Shown: in pieces, positions 1-64,000 of the stretch | Position numbering within the stretch: position 1 is the first letter of the stretch | Layout: every line of letters starts with the position of its first letter | Origin: Camelus dromedarius | Lineage: Eukaryota | NCBI RefSeq assembly: GCF_036321535.1 | Contig: NC_087471.1 | Location: 930,001-994,000, forward strand | Reading direction: 5' to 3' | Length of the DNA: 64,000 nt | Translations under genes and position numbers: made by a program | The notes under the pieces: generated by a model | The model's input: only the letters and a program-made list of their open reading frames with translations | Told to the model about the DNA's origin: nothing | Database searches by the model: none

Positions 1-456
1 CTACACGGCACTTTAAAAACATTCCAAAATTAAGGAGGGTGGGTAAAGTATGTTTGGAAAAATACTGATAATTGTTGCAGCTGGACAGTGAATTATGTGG
101 GTTTGTTGGTATACATTCTCTTTTGTTTGGTGTGTGTTTGGAAACTTTCCTAATTAAAAAGCAGGGGGAAAGTCTGCACCAATGAACTATTTTTGGACCA
201 GGAACAAGTGGGAAGAGTGGAACGGCAGGATGCGGAAGCACTGAGTAGTGATCTCGGTCATGTTCTGACCCTGTGCAGGGCTTGTGTGTGCGGGAACTTA
301 GGAACCTGTGTTTATGTCTAGAAAACACAAGAGAATCAGTTTGAAATATTACTAGACTCTTAGAAGGCAGACGATATGCATAGGGAAACCAACAGCTGAC
401 TTCTGCAAAGGCGGCGTCAACTGAATATGGTGGAGAGACTTACTTAAAAGAGGCAT

Positions 457-1020
457 CTTTTACACCCCATGTTCATAGCAGCACTGTTCACAACAGCCAA
501 GACACGGAAACAGCCTAAATGTCCATCGACAGAAAAATGGATAACGAAGCTGTGGTGTACTTATTGAATGGAATACTACTCAGCCATAAACAATAATAAA
601 ATAATGCCATTTGCAGCAATGTGGATGGCCCTGGAGATTGTCATTCTAAGTGAAGTAAGCCAGAAAGAGAAAGAAAAATGCCACATATCACTCATTTGTG
701 GAATCTAAAAAAAAAAGGACAAACGTATGTCCAAAACAGACACAGACTCAGACATAGTAAAGAAACTTACGGCTACCGGGGGGAAGGGGGTTGGGAAGGG
801 ATAAATTGGGGTTCAGATTTGCAGATACTGGTATATGTAAAATTGATAAACAAGTTTATACTGTGTAGCACAGGGGACTATATTTGATATCTTGTAGCTT
901 ATGGTCAAAAAGAAAATGAAAACGAATGTATGTATATTCATGTACGACTGAAGCATTGTGCTGTGCACCAGAAATTGATTATAAACTGACTAGACTTCAA
1001 TTTTAAAAGACGAATAAAAG
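457..1020 (+). mobile_element. 5'-truncated LINE-1 3' end (artiodactyl/camelid-type) with target-site duplication
   Basis: Typical L1 ORF2-end/3'UTR text (catgttcatagcagcactgttcac...atggaatactactcagccataaa...). Flanked by AAGAGGCAT at 448-456 and 1021-1029; the 5' site reads ctt/aaaa, the L1 endonuclease consensus. Confidence 0.85.
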
Positions 1021-1229
1021 AAGAGGCATGTTAAGTACAAGCTACCTGGAAAAATCCTTAGTCCACAAGTGAGACCCGCACGTCATCAGACTTCACTGAG
1101 AAACATCCGAGGTCTGAGTATACGGACAGGAAGATGGCTCTTCCCAAATTGATTGAGAACTGTGTTGGATCTCTGCCGAAAGAGAGTACATTCCACTGAG
1201 AACCACTGCCAGCTAGAACCACCTCTGAG

Positions 1230-2110
1230 GGCGGCTTGGTGAGGAGGGGTGAGGCGGCTTCGGGGGCCCGCGAGGCCGGCGCGGAGCGAGCCCGCCCGCC
1301 GGAGCCAGGCGGCCGGCGGCGGCGGCGGCGGCCTGAGCCCGGCTCCCCCCTGTGTTGCAGTCGGGGCGGTGCCCGTCCTCTCCAGGGAGTCCGCGTTCGG
1401 GAAGAAGGGCCAGCGCCCCGGCCAGGTGAAGACTCCGCACAACCCCCTGGACTCCAGCGCGCCCCTGGTGAAGAAGGGGAAGCAGAGGGAGGTGCCCAAG
1501 GCCAAGAGGCCAACCTCGCTGAAGAAGGTGCGCTGCTTCGTTGGGAGCTGGGCGCGCAAACCCTGCCGCCCCTCCTGCGTCCCTGACTCGCGCCCTGTAA
1601 TCTGCATGCGCTCCGTCCGGGTGCGCGCGCGCGGCGCCGGGGCGTGGGGAGCGGCGTGGGGAGCGGGTGCCCCAGCTGCGGGCGGGGGCGGGGGAGGGGG
1701 GTCCTACTTTTTAATTTACTGTCTTAATACTTCGGAGTGACGTGGACGGAAGACCAGAAGTGTGGGGAGTGTGTTTTCACTCGCATTTCCTCAGCCTCCC
1801 AGTCGGTCTGACGTTCAGGTTTCATAAACACTCGCCCCCCTTGGCGCGTGTTCTTTGGTTTAATTCTCGAAGCAGCCTGGGGGGCGCGGTCCGTCTCAGG
1901 TGGAAGAGCGGCTTTCTCTGTGGGCCTGGCGGCCGTGAGGCGCGCAGCGGCAGCAGAGCCCGCGTCGCGCGCCCGGGGCTGGTGGCCGGCGGCTCCTGGG
2001 CCGGGGCTGGGGGGGTTGGGCCGGGGCAGGGGTGGGGGGGGACATGGTGGGCCGGGGAGTCAGGGCCTCGGCGGGCGCGCTGCTCACAGGCTGAACTGAG
2101 GCGGCTTATT
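1230..2110. promoter_or_regulatory. Intragenic CpG island spanning a SECISBP2 exon, with (GGC)6, GC boxes and G-tracts
   Basis: Dense CpG, (GGC)6 at 1315-1332, (GC)n at 1622-1632, GGGGCGGGG boxes near 1684-1695. Judged by eye; CpG o/e not computed. Confidence 0.65.
1361..1527 (+). CDS. SECISBP2: SECIS-binding protein 2, internal exon (about human exon 11; K-rich motif)
   Basis: tgttgcag| acceptor, AAG|gtgcgc donor, 167 nt; encodes VGAVPVLSRE...KTPHNPLDSSAPLVKKGKQREVPKAKRPTSLKK. Confidence 0.96.
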
Positions 2111-2175
2111 TTGCAGAAGACCTTTATTTTTTGATGCAGGCATTGGGTGTTTTAATCGTGTGTTTAATTTTAAAG

Positions 2176-2314
2176 ATTATTTTGAAAGAGCGGCAGGAGA
2201 GGAGGCAGCAGCGTCTCCAGGAGAATGCCGCGAGCCCCGCCCCTGCCGGCGAGGACGCGCAAGGCGGGGAGAGCGGCGGCGACGAGCAGGCGCCCGAGCA
2301 GCCTGACCCCTCAG
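2176..2314 (+). CDS. SECISBP2: SECIS-binding protein 2, exon (about human exon 12; IILKE motif)
   Basis: tttaaag| acceptor, G|gtacgc donor, 139 nt; IILKERQERRQQRLQENAASP...EQPDPS. Confidence 0.96.
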
Positions 2315-3384
2315 GTACGCGTTCTGCTACTGGCTTCTGAAACAGCCCTTCAGCAGGCACAGCCGTGACACCGCCGGCTGTGCAGGGCGCTGCCCCGTCC
2401 TGCTCCCTGCACAGTAAAAGCGGGTGGGCACTGGGCTCGGGGACGTGGAAGTGTTCAGATCCCAGCCGACAGTGAGAGGACGTCCCCGGGGGTGGGTGTG
2501 GGTGAGGCCCCAGGCGTGAGCTCCGTGGCCTTGGGTGGTCCTCGCGATTTGAAGTGGCCTTGGGAACGGACACCGTTCACTGCAAAGCTGCTTTCCCACA
2601 AGTGCGAGAGGCGTGGTATCCTACAAAAACATGGGGTAAATAAGCGTGTACTTTCGGAACAGCACACGGATCACGAGCACATAGCTGGGGTGGCCACAGC
2701 ACCCGGTCCAGAAGCATAGCAACCTCGCGGTCCCCTGCCGTGGTCCCGGCCCGAGGCCTCGCCGTCTGCAGCCCCACCCATGAGCCTTGGGCCTTCGTCC
2801 CCGTGGGATCTTGCAGCGTGTGCCCCTCCGGCCGGCAGCATGTCTGTGGCCTGCAGAGATCATTCCCAGTTGTCACTGCTGCAGAGCATCCAGGCGTAGG
2901 GACGTGCCCGGTGGCCCGGGGTGTTCTGGGAGTTTCCACTTTGGGGCTGTTAGAAGCTGGGTGGCTGTGGTGGCGTGGGATGTGTGCAGAGGACGTGAGC
3001 ACCCCTCCGGCTGGCATTGCCACGGGCAGAGCCCAGGCCTGGGTCCATGGCCCTCCAGCCCTAGAGGCTCCTGCCGCATGGCTCGCAGGACGTCTGCTGT
3101 CTCTCCTGATGGGTGGGCTCCTCCTCCTGGTGCACGTGTGCTTCGGAAGTCTCTAGAAGTGACCCTTGAGGTGCTGTGAGCTGTTGCTGAATCCTGCCTG
3201 ACGTGTTTAAACACACTTGTTGTGGCTCTCCCAGTTCAGATGCTGACATTCAGCTCTTTTTTAAGGTTATTTGATAAAGGAACAGTCTCAAGCATTTAAG
3301 TGCAAAAAAATTCAGAACTAAAAACCTGCGTTTAAAACTGATGGATATAAACTTCAAGTTCAATTTCAAAATTAAAAAATAAGT

Positions 3385-3460
3385 TTGGCCACTGAACCAC
3401 ACATTTAAAAATGGGTAAGATGGCAAATTTTGTGAACATTTGTCACAATAAAAGTAAGTG
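3385..3460 (+). mobile_element. Old L1M(B)-type 3' tail fragment
   Basis: catttaaaaatgggtaagatggcaaattttgtg...cacaataaaa resembles L1MB terminal sequence (from memory). Confidence 0.5.
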
Positions 3461-3701
3461 AAAAACTAAATTAAGGGCGGGGAGGCACCTTCAGGCAGTG
3501 CAGAGAGCTGCTCGGTTCTTCTGTTTTTCCCAGGCTATTCCGGTCATTCCTCTGCCTCCGGGATGCTCGGAAGCCGAGGCTGGCCGCTCTGGTGACACCA
3601 CCCGCCGAGGCGCTGTCGAGCATTCCTGTCTCCAGGCCCCCTCGGTTTGTGCGCAGGGCCCTGCAGGTGCCAGGCCATGACTTCTTTCTCTGAAACTCCA
3701 G

Positions 3702-3825
3702 GGGGGTCGGAAGAGTCGGTGTCCTGTGCTCCTGTGGAGGAGAGCAAGTCCAAAATGCACCCGGGAGCTGAGCTCCAGAGGGAGGCGGAGGCCCGCCCCA
3801 GGATCCACAGCCGGCGGTTCCGGGA
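3702..3825 (+). CDS. SECISBP2: SECIS-binding protein 2, exon (about human exon 13)
   Basis: ctttctctgaaactccag| acceptor, GA|gtgagt donor, 124 nt, phase 1 to 2; ends ...PRIHSRRFR(D). Confidence 0.93.
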
Positions 3826-4427
3826 GTGAGTGAGCCAGGGCCGTGCCCGCGCGGGGCCGGGGACACTCACATTGAGGGTTCAGCTCTCCGCCTGGCGTGC
3901 TCAGCGCAGCAAAGCTGCGAGGCTGGGCCCCAGGGCCCAGGGCCTAGTCATAACACGCAGAGGGCTCCCTGACGTCCTGCGACATCTCTGTCCTAGTGAC
4001 ATGATGCCAGAGGTGCGCTTGGGGAGACGGGTCGTGAGGTGACAGCTCCTGACATCTGGTTTCCTTCTTGTGGTTTAATTTCTCTGCATTGTTTTTTAGG
4101 GAGCTCTGCCTCCTTCCCTCCCACTTTCCTGCACCGTAGACTCCCCCAGGCGTTTGTTTTCACGGGGAGCAGCCGTGGTCGGGGCGCAGTGGGGCTGTGC
4201 TGGAGAGCAGGGCGGAGGTCTCTGTCCTTGCAGTCGGGGGCGCGGGAGGATGCCTCCATCCTTACCTTCCTGAAAGTCACATTAGCGAGGAGTTCCACCT
4301 TTCTGACTAGCGGTGTTGGTCAAAGCGCGGTTGTTGGGGGTGGGGGGGCCCTCATCTGAGCTGTGGCGGCAGCCGCGCGCTGAGCCACGGCCGGCAGAGC
4401 GCTGACCGTGTCTGGTGCTGCTTCCAG

Positions 4428-4648
4428 CTACTGCAGCCAGGTGCTCAGCAAGGAGGTAGACGCGTGTGTCACGGGTCTGCTGAAAGAGCTGGTGCGTTTC
4501 CAAGACCGGACGCACCAGAAAGACCCGGTCAAGGCCAAGGCCAGGCGCCGCCTCGTGCTGGGGCTGCGCGAAGTCCTCAAGCACCTGAAGCTCAGAAAGC
4601 TGAAGTGCGTCATCATCTCGCCCAACTGTGAGAAGATCCAGTCGAAAG
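4428..4648 (+). CDS. SECISBP2: SECIS-binding protein 2, exon (about human exon 14; start of L7Ae RNA-binding domain)
   Basis: cttccag| acceptor, G|gtaagg donor, 221 nt; YCSQVLSKEVDACV...RRLVLGLREVLKHLKLRKLKCVIISPNCEKIQSK. Confidence 0.98.
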
Positions 4649-4969
4649 GTAAGGGCGCCGCGCGTCCCCGCCGGGCTCCGGTCGGCCCCGTGCCCGCGCC
4701 GCGGCGGCACAGTTTGTTTTGTGTTCTTGTCGTGGAGTAATTTGTTCCCGAAGTTCGTATGGTCCCTAAGGGCCGTGCTCTGTGAGGTGGCCGGGCCCCT
4801 GCGGTCCCCACGGTGTGGATCGGGTTGGCCCCTGCGAGCCTCTGGCGGCAGGAAGGGCTGCATGTCCGTCACGGGTCGTGCGGGGTGCCTTCCCGGCGTG
4901 CTCTGGGGCTGGGGAGGGGCGCTCGCTCACACCGCACAGGCTTGTGATGGCAGCCGTGGGCTTCCGTCT

Positions 4970-5110
4970 GTTTTGCTTATTTTTTATGACTGGTTTTGGT
5001 TGGGGGAGGTCGTTAGCTGTGTTTGTTTTTTCATGGAGGCGCCGGGGATGGAACCCAGGACCTCGCGCCTGCTGGGCAAGCGCTCTGTCCCTGAGCTACA
5101 CCCTCCTCCC
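4970..5110 (-). mobile_element. tRNA-derived SINE, Vic-1-like (camelid)
   Basis: Reverse complement reads gggaggagggtgtagctcagggacagagcgcttg...gaggtcctgggttccatcccc, then an A-rich tail. Confidence 0.8.
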
Positions 5111-5440
5111 TTGTGCATTTGAAGTTTACTTGCTCGGTCTGTAAGTCATCCGGCCACTCTTTACTGGTCCAAGCGCTTGCCCTCCCATTGCAGCTGGGGT
5201 ACTGGCTCTCTTCTGTGGGGTGTGGTATGCCGGGCGAGGTGATCACCGGACGGATGCCTGTGATGAGGTCTCTCCGTCGACCCTCGCTGGTCTGTTCTCC
5301 GTCCTTCTTGGGCCACGTGGTAGAGAGGCTGGTAGTTGGGAGCAGAACGCCGTCGCTCAGACAGCGGTCCTCCGTCGTTGTCCGAACGTTCAGAGCCCCC
5401 CCCCCCCCCCAGCCAGTCCTCCCCGGGGGTGTAAAGTTCG

Positions 5441-5499
5441 GCTCGGCTGGAGCCCCACCCCCCAGGGATCAGCTCGGCTGGAGCCCCACCCCCAGGGAG
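5441..5499 (+). repeat. Tandem duplication of a 28-mer (31-bp period)
   Basis: gctcggctggagccccacccccaggga occurs at 5441 and 5472. Confidence 0.85.
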
Positions 5500-7915
5500 C
5501 CAGTCCAGGTCCTAGTGCTCAGCGTTTCCGGTTGCTGCTTCCAGACTCACTGCCGGCCCCGCGGGCTTGTCCTCGTCCTGGCTCAGGGCAGGTCCAGGCC
5601 CCGCCCTCGGGACAGAGCCTCAGGGACCTGCCCGTCTGGCTGTGTCTGGAAGCGTCCCCCCCGCAGTCCTGTGGCAGGCGCTGGGCGTGACGTGGCCCGT
5701 CCCTCGGGCTCTCGGCCAGCTGCCCGGGCCTCCCGTGAGGCCGGGGGTGCATCGGGCCTCCTGCAGCCTGGCCGGCCTCCCCGCCTCCCGTCGGGGTGTG
5801 CCGTGTGTTGGTTCCCAGGCCTCGGGCTGGGAGAAGGGGTGCGGGCAGCGCATCTGGGAGGTGGGGCTTGGCGTCCAGCCTTCCTGATCTGTGGCTTTTC
5901 CACCGTTCTCCCCTGTGCCCAGGGTGCTGGGACGCGCTGCAGGTTGTGCTCCGTGTCCTCCCCCCGACGTGCCGCTGGGAGCGCCTCCCGGACCCGTGCG
6001 TGGGGTGCTGGGCCTGCTGGCCTCCTGTGACTCCCTCCTCTTCCTTCCACCTCTTGTCTTTTGGTCTTGGTTACAGTAGAGACTTTCTAGCCCTGTCTTT
6101 GAAGCTTTCTGTGGAGGTTTTCATCTCTGGGAGCTGTGTGTGTCGTTCTCTGCAGGTTCTGTGTGTGTCGCAGCCGCTGTTGCCTCGGGTTGGGGGGGGT
6201 TACCTCCCTGAGAACCACGGCGACGTGAAGCGTCCTTCTCCGCGAATGGCCTCCCTTTCCAGGGAAGACCAGGTGGTCTCCAGGGGCTTGCTGTCTGGTC
6301 TCATGGTGGACGTCTTTGCACACGTCCGGGTCCACCTGTCTGTCTGTTAAGAGCCACTGCAACTGAGGGATACCCGGGGGCGTGGCTGGCATTTACAGGC
6401 CTGGAGCTGCTCTGTGGGGCAGGGGCTCTCAAACCGCAGTGAGCATCAGAATCACCCAGGAGGCTGGAGAGGACGCGGATACAGTGGCCCCCAGCTCTGT
6501 GTTCCTGGCAAGTTCTCGGGTGGTGGTGCTGCTGCTCAGGGACCCCAGGCGCCACCCTCTGCTGTAGGAGGGCGGCGGGGCCTCCGCCCTGTTGGAAAGC
6601 ACCCCAAGGGCCAGCTCTCTGCCTCCACATGCCCTGGAGGAGAACCTCGTACCTCCTGCTGGGACCGTGGGGTCCAGTGTCGCTCAGGCCTGCTGCTCAG
6701 TGCTGGGGTGTCCGCCTGGGTGAAGTGGGCCTGGGCACCAGCTTGCTGCCACCTCATCTGAGCTGCACCCTGAATCTCTGAGCTCCCTCCGGACTTGTGA
6801 AGCTGGCGCTGCCAGCTAGTTGGCGAGCTCTGGGCGGTGAATTCTAGGGTGTAGACGGCTGGTCCTGGGTGTTTTCCCCCTGGCTTAGTCAGCTGTGTGC
6901 ATCTCAGCTTCCAGAAATGTTTTTGCTCTTCTCTCGCATTCTTCTGGGGATTTTCATCCTTGAAAGACACACCAAAAAAAGGGGATGGATGTATTCATCT
7001 GACGGTCCGCCCTGTCTTCCCTGTGAGCCCCACTCCTCTCCTCTGATGCTGGGAGCGTGCTGACGGCGTCCCGAGGGCGTGCTAGGCGTTCACAGTACGT
7101 TGTGTGCTCATTCGTCCCTACGTTGTTTTGCTTTGGGGCACAAGGAACTTGATTATGTGTCTTACGAATGTTCCTTGATAGCCAGTGGGTTGCGGTCACT
7201 TTAGAGATAAAATGTAGTGTTACAGCCTGGGATTCTGTTAAAATGCTGTATTTGCTCTGAGCAGCATTTTGCCTAATAATTCTGAACTTAAACTTTTAAG
7301 TGGAAGTTGTTTCTCTGAGCACTTGCGTGTTTTAGGTTGAGAAGTCGGCACTTAGAAGTGCTCTCAGCTCTCACTGGAGATGTGGGCTGGGGGTCAGGAA
7401 AGCATCGGACGCTTCCAGCATCTTCTCCCAGGCGCGTCAAACAGGACACCCTGAGTCCTCCCCAAATGAGGTGCGACGCAAGTGTGAAGTGTCATGTCAT
7501 CCACCAGGGTAGCTCCTCAGAGGCTCGCGCACCCTGCGTTTTTACTGGGGCTGGCCATGTGGGCACCCGCTGCCTGGCATGTGCCGAGATCCCAGACGCA
7601 CAGAAGAAAAGCATAACCCTCTGTTTGCTTACGTGTTTTGGACACAGTAGCCATTCTCATCAGGGGTGGGGGGCGGCGCTCCCAAAACCCAAGTTCAGGT
7701 GCCAGCCAGGGTTCAGCCGCATAAGCTGACCTTCCTAAGGGCAGCAGCTGCCCAGTTGGCCCTGTGACAGTTCTTCCCTGCACCTGCTAAAGTCACGTCT
7801 GCGATCATGTCTGGGCTTGGGGTGGACACCAGGCGTGAGAGGCCACGAGGCCAGTGTCTTAAGAGGCTCGGTCAGGGTCCTGTGATGAGCTGAAAACACC
7901 GCACTGTGAGGAACA

Positions 7916-8047
7916 CAGCCTCACCTCCGTCCCCGTCCCCCCGGCGCCCAGCCTCACCTCCATCCCCGTCCCCCCGGCTCCCAGCCTCATCTCTGTCTCC
8001 CCAGCTCCCAGCCTCAGCTCCGTCCCCGTCCCCCCGGTGCCCAGCCT
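7916..8047 (+). repeat. About 33-bp C-rich minisatellite, about 4 copies
   Basis: Unit cagcctcacctccgtccccgtccccccggcgcc starts at 7916, 7949, 7982 (shortened) and 8009. Confidence 0.85.
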
Positions 8048-8869
8048 GCCCGGAACTGGGGCTCTTCTTTAACGTCTGTGCCCCTGAGGGGCTCCCTCAG
8101 CACCTTTCACACTCTTCAGGTGGCCCTGGGCGGGGGGGGGCAGGTTTAAGGGAGATGGGGCCTACGCATGGATCCCCAGTCAAGCCAGCTGGAGTGAGTT
8201 CCCGGTTCCCACTGAGCAGGCGGATGTGCATTTGAGAAGTTGCTCTTTTCAAAGAAAATTGGGCAGACACACGTGACCAGGTACCAGGCGACAGGGCATG
8301 CTGGGAAGTCTTCCTTCTCATGCGGGTGTTGTGGGTAGTGTGCGCGCGGGGGTCAGCTTGCCGAGGACCTGGGGCAGAGCCACGATGGGACCTGCTTCCA
8401 GGTGTTAGGCTCAAGCAGCTGGCCATGCCGGGGGCAGGTTCAGTGCCTAGTACTGTGCCTTGGCGAGTGAGTCCCCCAGATTGTTCCCACCTCCCGGATG
8501 CAACCCCCTTTGTCATATTTTGATGTGTCCTTGATATTCTGTACGTGCGCACGTGTGTGTGTGAGAGTATGTGTGAGATCTGGCATCCTGGGCCCCAGTT
8601 GTGCCTTGCTCTTTTTAGCATCACAGTGTGTCTCGGGACCCTCCCTTTCCTCCGGCCGCACAGTCTCTTGCTGATGGACACTTAGCTGCCTTCGGATTTC
8701 TGCAGCCGTAAACAAGGACGCCCTTGCACGCCGTGGCTTCTTGCCCTTGTGAATGTCTCTGTGGGCGCATTCCCAGAGGAACAGGGCACCTGCACCTGTA
8801 AGGCTAACGCACGTGCCACCTCCCGGGCCCCCGCCCGCTTTCTTGTGGGGAGACTTGGAGCACGGTCCA

Positions 8870-9600
8870 CTTGTGTACGGACTTGGTGTTTTCTCTAAAT
8901 TGTTGATTCTCTGCTTTGGGAGGTCCGTCAGTTTTGTGTGCATGTACTGTTTTTTATAATAAGAGTGCTTTGGGTGAGAGTTGAGGAGTATTTTTCTGGG
9001 TTGTCATTTGCTCGTTTTTCTTTACACTTGGTTTTGGCCACGCAGAGGTTTGAGGTGGGTGTGCTGGTGTGTTTAGTCTTGTTTTCATTGCATCCAGGTT
9101 TTATGTTATTCCTCGACCTTCTCCGTGATTATCCAAGATTTATTTTTCCATTGCTCTTTCCTGGGTTTTCCGTGTTTTCATTTTTGTTTGCTCAGGGAGA
9201 ATGTGTTTCGGGTGGGGCCTCGCGGGGGCCGCCCCGCTGTTGCTGCTCCGCTGCCTCTGGGGCTTCGAGATGCCCCTGCTGACCCGCCCTGCTTCCGCGC
9301 ATTTGGGTCATTTCCGGGCCCTCCCTTCTGCCACCCTGCGTCCCCTTATCACGTTCTTGTAGTTTTAATGGAGAATTGGCATGTGATCATCCTGGATCGT
9401 TCCATCCCGGAGTCGCGGTGCCTTGTGTGTGGACAGTCTAATCACCAGCATGTTGAAGTTGTTTCGTAAATCCCTCAGTTTCTTCGTATGGTTGTTGCCA
9501 CCTGTTGGGACTCTCCGGCTGCTGTTGGAAGTGGAGCCATCTTTTCTGTTTTCTGTTCGGCCGGATGATGCCTGCGTGCGTGTTACTTGTGCGCAGACGC
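8870..9600 (-). mobile_element. Probable degraded ancient L1 fragment (antisense)
   Basis: T-rich composition and phrasing typical of antisense L1M ORF1/5' region; no exact family recognised. Confidence 0.35.
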
Positions 9601-10213
9601 CCAGATGTGATTCCTTGTTGGTTCTGTCCCTGCAGTGCTGCTGTGTTTCTGACTCGGGAGGCCGTCACCCTCACACAGAGCCCCTTCACCCCTCTTCCTG
9701 CTCGTGGTGTCCCTGCTCCCCAGCTCCACCCTCCTCCCCAGCCCCACTGCCGCCAGCCCCCAGCCCACAGCCCCCAGCCAGGGCCTCGCTGGGAGGTCGG
9801 GTGGAGGCTGGAGACTCTGGGCAGGTGCCCAGTGACCTCTCGGACTGCAGATTTTCATCTTTCAGCGGGGTGCAGGGTTTCCCGAGGATTCAGGAGCTAA
9901 TCCACGCGAGGTAGATAGACCGCGGCCTGGCGCCTGAGTGTTCATTTCCCGCCACAAACAGCGCTCGCTGTTGACTCGACATGGACACGTTTGATTCCAC
10001 GAGAAGTGTCTTTTTTGGAGAGTTGATTTCTTCCCCGTGGCTCAGAGCAGTAGTGTACTTGCCCTGGAGTTTCCCAGCGAAGCCTGGCCCGGGACTCTGG
10101 CAGAGGAAGGAGGTCGCTGGGAGTGTCGCTGTCTGATGGGAAGAGCCCTTAGCGACTGGTGCGGCCAGCACGCTCGTGTGACGCACTCCTGCTGTGTCTG
10201 TTCCCTCGACCAG

Positions 10214-10368
10214 GTGGGCTGGACGACACGCTGCACACCATCATCGACCATGCCTGCGAGCAGAACATCCCGTTCGTGTTTGCTCTCAACCGCAAAGCGC
10301 TGGGGCGCAGCCTGAACAAGGCGGTCCCCGTCAGCGTGGTGGGGATCTTCAGCTACGATGGGGCCCAG
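10214..10368 (+). CDS. SECISBP2: SECIS-binding protein 2, exon (about human exon 15; L7Ae core)
   Basis: gaccag| acceptor, CAG|gtgagg donor, 155 nt; GGLDDTLHTIIDHACEQNIPFVFALNRKALGRSLNKAVPVSVVGIFSYDGAQ. Confidence 0.98.
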
Positions 10369-10648
10369 GTGAGGCGGGGAGGGGGCGCGGCCTGTCTGCC
10401 AGTGCTCGTGGGAGGGAGTCGGGAGAGGTGGGGCTTGCCTGTCCTCTGGGGGAGCAGCCCGAGGGCCCCGGGCTGGAGGCGGCCGCCTTGGCGGCCTTGT
10501 TTCCTTAACAGCACAGGCTTGGGATTCCGAGAGCTCTGGGCTCACGGCAGGCTGGAGGCATCCCTGTGGAGGGCGCCGTCGCCAGTTTGCAGGGGGCCGT
10601 GTCCTCTGTGGTTGGGGGACATGACCTGTGCTCTCGTTTCTGCCCAAG

Positions 10649-10841
10649 GACCAGTTCCACAAGATGGTTGAGCTGACGATGGCGGCCCGGCAGGCGTACA
10701 AGGCCATGCTGGAGAATGTGCACCGGGAGCTGGCGGCGGCCCCCGGGCCCCAGGCCCCGGCCAGCCCGCCCGTGCAGGGGCCCGGCTGCTCCACGGAGGA
10801 CGGGCCCCCGGACCCCGCTGGGAAGGAGGAGCCGCGCTACA
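10649..10841 (+). CDS. SECISBP2: SECIS-binding protein 2, exon (about human exon 16)
   Basis: gcccaag| acceptor, A|gtgagt donor, 193 nt; DQFHKMVELTMAARQAYKAMLENV...KEEPRY. Confidence 0.97.
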
Positions 10842-11225
10842 GTGAGTGCGGGGTGGGGGGCGGCTGAGCGCCCTCTAGGTCTTCGTGCCTCTCAGGCCCC
10901 ATTAGGCTGGGTTCAGACTTGTGAGGGCTGGTCAGCGGGTGTCTCAAACAGACCTTGGGTCAGTCAGCACCCGAAGGGGGTGGCCTTGAGGACAGCTGTG
11001 TCCCCCGTGGGCCGTTGTCAAGGCCTCTGTGCGCCGTGGTCAAGGCCGCTGTGCGCCGTGGGGACCGATGCTGCTCACAGGGGTCGCAGCGGGGGGCTCA
11101 GAGTGGGGTCCTGGTCGGGACCTGTCTGCTGGGCGGGCCGTGTGCTGCCTGCCTCCCAGGAGGCCTCCCGGCCTGTCCCTGCTTGTCCCTGCCTTTCCCT
11201 GAGCTGTGTGCTTTCCTGTTCCCAG

Positions 11226-11329
11226 TTGAAATCTGGAGAAGGCACCTGGAGGCGTACAGCCAACGTGCCCTGGAACTGGAGACGTCGCTGGAGGCTTCGA
11301 CCTCTCAGATGATGAACTTGAATTTGTAA
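11226..11329 (+). CDS. SECISBP2: SECIS-binding protein 2, terminal coding exon
   Basis: ttcccag| acceptor; (I)EIWRRHLEAYSQRALELETSLEASTSQMMNLNL, then TAA at 11327-11329. Confidence 0.97.
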
Positions 11330-12077
11330 GAAGAGTTCTGTCCTGTGTGTGTACATTGGGAGTAAGGAGGGGTTTGAAAGACTTTGGGGCCTTTTTCTTC
11401 TCAGATCTTGGTTGACCATGCGTGTTTTTATGACTGTTTAATTGGGAGTCACCCAGCAGTGTCTGCCGGCATCCCCGGGCCCCACGGGTGGGCTCTCCGT
11501 AGGCTGGCAGAGACCTTTTCCAAAAGCCTTGGGGCACAGCTTTGGTTCCTGAGCGCAGTGAGGCTGGAGGGGGCCGGGGAGGGCGGCGCTCAGAGCACCT
11601 GCTGCTCAGGAGACGCATCGGCGTTGCAGGGCAGCTGGGCCAGGGTGTCTGTGGGAAGCAGCGGTGGGCCAAGGGGATGTGGCTAGGAGGCTCTGAGTGC
11701 CGGTGACCCAGCACAGCCCCGGGGACGCCGCCGGACGGGCCCTGCGGGGGGCCGGTGTCGGGGCAGGAGGCAGGGTGGGGTGCCTTTCTCAGGATGTGGC
11801 TTTTCAGCCAGAAAATTTGGGGGATACTTGAAGGGTTTGCTACAATGAGCCTCAGAAGGAAAATCGGTTCTCTGACCTGTGACCTTTTGACATGAATTAC
11901 TCTGTTTATTCTTAATTTTTCAAAGGAACACTGTGTATTGAATTCGCTAAATTTCAGTTTTGATAATCTTGAGTCTTTCTTTTGTAAATGAACACATTCT
12001 GGATGTGGTCTCTGTCCTAGAGGCCAGGAGGACAGCAGTCACTCCTGTGTTTTCCTGGAAGAAGCTTATTTATTTTG

Positions 12078-12083
12078 AATAAA
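12078..12083 (+). terminator. SECISBP2 poly(A) signal AATAAA (a second candidate at 12757-12762)
   Basis: First + strand AATAAA after the stop, about 750 nt downstream. Confidence 0.7.
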
Positions 12084-13117
12084 GAGTGATTATTTAACTT
12101 CGCTGGGGCCTCTGCCTGTCTCGGGCTAGTCAGCGGTCCCCTCGTCCTGATCTGGGACTTCGGGGCATCGTCTCTGAACGGAAGGGGGCCGAGCAGGGAG
12201 AAGCTCGCTGCGCCCAGACCCACGCCTCCTGGGTCTCACAGCAGTGACTGCTGAGTGTCAGGCCCTTGGCGGCCCCGTTGCTGACCCGCCTCGTCCAGCC
12301 GCCCGCGTGCGTGTCACGTGGGAGATGGCGGGGACAGACTCTCTGCTCTGTGCTTACCAAGCCAGCAGGGCATTGCGTGGGCCTTGAAAACGCTGAGTTG
12401 GATGTGGTCACGCCAAGTGCACCCCTGAGAGTGAGTGGCCTGTGACGAGCAGATAAACGTGGGACAGCGAGTCGGAAACGGCCCGCTGCGTGGCCGGGGC
12501 CGGGAGTGAGGCGGGGGCCGTCTGTGCAGCACTGATCTGTCCTCTCATCCGGGACCCCCGTTGTTCCTAGTGTGCGCCTGCTCTTCCGTATACTTTCTGA
12601 GCTGTTTAAACGGGTGACGTGACAACTGGTTGACCGAGCCCTGCGTCCCGTCCTCGGGTTTCTCCCCCAGGAGGAACCAGCGCGGTCTTCCCTGCCCACC
12701 CTGTGTCAGCGTAGCAAGTCGACTGTAGTAGGTTAGACAGTCAGAGATTACTTGAGAATAAAGGTTCCAAAATGAACTTGTAGGGAGAAAACTAAACAGC
12801 TGTCAGCTGCACCCAGCAACCTAGAATTATAAACGTCTCTGCTGGAGACGCAGGGCTGCCGGAGCGCCCGAGGCCTCGGGCCGAGGGGTGTGTGCAGGCG
12901 AGCTGAGCGCAGGGGTGGGGTTTTAACATGGCCTTCGGCTCCCCAGGGAGTCTGCTGCTGGTGTGACTGACCGCCTGGTTGCCCTGGTCATGCTGCCACT
13001 TTCCCGGCAGGGGCCACCACTGCAGGAGTCACGGCGACCCGCGCTGTGCTGACGGCGCCGCGGGGCCCACGGGGCCTCCCGGGTACAAACACGCCTCACG
13101 CAGCAGACGTAGAACTC

Positions 13118-13123
13118 TTTATT
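13118..13123 (-). terminator. Poly(A) signal for the SEMA4D alternative (distal) isoform
   Basis: tttatt on + strand (AATAAA on -), followed on - by the GU-rich element gcgtgtttgt. Confidence 0.7.
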
Positions 13124-14421
13124 TTTTTCCAACAATTCGGAGAATCAGAAGTCAACCTCGTAACCACATTCCCCACCCGCGCACGGCCCGTCGACGTGAC
13201 GGTGACCTAGTGTTTCAGTGCTGTGGGGCGTGGAGAAGGGGGGCTGACAGCAGCAGGAAAGGGCCCAGCTCAGTGCAGCTCGCTCAGCAGCAGTGGTGGC
13301 TGGAGCCACATGCGCACAGGAGTCACGGCGAGAGCTGAGGGAGGTTTACCAAAAACTATGTCCCTGGCTGTGATGCTCTGTGGGCCAGATCGGCATCTGT
13401 TGGCAAGACGGGCGGCGCCTGGGCAGGAGGGGAGAGGGGTAAGGCGGGATGGGCCGCCAGGGCGACCTGAACCCCACAGCCAGCCGTCCTCAGAGCCTTG
13501 CTCACATCGGATCCTGGAGGTGACTGGCCGGAAGTGTGTGCTACTCCGTAGGAAGGGGCCTAGCTTCAGAACAAGGGGGTCTGGAAAGAGGCTGCGTCAT
13601 GAGGCTGAGGAGACCGGGGTCACAGGAGAAGCAGCGCTTTAATGGAAGTTTTGGTTTTACAGTAGACTGCATTCCGGTAAAAGCTGTCATTCCACAAGCA
13701 GACGTCTGCAAGCCGCTGGGCGGAGCAGCGTTAGGCCTGGGCCCTCGTGCTCACACGTGCACACGCGCGGGCACGCACACACACACGGTCCTGGCTGCAG
13801 TGTGGACCGGAGGCCCCGCAGCTCAGCCTCATGGGCTCGCCCCGCTGTGAGAGGAGGGGCCGCGGCCGGGGACACGTGCACAGCTGGCCCGCTGGCTCTT
13901 CCCTGCGGGCGAGCCTGGTGCGCAGGCTGCAGCCGCGGGGACAGGTGCACGCTCGGACCTCTAGTGAGCAGGCCGGAACTCAACGGTCTCCCCACGTCCG
14001 TGTCAGCTTCCGGGTTTGCACCTTCGCCCTCAGGGTTTAAGGGAAATTCCTGTCATTTGGAGCCTCACCTCCCCTGTCGCTGGGCGGCGTGTCTTGGAGT
14101 CACGTGGCTAAGTGAAGGCGGCGAGAAGCAGCCGTCAGGAGGGGCCACCACTGCCAGCTGCTCCCGGGGGCGGCCTGCTTGTGTGATCACATGGGGTGAC
14201 CTGAGGAGGAGACAGAAGCCATCACACACGCTACTGTCTGAAGCAGTTTCTGTTTGTAGCTTGTTAGTCGCCTTGGTTTCCTGCGTCTGCCAGACAGGCC
14301 CTCCTGTTCCCTCTAAGCACCTAAATAAGAAGGAGACATTCCGGCAACTGTCGCAGGTCCACTCGGGGCTCCAAGTTCTCTGCGCAGCCCGACTGCAGTG
14401 TGTGGCAGGTGGTGGCAGTGT

Positions 14422-14459
14422 GGGCTTGGGCTTGGGCTTGGGCTTGGGCTTGGGGTGGG
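14422..14459 (+). repeat. (GGGCTT)5 GGGG T GGG hexamer repeat, G-quadruplex-prone
   Basis: Read directly; seven G-tracts. Confidence 0.9.
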
Positions 14460-14475
14460 CACTGCCTCCTGGTGC

Positions 14476-14502
14476 TCAGAAGGCGTCCTGGCCGCAGCTT
14501 TC
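14476..14502 (-). CDS. SEMA4D: SEMA4D alternative isoform, last coding exon (ESCGQDAF*)
   Basis: ttctttcag| acceptor, phase 0, TGA at 14476-14478; resembles human isoform-2 end ESCSKDTL (from memory). Confidence 0.85.
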   Translation of the reverse strand, partial: ESCGQDAF

Positions 14503-14818
14503 CTGAAAGAACAACGGGGTCTTTTAGGTCCTGGAGCATCAGGCGGGCCCGAGTCCCTGTCCTGTGTGCTCCCCGCGGGGCCTAGGGTCTGAGCTCTGTC
14601 TGGGGTTAGGGTGGCCGTGGGGGCATCTTGCCAGAACCAGCTGGTTCTGCCTGACTTGGGAATTCCTGATTCCCCTCCCAGGATTGGCCCTGGATGGGAG
14701 GGGTGCGGGTTTCAGAAAGCAGAAGTGCTCGGTGGGCCTGGGGAGGCACCAGCAGGACGGGCCCAGAGAGGGGCGGCCGTCCCGCCAGACCCCGGCCCCC
14801 CCGGGCCCGGCCACGTAC

Positions 14819-14916
14819 CCACGCCTTCCTCCAGCTCTGCACCATGCGGTCGTGCTCCCCGACCACGGCCCTCCAGGCGGCAAGCTCTCTGGTCCACCTC
14901 TCTTGGTGGGTCGCCT
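14819..14916 (-). CDS. SEMA4D: SEMA4D alternative isoform exon (Trp-rich helix)
   Basis: tcttgcag| acceptor, TGG|gtacgt donor, 98 nt; EATHQERWTRELAAWRAVVGEHDRMVQSWRKAW. Confidence 0.9.
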
Positions 14917-15904
14917 CTGCAAGACAGAGCAGGGCTCAGGTCTCAGCTCCACTGGCCTTGGTGGCCCTCGGGTGCCCACCGTGCTGCACCTCTGCTGGGC
15001 TGAGCTGGGCCTTGGCAGCCGAGTGGGCTCAGGGAAGGTGTTTACCCCTTGGGCCTCACCTTCCTGGCTGCGGGGGCTTCAACAGAGAGCCTCCTCCACC
15101 CAGCCTTCCTTGGGCCACCAGCACCCCAGGCGGCCGCTCCCCAGGGCCCCGCTGGCCCTGTCCTCCGTATCTCAGGGGCATTTCCATCCAGCCTGGAGGG
15201 GACTCACTTCCCACGCCTCGAGGGGCAATGCAGACACCCTGGGGTTCAGGGTGGGCAGGGGCTGGGAGCTGAGGCCCGGAAAGCAGCTCGGTAACCAGGG
15301 CTGGCATCCTGTTACATCACGTGCTGCTCGCTCCGCGCAGCGGCCGTGTGAGTCTGGTCCTGAGGTTTGAGGAGGAGCGACTGCAGGGCTGTCCGGGTGG
15401 CACCAGCCTGACGGCCACGTGCTCTCTTTGTAAACACAGAAATGCGCGGCAGCGTTGCTTGGGACCGCGGCTCACATCGCTGGTCTCAGAAATGGGTTCC
15501 AAGAACCTGAGCCCTTCAGACGGGAAGCAGGACTCACACCCGGGGCAGAACTGAGCGGGCCCAGCGCTCATGGTACCCACACAGCCAGCCCTCAGCCGGC
15601 GCCGCCCCCCAGGGTGACAGCAGGGAGCTGGCGGGGCTCTGTAGGAGGGCCCTTGGTGGCCTGAGCTCCACGGGGCCCTGCAGGGGCTCCTGACTCAGGA
15701 CGCACAGGGCTGGGGCAGTCTGGGTCCCTGGAGGCCCATTTTATCGTCTAACACGTCCTCCAACACCGCCTGTGCCTTCGCAAACATGGGGGCGGGGGGA
15801 GGACGGAAAATACTGAGGCGCCTTAACTGCTTGCGTCTTTTAGCCCCTCTCCTGGCTTCTGTGTCTCCTGTCCGCACGGTGCCTTGGGTGGACCCTTGCC
15901 TGCC

Positions 15905-15985
15905 ATCAAGTCAAGCCCTGTGCTTGCGCGCTTGTGGGCTGCGTGACCTTGGGCGAGTCCCTTAACCTTCATCGTCAGTGTGTGG
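15905..15985 (+). mobile_element. Degraded MIR core
   Basis: gctgcgtgaccttgggcgagtcccttaaccttc resembles the MIR core gctgtgtgaccttgggcaagttacttaacctct. Confidence 0.5.
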
Positions 15986-17753
15986 GGTTCACCAAGTTAG
16001 ATGACAGTTGGGCTCAAACTGCCTCGTTGCTTCTCTGGCTGTTACTACTTCGCTGTTTGCTGGCAGCATCGTTCACTTGGCTTCTGGGTAAGACGTCACA
16101 ATTTCTAAGTCTCACACGGGTATTCATTTTATCCTGACAGCAACAGGCAAGGGCACTTTATAGAAAAGAAGGAAATGGGGGTTCTGGGTGGGAGGAAGTA
16201 TTTGAAATTTCCTTTTCTCTGAAACCCCCACTTAAAAGGACAAGGGAGCTTTTAAAATGTGTACTTGGTGTATAAACTCTTGAAAATGGACAGAGGATAG
16301 GGGAGGAAGCAGTGGAAGCTGGAAGCTGAGAAGCGGGGGGACCAGTGGAAACTGTCGCAGCAGATGCAGCAGACCCGGGAGGCAGAGCCCTGCCCGGCAG
16401 CGGGAGGCAGAGGGGTGGCCCCTCTCGGGGGCACTCGGGAGCCTGCCTCAGCCTGGCGCGCCTGCTGCCCCGGGCGTGGGCTGCCGCCAGAGGCCCTGCA
16501 CACGGCAGCTTCTCTGCTAGCGCGTCCGGGAATCACGAGGTGTCCCCGGAACGGGCTCCCAGGTGATCAGATGCTGCCCAAGGCAACACCTGGGCTGGGA
16601 GGGGCCTCCCGAGAGGGTGCTCTGTGCCCGTCTCTTAAATGTACCCGGGCAGTCGCTCCCGAGACTTCTGAGCGAGACTAAGGCAAAACCACCAAAAAGG
16701 GGCAACTGGGAGGGAAAAGAAAACAGGGAAGTCCTCAGTGACCTCAGAGCAGAGCGGATGGCCACACGCAGGACAAGAGGAGGACGGGGTCCTGACAGAA
16801 CAGAACGAAAACCCCTGCGTAGTGAAAATGTGAGGCTGGGGTGGGGACTCACTACAGGGGGCGCAGCGGAGGGAGGGCAGCTAAAGGGTGGGTGGGCCGG
16901 GAGAGGAGACGGACGGAGGGCCAGCCCGGGAGCCCAGCACCCGGGCAGGTAGTTCCAGAAAGAGCAGCGAATGACGTGCGTGCGGCACACGTCCGAGAGT
17001 TGCAGGCCGGGGGCTGTGAAATGCGGCGGGCCCCGCCCGAGAGGTCCGCGCCCGCTCGGGGCTCAGAGGGACAGTGATCAGGCGGGCTCACAGGCAGCCT
17101 CCGGGGCCGGAGGACGGAGCCAGCCGCACGCGCTGGGAGTATCTTCAGGCCAGAACTGTCTACGTGGCTGAAGATGGAGGAAAGACGTAGGCTCTGGGGA
17201 CACTGACTCCCCCAGACGCTATGTCTGAGTGTGGCCACAGGCACCCCACAAAACAGCGGAGGAGGAAATCAAAAAAGGAAGGGACACCGGGAACTAGGCC
17301 ACGAGATCCAGCGTCAGAGGAGCGGACTCTCCAGCCCCAGCAGGAAGGGCCAGTCCAAGGAGGCAGAGCGTTTTGGGGGGGTGACAATGGGGACACCAGG
17401 GTGCCTGCAGGGGTCGGGCACTTAGCCGCAGAGCCCGGTGTGGAATTCCTGGTAACTGAGCAAGCGAGGCGGCACGGGGGTTCCCTACGTGGGAAGCAGG
17501 CATGTGGAGGGATGGGTTCCGGGCCTCAGCCATCCCCGTGACGTAACAGACTCCTCCTGGGCGGACGGGGGATTAGCAGCCGTTGTGCGTGCATGTGTGT
17601 GCGTTCACACGTGCGTGTGCACCGGGGAGGCAGGCAGCGGGAAGCTAACTCATTCGTCTCAGCGAACACCAGCAGGTCATCCCTACTGAAATGTCAGCGT
17701 GTGGGGCCGCTGCCAGAGAGACGGGGGGGGCACTGAGGAGGCGGGGGACTCAC

Positions 17754-17963
17754 CGTGTCCCGTCACGGCGATGTGCACCCGGGAGGTCTGGCTCCCCGCC
17801 GTGGACAGCGCAGAGCAGCGGTACTCGGCGCCCTCCCGGACGGCGTCTCGCAGCCAGCTGAGCACGAGGGCCCGGCCGTCGGGCAGCGCGTGGGTCTGCG
17901 TGGGGACGCACGCCTCCAGCGCGCGCCCATTCTTCTCCCAGAGGAAGTGGACGTCCGCGGGAC
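17754..17963 (-). CDS. SEMA4D: SEMA4D alternative isoform exon (second half of alternative Ig domain)
   Basis: cccccag| acceptor, G|gtgagt donor, 210 nt, phase 1-1; GPADVHFLWEKNG...LPDGRALVLSWL...AEYRCSAL. Confidence 0.92.
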
Positions 17964-20900
17964 CTGGGGGCACACAGACCACCTTCAGCCCCGGGACCCC
18001 TACCTAGGCCCCAGGGGAGCCACCCTGGCACAGGGGCGGGGGGTGGAGCCACCCAGATTAGGTGCCTCGTCCCAGCAGGGCCCGAAGTGACTGGGTGGGT
18101 GGCTTTCCGGTAAGTCTCTGTCCTTCCCCTGGAGGGGGCCTGGGAGGGGTTCCCCTCTGTGGTCCCCAGTGGCCCTGGGAGAAAAGGGTGCGGACACCTC
18201 AGTGCCCTGTGCCCCACGGCTCCCTGCTCCTTGACCTCACTTGGGCGCCTTTTTCAAAGCACACTTGCATGGCCATGTCCCCCGGACGTGCTGGGCTCCT
18301 AGGTGCACCCTTTTCCTTCCTCCCCAGGCTGTGCGCCCCGTGGAGTGCCTGGTGGCCGGGCTCTGGGGCAGAGGGTATGGGCCAGGAACTTAGCTGCCCA
18401 CCTGGCCCTGCTGCCACCGCTTTGAGCCTAGAGCTCTGTCTGCACAGGGCCACTCGCTCTCCCTGGGGCACCAAGAGGCCAGGGCAAGCCTGCCCCGCTG
18501 GCCGGGTCACTGTGGCCGGGGAGCAGGACTGCCACCAGGAGCCCCAGGCTGGGCCAGGGGACGGGCGCCGGGTGCCAGGAAGGGCTGATGGCCTGTCTTT
18601 TCCACATAAGGACTTGGAGGAGAACGGACCCGAGGGAAGGGCCTGGCAGAAGCCCCTCCCCAAGCACAGCGGGGTCCTGTGCCGGAGCCCTGCCTGGGCC
18701 CCATGTTCATCTCAGTGGCCGGGGGTGGGGGCCGTGGAGCCCAGTGCACGGAGAGCCCGGAGCAGGACTGGGCTCTGGTCCCAAGGCCAGAAGCTGCCTC
18801 AGCGAGCACCTCCTTGGTGGGGCCCCTTCCCCAACCCTAGAGGGTGGCCAGGTGAGCCTGGGGTGTCAGGCTCCACGCCGGGTCCCCGGACTGTGCTGAG
18901 ACGGGCCCAACTCCCGTCCTTAGGAGCGAACCAGGTGGGTCACCTCCACCTTGACCTGCTTACATACTGGCTTCCACTCAGAAGGGCTGAAGACAGGACC
19001 CAGCTGACACCACTAGGCTCCTCCCTGGGGCGTGTGCAGACCCCCGGTGAGCTGAGCTAGGACCGAGCAAAGGCGGGGCTGGGCCCTAGACTGGAGCAGC
19101 AGCCTGGCCAGCCCCGGACGCCCTGGGGTCAGAGCCAGGCAGGAGGGGATGCAGGCCCTCCCCATTGTGTGCGCGGAGGGGGGCGCGCAGCCCCTCTGTG
19201 CCCGCTGCTCCCAGTCGCGGACAGGGTGGTGCTGGGGCCAGGCCCTGACAGCCCACGCCCCTGCTCCCCCCACACCTGTGCGGGGCGGGCACCCCAACAG
19301 TGTGGACTGGGGGGCCCTCTGGCCGCCTTGCCCAGGGACCCAGCTCCCTGACAAACGCCCGCTGTTCCGAGTGGACTGCCCCACGCGGGGGGAAGGCCGA
19401 CCTCAACCAGAGCAGCCGCGCCTGATGGCCATGTGCCTGAGAATCAGCTTTCAGAAGTAGATCCCACCCCAGCCGCCCGACAGCCAGGGACTGACACACG
19501 ACGGGGTTTCGTGCGGGACGGTCGGTGGACTCGATCTATCTGTGGCTGGAGTTCACTGAGCAGGAAGAGAGAATGGTAGACGTGAAGGATTAAACAGCAC
19601 GGAGAGCCGCTGGCGTCCGGGTGTGCGCGTGTCGGGGGGCACGTGCCGGCGGGGAGCTGGGCGAGGGGCCGGGTGGTGGGCAGAGGGGCTCTGTCACGTG
19701 CTGGGCTTTTTACAGGGGGAGAGGCTTCTCGTTTAGATGACTTCTGATGGATTCCCAGCCGGTCAGGTCCCTGCGCAGCCAGTCTGGCACCGTTCACCTT
19801 TGCCTGGTCCCTTCGTCAGTGACTGACCATGTTCAGGACCGGCAGAGAACCTTCCTCCCAAAGGAGAGTCAGACCCTTGAAGCGGACAATCCCAGGAATG
19901 GGTCCTGAGGCCACGAGCGGGACCCACAGGAGCCACTGAAGCCGTTTGCTAGTGGGAAGTTGGGGAGCGTCCCACAAGGGGTCCCCTAAATGATGTGGTG
20001 CCCCCCCCCCGCCTGGGTGCCTGTCAGTCGGGCAGAGGTATCTCCTCCCGTGAACTGCATGCACCTGGTGACACCGCGTGCTGTTCAGTCACTCCCTGGC
20101 CGATGGGCATCTCGGTGGCGTCTGACTTTGAAAGCTGACACTCGTGAGGCGTGATTGTTCACGGACGTGAGACCTGTCTCTGAGCAGCCACTGAGGTCAG
20201 TTCTGGAAAGGCCCCGGCGCCCCCCTCGTCCCCCGGCCCTGTCCAGGGGTGACGAGCACCGAGACCCACCCCCTAGGCTGGGGGCCGCAGTCGCAGGAGC
20301 GTCTGGAAAGTTCTCCTGACCGTCGCCGGGACGAGACCCGGATGGCCTGAGCTGGGGAGGGCTCGTCACCCCGAACCACATGGGCCAGGACCCCTCGGGA
20401 GCAAAGCTCCTCAGACGCCCGGTTCCCGGGGTCTGCACCGCCATCACGAGGACCGTGTCAGGCACTGTTAAATGTGCTGTAAATGTGTATTTAACCGCAG
20501 TAAAACGTTAGAAATGTGAAAGTACTTACGTTCCATTTCTTTTCTAAAACTATCCAACTCATTCTGAATGCAGAGGTTAGAGAGAGAGGGAAAGTGAAAG
20601 TTAAAACCGGTCAGCAGGGCCACCACCCTGGACACTGGGGACCCCGGGTAGCAGGGGCCTGGGCCCATCCCTCGCAGCCGCCTCGGGCTGGCCTCTGCAG
20701 GGCGGGGCGGCTGGGGTCTCGGGGCCCAGCCCCCACCTCGGGACTCCATCCTGCCCCACCCCCGGCCCCACACGGTCTGAGGACACCCGCCGGGGTGGGG
20801 TGTGATAAAACCAGAACCCCTCTGAACAATGGCTTCTCCCCAAGGGAAGCCGATCCATCCTAGGGGCAGAGGGCCTGACAGCCCGCAGCTGGAGGGGACC

Positions 20901-22124
20901 GATGGGGTGCACCCAGCCCTCAGCCCACATCCTGACCGGTGCCCCCACTGCCGTCTGTGCAGCTCCAGGCAGGCGAGCCTTCCTCCAGGCACCCTCCTGC
21001 ATGTGGTCAACTCTGACCCCAGAGCCAGCTGCCCCAGGGCCAGCACCCCCCCCATGCCCAGGGTCCTGCCAGCTACTCCAGTGCACCCCTGGGGGGCTGT
21101 TCTCTGAGCACCCGAGGCTGCACGCACCAAGGATGCTCATTGCGGATCCCCAGGACCAGGCACTCCCCTGCGCGGCCGAGACCCCACAACCATATGGGAA
21201 TCAAGAGGGCCTGGCCGGCCCGGAGGGCAAGGGGTCTCCCAGGTCTGCCACCCCGGTGCCATCGGCTCTCCTCCCCGTCACCTCTCAGGCCCTCCCTCAG
21301 GTGCTGGGGCCCCGTGGTCAGCTGAAGAGTCACCCCCAAATATCCAAGTCCTCATCCCTAGGCCCTTGTGTGGCCAAAGGTGCTTCCAGACTAGTGGGCA
21401 GTGCATGGAGGTGACCTGGTCGGCCCCGCCCCGACGCGGAGGGGTGTCCCAACTCCTCCTGGAAAACTCACAAGTCGGCTCTCCGCCGTGGCTCAGCCCT
21501 GGCCTTCCAGGGGTCCTGACGCGCACGCTGGCAGCAGCGGTCACTGCAGGAGGCCCAGGTCTGCCTTCTGACGCCAGCCGCTCACAGAGCTCTGCTTTCT
21601 AACGTCTTGGTTAAGACATGAGCGGCCATCCAGAACCTGAGCATCCAATACCACCTACATGTAGGGGATCTGCCCTCAGCTTTAAAGGTGACGCAGGTCT
21701 CACCGCGACACAGGGAGGGAGGGCCCTTGGAGACCGCACTTTGGTTAAGGAGTCACATACGTCTCTTTCTGCGCTACGTCAGTGCGTGTGCAGACACATG
21801 ACATGGCTGGCACGTCCGTGTACACCGCCGCGCCGTCCTTCATTGGCCGTTACCTGCCAGGCGCACCGCGCCCCCTTCCCCTGCTCTTTGCACGCCGCAG
21901 GTGCTGCACTTTCTGCAGGTGGAAGGTTTGCGGCCACGCAGCGCCGGGCCGGTCTGCCGGTGCCGTTTTCCCAACAGCGTCTCTTCACTTCCTGCCTCTG
22001 TCACATTTTGATGATTCTTACAGTATTTCAGACTTTTTCATTATTGCGGTGACTGTGATTGGAGACCTTTGCTGTTAGCACTTCAGCCTGCTAAAAGCTC
22101 AGCCGACGACTGGCATGTTTTAGT

Positions 22125-22265
22125 GGTGTTTTGGGTTTTTTTGGGGGGGGGGATTGGGTTTATTTGTTTATTTTTAATTTTTTTTTTTAGTGGAGGTACT
22201 GGGGATTGAACCCAGGACCTTGTGCGTGCTAAACACGAGCTCTACCACTGAGCTATACCCTCCCC
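22125..22265 (-). mobile_element. Vic-1-like tRNA-derived SINE
   Basis: ggaggtactggggattgaacccaggacc...ctaccactgagctataccctcccc with T-rich tail on + strand. Confidence 0.9.
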
Positions 22266-22279
22266 GCAAACATTCGGGG

Positions 22280-22436
22280 TTTTGTGTGTTTATTTTTTGT
22301 TGTTTTTGTTTGTTTTGGGGGGTAATTGGGTTTATTTTTATTATTTTTTAAAATTTAACTGGAGGGACTGGGGATCGAACCCATGACCTCCTGCACGCTA
22401 AGCACGCACTCTACCACTGAGCTGTACCTTCGCCCC
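22280..22436 (-). mobile_element. Vic-1-like tRNA-derived SINE (second, tandem)
   Basis: ggagggactggggatcgaacccatgacc...ctaccactgagctgtaccttcgccc with T-rich tail. Confidence 0.88.
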
Positions 22437-22808
22437 TTTAGCGGTATTTCCTAAGGTACGTACACTATTTTTTTAGATGTGACGCTGTTGCACACGTCAC
22501 AGACTGCAGCATAGCACCACCTAACTTCCACGTGCACCGGGAAACCGGAGCGTCCGTGTGCCTCTCTGTTGTGCCTGGACCTGCACTCAGCACCTCCGAG
22601 GTCTGCTCAGGACCCCTTCGCTCTGCTTGTCAGTGTTTTCCTGACTCTCCACTGTGCATGTACATCGCTCGCAAATGGAAGACCGCCAGCAGTCAGGAGG
22701 GCCACTCCGGGGCCCGGAGTCCGTCCTCCCCGCGCGCAAGCCTCGGAGCCTGTGAGCGGAAGCGTGGCCCCAAGGTGCGGTGCCCAGGGTGCTCTGGACC
22801 AAAAACAA

Positions 22809-22834
22809 ACACACACACACACACACACACACAC
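22809..22834 (+). repeat. (AC)13 microsatellite
   Basis: Read directly. Confidence 0.95.
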
Positions 22835-24530
22835 GTCCACACAAAACACAGACATACCGGCGCACACAGGTACACACATGCGTGCAGTTATGTCAGCACG
22901 CAAAGCGCACATGTACCCACGTTAACGGGGGTACATGCAGACACAGAGGCGCGCACACACTCCACCAGGAAGATCTGGAGACAGAGAAGCCCCTTGGGGT
23001 CCCTGCGCTCTGAGGCCAGGCCCGCTGTGAGATGCTGGCCCAGCTTCAGCGCAGCCAGAGCTTGAGCCTCTGTGACCGGTCCCATGAACCCAGCTCTACA
23101 GAGACACACAGGCCGAGGCCACATAGGGTAGACAGGGAGCAAGCCAGACAGGGAGGTGCCTGCAGGCAGAGGCAGGAACCACCCCTCCTGCAGAGCTGCA
23201 GCCTGACCTGAAACTTGACCTTCAGTTCTGGTGCCTTCCGGGGCTCGGGGGAGGGGACGGCCAGAGACGCCGCCTTTGTAAACACCGCCCCCCAACACCA
23301 CGATGCACGGTGACCAGCACTGGCTGGTGGGCTGTGGAGGGCAGCACCTGCCTAGATCCGGACGTGTCCCTGGGGACAGCCAACCCAGGGGCCTGCGGCA
23401 GGACGGGCCTGGGGCAGGGCCTGCATGGGGCCTCGGACAGAAGGGACGTGCTCTCATCCCCTGTCCCTTGACAGCAGGCGGGAAGAGCATGTTTCCCGAG
23501 GGCAGGCGTGGAACCGCCCCATCGAGGGCTGGTCCCTGCGAGCCCGTCAGCAGGGTCCCCGAGGACCTGGTGAACTTAGCACCGAGCCTCCCCGCTTTCC
23601 CAGTGCCAAGGAGGTCCCCAGGTGTGGCAGTGGAGGACGCTGCAGCCGCAGGACAGGCCTGGAGGGTGGAGTACATACCTCAGTGCCCGCCCTGAGGGAG
23701 TCAGGCGGCCCAGGTGACCCGGGGCCACACAGCCGCCCCTCACACGTCTGTCTGCACAACATCCCACTCACAGCACCTGCCCATCACCTGGAGCCCATGC
23801 AGAGCCACCAGCGGCCAACATGCAGAGCCACGGTGGACAGAGGTCCATGAGCCGACTCCACAGGGGGACCGGCAGCAGCGTGACACTCGCGGCTCCTCCC
23901 AGCTTGCCCCAAAGCTCCAAGAAGGGAAGAAACCTATCTGTCCTCCCTCCTCCCTGACTCCTCTCCCCGCTCTGAGCAGAGGACGAGCCCCAGGCCTGGG
24001 ACGGGCTGTGTGCTTTCTCTCTGCCGCCACAGACGAGCGAGAAGCCGGCAGCCGGGGGACCAGGGCCGCCCGCGCTGCCCAAAGCCCGGGACACATTCAG
24101 AATGCGGGTTTGGCCGCCGTCCCATCCCAGTATATCCAACACAGAGCAAACCCCCCGCGCCCGAGGGGGCAGGCTAGACTCTCGGTCTTTTCTGTGTTTA
24201 AACATCCTGAAACAAGTCATTCAAACAATTCCCACTTGGCTGGCTCTGGAGTTAATTTTTGAAATCTCCAGATGCACAAAGACCCACACACATCAAACCC
24301 AAACGGTCGGCCGACACAGAAGTGCCCCCCAGGCCAGCCGCGGCCCGGCAGCTGGTGCTGGCGGATACAGTTTGATGGGCACACGGCCGCGCCCGTCTTC
24401 ACGAGGGGCGAGCTGAGTAATTGCAATGAAACTACGTTCCCTGAAGCCTCAGCGGGTTCAGCCCTTCGTGGAAAACGCTGGTTGGGCCCTGCCGCCCCCA
24501 CCCCCCGCCCCGCACAAGTGCCCTGCTCAC

Positions 24531-24740
24531 CTGTGGCCTGGCAGAAGAGGTGGAAGGTCCCCAGGGCGTGCACGTGCTGGGCCTGGTCGCTGAGGAAGGG
24601 CGGCAGCAAGGTGACCCGCGGGCGGCTGTCGGGACCCGCGCCCGAGGCCGGCCAGGGGCTTCGGGGAGAGGAAGGTGAGTCGGGGCCCAGACAGGACAGG
24701 GAAGAGGACCCCGGAGGGGGGAAGGGCAGAGGAGATGAGG
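24531..24740 (-). CDS. SEMA4D: SEMA4D alternative isoform exon (Pro/Ser linker plus first half of alternative Ig domain)
   Basis: tgtctcgcag| acceptor, G|gtgagc donor, 210 nt, phase 1-1, compatible with the phase-1 donor at 27960; ASSPLPFPPP...RPRVTLLPPFLSDQAQHVHALGTFHLFCQAT. Confidence 0.9.
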
Positions 24741-24920
24741 CTGCGAGACAGAGGACAGAAAAGAGAGAGGGCTCTGAGAGGGGCGTCGTCAGGGACACGA
24801 CGCACGCCGGAGGGGGGGGCGGAGCACAGGAGAGAAAGGGGCCCCTGTCCAGGCCGCGCGGCGGGGCGGGGCGGGGAGCCACAGCAAGCCACGGGCCGCG
24901 TCAAGGATGTAAGCGTCTCG

Positions 24921-24926
24921 TTTATT
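24921..24926 (-). terminator. Poly(A) signal of the canonical SEMA4D 3'UTR (a second candidate at 25063-25068)
   Basis: AATAAA on - strand at the end of a U-rich 3'UTR, about 1.3 kb after the stop. Confidence 0.75.
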
Positions 24927-25697
24927 CGGTTACTTTCCAAATGTATACAATTCAAAGTAGAAAAATAAAAACAAAGTAAATCTTACAAAACACAAATGTT
25001 TACACCAAAACGGTCGAATCCATCATGCTGGAAGATGACACTGTCCACACACACACACAGAGTTTATTGCTCTTTGCCACGGAAAAGAAAGGCTCCTCTT
25101 GTGGGCGTCCGGAAAGCAGGAGGTGGAGTGTCACACCGGTGGCGGGAGACTGCTACCCGCTTGCACCTTTAAAGATGGGGCCGGGCTGGGCCGGTCTGCG
25201 CGGTGACCTCTGGGGGGGGCCTGTGGTCACCGGCCCGGCCCCCAGCTCTCTTCCAGTCGTGGTCAGCTCGTTACGCCAAGTGGAGAGTCTGGGCGGCCGG
25301 GGGCATGAGGCAGAAGCGAAAGGAAGGGAGACGTTCAGACGACCGAGACATCCCGGCGAACATCCGTCTGTCTGGACAGGAGGTTCTGACCGGTGGCCGT
25401 GGGCATCGGATTGTGAAAACGCGTGTCCCCTCAGCTCTGGGCCAGCCCGGCTCTCCCAGGGCACACGGGGCCCCATCCCTCCCTCGACACCCCGCCTGGC
25501 GCTGCATCCTCCACAACCTTCTCCTCCTCCAAAGACTTAAAACAAGAGAAAAAAGGAACAGAAAGAAAATCTCTGAAAACGGTGCTTCCCTCAAGAATAA
25601 AATTAAAAAAAAACCCAAAAAGGAAGGATGTTTAAGAGACGGTTTTGTCTACACTTCTAAAAGCAGAAAAGAACGCATTTAAGCAAAAGCAAGTTTA

Positions 25698-25705
25698 TCC
25701 CTGAG
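25698..25705 (-). promoter_or_regulatory. miR-125/lin-4 family 8mer site (CTCAGGGA) in SEMA4D 3'UTR
   Basis: tccctgag on + strand equals CTCAGGGA on the mRNA, complementary to the miR-125 seed plus A1. Confidence 0.65.
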
Positions 25706-26206
25706 AATCTCAAGCAACGTAAGCCATACCTTACCCTACCAGACGACAGAACCGAGATGTGCATCTCCTAAATATTAAACACATCTGCTTCAGTGATCAA
25801 AAAAAAAGACCTAACATAACAACACAATTAAAACCAAATCCTAAAAAAGTAATTACGTGGGGGAAAAACGGTCCGTGCCAACCTGGAAAACAGGTGATAA
25901 GTTACCAATCTGATAAACGAAGAACGTCATTTCCAATCTGGAAGTAAGCTATCCTGCAGTTGCCGCCGTGAGGAGGGCCGCCCTCCCACCACAGCGCGGG
26001 CTCGTCCCCAAGCGCTCTGACCCACCGAGGGAGGCCGCACACGATGCGCAGCGTTTTCCGAAAGGACAAAGAGAAACCAAGTCACAAGCGCGACCCAAGA
26101 GAAAAAGACACAGAAGACGGAGGTCTGCAGACGACGGCTACCTACGAGGCACTGGGCGGGGGACGGAACTGGCCACACGGGGACATCCCTGCGCGCGCTG
26201 GGCGCC

Positions 26207-27135
26207 TCAGTCCCCGTCCGCGTCCGAGTCGGCAAACTGCAGCTCGCACTTGACGTCGAACGGCTTGTCCCGGCCCGGGAGCTCGTCCATCCTCTGCGAG
26301 TCCTCCCTGTCGGTGGGCACCCTGCTGGCCATGGTGTCCTGCTCTGTCTCGTAGCCGGTGTCCAGGGCCGGCTTGGGCTGCCCTCCGTTCTGCTGGGAGA
26401 AGCTGCCCTGCTCCACCAGCGTCTCCTTCCCGCTCTGCTCGCAGTCGGAGAAGTCCAGCGCGGGCTTCTTCTTCCCGAGGAACACGGCCGAGCGGAACTT
26501 CAGGCACTGCCCGGGCAGGTAGCCCTTGTAGCAGTTGTAGGTCAGGAGGCAGAGGAAGAGGACGAAGAAGAGGAGGCAGAGGGACATGAAGAGGCGGTTG
26601 TCACTGGACTTGAGATACATCGTCTTCTCCGAGTGGACCTGGGGGACCGTGTTGATGACGATCTTTGGTTCACAGGACGTGCTGGTGGGCGCCGCGGGGC
26701 GGGACGGGGGGCTGACGGCACTGGGCGTGCTGACCCGCACGGCTGGGGTCTGGGGAGGGGAGCCTTGGGTAGGCCCCAGCGACATTTTGGGGGTGATCCT
26801 GCCACCTTCTGTCCGTGTGGCCGGCGGGGCAGAGGCCGCCGGGGTCCGCGGGACCACCTTGACCTCCAGGACGTGCTTGGCCACCACCTGCAAGACGGTC
26901 TTGTTTCTGACCCTCTCCTCCGACAGGCACTGGTACACCCCACTGTCTCCTTCCGACAGGTCGAAGATGAGCAAGTTCTTCCTGCCCACCAGGCTGTACT
27001 TGGGGCTCTCGACCTTGAGCACGCTGTCCCGGAACTTCCACACCGCCCGGGCCAGGTTGGACTTTTGGGAGCACTTGAGTTCTGCTGTGCCCCCACGCTT
27101 GAAAAAATGCTGCCGGTAACTTTCTTTAACTTTAT
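26207..27135 (-). CDS. SEMA4D: Semaphorin-4D terminal coding exon (Ig domain, stalk, TM, cytoplasmic tail)
   Basis: gttccag| acceptor; DKVKESYRQHFFK...YQC...LFMSLCLLFFVLFLCLLTY...FADSDADGD*, 929 nt. Confidence 0.98.
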
Positions 27136-27960
27136 CTGGAACATCAAAATAAACGTGCACAGTGTCAACAGCCCTGCTCGGTACTTGCTTCAAAAACAGG
27201 TCAACACGCACAAGAGGACACGAGTTTCACCCAGTGGAGCAACATGGAATCTTCCAGAACAGCTAAGGAGGTAAAGACATGCGTGACAGAAAAGCAAAGA
27301 TGAGCAGCCCTTGGGGACAAAGAGATCGAAGCCAACTCTGAGCAGGAGAAATCCCGTTTCGCACCCCGGTTCTCCAGGAGAAAACGTGCCGGGCCGGGGA
27401 GGCTGGGGAGGCCAGGCAGCAGCGCCGAGTCAAACCCGACAGGCTTCTGCTGGGGCCGCCGGGCACGCCAGCTGGTCCGTGCACCTCCACGCCCGCCTCC
27501 TAAACTGGTCTTAATGGGGTCAGGGTCGGGAGGGCAGGAGCCCAGCGCACGCCTGCCTTCGGCTGGGACAGGCCTGCCCTCCCGGGCAGAGGTGGGCTCC
27601 CCCGAGGGGCGCGAGGACTAATCTCTCAGGGGTCCCCCCTCCTGTAACCAGAGCCGCAGGTTTTGTTTAGGGAGCCCCAAGCTAAGCAGGAGAGAGACGG
27701 ATGCATCTCAGGAGCAGGTGTCACGGTCTGGGATAGAGGGTGCGTTCTGGTAAACAAATAGACCCTGCGTGGCTTCCACATCCTGTTCTGCGATAAACAG
27801 GACAGAGAAATGCCACGGGGTCAGCCACGAGATCCTTAACCTCTGTTCCGAGTAGAGAAAGGAAAATGAAATGGGCGAAATGCCACACCACGGAAGCACT
27901 GTGAAATGGTTAGGGGACCCGGCCGGTCCCGAAGGGAACGCAGCGCGGTGAGCTACTTAC

Positions 27961-28004
27961 CGGGGCAAGCGGACGTGTCTCCGCTCATTTCCTGAATCAA
28001 CTCC
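27961..28004 (-). CDS. SEMA4D: Semaphorin-4D coding exon 13
   Basis: 44 nt, ttgcag| and G|gtaagt; RELIQEMSGDTSACP. Confidence 0.96.
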
Positions 28005-28096
28005 CTGCAAAACAACCGGGCGCAGGTTACCCGCAGGCGTGTGCTGCGCGGCGGGGGGCGGGGGACGGGGGCACGGACGGGCGGCGGGGCCGGTAC

Positions 28097-28269
28097 CTGC
28101 TGGGGCTGTCGGTCTGGTGCAGGGTGACGCAGGCGGCCGCGGCCGGGCTCCAGGCGCAGTAGGGGTCCCGGGCCAGCACGCAGTCCTCGCAGGTGCCGTG
28201 CTGTCCGCAGAAGGCCACGGGGGCCTGCACCACGCCCGAGTTGGAACCGGCATAGATGAACCTCCTGCC
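28097..28269 (-). CDS. SEMA4D: Semaphorin-4D coding exon 12 (PSI domain)
   Basis: 173 nt; [40 protein letters not shown]. Confidence 0.97.
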
Positions 28270-30597
28270 CTGTGAGTGTGGAACAGATGAGAACGGTGGG
28301 CACGGGGTGTAGCCTCCAGCGTGACGGGGCGACCGGTGCTGCTCTAGCTCGGGGGCGGAGGGGGATGATGAAGCATCCCCCGAGGTTCTGGAGGAGAAGG
28401 TGGAGCGAGGCCCGGGTGGATCCAAGACTAATCTGAACCACAGCATTGTAATGATACAGGCTAACTCAGGGCACCCAGGGCCGTGGTGCGAGTCCCGCCC
28501 TCCCTGGCCCAAGTGCCCCCATCACCCTACCCACCAGCAGGGCGCTGCGCTCCTCCTCCGCGGGCAGGGGCTGCTCAGGCCCGCGGTGCATGGGAGGCCC
28601 CCACCAGCCTGGCACTCCCGGCCGCACCACGGGCCAGGGCCAGAGGACACCACCTGCGAACCCCGCCTCGCGCCTGCCACATGCGAGCACCAGTACACAG
28701 AAGGCCCGTGCCCGTGTCTGAACCTGGCGGGGCCGCGGTGCGGGAGGCGTGCCCACGTTTACGGGAGATGAATGCTGCTGGGGAGATGGACAGCCACGCT
28801 CCAAGCAGGGAGCAAAAAGCAGGATCCTTCTGGAACTCCGGGCACTCGGGCTACCGCCGCCAGCGCCCACGGCACCGGCGGGCGGCTGCGCACGCAGGCA
28901 GGGCTGGACCGAGGGCCCCACGGAGCGTGCCGAGGCCCGTGGCACAGCCAGGGCGGGCAGCCCAGGCCCCAGGAGATTTCCGTCTCCTCTGCTGGCGAGC
29001 CCGTTTCACTCAAGTTCCAGATGGGCCTTCAGGTTAACGTCAAGAGACTCCCCAGTCTACACAGAGCTCAGTGTTTTCCACTCGGATGAGATGCAGACTC
29101 TGTCCCCAGAGGACGCATTCTGAATCGACTTCAGAGTCCGGCTGGAACTCAGAGTCCTTGCTGTTACCCCAGAGCCCCTGGCCTGCGATGCCTCCCTTCC
29201 CGGGGGTCACAGACCCACCCTGCGGAGGGACAGTCAAGGGAGGGCAGCCCCTGCAGTGAATGGACAAGCGGCTGAGAGCCAGGCCCAGGGCCGGCCTGTC
29301 CACGGCGGCAGAGGCCCGGGCAGATGAGGGCACGCGAGTCCCATATTCACACAGGAGGGATGATGTCCCAGGTCACAGCCAGGATTATGTGGCTCACAGA
29401 GGTGAGGGAGCACCTCCCAGGGTGACAGGCCAGCGGGGCTCCCGGAGGAACCCTAGCACGGGCCCGGACACTCACGCAGAGCCCACCAGGGGGCCCGGGC
29501 TGCCAGGGGAGCCCACGGGCACCTCCCCCCGGGAGGAGGCCCTCCCCAGCCCGGCTCCCGCCCCCGCCCCCGCCCCGCAGCCGGCACAGCCCGGCTCCTG
29601 CACCCAGCAGGGCGGGCCAAGCCCCCATGAAGCAGAGCCGACGGCGCCTTGCCGACTCCCGCAGACGGGGGAGGGAAGGGGACGGGAAAGCTGCTTGGAT
29701 CCCACAGCAGTGCCCGCTGTGGGCCAGGCCACGGGCAGATGTGACGAGTCAGCGGGCGTGGGGCCGGGTGTCTGTGGAGCCTCAAGGTCGCCCACAAATT
29801 AGTGGTGGCGACAGTAGGGGCTGAACGTGGCCCCCAGACTCTTCAGCCGCCCCCTCCAGGAGCTGGGGCTTAGCTCCCCATCCCCTGGGGAACACAGGGC
29901 GTGGGGACAGTGCAGAAAAAGAAATCAGTAACTCTGAGAAGTCACGTTGAGGCCACGTCCCTGAGACAGTGGTCATCTCCCCAAACGCTCACCCCCAACC
30001 TAAACACAACACTAGAGGCACCCAAACTGAAGGGTGTCCGCAGAGCATGACCCGTTCTGTCCTGAGTGTCACAGCCACCCAGACGAGGGCGGACGGGTAG
30101 CTGTGCGGGCCGGAGGGGACTGAGGAGAGGAGCCGGAGGCCGCACGGGGCCCTGGAGCCTGAAGGCAGGTGGTGGGACATGGGTTCTGGGGCCTGGAGGG
30201 GATTCGGGGTGCGGTGCCAGCAGACCTCCTTGGGTTGGCAGGTGCACGCTGGACTCTCTGCACCATCATCCCAACTCTTATGAGAGAAAACCACCTGGCC
30301 GGGCGCCATGAGAGATCTGCTGGGAACGCATGTTCCCCAGCCCTCTCCCCGTGGGCCCCACGTGTGTCTCCGCCCTCCAGCTGACTACGTGCCCTGCTGG
30401 AGCCCTGGGCCCACACTGTCTCGTCTCCGTCCCTGCACACACAGGCACATGATCGTGGGGGGATGTGGCTGGAGCTGGAGGAGCACCTGCTGAAGCAACT
30501 CTTCCCTCCCCTTTGCTGCACAGGCTGCCCCTCACCATCCAAGAGTGTCCTTGGGGACAGCAGACGCATCTGGCTCCGTGGCCCAGGGCACACCTGC

Positions 30598-31075
30598 CAT
30601 GTACACACAGAGATGTCACACGGCACTAGTCACAACAGCCCAGGGGTGGAGGCAACCCAAGCATCCCTCAGTGGGTGAGTAAACAAGATGCGGTGTGTGC
30701 ACATGATGGAATATTACTCAGCCCCGAAAAGGAAAGAAATCCCATCAATTGCAATGGCATGGATAAACCTTTAGGACAATATGCCAGAGGAAACAAGCCA
30801 GTCACAAAAGGACAAACGCTGTAGGATTCCACTGAAGTGAGGTTCTTAGTCAAACACCCAGAGATGGAAAGCAGAACGGGGCTGGGGAACGGGAAGAAGG
30901 GGGAGTCAGTGTTCAACGGGGACAGGGCTTCAGTTTGGAAGGATGAAAAAGCTCTGGAGGTGGACGGGGATGATGGCTGCACGGCGTGAATGCACTTGGC
31001 GCTGCTGAACTGTACACACGAAACAACCAAAACGGCAAAATTTATCTGATGCGTATTTACCACACAAAAAACCCC
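30598..31075 (+). mobile_element. L1MB-type 3' end fragment
   Basis: atggaatattactcagcc...gccagtcacaaaaggacaaa...gggcttcagtttggaaggatgaaaaagctctggaggtgga...tatttaccacac. Confidence 0.8.
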
Positions 31076-32707
31076 CAAAAAACAAAGTCACTTGTTAGGG
31101 AACAGGAGGTAGTGACAAGGGGCAGTCCCCCTTTCTGGCTGCAAGGAGCTCTGTGCTGCCCAAAGCTGCCCACCAGCCTTCCACAGTGAGGCTCAGGCAC
31201 GATGGACCGAAGAGCCTGCGGGTGGGGACAAGGGGCAGGGGGGCCTTTTACCCGGAACAGCCGCTTCCTGCTGCCCCGGCAGCATGGCCAGCAGCCCAGG
31301 AGAAGGCGAGGGGCCCCGTGGGTGCGCGATGAACTCCCATGTGTCCCAGGTAGCTGAGCATGCCCCAGTGCAGTGGGGACTCCTGCAGGGACAGGCCATT
31401 CATTCCCCGGGCGCCAGGCTTCCCCCAGCCACGTGACCACATCCTGACCGCAGAGTGGGGAGCACAGGGCTGACCTGTAAGACGCCCCCAGGAGATCCTG
31501 CCCTCCTTCTTCCTCCCCCCATCCTCCAACGGGATGAGAGCCCACATGCCCTGGGCCCTGGACGCGGGTTCAGGGTAGGGCACTGGTCCGTGACCTGCAC
31601 TGTGGCGCAGAGCAGGGCCCTGTTCTCACCGCACGTCCGCCCGCGCTCGGGATCCGGCCTCAGTTCTGATGAGTATGTGTACATTTGGAGGCCTCAAGGG
31701 TCCTCGTCCCAGCCTGGCTGAGGCACCTGGGGGACCTGCCAGCAGGCGGACAGTCTTCTGGGTGTCCTTGTCTCAACAAGGACGTGGGGTGGGTGGGTCC
31801 CCAGAAAGGGGGGCCGAAGCACCCCCCCCCGAGAGGCATGGATGCCACATCTGGTAGCCTAACTCCGTTTACCTCGTCCTCCCTCCCTCTCAGAATGGGA
31901 AGGAGGGAGCTCGCCGTGCAGTGGCCAAGGGGGGAGGTGGCCCTATGACAGGCGTCTAAAACCAGAGCCATCTCTTCAAGCTCACGATGAAAGATCCACG
32001 TGCGATGTTTGCCAACACGTGGCGACTGAAGAGTCGCCTTTTTTCTCTTCATTCCCGCCTGGCTACCGGGGCGCCCACCTGCTGCCCGCGGCCCAGGGCT
32101 GAGGGAGCCGTGCGCCTGGGCCCCACAAGCCGGGTGGAGCCAGGGCAGCGAGGATGCTTTCCAACATGAAGAGAGGAAGGCCCGGAGTGTCATGGGTCAA
32201 ACTGGGAAATTTCCAGCAACAGGGTGACACCACACGAAGCAGGGACAGCCTGGCCTGATGCCCCAGGGCAAAGCTTTTCAAATGGGGTGCAGGTGGGGAG
32301 ACTGAGCAGTGGGGGGCCTGCAGCGCAGGAGAACGTGACGCATGGCCGAGCTTCCCCGGGACTGCCAGGCCCCAGAGCCCGTCAGCCCAGGGACACTCAA
32401 GTCCCCACGGGGGGACCCTACAAGCATAAGGGAGGTCCTTGACTGACAGCCCAGGGGCTGCAGCGTGGGGAGTTACAGGGCAGGGCCGGGACCCTCCCAT
32501 CTGCTGTCCCTCACTGTACGGGTAGAGACCGAGGCAGGACTGGCCTGCCCAGGCTCCTGGTCACACATCATCAAGCCCGGATTTGGACCCAGCCCCCAGG
32601 TGCCCGGCCCGCACTCTGCCTGTCACTGCTCCATCCCAGCTGTAAACCGGGTGGCATGTTTCCCAAAGGCCACTACAGATACACGGCAGGTGACAGCCCG
32701 TGGACGG

Positions 32708-32988
32708 CAGGGCAAACCCAGCCCGCTGGCTGTCTCTGCACAGCCCACCAGCTAACAAACGGGTTCACATTTTTAAATGGTTGAAGGAAAGTCAGAAGAA
32801 TGACATTCAGTGACACGTGAGAATTCCATGAACTGCAAAGCTCGGCGCCCGTGCGTGAGGCTTTGCGGGAATGTAACGGGGCTCGCCGGCCTGCAGACCG
32901 CCCGTGGCTGCTCCAGGCTGCAACAGCCCGGCCCCTGGGGCCTCGAATAGTCACGCTTGGTCCTGTAGAGAAAAGCCTGCGGCCCTAG
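32708..32988 (+). mobile_element. MER58B-like hAT-Charlie DNA transposon
   Basis: cagggcaaac...acatttttaaatggttg...gtgacacgtgagaattccatgaa...agaaaagcctgcggccctag matches the MER58B layout (from memory). Confidence 0.75.
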
Positions 32989-33349
32989 AGCAGGAGGAAG
33001 TGCCCTGCTGTTACTCAGAGGACGGTTTTCTGCAGTGATGAGGCGGTGCACGGGTGGCGCACCGGCCGGTGGGGGCTCGGCCTCACCGAGTCCCGGACAC
33101 GAGGAAGTGCTTTCACAGGCCAGTGCCGACGCGCCCCCAGCGCTGGTCCCGACAGCTCAGTGAGGCTCTGTCAGCTTTTAGGACAGTTGCCGTCCCTCCA
33201 CCCCAAGCCCCACAGCTCATGGAAGGACCTTCTGTAAGAGCCTGAAGGTCGGCTCATCTGGGCCAGACAGACGGCGGGGACTGCCCGGCCCAGCCCAGCC
33301 TGTGGCTGCTGAGACACAGGGCCACCCACCCAGCCGCCCGTCACTTTAC

Positions 33350-33465
33350 CTTCTTGGAGGACAGCAGCAGGGTCTGGACCGGCTCGAAGTCCTGGAAGAG
33401 CTGTGTCTCCTCGATGATGTGGACGTCATTCTCAAGGTTGATGGCTTTGTGCAGGGCGCCCCGGT
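33350..33465 (-). CDS. SEMA4D: Semaphorin-4D coding exon 11
   Basis: 116 nt; [42 protein letters not shown]|gtaaag. Confidence 0.97.
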
Positions 33466-34248
33466 CTGCGAGGTCAAAGGTCAAAGCTATAGGTCAGTCC
33501 CCAGGGGGAGAGGACGGTCAGTGGCAAATGATCACCCTTCCTCCCCTCACTCCCTCCCCCCAACAGGAGGCTTAGAAACAGATGGTGTTTTTGCATCAGA
33601 AACAGAAGAGGAAAAGCAAAATAAACAACTGGAAACCCAAACAGCACAAGCTGCTCCCATTCTTTTCTGGAAAGTACACAGCCCTTTGTTGACCCCGACT
33701 TCCCTCATCAGCACGGTCAACGTGCCATCCGAACAAATGGGGCGTGTTTCCTGGGCTCCAGGGGCCTCGGGGGTGCCACCCCCACCCCCCGGAGCCCCAG
33801 GCCGGGAGGGCGGGGTCTGGACAGAGCCGCCGCGGCCGCAGCACCTGGCCGCCATCCCTGTTCCGGGAGCACCTGTGTCAGTCCAGGGGCGACCAGGAAA
33901 GGCGTGCCTCGCACGGCAGGTCAGGACAGGCCTTGAACTCAGCCACGCACGCGGGGAGCTGGGACGTGCGTATCTGCTGGCTCTGCCGCCGCCTCCCCAG
34001 GCACCACTCGGCCTCCCTTTACACCAGCCCAGCCCCATCAGACCTGAATTCCCAGATCTGGGCCAAGACTCGCACTCTTAACCAGTGCCCCCGGTGGTCT
34101 GATGGCCACCGAGATCCGAAGCCACCTTCTTAGAAATCCTCCCACGCTCTAATAAACCACCTGGGCACCTGGGGGAGGGAGACGCTGGCAGCACGCGGCA
34201 GAGATGCGCCGGACCTACCCACGTTCTCGCCCAGGGCACGGGACCCAC

Positions 34249-34471
34249 CTGTGCTGACAAACATGACATCGTAGACGGTCCCGTCCAGGGCCTGGGTCCT
34301 GTCCACCACGATCTGTGTGTAGTTCGCGTCGGTTTTGACCAGCCGGGGTCTGTTGTCTACCGGGGTCACAGAGTCGTCCATGAGCGGGTGATCTTTGACA
34401 AACTGCAGGGTCTTGTCTGGCAGGTTGAGCGAGCTGGAGAGGTTGGCCGCCCGCGCCTCCCGGTTGATACA
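34249..34471 (-). CDS. SEMA4D: Semaphorin-4D coding exon 10
   Basis: 223 nt; [35 protein letters not shown]...YDVMFVST. Confidence 0.97.
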
Positions 34472-35422
34472 CTGCAGGGGGCAGACCAGCCGTCAGCACG
34501 CACGCACTCGGGCGCGCAGCACACGCTCCGAGCAAGAGCTGAGGCTTCCCCGAGGTGCAAAGCTCGGGACCCCAGAGTGGGCTTCTTCAAAACATGGAAA
34601 AACTGACGTGACCTTCCCCCAGGAATCCGAAGACACAGTTAAAAAGCACGTGGGAAATGCAACGATCTTTTCGTCCACAAAACACAGCTGTGTCTCATGA
34701 TATGTAATGATTTTCGTCTCTTCGTAAGTGAAAAAAGTGTGTCAAGCTTTTGAAATTAAAAATAAATATTTATCATTTGATAGCTCTCCTAGAAAAGAAG
34801 CCTGCAAAATTCACTAGAAACAGTCCAATTCTAAATACAAGGAGCACAAAGGTCAAGAGAATGAAGGATCTTTTCTCCACCCAGCACCTGGTGTGCAAAA
34901 ACCAAAATTCACGGCCACAAGTGAACACCTTTTGCTTAATGACATGCATGAAAGTTTATGGGCCAGGTCAGCAGGGGTGGGGGGCCCAGCGAGGGGGACC
35001 ATCCCGGGGGTGAGCTCTGAGCACCAGACCACTCACCCAGGTCACAGCCCTGCCTGTGGGCCGCCACCCGGCCTCACTGACCGGTCACACAACACAAGGA
35101 GGCAGCCACACAGGCCTAGAAACCCAATTCACTACTTTCAGAAGAAAATGTGACTCCCATTAATGAATGGAGAGTATCGCTCAACTCTTTGCTGAGAAAT
35201 CGTGTGTTTCTTTTGCAGGAAACAGAAAATGAAACAGAGCTGGTTTCATTACGCAACGTGCATCCCACACGATGCTAATCCCGTGCCAGCCGGACAGCCT
35301 TCCTGTCCGGGGAGCACGTCGCACCAGCTGTCACGCAGCATGCCGAGGAGCAGGGCCAGGGGAAGGGGGAGCGCGCCCGCAGCCCCGCCCCGCCCCGCCG
35401 CCCGCAGCCCCGGCCTGCTCAC

Positions 35423-35579
35423 CGCCCCGGGCTGCGGCGTGGGCACCGGCCCGTTGTAGCGCACCCACTTGGTGTGGGACTGCTCCACCGTGGCACTCTG
35501 CATGTACTTCCCGCTGGCGAAGACCGCCTCGGCCGTGGACAGGTTGTAGGCACACACGGCCGACAGCCCCACGTTGTTC
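35423..35579 (-). CDS. SEMA4D: Semaphorin-4D coding exon 9
   Basis: 157 nt; [27 protein letters not shown]...VPTPQPGA. Confidence 0.97.
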
Positions 35580-35663
35580 CTGGGGGGGAGGGGTGGTGTG
35601 ACTGCCCTGGGTCGGGGGGATGCGGAGAAGACAGCCCCGCCCCCGCCCGCCCCGGGCACTCAC

Positions 35664-35839
35664 AGCTGCGGGGTGAAGACCCCGTAGAACACGGGCTCCT
35701 TCAGGCCCGGGGCCCGGAGGACGAAGACGTCCCGCAGCACGTTGAAGACGAGGTTGCTCTCCGGCCGGGAGCAGATGAGCCTGGCCTTCAGGAAGGAGGT
35801 CCACTTCTTCTGTAAGGTCCTCAAGCCGCCCTGGTCCCC
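35664..35839 (-). CDS. SEMA4D: Semaphorin-4D coding exon 8
   Basis: 176 nt; [28 protein letters not shown]...FTPQL. Confidence 0.97.
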
Positions 35840-36782
35840 CTGAAACCCAAAGACGGGCGTGGCAGGAGGAGGGCAGGCTCCCCCCGCGGGCGGGCGGTAA
35901 GGGACGCACTCGGGCCCAGAACAGCTCTTCTTAACGAAAGGCAGCAGAGGCCGGACGGGCAAGCCGGCTGCAGACCGCTCCGCATCCCCGGCGCGCCTTC
36001 CACAGCAGCTCGCACCCCGGATCCAAGCACAAAACCGAGCCGGCAGGTAACTCCCCCGATGAGGTGTCACCCAGTCGCAGCTAGAGCCGCCCGACTGCCC
36101 ACACCCAGTGTCCCGCAGCAGATGCCCCTTGTCCTCGAACACGGTCACTGCTGCAGCCTTTGGCTCGTGTGCCTCTCCAGACTCAAGGCCCGGCTGTGAG
36201 TGACCTGCGGCACCAGGGGCCGGTGGGCGCACGGGCGCCCCCGTCTGTCTCAGGTCAACTGCGTAGGTGTGGTCTCCCCAAAAGGTGCTCCTCGTGGGAG
36301 ATCAGACCCTCACTTCCCACCGGCCCCCGAGCGACCTGCTGGTCTCTGGACCTGCCAGGTTCTCCAAGAACACTTTTAAGGAAACTGACCACCAAGAGAC
36401 AGTTGTCAACACCCCTGATGTGACTTAAGTCTGGAGAGAAACAGTGAAACTGGGGCGACCAGACACACGTGAAATCGAAGTGTCCTTCTTTATTCTGGAC
36501 ACACTGAAACACGTTCCTCCCCGTCTTCACACTGGAACGGCAAATCCCAATTCCGGGAGAATCTGGCTAATAACAGCACAGGAAAACTAACTTCCTATAA
36601 ACCAGGGGAGGTTGGAGGGAGGTGTGGTCGGCGCAGATCTGACCGCCACACACAGGTGCCGGTGCTCCCGGGGGGACGGAGGCCCGCACCCGACGCCCGT
36701 CCACACCGGCATTTCAGTGGCGCCCAGACGACACGAGGTCACCGAGGGCTGGAACCAAGGAGAAGGGGGGGAGGGCGCTCAC

Positions 36783-36928
36783 CTTGCACACCCTCGCCAC
36801 CCGGGGGATCAGCAGCTTGAAGACAAACTCGTACTCGACAGACACCTCCGTGAAGAAGAAGTAGACCCTGTCGTCCTCGCCGTCGTCCAGGCTCTCTCGG
36901 ATGACGTCAGAAAACACGAAGCTGGGCT
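36783..36928 (-). CDS. SEMA4D: Semaphorin-4D coding exon 7
   Basis: 146 nt; [35 protein letters not shown]...ARVCK. Confidence 0.97.
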
Positions 36929-37683
36929 CTGCAGGGAGCACTCTGGTTGTCCCTGTGCCCACAGAGTGGCCCGGGCGCCCCCTACAAAGGACGTGAGGGG
37001 GGCCCTGCCACGCCCCAGACTAACTCCAGGCCCAGGAAGGGCGGCGGTGCCCAGCACGTCCTCCTCGGCCTAAGGAGATGCCCGAGATGGTGGTTCTGAA
37101 GCACACCCTCCGGGGCCACCCCGAGAACTGAGCTGGGGCTCCCAACAGGCAGGCGGACTGGGGGCCCCAGGGAGCCAGATCCCGCCGTCCCTGGGGACCT
37201 GCTGGAAGATGTGCACCTGCCGGTTCCAACAGCACACGCCTGAAGTGGACAAATCCCTGACCACCAGACCCAGGGGCCCCGAGGCTCTGGCTCTGCCTGG
37301 CTGGCACCCACGAGAACAGTCCTGTGGGAGCAGCTGAGAGCCCCTGCACCGTGAACCTGACGTGGACACACGACGCTTAGAGGTGAGGTTGTAACATCGC
37401 TGCCGATCTGATGAGCCTGGTTCGCCGCTCTGAGCCTCCCAGGTCCATCCTCAAGGGGAGGTAAAGGCAGACTTAAGGCAGCACCCCCTCAGCAGAGCAG
37501 AGAACAGCGAGGGCCCTGGCTGCTGGCCGTGTGGCCCCAGCAGCGCCTGGAGCGCCCTCACTGCGCGGGGGCACACGCGGGCGGGCTGGGAGCCAGGAAA
37601 GGGACAGCCAGAGCCGGGGCCCTGCTGGCGGGGAAGCGACCCCAGCCGGAAAGGCACCTTGGCTGGCGCCACCTGCTCCTTAC

Positions 37684-37797
37684 CGTTCAGCCAGGGTATC
37701 GCGTACTCTGTTCTCAGAGGGCTGTGGGAAGAATTTCGGGAGATGATGGGTTCGCTTCCCAAAAAGTTGTACGACGTCCCGGAATAAAGCTCTCCGT
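37684..37797 (-). CDS. SEMA4D: Semaphorin-4D coding exon 6
   Basis: 114 nt; DGELYSGTSYNFLGSEPIISRNSSHSPLRTEYAIPWLN. Confidence 0.97.
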
Positions 37798-38402
37798 CTT
37801 CAGCGGCCCAGGAGGAGAGCGGAAAAGGGGATCAATGCCAGTGCTGGGGACAGACGCTCAGCGCCACGTTCCCCTTGCCGACCTAACAGCAGTCCTCCCA
37901 GGACCCAGACAGCCCCCCGCCCTGCCGCTGGCCACGTGCTTCTGTTTCGTTTCTGTGACACGGGGCATCTTATGCTCCATGGTAAACTGTACTGCATGGG
38001 CCTTACGGGCAGCAACTAAGCCAAGCAAGGAGATCCTGCCTCCAGCGAATCAGCAAATACACTGGAGGCCGCACACAGGGCTTGGCTGGTCCGCCTCGGG
38101 CGTACAAGGACCACTCCCAGGCAGGCCGGGCTCAGGCACCAACTCTCCTCGAGCGGGGGCACCGACTCGGTGTGACCGACCACGCCAGACGATTTGCACA
38201 AACAAAGGATGTAAAATCTTCTCTCCCCACGGTTCTACCTTGTGGACCGTGGTGGTGGCTAGTTATCCAACCGAACAATGAACTCAAAAGCTGCTATCAG
38301 GGGGCCCGCGGAGAGGCACCTGTACCTCTCGTGAGGACTATGAACATGGGAGCGAAGCAAGGGGGACCCAGGGTCCAGCAGAGCTGAGAGCCAGAAACTC
38401 AC

Positions 38403-38496
38403 CAACCATGACAGACGTGTAGCTCTGCGCAGGGTCAAAGGGACACCTTCCTTTGCCATCTTCATTTTTCCCCAGAAACTGAAAGGATGTTAAGCT
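38403..38496 (-). CDS. SEMA4D: Semaphorin-4D coding exon 5
   Basis: 94 nt; SLTSFQFLGKNEDGKGRCPFDPAQSYTSVMV. Confidence 0.96.
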
Positions 38497-39418
38497 CTAT
38501 AATGGAACGAGAAGAAAGAGGATCACAACGTGTCTGCGTTTCTGCAGTCATAGCGTCGTCTTTGTTGGACCGTTTAATTACAGACTCGCTCTTCTGGGGG
38601 GACGGAGGGGAGAGCGCATGTGTGGCCAGCCCCCGAGTCCCGGTCTGGACGCCGGCGTCTCGGCGTGCTTGCTCTGACACCCTTGAGAGCTCCTTGAGAT
38701 TCTGGAGCCTCGGTTTGCTCCTCTGTAACACAAGCACAGCGGTGCTGATGGCTCGAGGGCCGTCGAGCAGCCAGGGAAACCCAAACACAGGACGTGCTCT
38801 GGAATGAGCAGAGGCCACGTGCAGGATCCTGACGTCCACAGAGATGGCCCTCGTGGCAGCGCGGGACCCGGCCAGCCAACGAACAGATGACAGGAAGAAG
38901 GAGCAGGACCGCCCCCTCATTCTGCCACCAAAACCCACTGCAGATGGATCAGTGACTTGAAGATTAACAATGGGACCGTGCTGCGTGAACAGAGATTTCA
39001 GTCTTAGGACAATCTCGTCACCTAGCGAGAGAGCCCGGATCAAGTCGGGGAGAGAGACAACGGACAGAGCCAACACGTGAAGGACCGGACGGCTCCTGTC
39101 GACAGAAAGAATGAGACAGAGGCCAGCAACAGTGACCACGTGGGGGGAAAGCCTGCAAAACGCGGCGTCTCCACCCCGAACGTGTCACAAGCTTGTTCAG
39201 ATGAGGTAAGAAGGCCTCCAGGAGGAAAATGGTCAAAACACAGCGAGGGAGAGAAAGAAGAAACCCACGGGGCAGCGCAGACAGGAAAGGGTGCTCCGAG
39301 CTACCGGAAACGCAGCAAGCACGCGGAAACGGGCGCGGGAGGCGATTTTCCACCCAGCAGCCTGGAGAAGCTCCAGAAGGGGGACAGCCTGCCTGCGGGG
39401 GGTGGACGAGCCGCCTCA

Positions 39419-39450
39419 CTGTCTGTCTGTCTGTCTGTCTGTCTGTCTGC
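39419..39450 (+). repeat. (CTGT)7 tetranucleotide microsatellite
   Basis: Read directly. Confidence 0.95.
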
Positions 39451-40820
39451 CTGAGGGAGGGAGGGGAAAGTGTCACAGCCACAGGGCAGAGAGGGCCCAG
39501 ACGCACGGGGAAAGCCGCGGCCACGTTTCTAGCAGGCTTCGGTCACCAGGAGTGAACTGGGGCTGCCAGGGCACTCACTTGGCACGACTCACGGGCCGAG
39601 TTCCCAGGGAATGTTTGGGGAAATCTGCGTGAGGGCTGAAGGTGAGGTGACACCGGGGAATTCCTAAGTCTTAGATGTGACGACAGACTTGGCATGACGC
39701 AGGAAAATGTCATTACTCTCGGGCATGTGACAACATTCAGGGGTGACGGGCCACAGCCGAGCACGCCCGCACGTGCACACACACGTGCACGCTCCCCACT
39801 GTGCGGTCCAGGTGCTTGGGACACGCGGGCAGGACCAACTGTGCTGTCGGCTTGAAAAATTTTTTAAATATTGGGAAAAAAATACAGGTCTAGCTTGAAA
39901 TGGAACATACGATTCCCCGACTTCAACAACGTGTCTATGGAACTGAAGTTTAAATTCCACACCCTAAGATTCTGACTAACTAGAGTTTAGCCAGGAAATC
40001 CTTTCACGTACAAAATGTTTCTTATATGACTAACACGCAGTCCGTCACTGAGGACCGCAGGTCTCGGCGTCTCGGAGCACCCCCCACCCCGACACCAACC
40101 TCGGCCGCGGGGTCTGTGGACACAGACGGCCCGGCAGACCCAGGCCACGTGCGGACCCCTCCCCAGGGGTCCGTGTGAATACCAGGCTTTCTAGGCAGGT
40201 CCTTACTTTGCCCACACCTTGTCCTATCCTTTACCTCTGACTCAGGCTTGGAAAATATTTTAAAGTTCCAACTGATTCAGGGTTTTAGCAAAGTAAGCCC
40301 TCCACGCTGGCATACTTCACGTGTGACGGGTGCTAAGTCAGGGTAGAAGGTGGGCCTCATTTTCAACCCTCACGTGCATTTAAAACACTCCTCCTCCCCC
40401 TCTATGGTCGTTACAAATGGCTCATCAGATCCTCTGGGGACGAAGATTACCTCCAGGAGAGACACTGCCCGCTAACACCCTCGCTCCTTCCGGCTCACAG
40501 TCGGCAGGTGAGTCAGCAGTGGCGGGAGGGCGGGGTGAGGGCGGGGGCCCTCTCCCCAGGACCCTGACGCAGCGGAAGGCAACTGAACAGGCTCGGGGCG
40601 AGTCGGGGACGTGACGTGGGTGAGGGAGGGGCGAGGCCCTGCTTCTAAGCCCCAGCACACTGACTCGCCCTTGGAGGAGTGAATTCCAGAAGGGGCATCG
40701 GGGGCAACTCACACCCCAGCAGCCGGCACCGGATGGCAGCGCCCCAGGACCAGAGGGGCAGACACGCTGTCCTGTGGACAGCGGGCCCAGGCGGCTCTGA
40801 AGACCACACGTGGGATGGGG

Positions 40821-41103
40821 ACACACATTCACTCCTCTTGGTTCTGGGGGCAGGACGCCAGGGGTCAGGGTGCCAGCATGGTTAGCTCCTGGCGAGGAGC
40901 CCCTTCCTGGCTGGCAGACAGCGGCCTTCTTGCCGCATCCTCACGTGGTGAGAGAGGGATGTCTCTTCCTCTTCTTGTAAGGCCATCATCCCATCGGATC
41001 GGGACTCCACCCTTATGATCTTGTTTAACTTCACTTATCAGGGAATTCCGGCTTCAACATATGGATTTGGGGGGGGGGGGTCACAGACATTCAGCCCACA
41101 ACA
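40821..41103 (-). mobile_element. MLT1A-like MaLR solo LTR
   Basis: gttctggggg...cttcctggctggcagacagcggccttct...cctcttcttgtaagg...ggcttcaacatatggatttggggg...acattcagcccacaaca. Confidence 0.8.
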
Positions 41104-41513
41104 TACATGAGCCAAGAACAGGGGATGGACCTAGGAGCAGAGGTCCTGGCTTCCCCACTTGGCCAGGACCCAGCACATAGCCAGGGCTCCTCAAACAGTG
41201 TAGAATGTGACAAAGAGAAACAGGCAGGACGCTGGGTCCCGGCTCGCTGTGCTTCTCTGTCAACAACGCCCCTCCCAGGAGGTGCCCCGCTGCCAGCTTT
41301 GCACCGTGGGTCCTGCCCCGGCCACACCCTCAGCCATGCAGAGAGGACGCAGGCTGAGAGGAGGCTGGGAGAGGATGGGGCCTTCGGAGCTGCCCCCACC
41401 CCCACACAGCTGCAGGAAGGAAACCCCCCGGCTCTGCAGAGTGGGGATCACCAGGCGCTGCCCCCCGCCCTGCTCGGCTCTAACTGCTGGCCAGGGACAT
41501 GCCGCAGCCTTAC

Positions 41514-41612
41514 CAGGTGGTCGCAGGCCGGCTGGAACGCGTTGGTCCCGCACACGTAAAGGGCGTTGGCACTCAGCGGCTGCAGCACGCGGATGTAGTT
41601 CAGGCATTCTGT
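41514..41612 (-). CDS. SEMA4D: Semaphorin-4D coding exon 4
   Basis: 99 nt; [33 protein letters not shown]. Confidence 0.97.
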
Positions 41613-43193
41613 CTACAAGGGAAGGAAACGCACGGGTCAACCAGATGTCCTCACAGCTCACCAACGACAGACCCCTGACGACGTGTTCACTGCTGCATGT
41701 CCTCACGCACCGGCCCGGCCCGGCCCGGCCCTGTCCAGCATAAGGGGAGCAGACTCACTGAGATCCGGCCCCATCCCTGGACAAACCTAAATCTGCAGCA
41801 GCCTGAGGGCTTTTGTCTCCGCAGCACCCACAGGCCGCTGTCAGGTGCCAAGTGGATTTCACTTCAGGCACTAATTTGCACTCAGCAAAGATGTGCCAGC
41901 CGAAACAGCAATGGAAGCTGACCTCGAACCTCGCTGGACACCCACCATGGGAGAAGCCATGTTCGCTCTCACTGAGCACACGTGCACGGGGCTGGCAGGC
42001 CCACGGGGAAGTGCGCTGTGCGGAATTCCCTCCGGTTTCCCCTCCTTGGGGGGCCCCAGCCTCCACGCCCCAATGCGTGCAACTGGAAACCGTGCTTGTC
42101 AGGAGAGGGGTGTGTCTCGCCCGCCCAGCTCAGGGCCGAGGCTGGACTAATGAGGGGTCCGCCTCAGAATGCCGCCGAGGAACCCACTATTTCAGGCTGA
42201 AATGCCCTTGGATTATACGAGCCAGTATCTGAAATTATCCCTGCTCAGAAGAGTGTTTTTGTTTTTGTTTGTTTTCTTTTTGCCATGATTGTTCTTTAAA
42301 CTGGCTGGAAGTCACTCATCCTCCCCAAAAAGAACTGGGAGGGGCCCTGACCGCCGCACGGCCCCCATGCGGGGCGGCCAGAGCGCTCGTCCTAATTTAG
42401 CTCCAGGGCTACTCCCTGCAGCGCCTCCTACACTGCAAGGCCTGCATGTTCCCTCGTTTCTCACACTAACTTGAATTTAGTGACTTTAAGTGAAAGTGTT
42501 GAGCATTTTGCTGAAAATAATTTAGCCAAAATTCTCTTCATTTTGGTTTTTAAAAAAAAATTTAACTGTTTTGAAATTAACTGGTAACTACTACAATTTA
42601 CAACTCAGCTGTCTACACCAACTGCCAAGACAGGGTCTTAAATTCTAAGACTCCGACACTGGCCCAGCACCAGTTAGATGCAGGGAGGCCCAGTGGGTGA
42701 GGGGTAACCCGAGCTCGGGACGGAGACAGACCCTCAGCCCAGGGCTCCCAGACGGGCACCAGGTCCAGGTGCCCCGCATCTCCTGGAGAAGGAGCAGACT
42801 CTCAAGGGAGAGGTGCTGCCCCAAATCCAGGACCCCTGCACCCCCCGCCAGGCTGCTGGGGTGCAGGGGCGGCACGAACCCTGCACGCCACACCTTCAGC
42901 CAACAGGCACCAGGCACTGCTTTCTGTAGTCAAAGTTTTAGGCCCTCCGAATAAATTCAGTTCAGATAAACTTTAAAGTAATTTGCAAAAGCTGCGTTTG
43001 GCACCTGCTTTGAGAGCCCCAAGCTCACCAGCTGGGCACAGAGGGGTCACCTGCAGGGGGAGTCAGGAGGACGTGACTGCTAGAATTCTGAGGGCTGGGC
43101 CACCGCCCGGGCGGCGCTGAGCAAGCCGGGGCACGCGGGAGCACGAAGCAACTAAGAAACTGGGCGGCCTTTGAAGTCTGCCGAAGAAGTTAC

Positions 43194-43256
43194 CTGTTTT
43201 GACTTCCCCTTCTCCGCGCATTTGGCTTTTTTATCTTCTGAGACCTTCCAGTAGGC
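43194..43256 (-). CDS. SEMA4D: Semaphorin-4D coding exon 3
   Basis: 63 nt; AYWKVSEDKKAKCAEKGKSKQ, CAG|gtaact. Confidence 0.97.
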
Positions 43257-45833
43257 CTGTGAGGAACAATGAGGGTCCATTTTAGTGCACGTCCCCCTTT
43301 CAAAGGAGATGCTGGCATGAAAAACGTACAGTTTACAAAGCGCATGGCGGCATCTAGAGCACAACTGTTTCCCGAGACGGTAACATCCGAGGCTGCAAAG
43401 TGAGGCTCGCGGAGCAGGCACCGGGGCCCGTGAGCAACGGGGGCCCCGGGCAAGTTCTAGCCGTGAGCCTCCCCCGCAGCCGGGCACCGGGAAGGCTGCT
43501 CCCGGATGACCGTGATGCACAACAAAACAACTGCAAAAACTAAACGTGTACAAGTGGGGAGGACTGAATTATTTACCAAAAAGCTGAACCACCGGCATTT
43601 GCAAGATCAGAGTGGGTTTTTTCATCCCTTCCGAAGAGACTCTGGGGTCCAGTAAAAAGTCTTTGCCGTTTACTTGAACCATCAGAGAAACGGCAGGATG
43701 ATGAGTCTCTAAATGTTACGTGATGGCAGCAGGGGAAGGGGACGGAGCAGCGCGCGGGTGGAGCACCTTCCGCAGACGCGGGAAGCTCTGGGCTCCTGCT
43801 CCGTCCGCACCAGGTCTATGGGTCAGGCTGGCGGCGCCTCGGCCCCTCGCCCTCCAGAGGATGGGGAGCGACAGCCTGCGTCACCGAAGGCTCCCGCACT
43901 CCTGCTCCCCCTCCCCGAGACCCCCCATCTGCCTGTGTGATATTCCAGGACTGATGCCAAATTATAATCTATTTCCCCCCTCGAGAACCAAAGCCGGCCG
44001 TTGGGCGCTCAGAGGTCAGGAGGCACACAGAGCGTCTCCACGGCAGTGAATTGAGTCCCTCAGCAGTGTTGCCAGAGGACTGGGAGTCCCAACCAGGCCC
44101 CACGAAAGCAGAACAAAGCCCCATTGCAAACAGTAGCCGCCTTTAGAAATCAAAATGCGGAGAGTTTAACCATCATCATCTACGCACAACGCCTGAGGAC
44201 GCGGGAACGGAGCTCTGACGGGCCCTTGGCCACATTCCTGGGGTGGCCCTGAGGCGTGGCTGTGGCCCTTTCACTTTTTCTCTTCGTCTACGTCTGCGGG
44301 GCCCAAGGCCTCTCGGTCACCCCAAGGGGCCGCAGTGACCGAGCACCCGCGGGCCGGCGTGTGTGCGTGGTGGAACCGCGGTTCTCCCAGGATGACACCC
44401 TGGAGGGCGGCATCGGCCCCGTCATGGGGAAGGGGGTGCCCAGGGGAAGGGGATGTGAAGGACAGGGGGTGGGGCAGAGTTCCAGGAGGCAGGCCCGGGC
44501 TCCCTCTGCTCTGAGCGCCCTGCAGTTTTACGTGTTTTATTTTCACAGGGTGACGTGGGAATCTCCTTTACGTGAAACAGAAATCAGCCCTACGCCTGAC
44601 TCTGGAGATTAAGACAAAACCAAGCCAAAAAACCAAGGCGTCTGGGGCAGAAAATGCACAAGATGAGTGTGGACTGGCTCGACTCCAGAGAGCAAGAAAA
44701 CCACACCAGCCGCTGGGGTCGCGTCTAAGGACTCGGGAGCCACAGAGAGGCCGTCAGAGGCCAGGAGGGGACAATCCGAGCATTGAGAACAGCTCGGGGC
44801 ACTTCCAACACGTTTAAATCCATGAGTCATGGTCGTGCTGAAAAAATCCATCAAAACACTCACTCTCTCCCTTTGGAGAGAATGAACTCATTATTTTGAA
44901 AACCTGTAAATCGTGGCAAGGATTTCAAGCACTGGTCCTGCCATTCCCAGAGGAACCGGCGTCGGGAGGCGTGATCAGTTGCTGACAGACAACGTGCCAG
45001 CTCACAGGCGGAGAAGGAAAGGCAGAGTTGGAACATCCCATTTCGCAACCCTTAACGTGCGTGTGGCTCTGGGCTGTGACGGGCAGAGGCTGGCTGGAGG
45101 GTCCTGCCTGTTACAGGAGCCAGGCCGAGGCTGGGGGCCGGACAGGACTGCGAGGGGCTTTCCCAGCGAGTGGACCCTGGGCGGCTACCAGAAACAGACC
45201 TCGACAGAGTGCCCGGCCACACCCACAGCCTGGTTTCAACCCGATCAAACAGAACAGTCAAACGTCTTTTACAAGAGAGTCCGTGAAACGGGAACCCTGA
45301 CTATCTGATGACGTTAATGATTCGGACGTGATAATGATACTTTGGTGATTCTAAAGAGAAAAAAAAGGCGTCCTTTCCTATAGGGGATGCCCAGGGAAAC
45401 ACCTGCAGATGAAGAGTGTTTGGGATTTGCCTCACAGCCTCCCGGGGGGCGCAGAGGAGGGGGACACGGGAGGGAGGACGGGGGTGAACCGCTGGCCTGC
45501 AGGAGCCTCGATGGTACAGGGTTCATCACATCACTCCCTCCGCTCCCACGTATGCCTCAGATTTTCAAACATCCTAGATAAAAAGAGGGTGATCCCAGGT
45601 GAGCTGCCAGCCCAGGGAGGACAGAGGCTCCCAGTGGAAACCCCGCAAGGGGGCTTCGTGGACACAGGGCGGAAAGGAAGTTTTGGGAGGAGAGGACCCT
45701 TGGTCCTGGTAGGCGGGCAGGCTGCTCAGCAGGTGTGCAGGACGTCTGTGGGGCCGGCCTTGGGGGTGAGCAGGCCACACGCCAAGCAAGGGTCTGACAC
45801 CCTGGGCAGAGCCCAGCGGAGCCCACGTCATAC

Positions 45834-45979
45834 CTCGTGCAGCTTCCTGGAGATGTTGTGCGCGTTCAAGGCAAACACGGCTTCCCGGGCGCCCACGTAC
45901 AAGGTGTCCTTGTCCTCGCTCAGCAGCAAGGCCGAGTAGTTGAAGATGCCCGGCTCGTGAAACTGCGTCAGCTGCACCT
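45834..45979 (-). CDS. SEMA4D: Semaphorin-4D coding exon 2 (start of sema domain)
   Basis: 146 nt; EVQLTQFHEPGIFNYSALLLSEDKDTLYVGAREAVF...KLHE. Confidence 0.97.
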
Positions 45980-46203
45980 CTGGGGGGGGGGAGGGGCAGG
46001 TCAGGGGGAAGGAGAGAACATTCTGGGTGTTTCTGAGCCTGGACACACCCTGAGCGCCCGGTCTCCTTCCACTGCGCCGTCACGGCCGGACCATGCAGGG
46101 GTCTGCTGCCCCGGTGGCCGGAACTCAGGCACCTTCGGGTGGAGCCGACCCCCCGGGCGGCCACCAGGTATGAGGCCCAGACCCTGCCCCGTGGCTTCCC
46201 AGC

Positions 46204-46316
46204 AGTGTGACCTCTCAGGAATGTGCCCTTCTAGGGACACGACCTCCTGGAAGTGTGACCTCCTCGGAGTGCAGCCTCCCAGCAGCACGACCTCTTCGCG
46301 GCGTCACCTGTGACCT
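46204..46316 (+). repeat. Degenerate 16-bp tandem repeat, about 7 units
   Basis: Consensus about AGTGTGACCTCCYAGG; core hexamers at 46208, 46224, 46240, 46256, 46272, 46288, 46304. Confidence 0.75.
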
Positions 46317-46682
46317 CCCAGGAGACTGCAGACCAGCCCCAAGCTTCTGGCCACCGGGCTTCCCTCCGCCTCCCACCAACCTCCCCTGTATGTGTGTTTG
46401 ACCATCCACCGGTCAGGTTTACAAAGAACATAACTGCTTAGGATTTTCTTATTCAGAAAAAAACCATCTACCTCAACACCTTTAAAATAATCTATTTCAG
46501 CGATTGTATCTTTCAACCCAAACATTTTGTCAAGGATAAACACCCCAAACTTACAAAACACAGAAACCAGTGACTTTTCCACTTACTAGCTGATTGCATC
46601 CAGAGCTGTTTAGGAAAATGAGCGATTTAGGGGTTAGCGATTTAGGAGTAACGCAAGCATATCAACGTTATTGCTATGATTA

Positions 46683-46805
46683 TTGGTTTTTGCGGGGAGG
46701 GTAATCAGGTTTATTTATTTATTTTCAGGGGAGGTACTGGGGGCTGAACCCACAACTTCGTGCAAACTAAGCACACGCTCCACCACGTGAGCTACGCCCT
46801 CCTCC
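46683..46805 (-). mobile_element. Vic-1-like tRNA-derived SINE
   Basis: ggaggtactgggggctgaacccacaac...ctccaccacgtgagctacgccctcc. Confidence 0.8.
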
Positions 46806-47464
46806 TCGCCGACACTATTTCTTTGGAAGATGTCTCTTCTTTTTGACCATCCCAGCGTCAACTCTGAACGTGGCTTTCTGCATATCACCCAAGCTCTGAC
46901 TTTACTTAAGGGGGAGGTGTCCCCGCTCCCCGCTCTCCTCAACGTCCAGTGTTGGCGAGAGATGCTCGCAGGACAAAGGCACCACCGGGCTCTGCGCGGG
47001 GCAGCTCAGCCCTGCAAGGGCCCCGGACCAGGACCAGGAGCGGAGCCCTCAGTCCACTGAGGCTGAAAGTCCGGGGCCCCAAGACACAGCTCCCAAGAGA
47101 GGAAATAAATAAAACGGAAACTAATAAACGGCAAACGAAGACCGCTAGTCTGAAGCTCAACTACACGTAATTCAATGTCCTCGAAGCACGGCCCTCCGTG
47201 TGGTCTGCGTCTGGGCGGCGGGCACCAGACATCAGGCATGAGGACGCTCAGCTTCCTCCCTGGGCCCCTGACTTAAAACCCAAAGCAGCAGGCGGTGCCC
47301 CAGCCCCGCGAGGGGCCGCGGCTATCCGGGCATCTCCCAGGAGCGCGGTGCAGACCCGGCAGACCCAGCGGCTCCCGCGCATCTTCGCATCTTGCATCTC
47401 GACATCTGAGCGGGGGCCGCTCCCTTCAGATGCCGCGGCGCCGCCGACAGGGCTCTGCCCTCAC

Positions 47465-47570
47465 CTTGGTGCTCCCAGGTGATCCGAGGTACGGGAGCAA
47501 ACGCCACCGCTGTCCCAAACACCACGGCGAGGGCGGTGAGCAGCCCCCCTGTGGGGACGCACATCCTCAT
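47465..47570 (-). CDS. SEMA4D: Semaphorin-4D coding exon 1 (signal peptide)
   Basis: ATG at 47570; MRMCVPTGGLLTALAVVFGTAVAFAPVPRITWEHQ, G|gtgagg donor, 106 nt. Confidence 0.97.
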
Positions 47571-47824
47571 CGGCTGGGCCGCAGCGGGGATTTCGGCAGC
47601 AAACGCCCGTGGGTGGCAGCACCCGGCAGTGGGTGTCCGGCTGGGTGCTGCTCAGAGCCCCGGGGCCACGGCCTGCAGCACAGCTGGGAGCTGGGGGGCG
47701 GCGCCAGCCCCGAGGACCCGCATTTCTCGGTGCTCTGGGAGAGGGCGGGCTGCTCTCAGCGCCGCCAGGGTCAAGGGCCGCCTGGCGCTCTCAGTGTGCT
47801 GCTTTACGGCCTTCCGAAGAAATT
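47571..47824 (-). other. SEMA4D: 5'UTR portion of the SEMA4D ATG-containing exon
   Basis: Strong acceptor ccttccttctcactttcttccag| at 47825-47827. Confidence 0.75.
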
Positions 47825-50479
47825 CTGGAAGAAAGTGAGAAGGAAGGATGTGTGGTAATAGCGCCTGCTTTCCGTTTGCCCAACATCCCCCATGGCTCTG
47901 CTCTCCCCACACCCCCAGCCACGGGCTCCGTCTGCTGAGGAGCAGAACGATGAGGACACGGGGCCCCGGGGGACGGCCCCACACAGACACAGGCGGGGTT
48001 ACAGGAGTCGGGGCTTCCCGCTCCTCAGGTCAGCCCGGGATGCAGGACGGACATGGGGACCCAGGCCAGGGGGACAAGTGCCGGCCTGGCTGCCCAGCTT
48101 CCTCCCCGTGCGGCCGCCGAGTCCAGCTGGTAATGCGACGGGAAAGAAGGAATGGAATCCGGGTTTCAGTTTCCCTCACAGACTCCGGCTTCCCAATTCC
48201 TGTGATCCTCATCGAGGGCGACAGTCAGAGCTAAAGACCGGAGGGCGGCACAGAGGCCGAAGCCTACGGGTACACACGCACACGCTCGCCTGTGCAAGCA
48301 CAATCCTATGCACGCATACAGACACACACACACGCACGCATGTCCTGGTCGTGCAGGAGTAGTTGACCTCCCGCAGGGGACAGGGCCACCCCCGATGGCC
48401 TCGCCCCTCCAGCCTCACCCTCAGTGTGCACCCATGGGGACAGTGGTCATGGGCTCTGCTTTGTCACTGAGAAACACTCGATGGAAAAAACAGCCCTGAG
48501 CTGTACACAGCAACTGTGGGGCTGGGGGTCCGCAGGTCTCCTGGCCCCCACACTCTGCCCTCCAGTCCTGGCCTCCCCCTTGCTCAGTCCCAAGCACCCT
48601 CTGCGAGGGTCCCGGTGGGGGGGCCACAGGAGAGCCCCGCTCCAGATCAGGGCATCAGGGCAACTGAGCACTGGGGTTTGCCCCAGACCTGAGGCACCAC
48701 CAGGATCCCAGTGACACTCTGAGATGGACTGGTTCCCAACTTCTCAGGAGGAAGCTTAAACCACAACGCGGCCTAAGAAGAGGCAGGACCCTTGCTGACC
48801 ACACCTGGGGGTACAATTAAGTGACGGCAGAAGCCCCCACGCTCTGCAGAGTAACCTGCCCCGGGAGGCCCCACGCGGCGTCCATGGGCACACAACCCCT
48901 TCATACCGAGTGCCCTCTTGCAATACGGTGGAGCAGCTGCCTCCACCCTCCCCCCTCCCCGCCCCTGCAGGTCCCAGGAGTCGGCCATCCTCACCTCCTC
49001 CTCTTCCCTCCACCCCCACCAAGCCAACCCACCTCCAGGTCTATCTGTCCAACTGACAGCCCCGGGACCGTCCCTGCCCGGAACCTTCCCCTCGCACCCG
49101 CCATCACCGTCAGCATCCTGACCACCATCTGTCAGGACGTGTGAGGGGCAGCCAGCTCCCTCACTTCCTCTCCTGGCTCAGCCTCTCCCTGCCCCCCCCC
49201 AACCTGCCACAGGCCAGCATTTGTCCAGCCACCTGCCCTGCTGTTCCCTGACACCTCAGGCCAAACCTAACCTCCCAAGAGGGTTTGGGGAGAAGTTTCG
49301 GCTTCCTGTTCACCTGGTTCGGTCACTGCCTCCAGGAAGCTCTCCCGGCTCCTTCCTCATTCCGCCCAGGGACGTCACCGCTCACATCCCCTGGTGTCCC
49401 TGTCTCGACCCCAAAACCCATCAGAGAGCACGGCGTGCCCTTGGCGGAGCTCTGGGAGGTCCTTTTATTTGCATGGGGCACTACACCTCATGCTCCACTT
49501 CAGGACTCAGGGAGGACTTGCCACTGGGGAGATGCCAGGCAAGGGCCAGACTCCAGGGAACAGGCCTCATTTGCCCGCCCACCTTCCCTGCTCAGGCGCG
49601 AGGCACTAGCCAGGCTCCCCGTCCACCCAGCATCTATTCTCCGTCCTGACTGGTCCCCTGAAGTCAGGGAGCACACGGAGTCCGTCTTTTTCTCCAGGGA
49701 CTGGCACATCCTGGACGGAGGCTGGCACTTCTTTCCACAAAGGACCAGATGGGCATTACTTTCAGCTTTTTGATTCTTAGAGCCTCTGTCCAGCGTGGTA
49801 GCTCGAGAGCAGCTACAGATGACGGGTGAATGGACGAGCGTGGCTGAGCGCCAACACAACTGTGTACAGGACAGGCGCCGGCTGCTGGCCAAGCCCCGCA
49901 CGGGGGGCCCACAGGGACAGCCAGCCCAGACACCCAGCGGCAAGGGCGTGACCCACGCTGAACGCAACACCAGATACAGCGGGAAGCTGAGGAGGCCAGG
50001 AGGGGAGGAGGGAGGGCTGCCTCACGGAGGGGCTGTCAGTGCTCACCCTCCGCAAGCCAGCTCTGGGGGCGCCCACCGTGTGGGTCACATGTCACCGTCG
50101 GCCCGGGCCCCAGGTGGGGACCCTGCTCTCCTGCCCTCAGTACAGAAGTGAGGTACACGGAGGCTCTCGTAGCCCAGGCCAGGTGAGGTCTCACGCTGCC
50201 CAAACGTGCTCAGTACACAACCCCACTGAGTGTCCAGCGAACACTAAACACTGCAGAAATCCCGCACGGCCCCGGGACGCGGAGGTCCTGGGGGAAGCTG
50301 TCTGTGCAGATGAGGCTGGGGTTCGAGGAGCACTGGATGCCCGCCTGGCTCACCGCCAGGCCCACGTCCGCTCCGAGCGAGGCAACGCTCACCTCTCATC
50401 CTGATCTCTCCACAGCCTCCTACCCACCGACCCTGGTTCTGTTCAGCCTGCTGCCTGGAGCAGAGATTGCTCGCTTCAT

Positions 50480-50940
50480 GTCCCAGCATCCACATCCCTG
50501 CATTCTCACTAACAGAATCTTAATTTTCCCTGGGGTGGCAGTGTGCCCAGCTGAGCATATCTCCCAGCTTCCCTGCTGGCAGCTCTGGCCAAAGAACTGT
50601 GAACAGCAGTTATTAGGTAGGACTTCCAGTAAAGCTCTCTAAAAAAGGCTGACTCAGCTGGTGTTTGTACCTTTTGGTTTCAGCCTTTCCTCTTTTTGCT
50701 GCCTGGAAACTGATGGCTGGAGCTCTGGCAGCCATCTTGTGAATGTGAAGATAAGAGGGTCAATTCTAAGAACAGCCAAGTGGAAATCCACAAGAACTTG
50801 GGGCCCTCACAACAAACTGGAGACTTTTCACCTGGTTTCCTCTGCCTACCTCTAGACTTGATAATAAACTACTAATCCCTTTAAGTGACTGTTTTTTCAG
50901 ATCGTTGTTACCAGCAGCCAGACACAACCTCCCTATAACA
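50480..50940 (+). mobile_element. MLT1J/K-like MaLR LTR
   Basis: catatctcccagcttccctgc...gctggagctctggcagccatcttgtg...ttaagtgactg...gttaccagcagccagac. Confidence 0.7.
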
Positions 50941-51439
50941 CATTTACCAAACAGCAGCAGGAGCCAGAATAATGCTTTTCATGTAAATCAGAACATATCA
51001 TTTCCCGACACGAGATGTTTCTCACTCATGTTAAACCCAAGTGTGCGACCTCGGTCCACCCTTTATCCAGCCTCTCCCATTCCATGCCTCCTCCACCTTC
51101 CGTCCCAGCCATGCCTGGATATGTGGCGCTTGGCCCATCTGCAGGCTGTGTTCCCACCGCCTGTCAGAACCATTCAGAGCATTTCCACGTGCGTCTGTTC
51201 CAGAGATCACGTGTGCAAGTCCCACAGCACTGGGGTTTCCTGGAGAAGACTTTTTCTCCATATGACTGATCAGTGACTGGCAGTGCCTCCCCACAGCTTC
51301 TCTGCCTTGAGCTCCCAAACAGGCTAAGTTTTCTAGGAACGCTCCACCTCAGGGCAGGGAGAAGACGGGTGGCTGCCAGGGTTAGGGCAAGGGAGGGATG
51401 AACAGGCAGGGCGCAGAGGGTTTTTACTGCTCTGGAGGG

Positions 51440-51537
51440 GGACGCTGAAATGGGGAAGGGAAACTCCACGTACTTTCTACTCAATCTCACTGTGAATCTG
51501 AAACTGCTCTTAAATAGAAAGTTTATATTTTAAAAAA
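51440..51537 (+). mobile_element. L1MA/MB-type 3' tail
   Basis: gggaaactccacgtactttctactcaatctcactgtgaatctgaaactgctcttaaat...aaaaaa. Confidence 0.65.
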
Positions 51538-52429
51538 CACGCCAGCTCAGAGAGCTCCTTCCTGACCACAAAAGGAGCATGTGTGGAGCCCTATGCAGAT
51601 GTGCCCACAGCCCAGGATGCCCCCCAGGCCGTGGGGCACAGATGTGAGGCCCCCTGGGATGTCTCACTTCCCCTCAAATACCAGCCTGGAGCCCAGTCTC
51701 TGATGGAGGGAGACGGTTTGCAGGGGCCCCCCGACAAGAACAAATTCCTGCTTAGGTCCCTGATAGAAGTCACCCCCCGGGACATCCCGTGACAGGCACC
51801 GCAGCCAGGCTTAGAACCCAGAGTGGGAGGGGGGAGACTCCCCCTTCTGGAACCTGACACCCAGAACACAGAGATTCACCTCAACTCACTCCTCAAACCC
51901 AGTAACATTCTGACACCCTAAAAGGACACAAACTCATCGGATAAAAATGGGGCGAGGATAACAGCCCACAAGGATGTTAACAAACCCTGGGAACTAGAGA
52001 GAACAGACAAGCATAAGCAGCGATGTGCTGGCAAACCCTAACAGCCGGCTCCCCGGGGGCAGGGCGCCCGCCTCGCAGTGTATGCCCCCCGCAGGGGTGT
52101 AAACGCTGCTCTCAAGCTCCCAACACGGCACCCCGGGACAGAGACGGGACGCAGTGCACAGAAGCACACCGGTGTTCGGTACTTCCATCACGCGCAGACA
52201 ACGGGCACGTGGCCTCCAGAGCAGGAAACAGTGAAGTGCACAGGGGGTGGTGGGTCTCGAGCATGTTTCCCTCCACCTCTATTTTTCATACAGTTCACTT
52301 AAGTCCCCATAATTTAGTTTCTGATCACGGGCTGTGTTCACCGCCAGCCCCAGCACACCCCCGCTGGTAATGAACCGACTCTGTGCACCAAACGGCTGGA
52401 GAGGGAGGAGCCTCAAGACACACAACCGG

Positions 52430-52930
52430 AGAAGATGAAAGCGACCTTCGACTCTGAAACGGTGATGAAGGAAACAAAACGTTCAGTCGAAGGACTGGAA
52501 GGTAAAATCGAGGCAGGTTCCTGAGACTTGAACAATGTGACAGAGACGAAAACAGGGACAGGAAAGATAAGAGAGCTGGAAGGTGGTTCTGGAGACCCCG
52601 ATCCGACAGCTGGAGCTGCAGAAGAGAGTGAAAACACGTAAGGGATCATCAGAGGAATAATAAAAAGATGTCCAGAACAACAACAAAAAGCCCCACGGGC
52701 TTACAGAACGGAAGCGCCCAGCAGTGCAGTGAATGAACAAAGACCGAGGTACCAGGCACGCCGTGGTGCGATGCGAGAGTCCCGGGGGACAGCTGCAGAT
52801 CCCGAAAGCTTCCGAGAGGAACCAGGCCCCGTACAATCACGCTGACACCCAGGAGGCGGCAAAACGCCTTTAAGATCCCCAGAAGAGCATGAGTTCTCAC
52901 GCAGAGCCTTAGACGGAGCCCAATTACCAA
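52430..52930 (+). mobile_element. Ancient L1M ORF1-region fragment
   Basis: A/G-rich decayed ORF1-like text (gaaggactggaaggtaaaatcgag...gataagagagctggaagg...cttccgagagg). Confidence 0.55.
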
Positions 52931-55380
52931 CCAGGAGTGCGGCACAGAAAACGTCTCGACCACGGAAGGCCTTCACCCTTAGCTCCCTCGCAGTCCTTCT
53001 CAGAAAGCTGCTGACGATCAGGCTCCACCGGGACGAGGGCGCCATCTCCCCGGTCTTCCCGAGAAGGAAGGGGAGCTGGGGGCAGGAGATGGGGCGCGCT
53101 ACATGGAAGCGGGGCGCAGGAGAGACCCGCGGGTCTGTGCACTGAAAGTGAGGGTAACGGGCCTGGTAGAGCCTGAGGATGAGCTAGTAACACAGACAGA
53201 GACACAAATGGCGCCCACGCCCTCCAAACGAAGCAGCCACTGACCTCCGGGAAGGCAGGACGGGAACCTTGGACAGGAACGTAATCCAAGTGAACTCGTC
53301 ACGGTCCGGCTGTGGGCAGCACTGACAGGGCACGGATAACAAAGCCCGAGGAGGGTCCCTGCCGGGAGGCGGGGGAGCAGCGAGAGGAGGGCACCCAGGG
53401 AGCCCCACTCCCCATCCTCTATGGTAAAGAAGCGTCTGAAACCCCAAAGGCAGGAAATACAGGTACAAGCACTTTGAAGGAAACAATACCCAAAACGGCT
53501 AAAACAGTGACAGCTCGTTGTCTCAGGGACAAAGGGACAGGCCCGGAGCTGCTGCTTGTTCTCGTAAGAACGATGTCACTTTAAAACCATGTGCATTAAT
53601 TGCTCTCATAAAAATTAGTGAAATTTAAAAAAGAAATCAATGCTTTGATTCCTTGCAGCCCGGAGGCCAGCAGCTCAGTGAGTGAAGCAGCCGCAAACAC
53701 AGGCCCCTGCAGGCAGCACCCCCTCGAGGACGGAGCAGAGCGAGGTGCGTCCACGCACCACACTGGGGCTCACACGCTTCTGCAGAAGCAGGATTGCTCA
53801 CCAAGCGGCAGACGTGCCTGAGCAGAACAAGAGTTGCATAAAATGCTGCTCCAAGGGCGCATGATGAGGGGACCTGGCCTCCCGCCCCTCCTGTGCATAA
53901 CGCACCCCCCCACCCCCAGCCACAGGATGCACCCAACGCCTTTGCATGTGCTGGTCCCACCTCCTGAACACCCCCGCCCCCCACCGCCCCAGGACCTCCT
54001 GGTGGCTGGCTCCTTCCTGCAGGCACCTGGCCTCAAGGCCACCTCCTCCCAGGCTGCCCACCCCACCCCCATCCGCCTCCTGTTTTATTTTCTTTACGGC
54101 ATGAATAGTCTTGAAAATGCTCAGTGATGTGGTCCATTGTAGGGCAGGGCAGACCGGGGGAAAGGCAAACATCCCAGTTGGAAGACGAAGGCCAGAGCTG
54201 GAGAGAAGCCAGGCGAGGCCTCAGGGGCAGAAAGTTTCACAACACAGTACCCAGGGCGAACGGACCTCATACAGGCATTCACGGCCACAGCTCCGGGACA
54301 GGCCGAGCTGCCCGGACAAACGTGCCAAGCGAGTCTCCGCGGATGCCCGGCGGAGGGGCCCGTCTCCCTCTGGGACCTGAGGGAAGGGCTGCCGTTCACG
54401 TGGGCAGCTCAGGCTGGTTTGGGTGACAACAGAAACATTCCTCTTAACCACCTTGAGGCTGGACCCACCCAGACAATGCGGTTCAGGAGCCGGGCAATGT
54501 TGAACCAGCCGGGCGGCCGCTCACCCGCTGGCCATTCCCAAGCCCGCCCTGCCCACGGCAACTGGGGCGGGGGGCGGGGGGGATGGGCTGAGTCCTTGCA
54601 GAGGCACATGCAGGCCTCCCAGCGTGGGTTTCACCCAGCTCTGAACTGTCTTCATCTCATCGGCAGATGCCAGATGCCCGATGGCCACGACCGGACCCTG
54701 CCTCTCGTCCTCAAACGGTCTTTAAAAAAGTCCACACGAACAGCCAGAGGTCAGGAGGGTCCTCTCCGGGGAGGGGTGTGGGGGCTGCACATTTTGCTTT
54801 ATGACATTGGAAGGGTTTGACACTTGTTCTTCTCCGAGAAACACGCATGGCTTTGTGTGATGGAAAACTGCTAAGCAAAGCACGCAGCACACTCACTCAC
54901 ACACGCGCACACACACACACACGTAGCCACTGTGCACTCAACCGGGAACCCTGGCGCGGCGATCACTGACAGGACGTCACACTCGGAATCGAAGCCTGAA
55001 TGTTCAAATGGAAGCAACTGGACAAGCGCCCATCCTGCTGGCTTCCGTGGGAGCCGAGGGTCGGGAGTGTGCACTTAGCCTCCTGCATGTGAAAGTGTCA
55101 CACTGAGATGGGAGCCCATTAGAAAGACGGGGTCACACGATGTCACACCCATTACCCACACGTCATTGTGCCGGTTCAGGAGGAGAACACGATCCCACTT
55201 TAACTGCCAGGAGGGGGGAACCCAGAGGGTCTCCGAGCCCATCACTCAGAGGCCCGTCGGGGCCTGTCACACAGCAGCTGTCCCCTCGAGTGGCCCTGAA
55301 TTAAGTCGGGGGTTGGGGCAGAGGAAACAGGGCAACGGCTGTTACATGTTCCACATGTATCGTGCGCCTGTTTTAGGTCC

Positions 55381-55626
55381 ATACATGTACGTGCACACCG
55401 TATATGCGCGAGTGTGTGTATCAGACTATGTGCACACGTGCACCTGTGTGTGCATCTGTACATGCGTGCAAGTGTACACTCGTGTTGTGTGCAAACACGT
55501 ATCTATGTGTGTTCATACACACATACACCTACAGGTATGTGCGTACATGTGTACCCGTGTCTGCTCACGCGTGCCTATGTGTGTAAGTGTACATACGTGT
55601 GCATGTACACCTATGCCGTGTGTGTG
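55381..55626. repeat. Long degenerate (TG/TA/CA) alternating purine-pyrimidine tract
   Basis: Read directly. Confidence 0.85.
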
Positions 55627-57494
55627 CTCTCTGTTACGGCACAAAAATCCCGATCCAGCACTGCAGCCCTAGATGTGACTGGTGACCAGAGGCTGGGGTC
55701 CTATACGGCAGGCACCACGGATGGAGGGTGCCATCTGGGGTCTGTCGCACCCTCCCCACGCCTTGGCTTCCCTTTCTGGGACCGGCTGCCTGTGGCAGCA
55801 GGGGCGGGTCACAGAGGGGAACCGCTCACTACCACTTGTAAGGTGCCAGTGCTTCGGTCAACAACAGGATGCTAGACCAATGTTAAACAGTGCCCTCGCT
55901 GGCGTCCCCCGGGGAACCCACGAAAGGGGAGCCTGGTGACAGCTGTCGACAACTGCTGGGGGCCTGTTCTGGCTTCCTGTCTGCCGGGTTTGCCCAGACG
56001 GGGCAGGTGAAGCCCCACACACCCTCCAGGCCCTGTGGCCAGCAGAACAGAAGACACACACCTGACCATGCCGTCCCCTCCCAGTGAGGGGCAGAGAGCA
56101 CAGCGGCTACCCTGAGACCATGCCCTGCCAGGCCGACGTCCCCGCCTCCAGGCTGCCCCCCACCCCCATCTCCCGGCTGCTCCCCACCCCTGGCTGTGGT
56201 GCTAATGTCACCACCTTCCCAAACGGCCTTGTCCCCTCAGGAATCAGAAAAGGTTTCAGGAGCTCTCTGCGTCACACACACAGGACAAGCAGTCCATTGT
56301 TTCAACTCCAGTTTCCCCAGAACTTAGAACTGATCCCGGGAGCAGCACTCCAGCTGCAGGGGCCATGCTCAGCCTTGGATTTGAGTCCAGCTGGACCCCC
56401 CGCCCCCCCCTACAGACACCCTGGCCAACAGAAGAGCATGCAGGACGCCGGCCTTCCCCGCCGGTGGCCCCGCATGGGCAAAGAAGCCAGGACGTCACGA
56501 CGCACCTTACCCCTCCTGCCCGCACCCAAAACCGGGCACTTGGGTGCCACGCACGCCGGATGGGGGCCAGAGGGCGGCGGGGTGACAGATGCACATAGCA
56601 AATAATCAGCAGTCGGTCAGCAGGGACGACGGACAAGTGCTGAGAAGGGGGTCACACCACCTGCGCGCCATCGCCCTTCGCACACGGACACTCACCACCG
56701 TCTCTTTCCAGAGGGCATGCGGCACCTGCGCAGGGCGGGTGCACGTGTCCCTGAGCCTGGACAGCCTAGCGCTGCGGAATATAACACAAGTCCCCTCCCC
56801 TGGCCTGACTTTCCCTGCCGCCCGCCCCAGGGAGGAATGCGTGCGGTCAGGGGCTGCTGGTGTCACGGGGAGCTCGGCCCCAGATTCACCCCCAGGCACG
56901 TTCCCCAAGGGCAGGAGGACACGGTGCGCACAGGGCAATACTTGAAATGCCACTGAAACTGGTGCTTAGGGCTCCAGTTTGACCTGTGCAGAGGGCAGAT
57001 GTAGGTAAAGGGCACTGCTGAGAAGTCTGGCCTTGTCTGGAATTTATTTGCATTCTTAATTTTCTTTTTACCTTATGTAACTTTCCTACCTTCAAAAGCA
57101 AGTCCAAGCAGGCTTAGCTCTGCTAATAAGGAAACGTAAATTAAAATAAAGTGCCTGATTACCTCCCCACGAGGGAACGAGAAAATTTAAAAGACTGATT
57201 GATGCTAGCGGCGCTGGTGAAGGGGTCGGGTGGAGGATTTCTGAAGGTGATTCTGAATTTCCAAATCGTTCCTACTACCTAGCGACTCTCGGCAGTCATC
57301 CTACAGACAGCCCGGTGTGCAAAGCCACATGGACGAGACTGCACCTCCATCGGCGGCTGGTTAACAGATACGTGCAGGGGACCGAGCCACGTGTGCAAGA
57401 TTCGCCAGGGAGCACACGGCAGCCCGACCGCACGGAAAGGCAGGTGCAGGGCGGGCAGCAGGCCGGGATGGCCCATGTGCGTCCAGGGAGGAGG

Positions 57495-57588
57495 TCTACA
57501 CACACACACACACACACACAGACACAGACACACGTGGACACACACGGACACAAACACAAGGACACATGTGGATACAAATACTCACGGA

Positions 57589-57628
<40 letters not shown>

Positions 57629-57650
57629 GACACAGACAGACACAGACGCA
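57495..57650 (+). repeat. Compound (CA)n/(GACA)n microsatellite region
   Basis: Read directly; pure CA runs near 57498-57519 and 57590-57626. Confidence 0.9.
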
Positions 57651-58984
57651 GACCCGACTGCTAACAGTGACCATCTCTGGGCGGGGAGAAAGGCCAGGGG
57701 ACTCACTTTTTATGTTTGTTTTTAAAACAATGAGTTGCACTTTCTATTGCTTTGTAAAAAATATTTAATACGTTAACAACGCATGTCTCCTCTCTACTCA
57801 AGTTGGTGGACCAATCTCACACGCAGCGTGCTGCCCTGTGGAGCGGGTGCAGTGGTCCCCGCACCAGCCCACCTCTTGGTGTCAGTGTCTGTTCCAGTCG
57901 TGTCTCTGCCCTTAGTGTTCACATAAAAATGAGAAGTGGCCTCCTTTCCTGCACGCACTTCATGATTTTTATGACCACAGAGTAACAGGAGAGCCCACTC
58001 TTTTCGGCTTTAACCTGGGAACTGTCTCAACTCAACACAGTACTAAACAGAAGAAGCAAGCAGCCTTGCTTTCAATTCCCTTACAGCCGAAGATTCCAAA
58101 CTACATCTTGAAAATAAAAGTGCTCAGCCAACAAAATCCAAAGACACACGATCCGGGGGGGGAGGGGGTAACTAGGAAAAAAAACTTGTAACACACACGC
58201 GAGGGAATGGAGTTCCTGATTAGAGCAGAAAGAAAAGATCTAACAGATCACAGAGCCCTGGCCCCAAAGAGCAGGTAACCGAGCACATGCACGTACAGAA
58301 CCAGCCAACAACACGGGAAGGGCTAAGCGACCCTGGAAGTGGAGCCGTGCTCCTTACAGCCGCCCCCCAAGCTGGCGTGACAGGCCCCGGGACTGCCGTG
58401 CGCATGGACACCAACGAACGACTAGGCTGGCAGCGGGCGAGTGGAGGGGCGGGCAGGAGCGACAGCCCCGCCCGCCCGCGCACGGCACACGCGTGCCAGC
58501 AAAGGGTGGAGGGAAGATGGCGGCTTGCCTTTTGTTTATACAAATTAAACTGGCCTTTCTCTTCCCTCTAAAGCTGGAAAACCATGGTTGACCAGGTATC
58601 AACTGACCAAAATTAAGGTTAATCATAAAATGATTCAAATCCCGGGCAGGGGGTGACATGGAGCGCCTCTCTTTCCCATCAGACCTCACGATGACCCCCC
58701 TGCTCCCCCAAAAGAGAAGACGGAGCATCTCGGTCCCTAGACTGGGGCCTGCAGCCTAGGAAGAGGGCAGGGGAAGAGTCGGGGGCAGAACGGCAGGGAA
58801 GGAGAAACAGGCAGCGCACCTGCTGCCCTGTGGGCTTTCCCCCAAGCCAGCCCCGGGGGGCGGCGGCCAGGTCCCGACCTCCGCAGGGGCCGAGCACCGA
58901 CCTTCCGCTGGATCCCACTGAGGCTTCTACAAAGTGTCAGCTTAGCCAAGCTGCGAGGCAGACTGAGAAACGAAGTGACTTTAC

Positions 58985-59049
58985 CTGTATCTTGTGCTTC
59001 TCAGATCTTCCCAACTGTTTCTAGAAAGGAGTCTTCAGAAATCTTGGCT
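58985..59049 (-). other. SEMA4D: SEMA4D non-coding 5'UTR exon (65 nt)
   Basis: ccttgttcctcgttattttcag| acceptor and CAG|gtaaag donor; length matches my recollection of a 65-nt human 5'UTR exon. Confidence 0.7.
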
Positions 59050-61346
59050 CTGAAAATAACGAGGAACAAGGATATTTAAACACTTAAACTGTCTGTCCAC
59101 ATAAACTCAACATGATTGCTGGAAAGGCCCCGAAAAGAAACCCGGCCTTAACTTCTGGACCTCCGGCAGCACACGCTCATCTGTGCACTTATGCAAACTG
59201 GAGGTGGGGGGTGTGAAATCCCGCGCCCACGAACAAAGGAAGTGCAACCCGTCGGTCACCCAGGTGCCGGAGCTGCTCCCCAGCCACTGACCGCCACCAC
59301 TTCCCTGCCCAGGCAGCCATTCAAATGCGAGCCGGGGTCACTGTCAGCTGAGAGTCTGTTAGTCACAAAAGCATCACCGACTTGTCTACTGGCCTCAGGT
59401 ACGCGGCCTTTAGAGCCCACTGCCATTGAGATCCAGGGGCGCAAGGCACAAGGAGAAGAGATACAGGTGACGCGCTCACGAGAAGATGATTTCCTCAAGA
59501 ACCCACTTACAACTCCCTCTTCCTTTGTTTCTGGTTGTTGTTTTTAAGCCAAACAGAAGAGTTTCCACACTGGTGTAGCAAGTTCCTGCAGGGTACTTGT
59601 CACCCCCTCCCAGCGCAGGATGGAACCCTCAAAACACGGGTCCCTGGGTCCAGTAAGATCACAGACTATCAGACCATGGGTCAGAACTGAACCACCAGAG
59701 GCCACCAGCAGGTCTGATGAAGGTTTAGAGGCTGGTTATGAATGGGCGCTGACAGACACCTCTAATGACTGCAAATGGTTCGACATACTTTTTAAGCCTC
59801 AGAGTCAAATTCCAGCATTTTTTGTGGTTGGAATTTTTTTTTTTTTGCTTTTGCTTTAAGGGCTTAGACAATTTTCGCGATTTTTCCGAAGACAGCCGAG
59901 CAGTGGCAGATGCTCCCTGGAAACATGGCTGACGTCCCGTCTCTCCCACAGCCCCGGGGGCAGTGGGACCAGCGTGCCTGCAGCACACAAACCAGCCGGT
60001 ACTCCACTCGCCCATGTCCACCCGCGCGCACGCCTTCCAGGGCCACCCACGGCCCCTCGGTGCCCAGTAGGTCCCCTGAACCCTAAGCAAACAGCTCAAG
60101 GCACCAGATGTGACCTCAAGGTGACAGGCGGAAATGGGTGGGCTGCACCAGGGGCCACTGTGCTGTGCGGCCCGAGGCTGGTTCTGGGTCCTTCCCACAC
60201 AGCGGCTGCTTCTGACGGCCAATGCAAGGGCAAAAATATCTTCAGGTGAGCAAGCAGGGAAGTGTCCCGGACAAGGTCATACCCACCAGGACCCAGAACC
60301 GATGTCTCCTGTTACAACGCTGGGCGAGGGGTCGGCACAACCAACGGGCAGGCGATGGGTAAACCAGACGACCTGTTCACACGGGGCTCCCCTACCACGG
60401 GGCACGGGGGCACCTGGAGACTGCCGGAAACACTTCAGGGAAAAAGAAGCGGGTCTCCCGTAAGTAAGAGGTTGAGGTAAACAATGCGAATGCCAAGAAT
60501 TTTAAAACCAAAGAACGCCTTTCTTCTAGAAATTCAGTAAGTCTTTGTCACTTTAATAAATAAAAGCCCAGAGCTGTCTGTTCTGTGGTTGGACAAGCCG
60601 TGCATCACAGTCGCCCTGACTTCATGGTGCTGAGCAACAGGGGCAGCAGGTTAGGGGGTCTGCGTGCGCGTCTTCGGCTTGACCCCCTCCCACAGGGCAC
60701 CTGGACACCGGCGTCCCCCACTCCCCCCCGTTTTCTGCCTTCAGGCCACATCTTCATATCTACCCCCCATCAAAGAGCTTCTAGCCCCAAGGCTCCTGAG
60801 TGAAGACACACACTTCTGGCTCAGCCGACCGCGAGGCCCCGGGGGCCCCCAGCTGTCTGTACCCTTTACCGCTGCAATTTTTCCTCTCCCTTCCCAACAT
60901 AAAAACCCACAAGCTATAATTAGTTATCACACAATGAAGAATGCAAAAGAGGTGCTCTGTGCGCAATTACGAATCAGATCAGTCTATGCATCTCCTTCAG
61001 GTATGCATACCTGCTTATCACGGACCCACAGCGGTCCACTTGCCAAAGAAGTGAATGACACTGACCAGAAGAGGGAGAGGTGCTTCCCTCTCATGCAGGA
61101 GAAATCTGGTCTTCACCGCCCCCCCCACACCCCCAACCCGGCAGGGAGTGTGGGAGCCCCAGTGCCCAGGCCCTGACGCCAGCTGTCGCATGACCGTTAA
61201 GGCAACAGCGCAGAGCCCAGGTGAAGGGGGCCTGAGTCCTGCTTACATTCTGCAAATGTCACCTCGCCTTCCCAAGGCCCCTTGCCTCAGCAGTAGCCCA
61301 ACGCTCTCCAGCACGTGAAGAAGACACAGGCGGGGTGGGGCCGGGC

Positions 61347-61540
61347 GTGGGACTCCGTGGTCAGAAGCACCTGGGTTCCGGGCCCGGCTTCTCCATTTTC
61401 CAGCTGTGTGACCCTGGGGAAGTTCCTGCGCTTTTCTGGGCCTCTGCTTCCTCATCTAGGAGATGGGGATAATAATAGTGCCTACCTCATGTTAAGTTCC
61501 ATGAGTGACCCATGCAAACAGCTTAGAACTAGGAAGCACC
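61347..61540 (+). mobile_element. MIR SINE
   Basis: cctgggttcc...gctgtgtgaccctggggaagtt...cttcctcatctaggagatggggataataatagtgcctacctcat. Confidence 0.85.
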
Positions 61541-62194
61541 AAACACTGACGATGACTCTTCCCATCTGTGAAGTGGAGCCAGTCACACCTAACCTGACTT
61601 CCGTACCTTGTCACAGACGTCAGGGTCTGGCCCCAGCAGGTGTGAGCACATTTCCAGCCCCCGTGATGACCGGGGGCGCCACCAGCCCCCTCCTCTCAGG
61701 GAAGCCAGAGCTCAGCGCCTGGGTTTGCCTGGGGCCACGTCCACGCTCTCCTGGGAACAGGGGCCTTGTCTCTGCGGTTGCAGATGGGGAGGGGGCCCCA
61801 GGCCCCACCTGCTGGACCTCCTCACTTCCGCCCAGAAGCCCACCCTGGAGGAGCCCGAGCAATGGGGAGATGCCAGCAGCACCCACCCACGCGCCCTGTC
61901 TGGGGTGGGCCTGCACACCAGCGGACACTGATCTGCATCTCTGAGAAGGGCTGCATGAGGCAGGCTGGCTATCACGCACTGTGCTGCGGGGCTGGGGGCA
62001 TGCGCTGGGGCAACCAAGCTTTCTGGGAGCCACTGGGTGACACCTGCCAAGATTCCACATCCAGACCCTCTGACCCAGCAGTCCTTCTTCAGGAATGCAG
62101 TTGGGCACAACCCCATGTGTATAAGATGCCCAAGTATGAGTCTGTTGACAGGAAAACTCGGGAAACACCTGGTCTACCTGTGTGCGTGCAGACC

Positions 62195-62560
62195 TGTGTA
62201 TGTGGGAACTGATTTGTATACCAGCTATGGCACATCTGTAGGACGGAATACTATGCAGCTGTTAAAAAGGTGGCCACTGAGCTAAAAAGAGGTCCAAGAT
62301 ACTCAGTTCCGTTAAAAGTAAGGTTCCCAATGGTGTTATAATGTGCTCCCATTTGTGTAGGCACCATTTCCGTGCTCACATAATTTAATCAAAACTATTT
62401 TTAGATCAGCATTTAATCAAAGATCTGTTGCCAGTGACCAACTACAGTGGCTTTGGTCTGGGGTAGGAGCATGTTTCTTTTTCACTACTTGTGTTCTTTA
62501 GATTGGATTCTTACCTTAAGCATGTGGTTTTCTAGTTAAAATACTTTTAATCTAATATTA
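62195..62560 (+). mobile_element. L1ME-type 3' fragment
   Basis: ctatggcacatctgtaggacggaatactatgcagctgttaaaaagg...aatgtgctcccatttgtgta. Confidence 0.55.
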
Positions 62561-63572
62561 AAAGTAAAGTATATTAAATGTAAAAAGTTTGGAAAATAAA
62601 AGGCCTGAGAAGAAAAAATGGGAGGGTAATTTCAAAAAACAGGTTACCATAACTATTAACATACGATTCCCCTTTCTGAAATTTACTAAACGTATTTCAT
62701 CAAAATGGAAATTTTTAAGAACAGCTGACAGATTTTACATCATTTCTGGCTGTTGTGACATTTTGTTAGACCTGCTTCTCCTAAGAAAACTCAGACATAG
62801 AGGAAAGTATTTCTGTTTAGGTTGAGTACAGGAGACCCCAACCCCAGCGCAGGGCCTGGGGGAGGGCAGGCTGAAAAGACCCCACGGTGCCCCGGGAAGT
62901 GGGGGAGGCAGGCTCGCAGCCACACGGCAGGAGGAACAGAGACCTGGAAGTCCCAGAAAGGAGGGCTTGTCGCCTGTGGGCTGCCGGAGGCGAGGGCAGG
63001 CCCCTGAGTGAACTGTGCCCCAGGAGTCCCTGCACGTGGCACCGTCCCATGTGATCCAGGGCTCCCAGGCACCGACTCATGGCTGTGTGACGCTCCAGAG
63101 TCAAATATGATACTGTTGGATGTTCAGATCATTGCCAGTTTCCCACTTAAAATTCATCTTTAAAGACTCATTTTAACAACCAGCAAAACTTGAGCAAGCA
63201 GCCCTTCTTTCTAGAATGGAGAGCCTACTCGCAGAGGTCTGGGTGCCACACAGAGGACACCGTGAGATGGTCTTAAGTCCCTGTCCTCACACACGGGGGG
63301 GGGGGGGGGAGGCAGGAAACAGGCCCAGAACACTTGTCACGCCCATAGGCTTGCTTCCTTCTACTGGGAAACACTGCACAGAACTTCCATGACTCACGGC
63401 CATTTGACTCACTGCTACGTTTTCCATTAGTTGGGGTCTTTTCGAAAAGGCCTAATTTTCTCTGCTATAAAACATAGTCAATGTCTAAAACTTTTTAAAT
63501 ACTTCTTCCAAGCCAATTAGATGCCTTAATTCAGTCCACGTTTATTCTCCCCCTAATGGGGTAGGCGGCAAA

Positions 63573-63660
63573 GTGTGGTGGCCAGAGAGCGGGCTCTGAG
63601 GCCAGCCTGCCTGGGCTCAGATCTGAGGAGGCCACTTCTCAGCTGTGTGACCTAGAACAG
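63573..63660 (+). mobile_element. MIR fragment
   Basis: gtggtggccagagagcgggctctgaggccagcctgcctgggctcagat...gctgtgtgacct. Confidence 0.6.
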
Positions 63661-63672
63661 GCCCCTCCCCTC

Positions 63673-63718
63673 CGGCTGCTCCCTCAGCCCCTCCCCCAGC
63701 TGCTCCCTCAGCCCCTCC
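63673..63718 (+). repeat. 24-bp tandem duplication
   Basis: gctgctccctcagcccctcc occurs twice. Confidence 0.8.
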
Positions 63719-64000
63719 ACCTCCCCAGCTCCACTCCGGGAGAGGAGGTGATGCACCCCACCTCCAGGGAGGGAGCAGCATGAATGAGGAGCTGTAAAGC
63801 ACATCCGTGTGCTGCAGGAGTGGACATTAAATAAATGCCAACACGGCGACACACATGACACCCTGCTGTCGCGATACAGCTGGACCCTCCCCCGCGCTGG
63901 GAAAGCCCATCAGAACCTCGGGGCCACACTCGGCCACGTTCTGGCAGAAACGAGTGTGGGGCAGAAGCGGGTCCTTTCAGTCCAGCACCGACCCCCCTGC

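What the first reader, a model, noticed from the sequence alone, without database searches (positions are those of the whole stretch)
14476..24740. SEMA4D alternative 3' cassette swaps in a C1-set-like Ig domain and removes the membrane anchor
Seen: four intact exons with correct phases (210, 210, 98 and 27 nt) splice from donor 27960 and give a 733-aa protein: signal peptide, sema, PSI, new Ig domain, helix, no TM. The Ig domain has RPRVTLLPP (compare constant-domain PSVTLFPP), LFC, FLW 12 residues later, LPDGRALVLSWL (compare CH3 DSDGSFFLYSKL) and YRC 53 residues after the first Cys. It also has an extra Cys and is split by a phase-1 intron between strands B and C. Established: C1-set domains are nearly restricted to Ig, TCR, MHC, tapasin and SIRP-type molecules, and soluble CD100 is usually attributed to proteolytic shedding. 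A similar human isoform (isoform 2/C9orf164) is annotated as far as I recall, but I know of no functional study. Inference: a conserved, genetically encoded secreted semaphorin, possibly formed by capture of a remnant neighbouring C1-Ig gene.
Basis: partly seen in the sequence, partly recalled or inferred. Interest (0 to 1): 0.75.

Follow-up and report, generated by a model that had tools for sequence, protein, structure and literature searches.

The report
Known secreted SEMA4D splice form
The four exons are real.

Summary
Seventeen minus-strand exons, all with AG/GT sites, splice into a 2,202-nt reading frame. Its 733-aa product is 100% identical to NCBI's "semaphorin-4D isoform X2" of Camelus dromedarius. 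The last four exons (210, 210, 98 and 27 nt) replace the canonical Ig-stalk-TM-cytoplasmic exon.

The 181-aa tail has no hydrophobic segment. It consists of a disordered Pro/Ser linker, one Ig domain and a 38-residue amphipathic helix that ends in a conserved Cys.

This isoform is already known:
- it is annotated in more than 100 mammals, including named mouse isoforms 3 and 4;
- it is annotated in frogs, turtles, crocodilians and a bird;
- full-length spliced transcripts exist in sheep and mouse RNA assemblies;
- a 2022 paper reports the human "last-exon" mRNA on polysomes, with a matching smaller protein band.

The cassette also lies directly downstream of sema4d in an electric eel, and short gene models carrying it occur across many teleosts. 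It is therefore at least as old as bony vertebrates. Pairwise dN/dS is 0.18-0.28.

The C1-set reading is not supported. Pfam, a profile search of solved structures and exhaustive structural alignment all favour I-set. Only Foldseek's ranking puts C1 domains first, and those alignments are poor. Recent capture of a neighbouring C1-Ig gene is not supported either.

The parts
28097..47570 (-). Coding exons 1-12 of SEMA4D (signal peptide, sema domain, first PSI exon). The ATG is at 47570.
   Evidence: A guided splice reconstruction reproduces P0194 exactly, and every junction is AG/GT. tblastn of P0194 maps to these exons.
27961..28004 (-). Last shared exon (44 nt, end of PSI, ...SGDTSACP plus one base). 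Its donor GT at 27960-27959 is the branch point between the two 3' ends.
24921..27135 (-). Canonical composite terminal exon: semaphorin-type Ig, stalk, TM segment and cytoplasmic tail. The stop is at 26209-26207, and the 3' UTR carries AATAAA at 25068 and 24926. The alternative isoform skips this exon and bypasses its poly(A) site.
   Evidence: ORF ending in DSDADGD. Pfam ig/Ig_3/I-set hits. TM segment with KD 2.63. Poly(A) hexamers. The sheep transcript skips it.
26805..26806 (-). Candidate internal donor (GAAG|GTGGCA, phase 1) inside the canonical exon. If used, it would give the longer Sema-PSI-Ig-cassette form (838-844 aa) annotated in several other species.
   Evidence: sequence. P0089 and the other 838-844-aa models show this architecture. 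The GT is not conserved in sheep, which has GAAG|GC. Its use in camel was not tested.
24531..24740 (-). Cassette exon A (210 nt): the Pro/Ser-rich linker (tail residues 1-40) and strands A, A' and B of the Ig domain, up to ...LFCQATG.
   Evidence: 100% identical to P0194. AF2 gives pLDDT <50 for residues 1-38.
17754..17963 (-). Cassette exon B (210 nt): strands C to G of the Ig domain (WEKNG ... EYRC ... VHIAV).
   Evidence: An exhaustive HMMER search with it finds the orthologues.
14819..14916 (-). Cassette exon C (98 nt): the amphipathic helix, with heptad 'a' positions W148, W155, H162 and W169.
   Evidence: AF2 models a helix at 141-178.
13100..14502 (-). Terminal exon D. The coding part is 14502-14476 (ESCGQDAF, stop). 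The 3' UTR then runs to about 13,100, with AATAAA at 13123.
   Evidence: The 3' UTR of the sheep transcript L004 aligns down to 13457, with 251 nt more beyond that. The exon's 3' end is inferred, not mapped.

Best explanation
This is the dromedary copy of a known and very old alternative 3' end of SEMA4D.

After the last PSI exon, the transcript has two choices. It can splice into the large composite terminal exon, which encodes the semaphorin-type Ig, stalk, TM segment and cytoplasmic tail and is polyadenylated near 24.9-25.1 kb. Or it can skip that exon and its poly(A) site and splice to four distal exons.

The second choice gives a 733-aa protein: signal peptide, sema domain, PSI, a roughly 40-residue disordered Pro/Ser linker, one I-set Ig domain, and a 38-residue amphipathic helix ending in ...WESC plus 5 residues. 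It has no membrane anchor, so it should be secreted.

Shown here: exon structure, identity with the annotated isoform, absence of a TM segment, I-set classification, conservation from teleosts to mammals, purifying selection, and full-length spliced transcripts in sheep and mouse.

Inferred, about 0.7: the protein is secreted and still acts as a plexin-B/CD72 ligand, because the sema-PSI part is unchanged.

Inferred, about 0.35: the conserved stripe W148-W155-H162-W169-C176 forms a dimer or partner interface. In this reading Cys176 makes an intermolecular disulfide that replaces the stalk cysteine of the membrane form. The stalk cysteine's role is recalled from memory, not checked here.
For: Exons and product:
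- Exons, phases and the 733-aa product match P0194 exactly.

Annotation in other species:
- The same architecture (about 725-738 aa) carries semaphorin-4D isoform names in more than 100 mammals, including mouse 'isoform 3/4 precursor'.
- It is also annotated in anurans, turtles, crocodilians and Rhea.
- The Xenopus X2 model has the same PSI-to-cassette junction...CP|ASSP.

Transcripts:
- A 4,028-nt sheep RNA-assembly contig encodes the whole isoform. It maps to the window's exons in the order PSI, A, B, C, D and skips the canonical exon.
- Fifteen mouse transcript contigs, shown for six different runs, encode the 733-aa form.

Fish:
- In an electric eel the cassette lies 41 nt downstream of the end of the sema4d gene model, on the same strand, followed by a CKS gene.
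- The eel has a phase-1-compatible acceptor (polypyrimidine fraction 0.85) and a phase-1 PSI donor.
- Short gene models carrying the cassette occur across many teleosts.

Selection:
- Tail dN/dS is 0.28 (camel-sheep), 0.20 (camel-mouse) and 0.18 (sheep-mouse).
- For comparison, the canonical last exon gives 0.25 and sema-PSI gives 0.09.

No anchor:
- Maximum KD19 is 0.68 in the tail and 2.63 in the canonical TM segment.

I-set classification:
- Pfam.
- Profile against solved structures: RPTPsigma Ig1 scores 41 bits in one stretch, IgG CH3 about 32 bits.
- Structural alignment: MuSK Ig3 Z 12.8 at 1.6 A over 91 residues, then titin, telokin, DSCAM and Lrig3.
- AF2 pLDDT is above 90 over the Ig domain.
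- The motif E-x-A-x-Y-x-C fits the V/I-type tyrosine corner.

Helix and cysteines:
- Heptad register and cysteine census.

Literature:
- In Jurkat cells both the human IPA (membrane) and LE mRNAs are on polysomes, and a smaller protein band is attributed to the LE isoform (PMC8909304).
- SEMA4D shows one of the largest tissue switches between exon skipping and intronic polyadenylation in GTEx, with ranges 0.92 and 0.96 (PMC13187750).
Against: - No camel RNA evidence.
- No protein-level evidence was obtained here.
- The camel tail itself stays below every Pfam curated cut-off.
- Foldseek's own ranking lists C1-set domains first: beta-2-microglobulin and MHC class II, E about 1e-5.
- The gap in Z between the best I-set and the best C1 match is under 2 units.
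- For PMC13187750, I infer rather than know that their SEMA4D 'poison exon' is the canonical TM exon.
- A PSI-to-cassette junction in fish is shown only as compatible gene structure, not as a transcript.
Confidence: 0.85

Rival explanations
1. The new domain is a C1-set-like constant domain of the antibody/TCR/MHC type, taken over from a decayed neighbouring C1-Ig gene between SECISBP2 and SEMA4D.
For: - Foldseek ranks beta-2-microglobulin and MHC class II beta-2 domains first.
- The tail profile hits IgG CH3 at E about 1e-6.
- Pfam C1-set matches 16 of 27 orthologues at E<=0.1.
- Some sequence habits look like CH3: LLPP in strand A, WEKNG, DG..L.SWL.
- Many annotations model the cassette as a separate small gene.
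Against: - The Foldseek C1 matches have rmsd 4.4-4.6 A, while I-set matches align at 1.6-2.4 A.
- C1-set never reaches Pfam's 21-bit cut-off. I-set reaches its cut-off of 23.7 bits in several orthologues, with up to 27.2 bits.
- From PP to the first Cys is 19 residues, which by my own count is I-like (about 20-21) rather than C1-like (about 14).
- The E-to-F spacing and the E-x-A-x-Y-x-C motif are of V/I type.
- The domain is split over two exons, as in NCAM-type I-set domains. C1 domains are usually encoded by one exon (established knowledge).
- The cassette already sits behind sema4d in teleosts.
- An exhaustive HMMER search found only cassette orthologues and generic multi-Ig giants, with no donor family.
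Confidence: 0.07
2. The distal exons are transcribed, but the isoform is not a working protein. It would be splicing noise, an NMD substrate, or only a by-product of regulating how much membrane SEMA4D is made.
For:
- One paper treats the locus purely as an NMD/intronic-polyadenylation switch.
- Another states that both human isoforms are membrane-bound (PMC9148012).
Against: - dN/dS is 0.18-0.28, the same as the canonical tail at 0.25.
- The frame is intact, with 18 invariant columns across 27 species from teleosts to mammals.
- The stop codon lies in the last exon, so the transcript is not an NMD target by the 50-nt rule.
- The human mRNA is on polysomes and a protein band is reported.
- The statement in PMC9148012 conflicts with the absence of any hydrophobic segment in the tail.
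Confidence: 0.06
3. The cassette is mainly a separate small gene (the former C9orf164 type) with its own start near exon A. It would make a roughly 180-330-aa Ig-plus-helix protein that is independent of SEMA4D.
For: - Many stand-alone models exist. Examples are the 183-aa 'semaphorin-4D isoform X4/X5' in Peromyscus and the 'uncharacterized LOC' models in elephant, macaque, a snake and electric eel.
- C9orf164 occurs as a gene symbol in three papers in the library.
Against: - The stand-alone models start at different, non-conserved methionines, and the ones I read have no evident signal peptide.
- Exon A keeps a phase-1 acceptor matching the PSI donor from eel to camel.
- Full-length joined transcripts exist.
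- The conserved block begins exactly at the splice junction, ASSP....
Confidence: 0.05

Closest known systems
Human SEMA4D isoform 2 (UniProt Q92854-2) and mouse semaphorin-4D isoforms 3/4; NCBI 'semaphorin-4D isoform X2' of Camelus dromedarius
   Same: Same gene, same splice from the PSI exon to the four distal exons, same tail. The camel model is 100% identical to the window's product. Gorilla and mouse tails are 77% and 74% identical.
   Different: Nothing of substance. The window is simply this isoform's genomic locus.
Shed soluble CD100/SEMA4D (proteolytic release of the ectodomain)
   Same: Both are soluble proteins with the unchanged sema-PSI receptor-binding part.
   Different: The shed form keeps the semaphorin-type Ig and stalk and arises after translation. 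This one is encoded, lacks that Ig, and carries a different I-set Ig plus a helix and a Cys. The two Ig domains are unrelated by BLASTP (E=11).
Class 3 secreted semaphorins (Sema-PSI-Ig-C-terminal tail with a dimerising cysteine; from established knowledge)
   Same: Overall layout: secreted Sema-PSI-Ig followed by a short tail that contains a cysteine.
   Different: The tail here is an acidic/amphipathic Trp-rich helix, not a basic furin-processed tail. The Ig does not match the semaphorin Ig family PF28354, which marks the canonical Ig. It resembles class 3 in layout only and is not a member.
I-set Ig domains of RPTPsigma/delta/LAR Ig1, MuSK Ig3, titin, telokin and Lrig
   Same: These are the best sequence-profile and structural matches: 41 bits, and Z 12.8-11.5 at rmsd 1.6-2.4 A.
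   Different: Identity is only 12-24%, so no specific parent can be named. The domain has SW in strand E and an extra Cys89 in tetrapods.
Switches between a membrane and a secreted form by competing splice and poly(A) choices (IgM mu-m/mu-s, soluble NRP1, sFLT1; from established knowledge)
   Same: One pre-mRNA gives an anchored or a secreted protein, depending on whether an internal terminal exon and its poly(A) site are used.
   Different: The polarity is reversed. Here the proximal site gives the membrane form and the distal exons give the secreted form, and the secreted form gains a folded domain.

Membership tests
SEMA4D alternative 3' isoform (human isoform 2 type) | Splice from the last PSI exon, in phase, to four distal exons downstream of the canonical terminal exon | tested here: met
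   All junctions are AG/GT with phases 1, 1, 1 and 0. The product is identical to P0194.
SEMA4D alternative 3' isoform (human isoform 2 type) | Tail orthologous to the annotated isoform in other species | tested here: met
   70-88% identity to other mammals, 41-56% to birds, reptiles and frogs, and 36-38% to teleosts, with 18 invariant columns.
SEMA4D alternative 3' isoform (human isoform 2 type) | The spliced mRNA exists | tested here: inconclusive
   Met for sheep (L004) and mouse (L005-L010) transcript contigs.
SEMA4D alternative 3' isoform (human isoform 2 type) | No transmembrane segment or GPI-type hydrophobic end | tested here: met
   Maximum KD19 is 0.62-0.81 in tetrapod tails and 2.63 in the canonical TM segment. 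The C-terminus is hydrophilic.
Ig C1-set (PF07654) | Pfam score at or above the curated cut-off (21 bits), and better than other Ig families | tested here: not met
   The camel tail has no hit at E<=0.1. The best orthologue scores 18.0 bits. I-set and Ig_2 always score higher.
Ig C1-set (PF07654) | Closest structural neighbours are C1 domains with a seven-strand ABED/CFG topology | tested here: inconclusive
   Foldseek ranks C1 domains first, but at rmsd 4.4-4.6 A. Exhaustive VIA-align ranks I-set first (rmsd 1.6-2.4 A), and the best C1 domain is rank 50 with Z 11.1 and rmsd 3.2 A. The model has strands at 56-58 (A') and a short bridge at 84-85 (C'). It is a predicted structure, not a solved one.
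Ig C1-set (PF07654) | One exon per domain (usual for Ig/TCR/MHC constant domains; established knowledge) | tested here: not met
   The domain is split by a 6.6-kb phase-1 intron after strand B.
Ig I-set (PF07679) | Pfam score at or above the curated cut-off (23.7 bits) | tested here: inconclusive
   The camel tail scores 18.9 bits, below the cut-off. Orthologues score 25.3-27.2 bits, above it. All 27 of 27 match at E<=0.1, best 1.6e-6.
Ig I-set (PF07679) | Structural neighbours are I-set domains, including the archetype telokin | tested here: met
   MuSK Ig3 has Z 12.8 at 1.6 A over 91 residues. Lrig3 'I-set' has Z 12.3, titin domains Z 12.1-11.5 and telokin Z 11.8-11.9.
Ig I-set (PF07679) | [DE]-x-[GA]-x-Y-x-C before strand F, and a Trp about 12 residues after the first Cys | tested here: met
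   E114-G-A-E-Y118-R-C120. W79 lies 12 residues after C67. Y118, C120, W79 and C67 are invariant.
Class 3 semaphorins | Semaphorin-type Ig (PF28354) followed by a basic C-terminal tail | tested here: not met
   PF28354 is recorded only for models that keep the canonical Ig. The tail helix is not basic.

The most novel reading that the evidence does not exclude
The cassette would be a functional module at least 430 million years old (my dating of the teleost-tetrapod split, from general knowledge). Through the invariant Trp/His/Cys stripe of its helix, it would make secreted Sema4D a covalent dimer or tether it to a partner not yet identified. In the tissues where the canonical exon is skipped, this encoded form, rather than shedding, would supply much of the 'soluble Sema4D' measured in disease studies. 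At least one paper wrongly assumes isoform 2 is membrane-bound.
Probability: 0.3. Interest if true: 0.55.

Novelty: already known. Interest (0 to 1): 0.3.

Why it matters
Soluble SEMA4D is a biomarker and an antibody-drug target, and it is nearly always attributed to proteolytic shedding.

The genome encodes an anchorless form with its own folded tail. That form is as constrained as the membrane tail and is conserved from teleost fish to mammals, yet it has had almost no functional study. Assays and antibodies that do not tell the two forms apart may be misread.

For the scan itself the result is mostly corrective. The exons are a known annotated isoform. The surprising part of the claim, a C1-set domain outside the immune-receptor families, does not hold.

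Tried and rejected
The local BLAST database left out 24901-25049.
- The homodimer fold job on tail residues 41-181, two copies, gave no answer (score 0.01). It is not evidence either way.
- Pfam on single-exon halves gave only a weak I-set hit, E 0.21.
- A bacterial promoter/terminator scan was pointless on this genome.
- An Atlas feature search with the helix alone found nothing usable.
- Exact look-ups of the pig and bat isoforms found no record, and one look-up timed out.
- BLASTP of the cassette Ig against the canonical SEMA4D Ig gave E=11, so the cassette is not a recent duplicate. My first attempt used the wrong frame.
- Supplements of PMC13187750 are not held, so the exact human exon behind its SEMA4D row could not be checked.
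- Full-length fish isoforms could not be retrieved, because the length window of the protein search excludes them when the query is only the tail.


Full report
**What is in the sequence**

SEMA4D lies on the minus strand. The last PSI exon ends at 27961 (...SGDTSACP plus one base), with GT at 27960. The large ORF at 27211-26207 holds the canonical terminal exon. This exon begins at 27135 (phase-1 acceptor) and encodes the semaphorin-type Ig, stalk, TM segment and cytoplasmic tail ending in DSDADGD. AATAAA hexamers in its 3' UTR lie at 25068 and 24926.

Four exons follow downstream:
- A: 24740-24531, 210 nt
- B: 17963-17754, 210 nt
- C: 14916-14819, 98 nt
- D: 14502-14476, 27 nt with TGA

Each is preceded by AG, and exons A-C are followed by GT.

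A guided reconstruction joins 17 coding exons, all with AG/GT, into a 2,202-nt frame with one terminal stop. Its 733-aa product is identical to P0194, NCBI's semaphorin-4D isoform X2 of Camelus dromedarius. There are three extra cysteines rather than one, at tail residues 17, 89 and 176.

**It is a known isoform**

A search with the tail of a ground-squirrel model returned 200 proteins at E<=0.001. The 120 listed are mostly 725-738 aa long and named semaphorin-4D isoform X2/X3/X4, and they come from all major mammalian orders. They include mouse 'isoform 3 precursor' and 'isoform 4 precursor', Camelus bactrianus X4 and gorilla (738 aa).

The same search with the Xenopus X2 tail found the architecture in many anurans, turtles, crocodilians and Rhea. 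The Xenopus junction reads ...CP|ASSP, as in camel.

A second class of models (838-844 aa) keeps the canonical Ig and splices from inside the canonical exon to exon A. Camel has a candidate donor for this, GAAG|GT at 26806/26805. Sheep has GC there.

The literature touches the isoform in four ways:
- UniProt Q92854-2 is cited in PMC9148012. That paper states that both human isoforms are membrane-bound, which conflicts with the tail sequence.
- PMC8909304 separates the human 'IPA' (membrane) and 'LE' mRNAs in Jurkat cells. It finds both on polysomes and attributes a smaller Western band to the LE isoform.
- PMC13187750 lists SEMA4D among the strongest tissue switches between exon skipping and intronic polyadenylation in GTEx, with ranges 0.92 and 0.96 and correlation -0.82. 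I infer, but could not verify, that the exon concerned is the canonical TM exon.
- C9orf164 survives as a symbol in three papers in the library.

**Transcripts**

There is therefore no camel junction evidence.

Indirect evidence is good:
- A 4,028-nt contig from a sheep RNA assembly encodes the whole 735-aa sheep isoform.
- It aligns to the window's exons in the order PSI, A, B, C and then the 3' UTR of D, down to 13457. It skips the canonical exon.
- An AATAAA at 13123 fits the end of exon D.
- Fifteen mouse transcript contigs, shown for six runs, encode the 733-aa mouse isoform.

**Age and constraint**

An exhaustive HMMER search with exon B (1.84 billion representatives) found two kinds of hit. 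The first is short proteins that carry the cassette. The second is giant multi-Ig proteins at 24-35% identity. No other specific family appeared.

Cluster names place the short proteins in camel, marmot, deer mice, a snake, quail, Xenopus, eels, electric eel and Arapaima. A profile search adds many teleost orders, with names such as semaphorin-4D isoform X3 in Lates and Labeo.

In the electric eel the cassette model starts 41 nt after the end of the 906-aa Sema/PSI/Ig gene model. It is on the same strand and is followed by a CKS gene. From memory, CKS2 lies in the same neighbourhood as SEMA4D in human, which would mean conserved synteny; I did not check this here.

The eel exon order is PSI, canonical exon, then A, B, C. 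Exon A has a phase-1-compatible acceptor with a strong pyrimidine tract, and the PSI donor is phase 1. A joined fish transcript was not obtained.

An alignment of 27 tails has 18 invariant columns.

| Comparison | Region | dN/dS (Nei-Gojobori) |
|---|---|---|
| camel-sheep | cassette tail | 0.28 |
| camel-mouse | cassette tail | 0.20 |
| sheep-mouse | cassette tail | 0.18 |
| camel-sheep | canonical last exon | 0.25 |
| sheep-mouse | sema-PSI | 0.09 |

The cassette is thus as constrained as the membrane tail. Its association with sema4d predates the teleost-tetrapod split. That removes the idea of a recent capture. An older capture cannot be excluded, but it has no positive support.

**What kind of Ig domain**

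The evidence is not unanimous, so both sides are given.

For I-set:
- Pfam on the camel tail gives Ig_2 22.6 bits, I-set 18.9 and Ig_3 16.9, with no C1-set hit at E<=0.1.
- Over 27 orthologues, I-set matches 27 (best E 1.6e-6) and C1-set matches 16 (best E 9.7e-4).
- Several orthologues pass the I-set cut-off (25.3-27.2 against 23.7 bits). C1-set never passes its own (at most 18.0 against 21 bits).
- The tail profile against solved structures scores RPTPsigma Ig1 at 41 bits in one stretch and LRIG1 at 26.5 bits for a single domain. Titin's total of 77.9 bits is spread over several domains of 12-18 bits each.
- The AF2 model has pLDDT above 90 across residues 43-138. Its strands are at 44-46, 56-58, 62-71, 76-81, 92-96, 102-111, 116-124 and 127-138.
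- Exhaustive structural alignment ranks MuSK Ig3 first (Z 12.8, 1.6 A over 91 residues). SYG-2, DSCAM, Lrig3 'I-set', titin and telokin follow.
- Re-aligning Foldseek's own top 1000 gives the same order, with the first C1 domain (chicken MHC II) at rank 50, Z 11.1, 3.2 A.
- The E-x-A-x-Y-x-C motif, the 19-residue distance from PP to the first Cys, and the two-exon coding are I-type habits. These last points rest on established knowledge and my own reading.

For C1:
- Foldseek's E-value ranking lists only beta-2-microglobulin and MHC class II domains in its top 50, at E about 1e-5, TM 0.6 and rmsd 4.4-4.6 A.
- IgG CH3 domains score about 32 bits with the profile.

I read the domain as an I-set domain with some CH3-like sequence habits.

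The cassette Ig is also unrelated to the canonical SEMA4D Ig (BLASTP E=11).

**The rest of the tail**

Residues 1-38 are predicted disordered and are rich in Pro and Ser. Residues 141-178 form one helix.

On a heptad grid, the 'a' positions are W148, W155, H162, W169 and C176. Four of these are invariant and C176 is present in 26 of 27 sequences. The 'd' and 'e' positions are V/A, M/L, A/T and L, V, M, W. This agrees with the scan's separate note on this exon (s1-184571).

| Group | Cysteines in the tail | Positions |
|---|---|---|
| Amniotes | 5 | 17, 67, 89, 120, 176 |
| Anurans | 4 | 67, 89, 120, 176 |
| Teleosts | 3 | 67, 120, 176 |

At least in teleosts and amniotes, one cysteine has no partner within the tail. 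This suggests an intermolecular disulfide, but it is inference only. The fold job on two copies gave no answer.

There is no hydrophobic segment. Maximum KD19 is 0.68 in the tail against 2.63 in the canonical TM segment, and the only other hydrophobic stretch is the signal peptide.

**Verdict**

The exons are real and form the annotated anchorless SEMA4D isoform. The mechanism is a choice between a proximal composite terminal exon with its poly(A) site (membrane form) and four distal exons (secreted form).

The C1-set and gene-capture parts of the interpretation are not supported.

Some things appear under-described in the papers I could search. These are the cassette's age, its level of constraint, its I-set-plus-heptad-helix-plus-Cys make-up, and the fact that it cannot be membrane-bound. 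They are modestly interesting, but they do not make the finding new.

Noticed in passing
window 14421-14455 (minus strand): A (CCCAAG)n hexanucleotide microsatellite starts about 20 nt after the stop codon of exon D, in the 3' UTR of the alternative isoform.
   Followed up: no
window 24531-24740, tail residues 1-40: The linker-coding part of exon A has a lower synonymous divergence than the Ig part: camel-sheep dS 0.12 against 0.37, camel-mouse 0.48 against 0.82. This covers only 40 codons. It might reflect constraint at the nucleotide level, close to the bypassed poly(A) site.
   Followed up: no
window 26805-26806: A phase-1 GT inside the canonical exon (GAAG|GTGGCA) could give the longer Sema-PSI-Ig-cassette isoform annotated in squirrels, hamster, dugong and two frogs. 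Sheep has GC at this place.
   Followed up: partly
I worked beside them.
   Followed up: no
window 22780-22880: A (CA)n/(TG)n dinucleotide microsatellite lies in the intron between exons A and B. It shows up as His/Thr and Cys/Val repeat ORFs.
   Followed up: no
L011 (electric eel) 1-25045: The gene order is sema4d, cassette, a CKS gene on the opposite strand, then a 760-aa gene. The cassette is annotated there as a separate 'uncharacterized LOC' gene starting 41 nt after the end of the sema4d model.
   Followed up: partly
PMC9148012 (paper): The paper states that both human SEMA4D isoforms (Q92854-1 and -2) are membrane-bound. The orthologous tails, including gorilla, have no hydrophobic segment.
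   Followed up: partly
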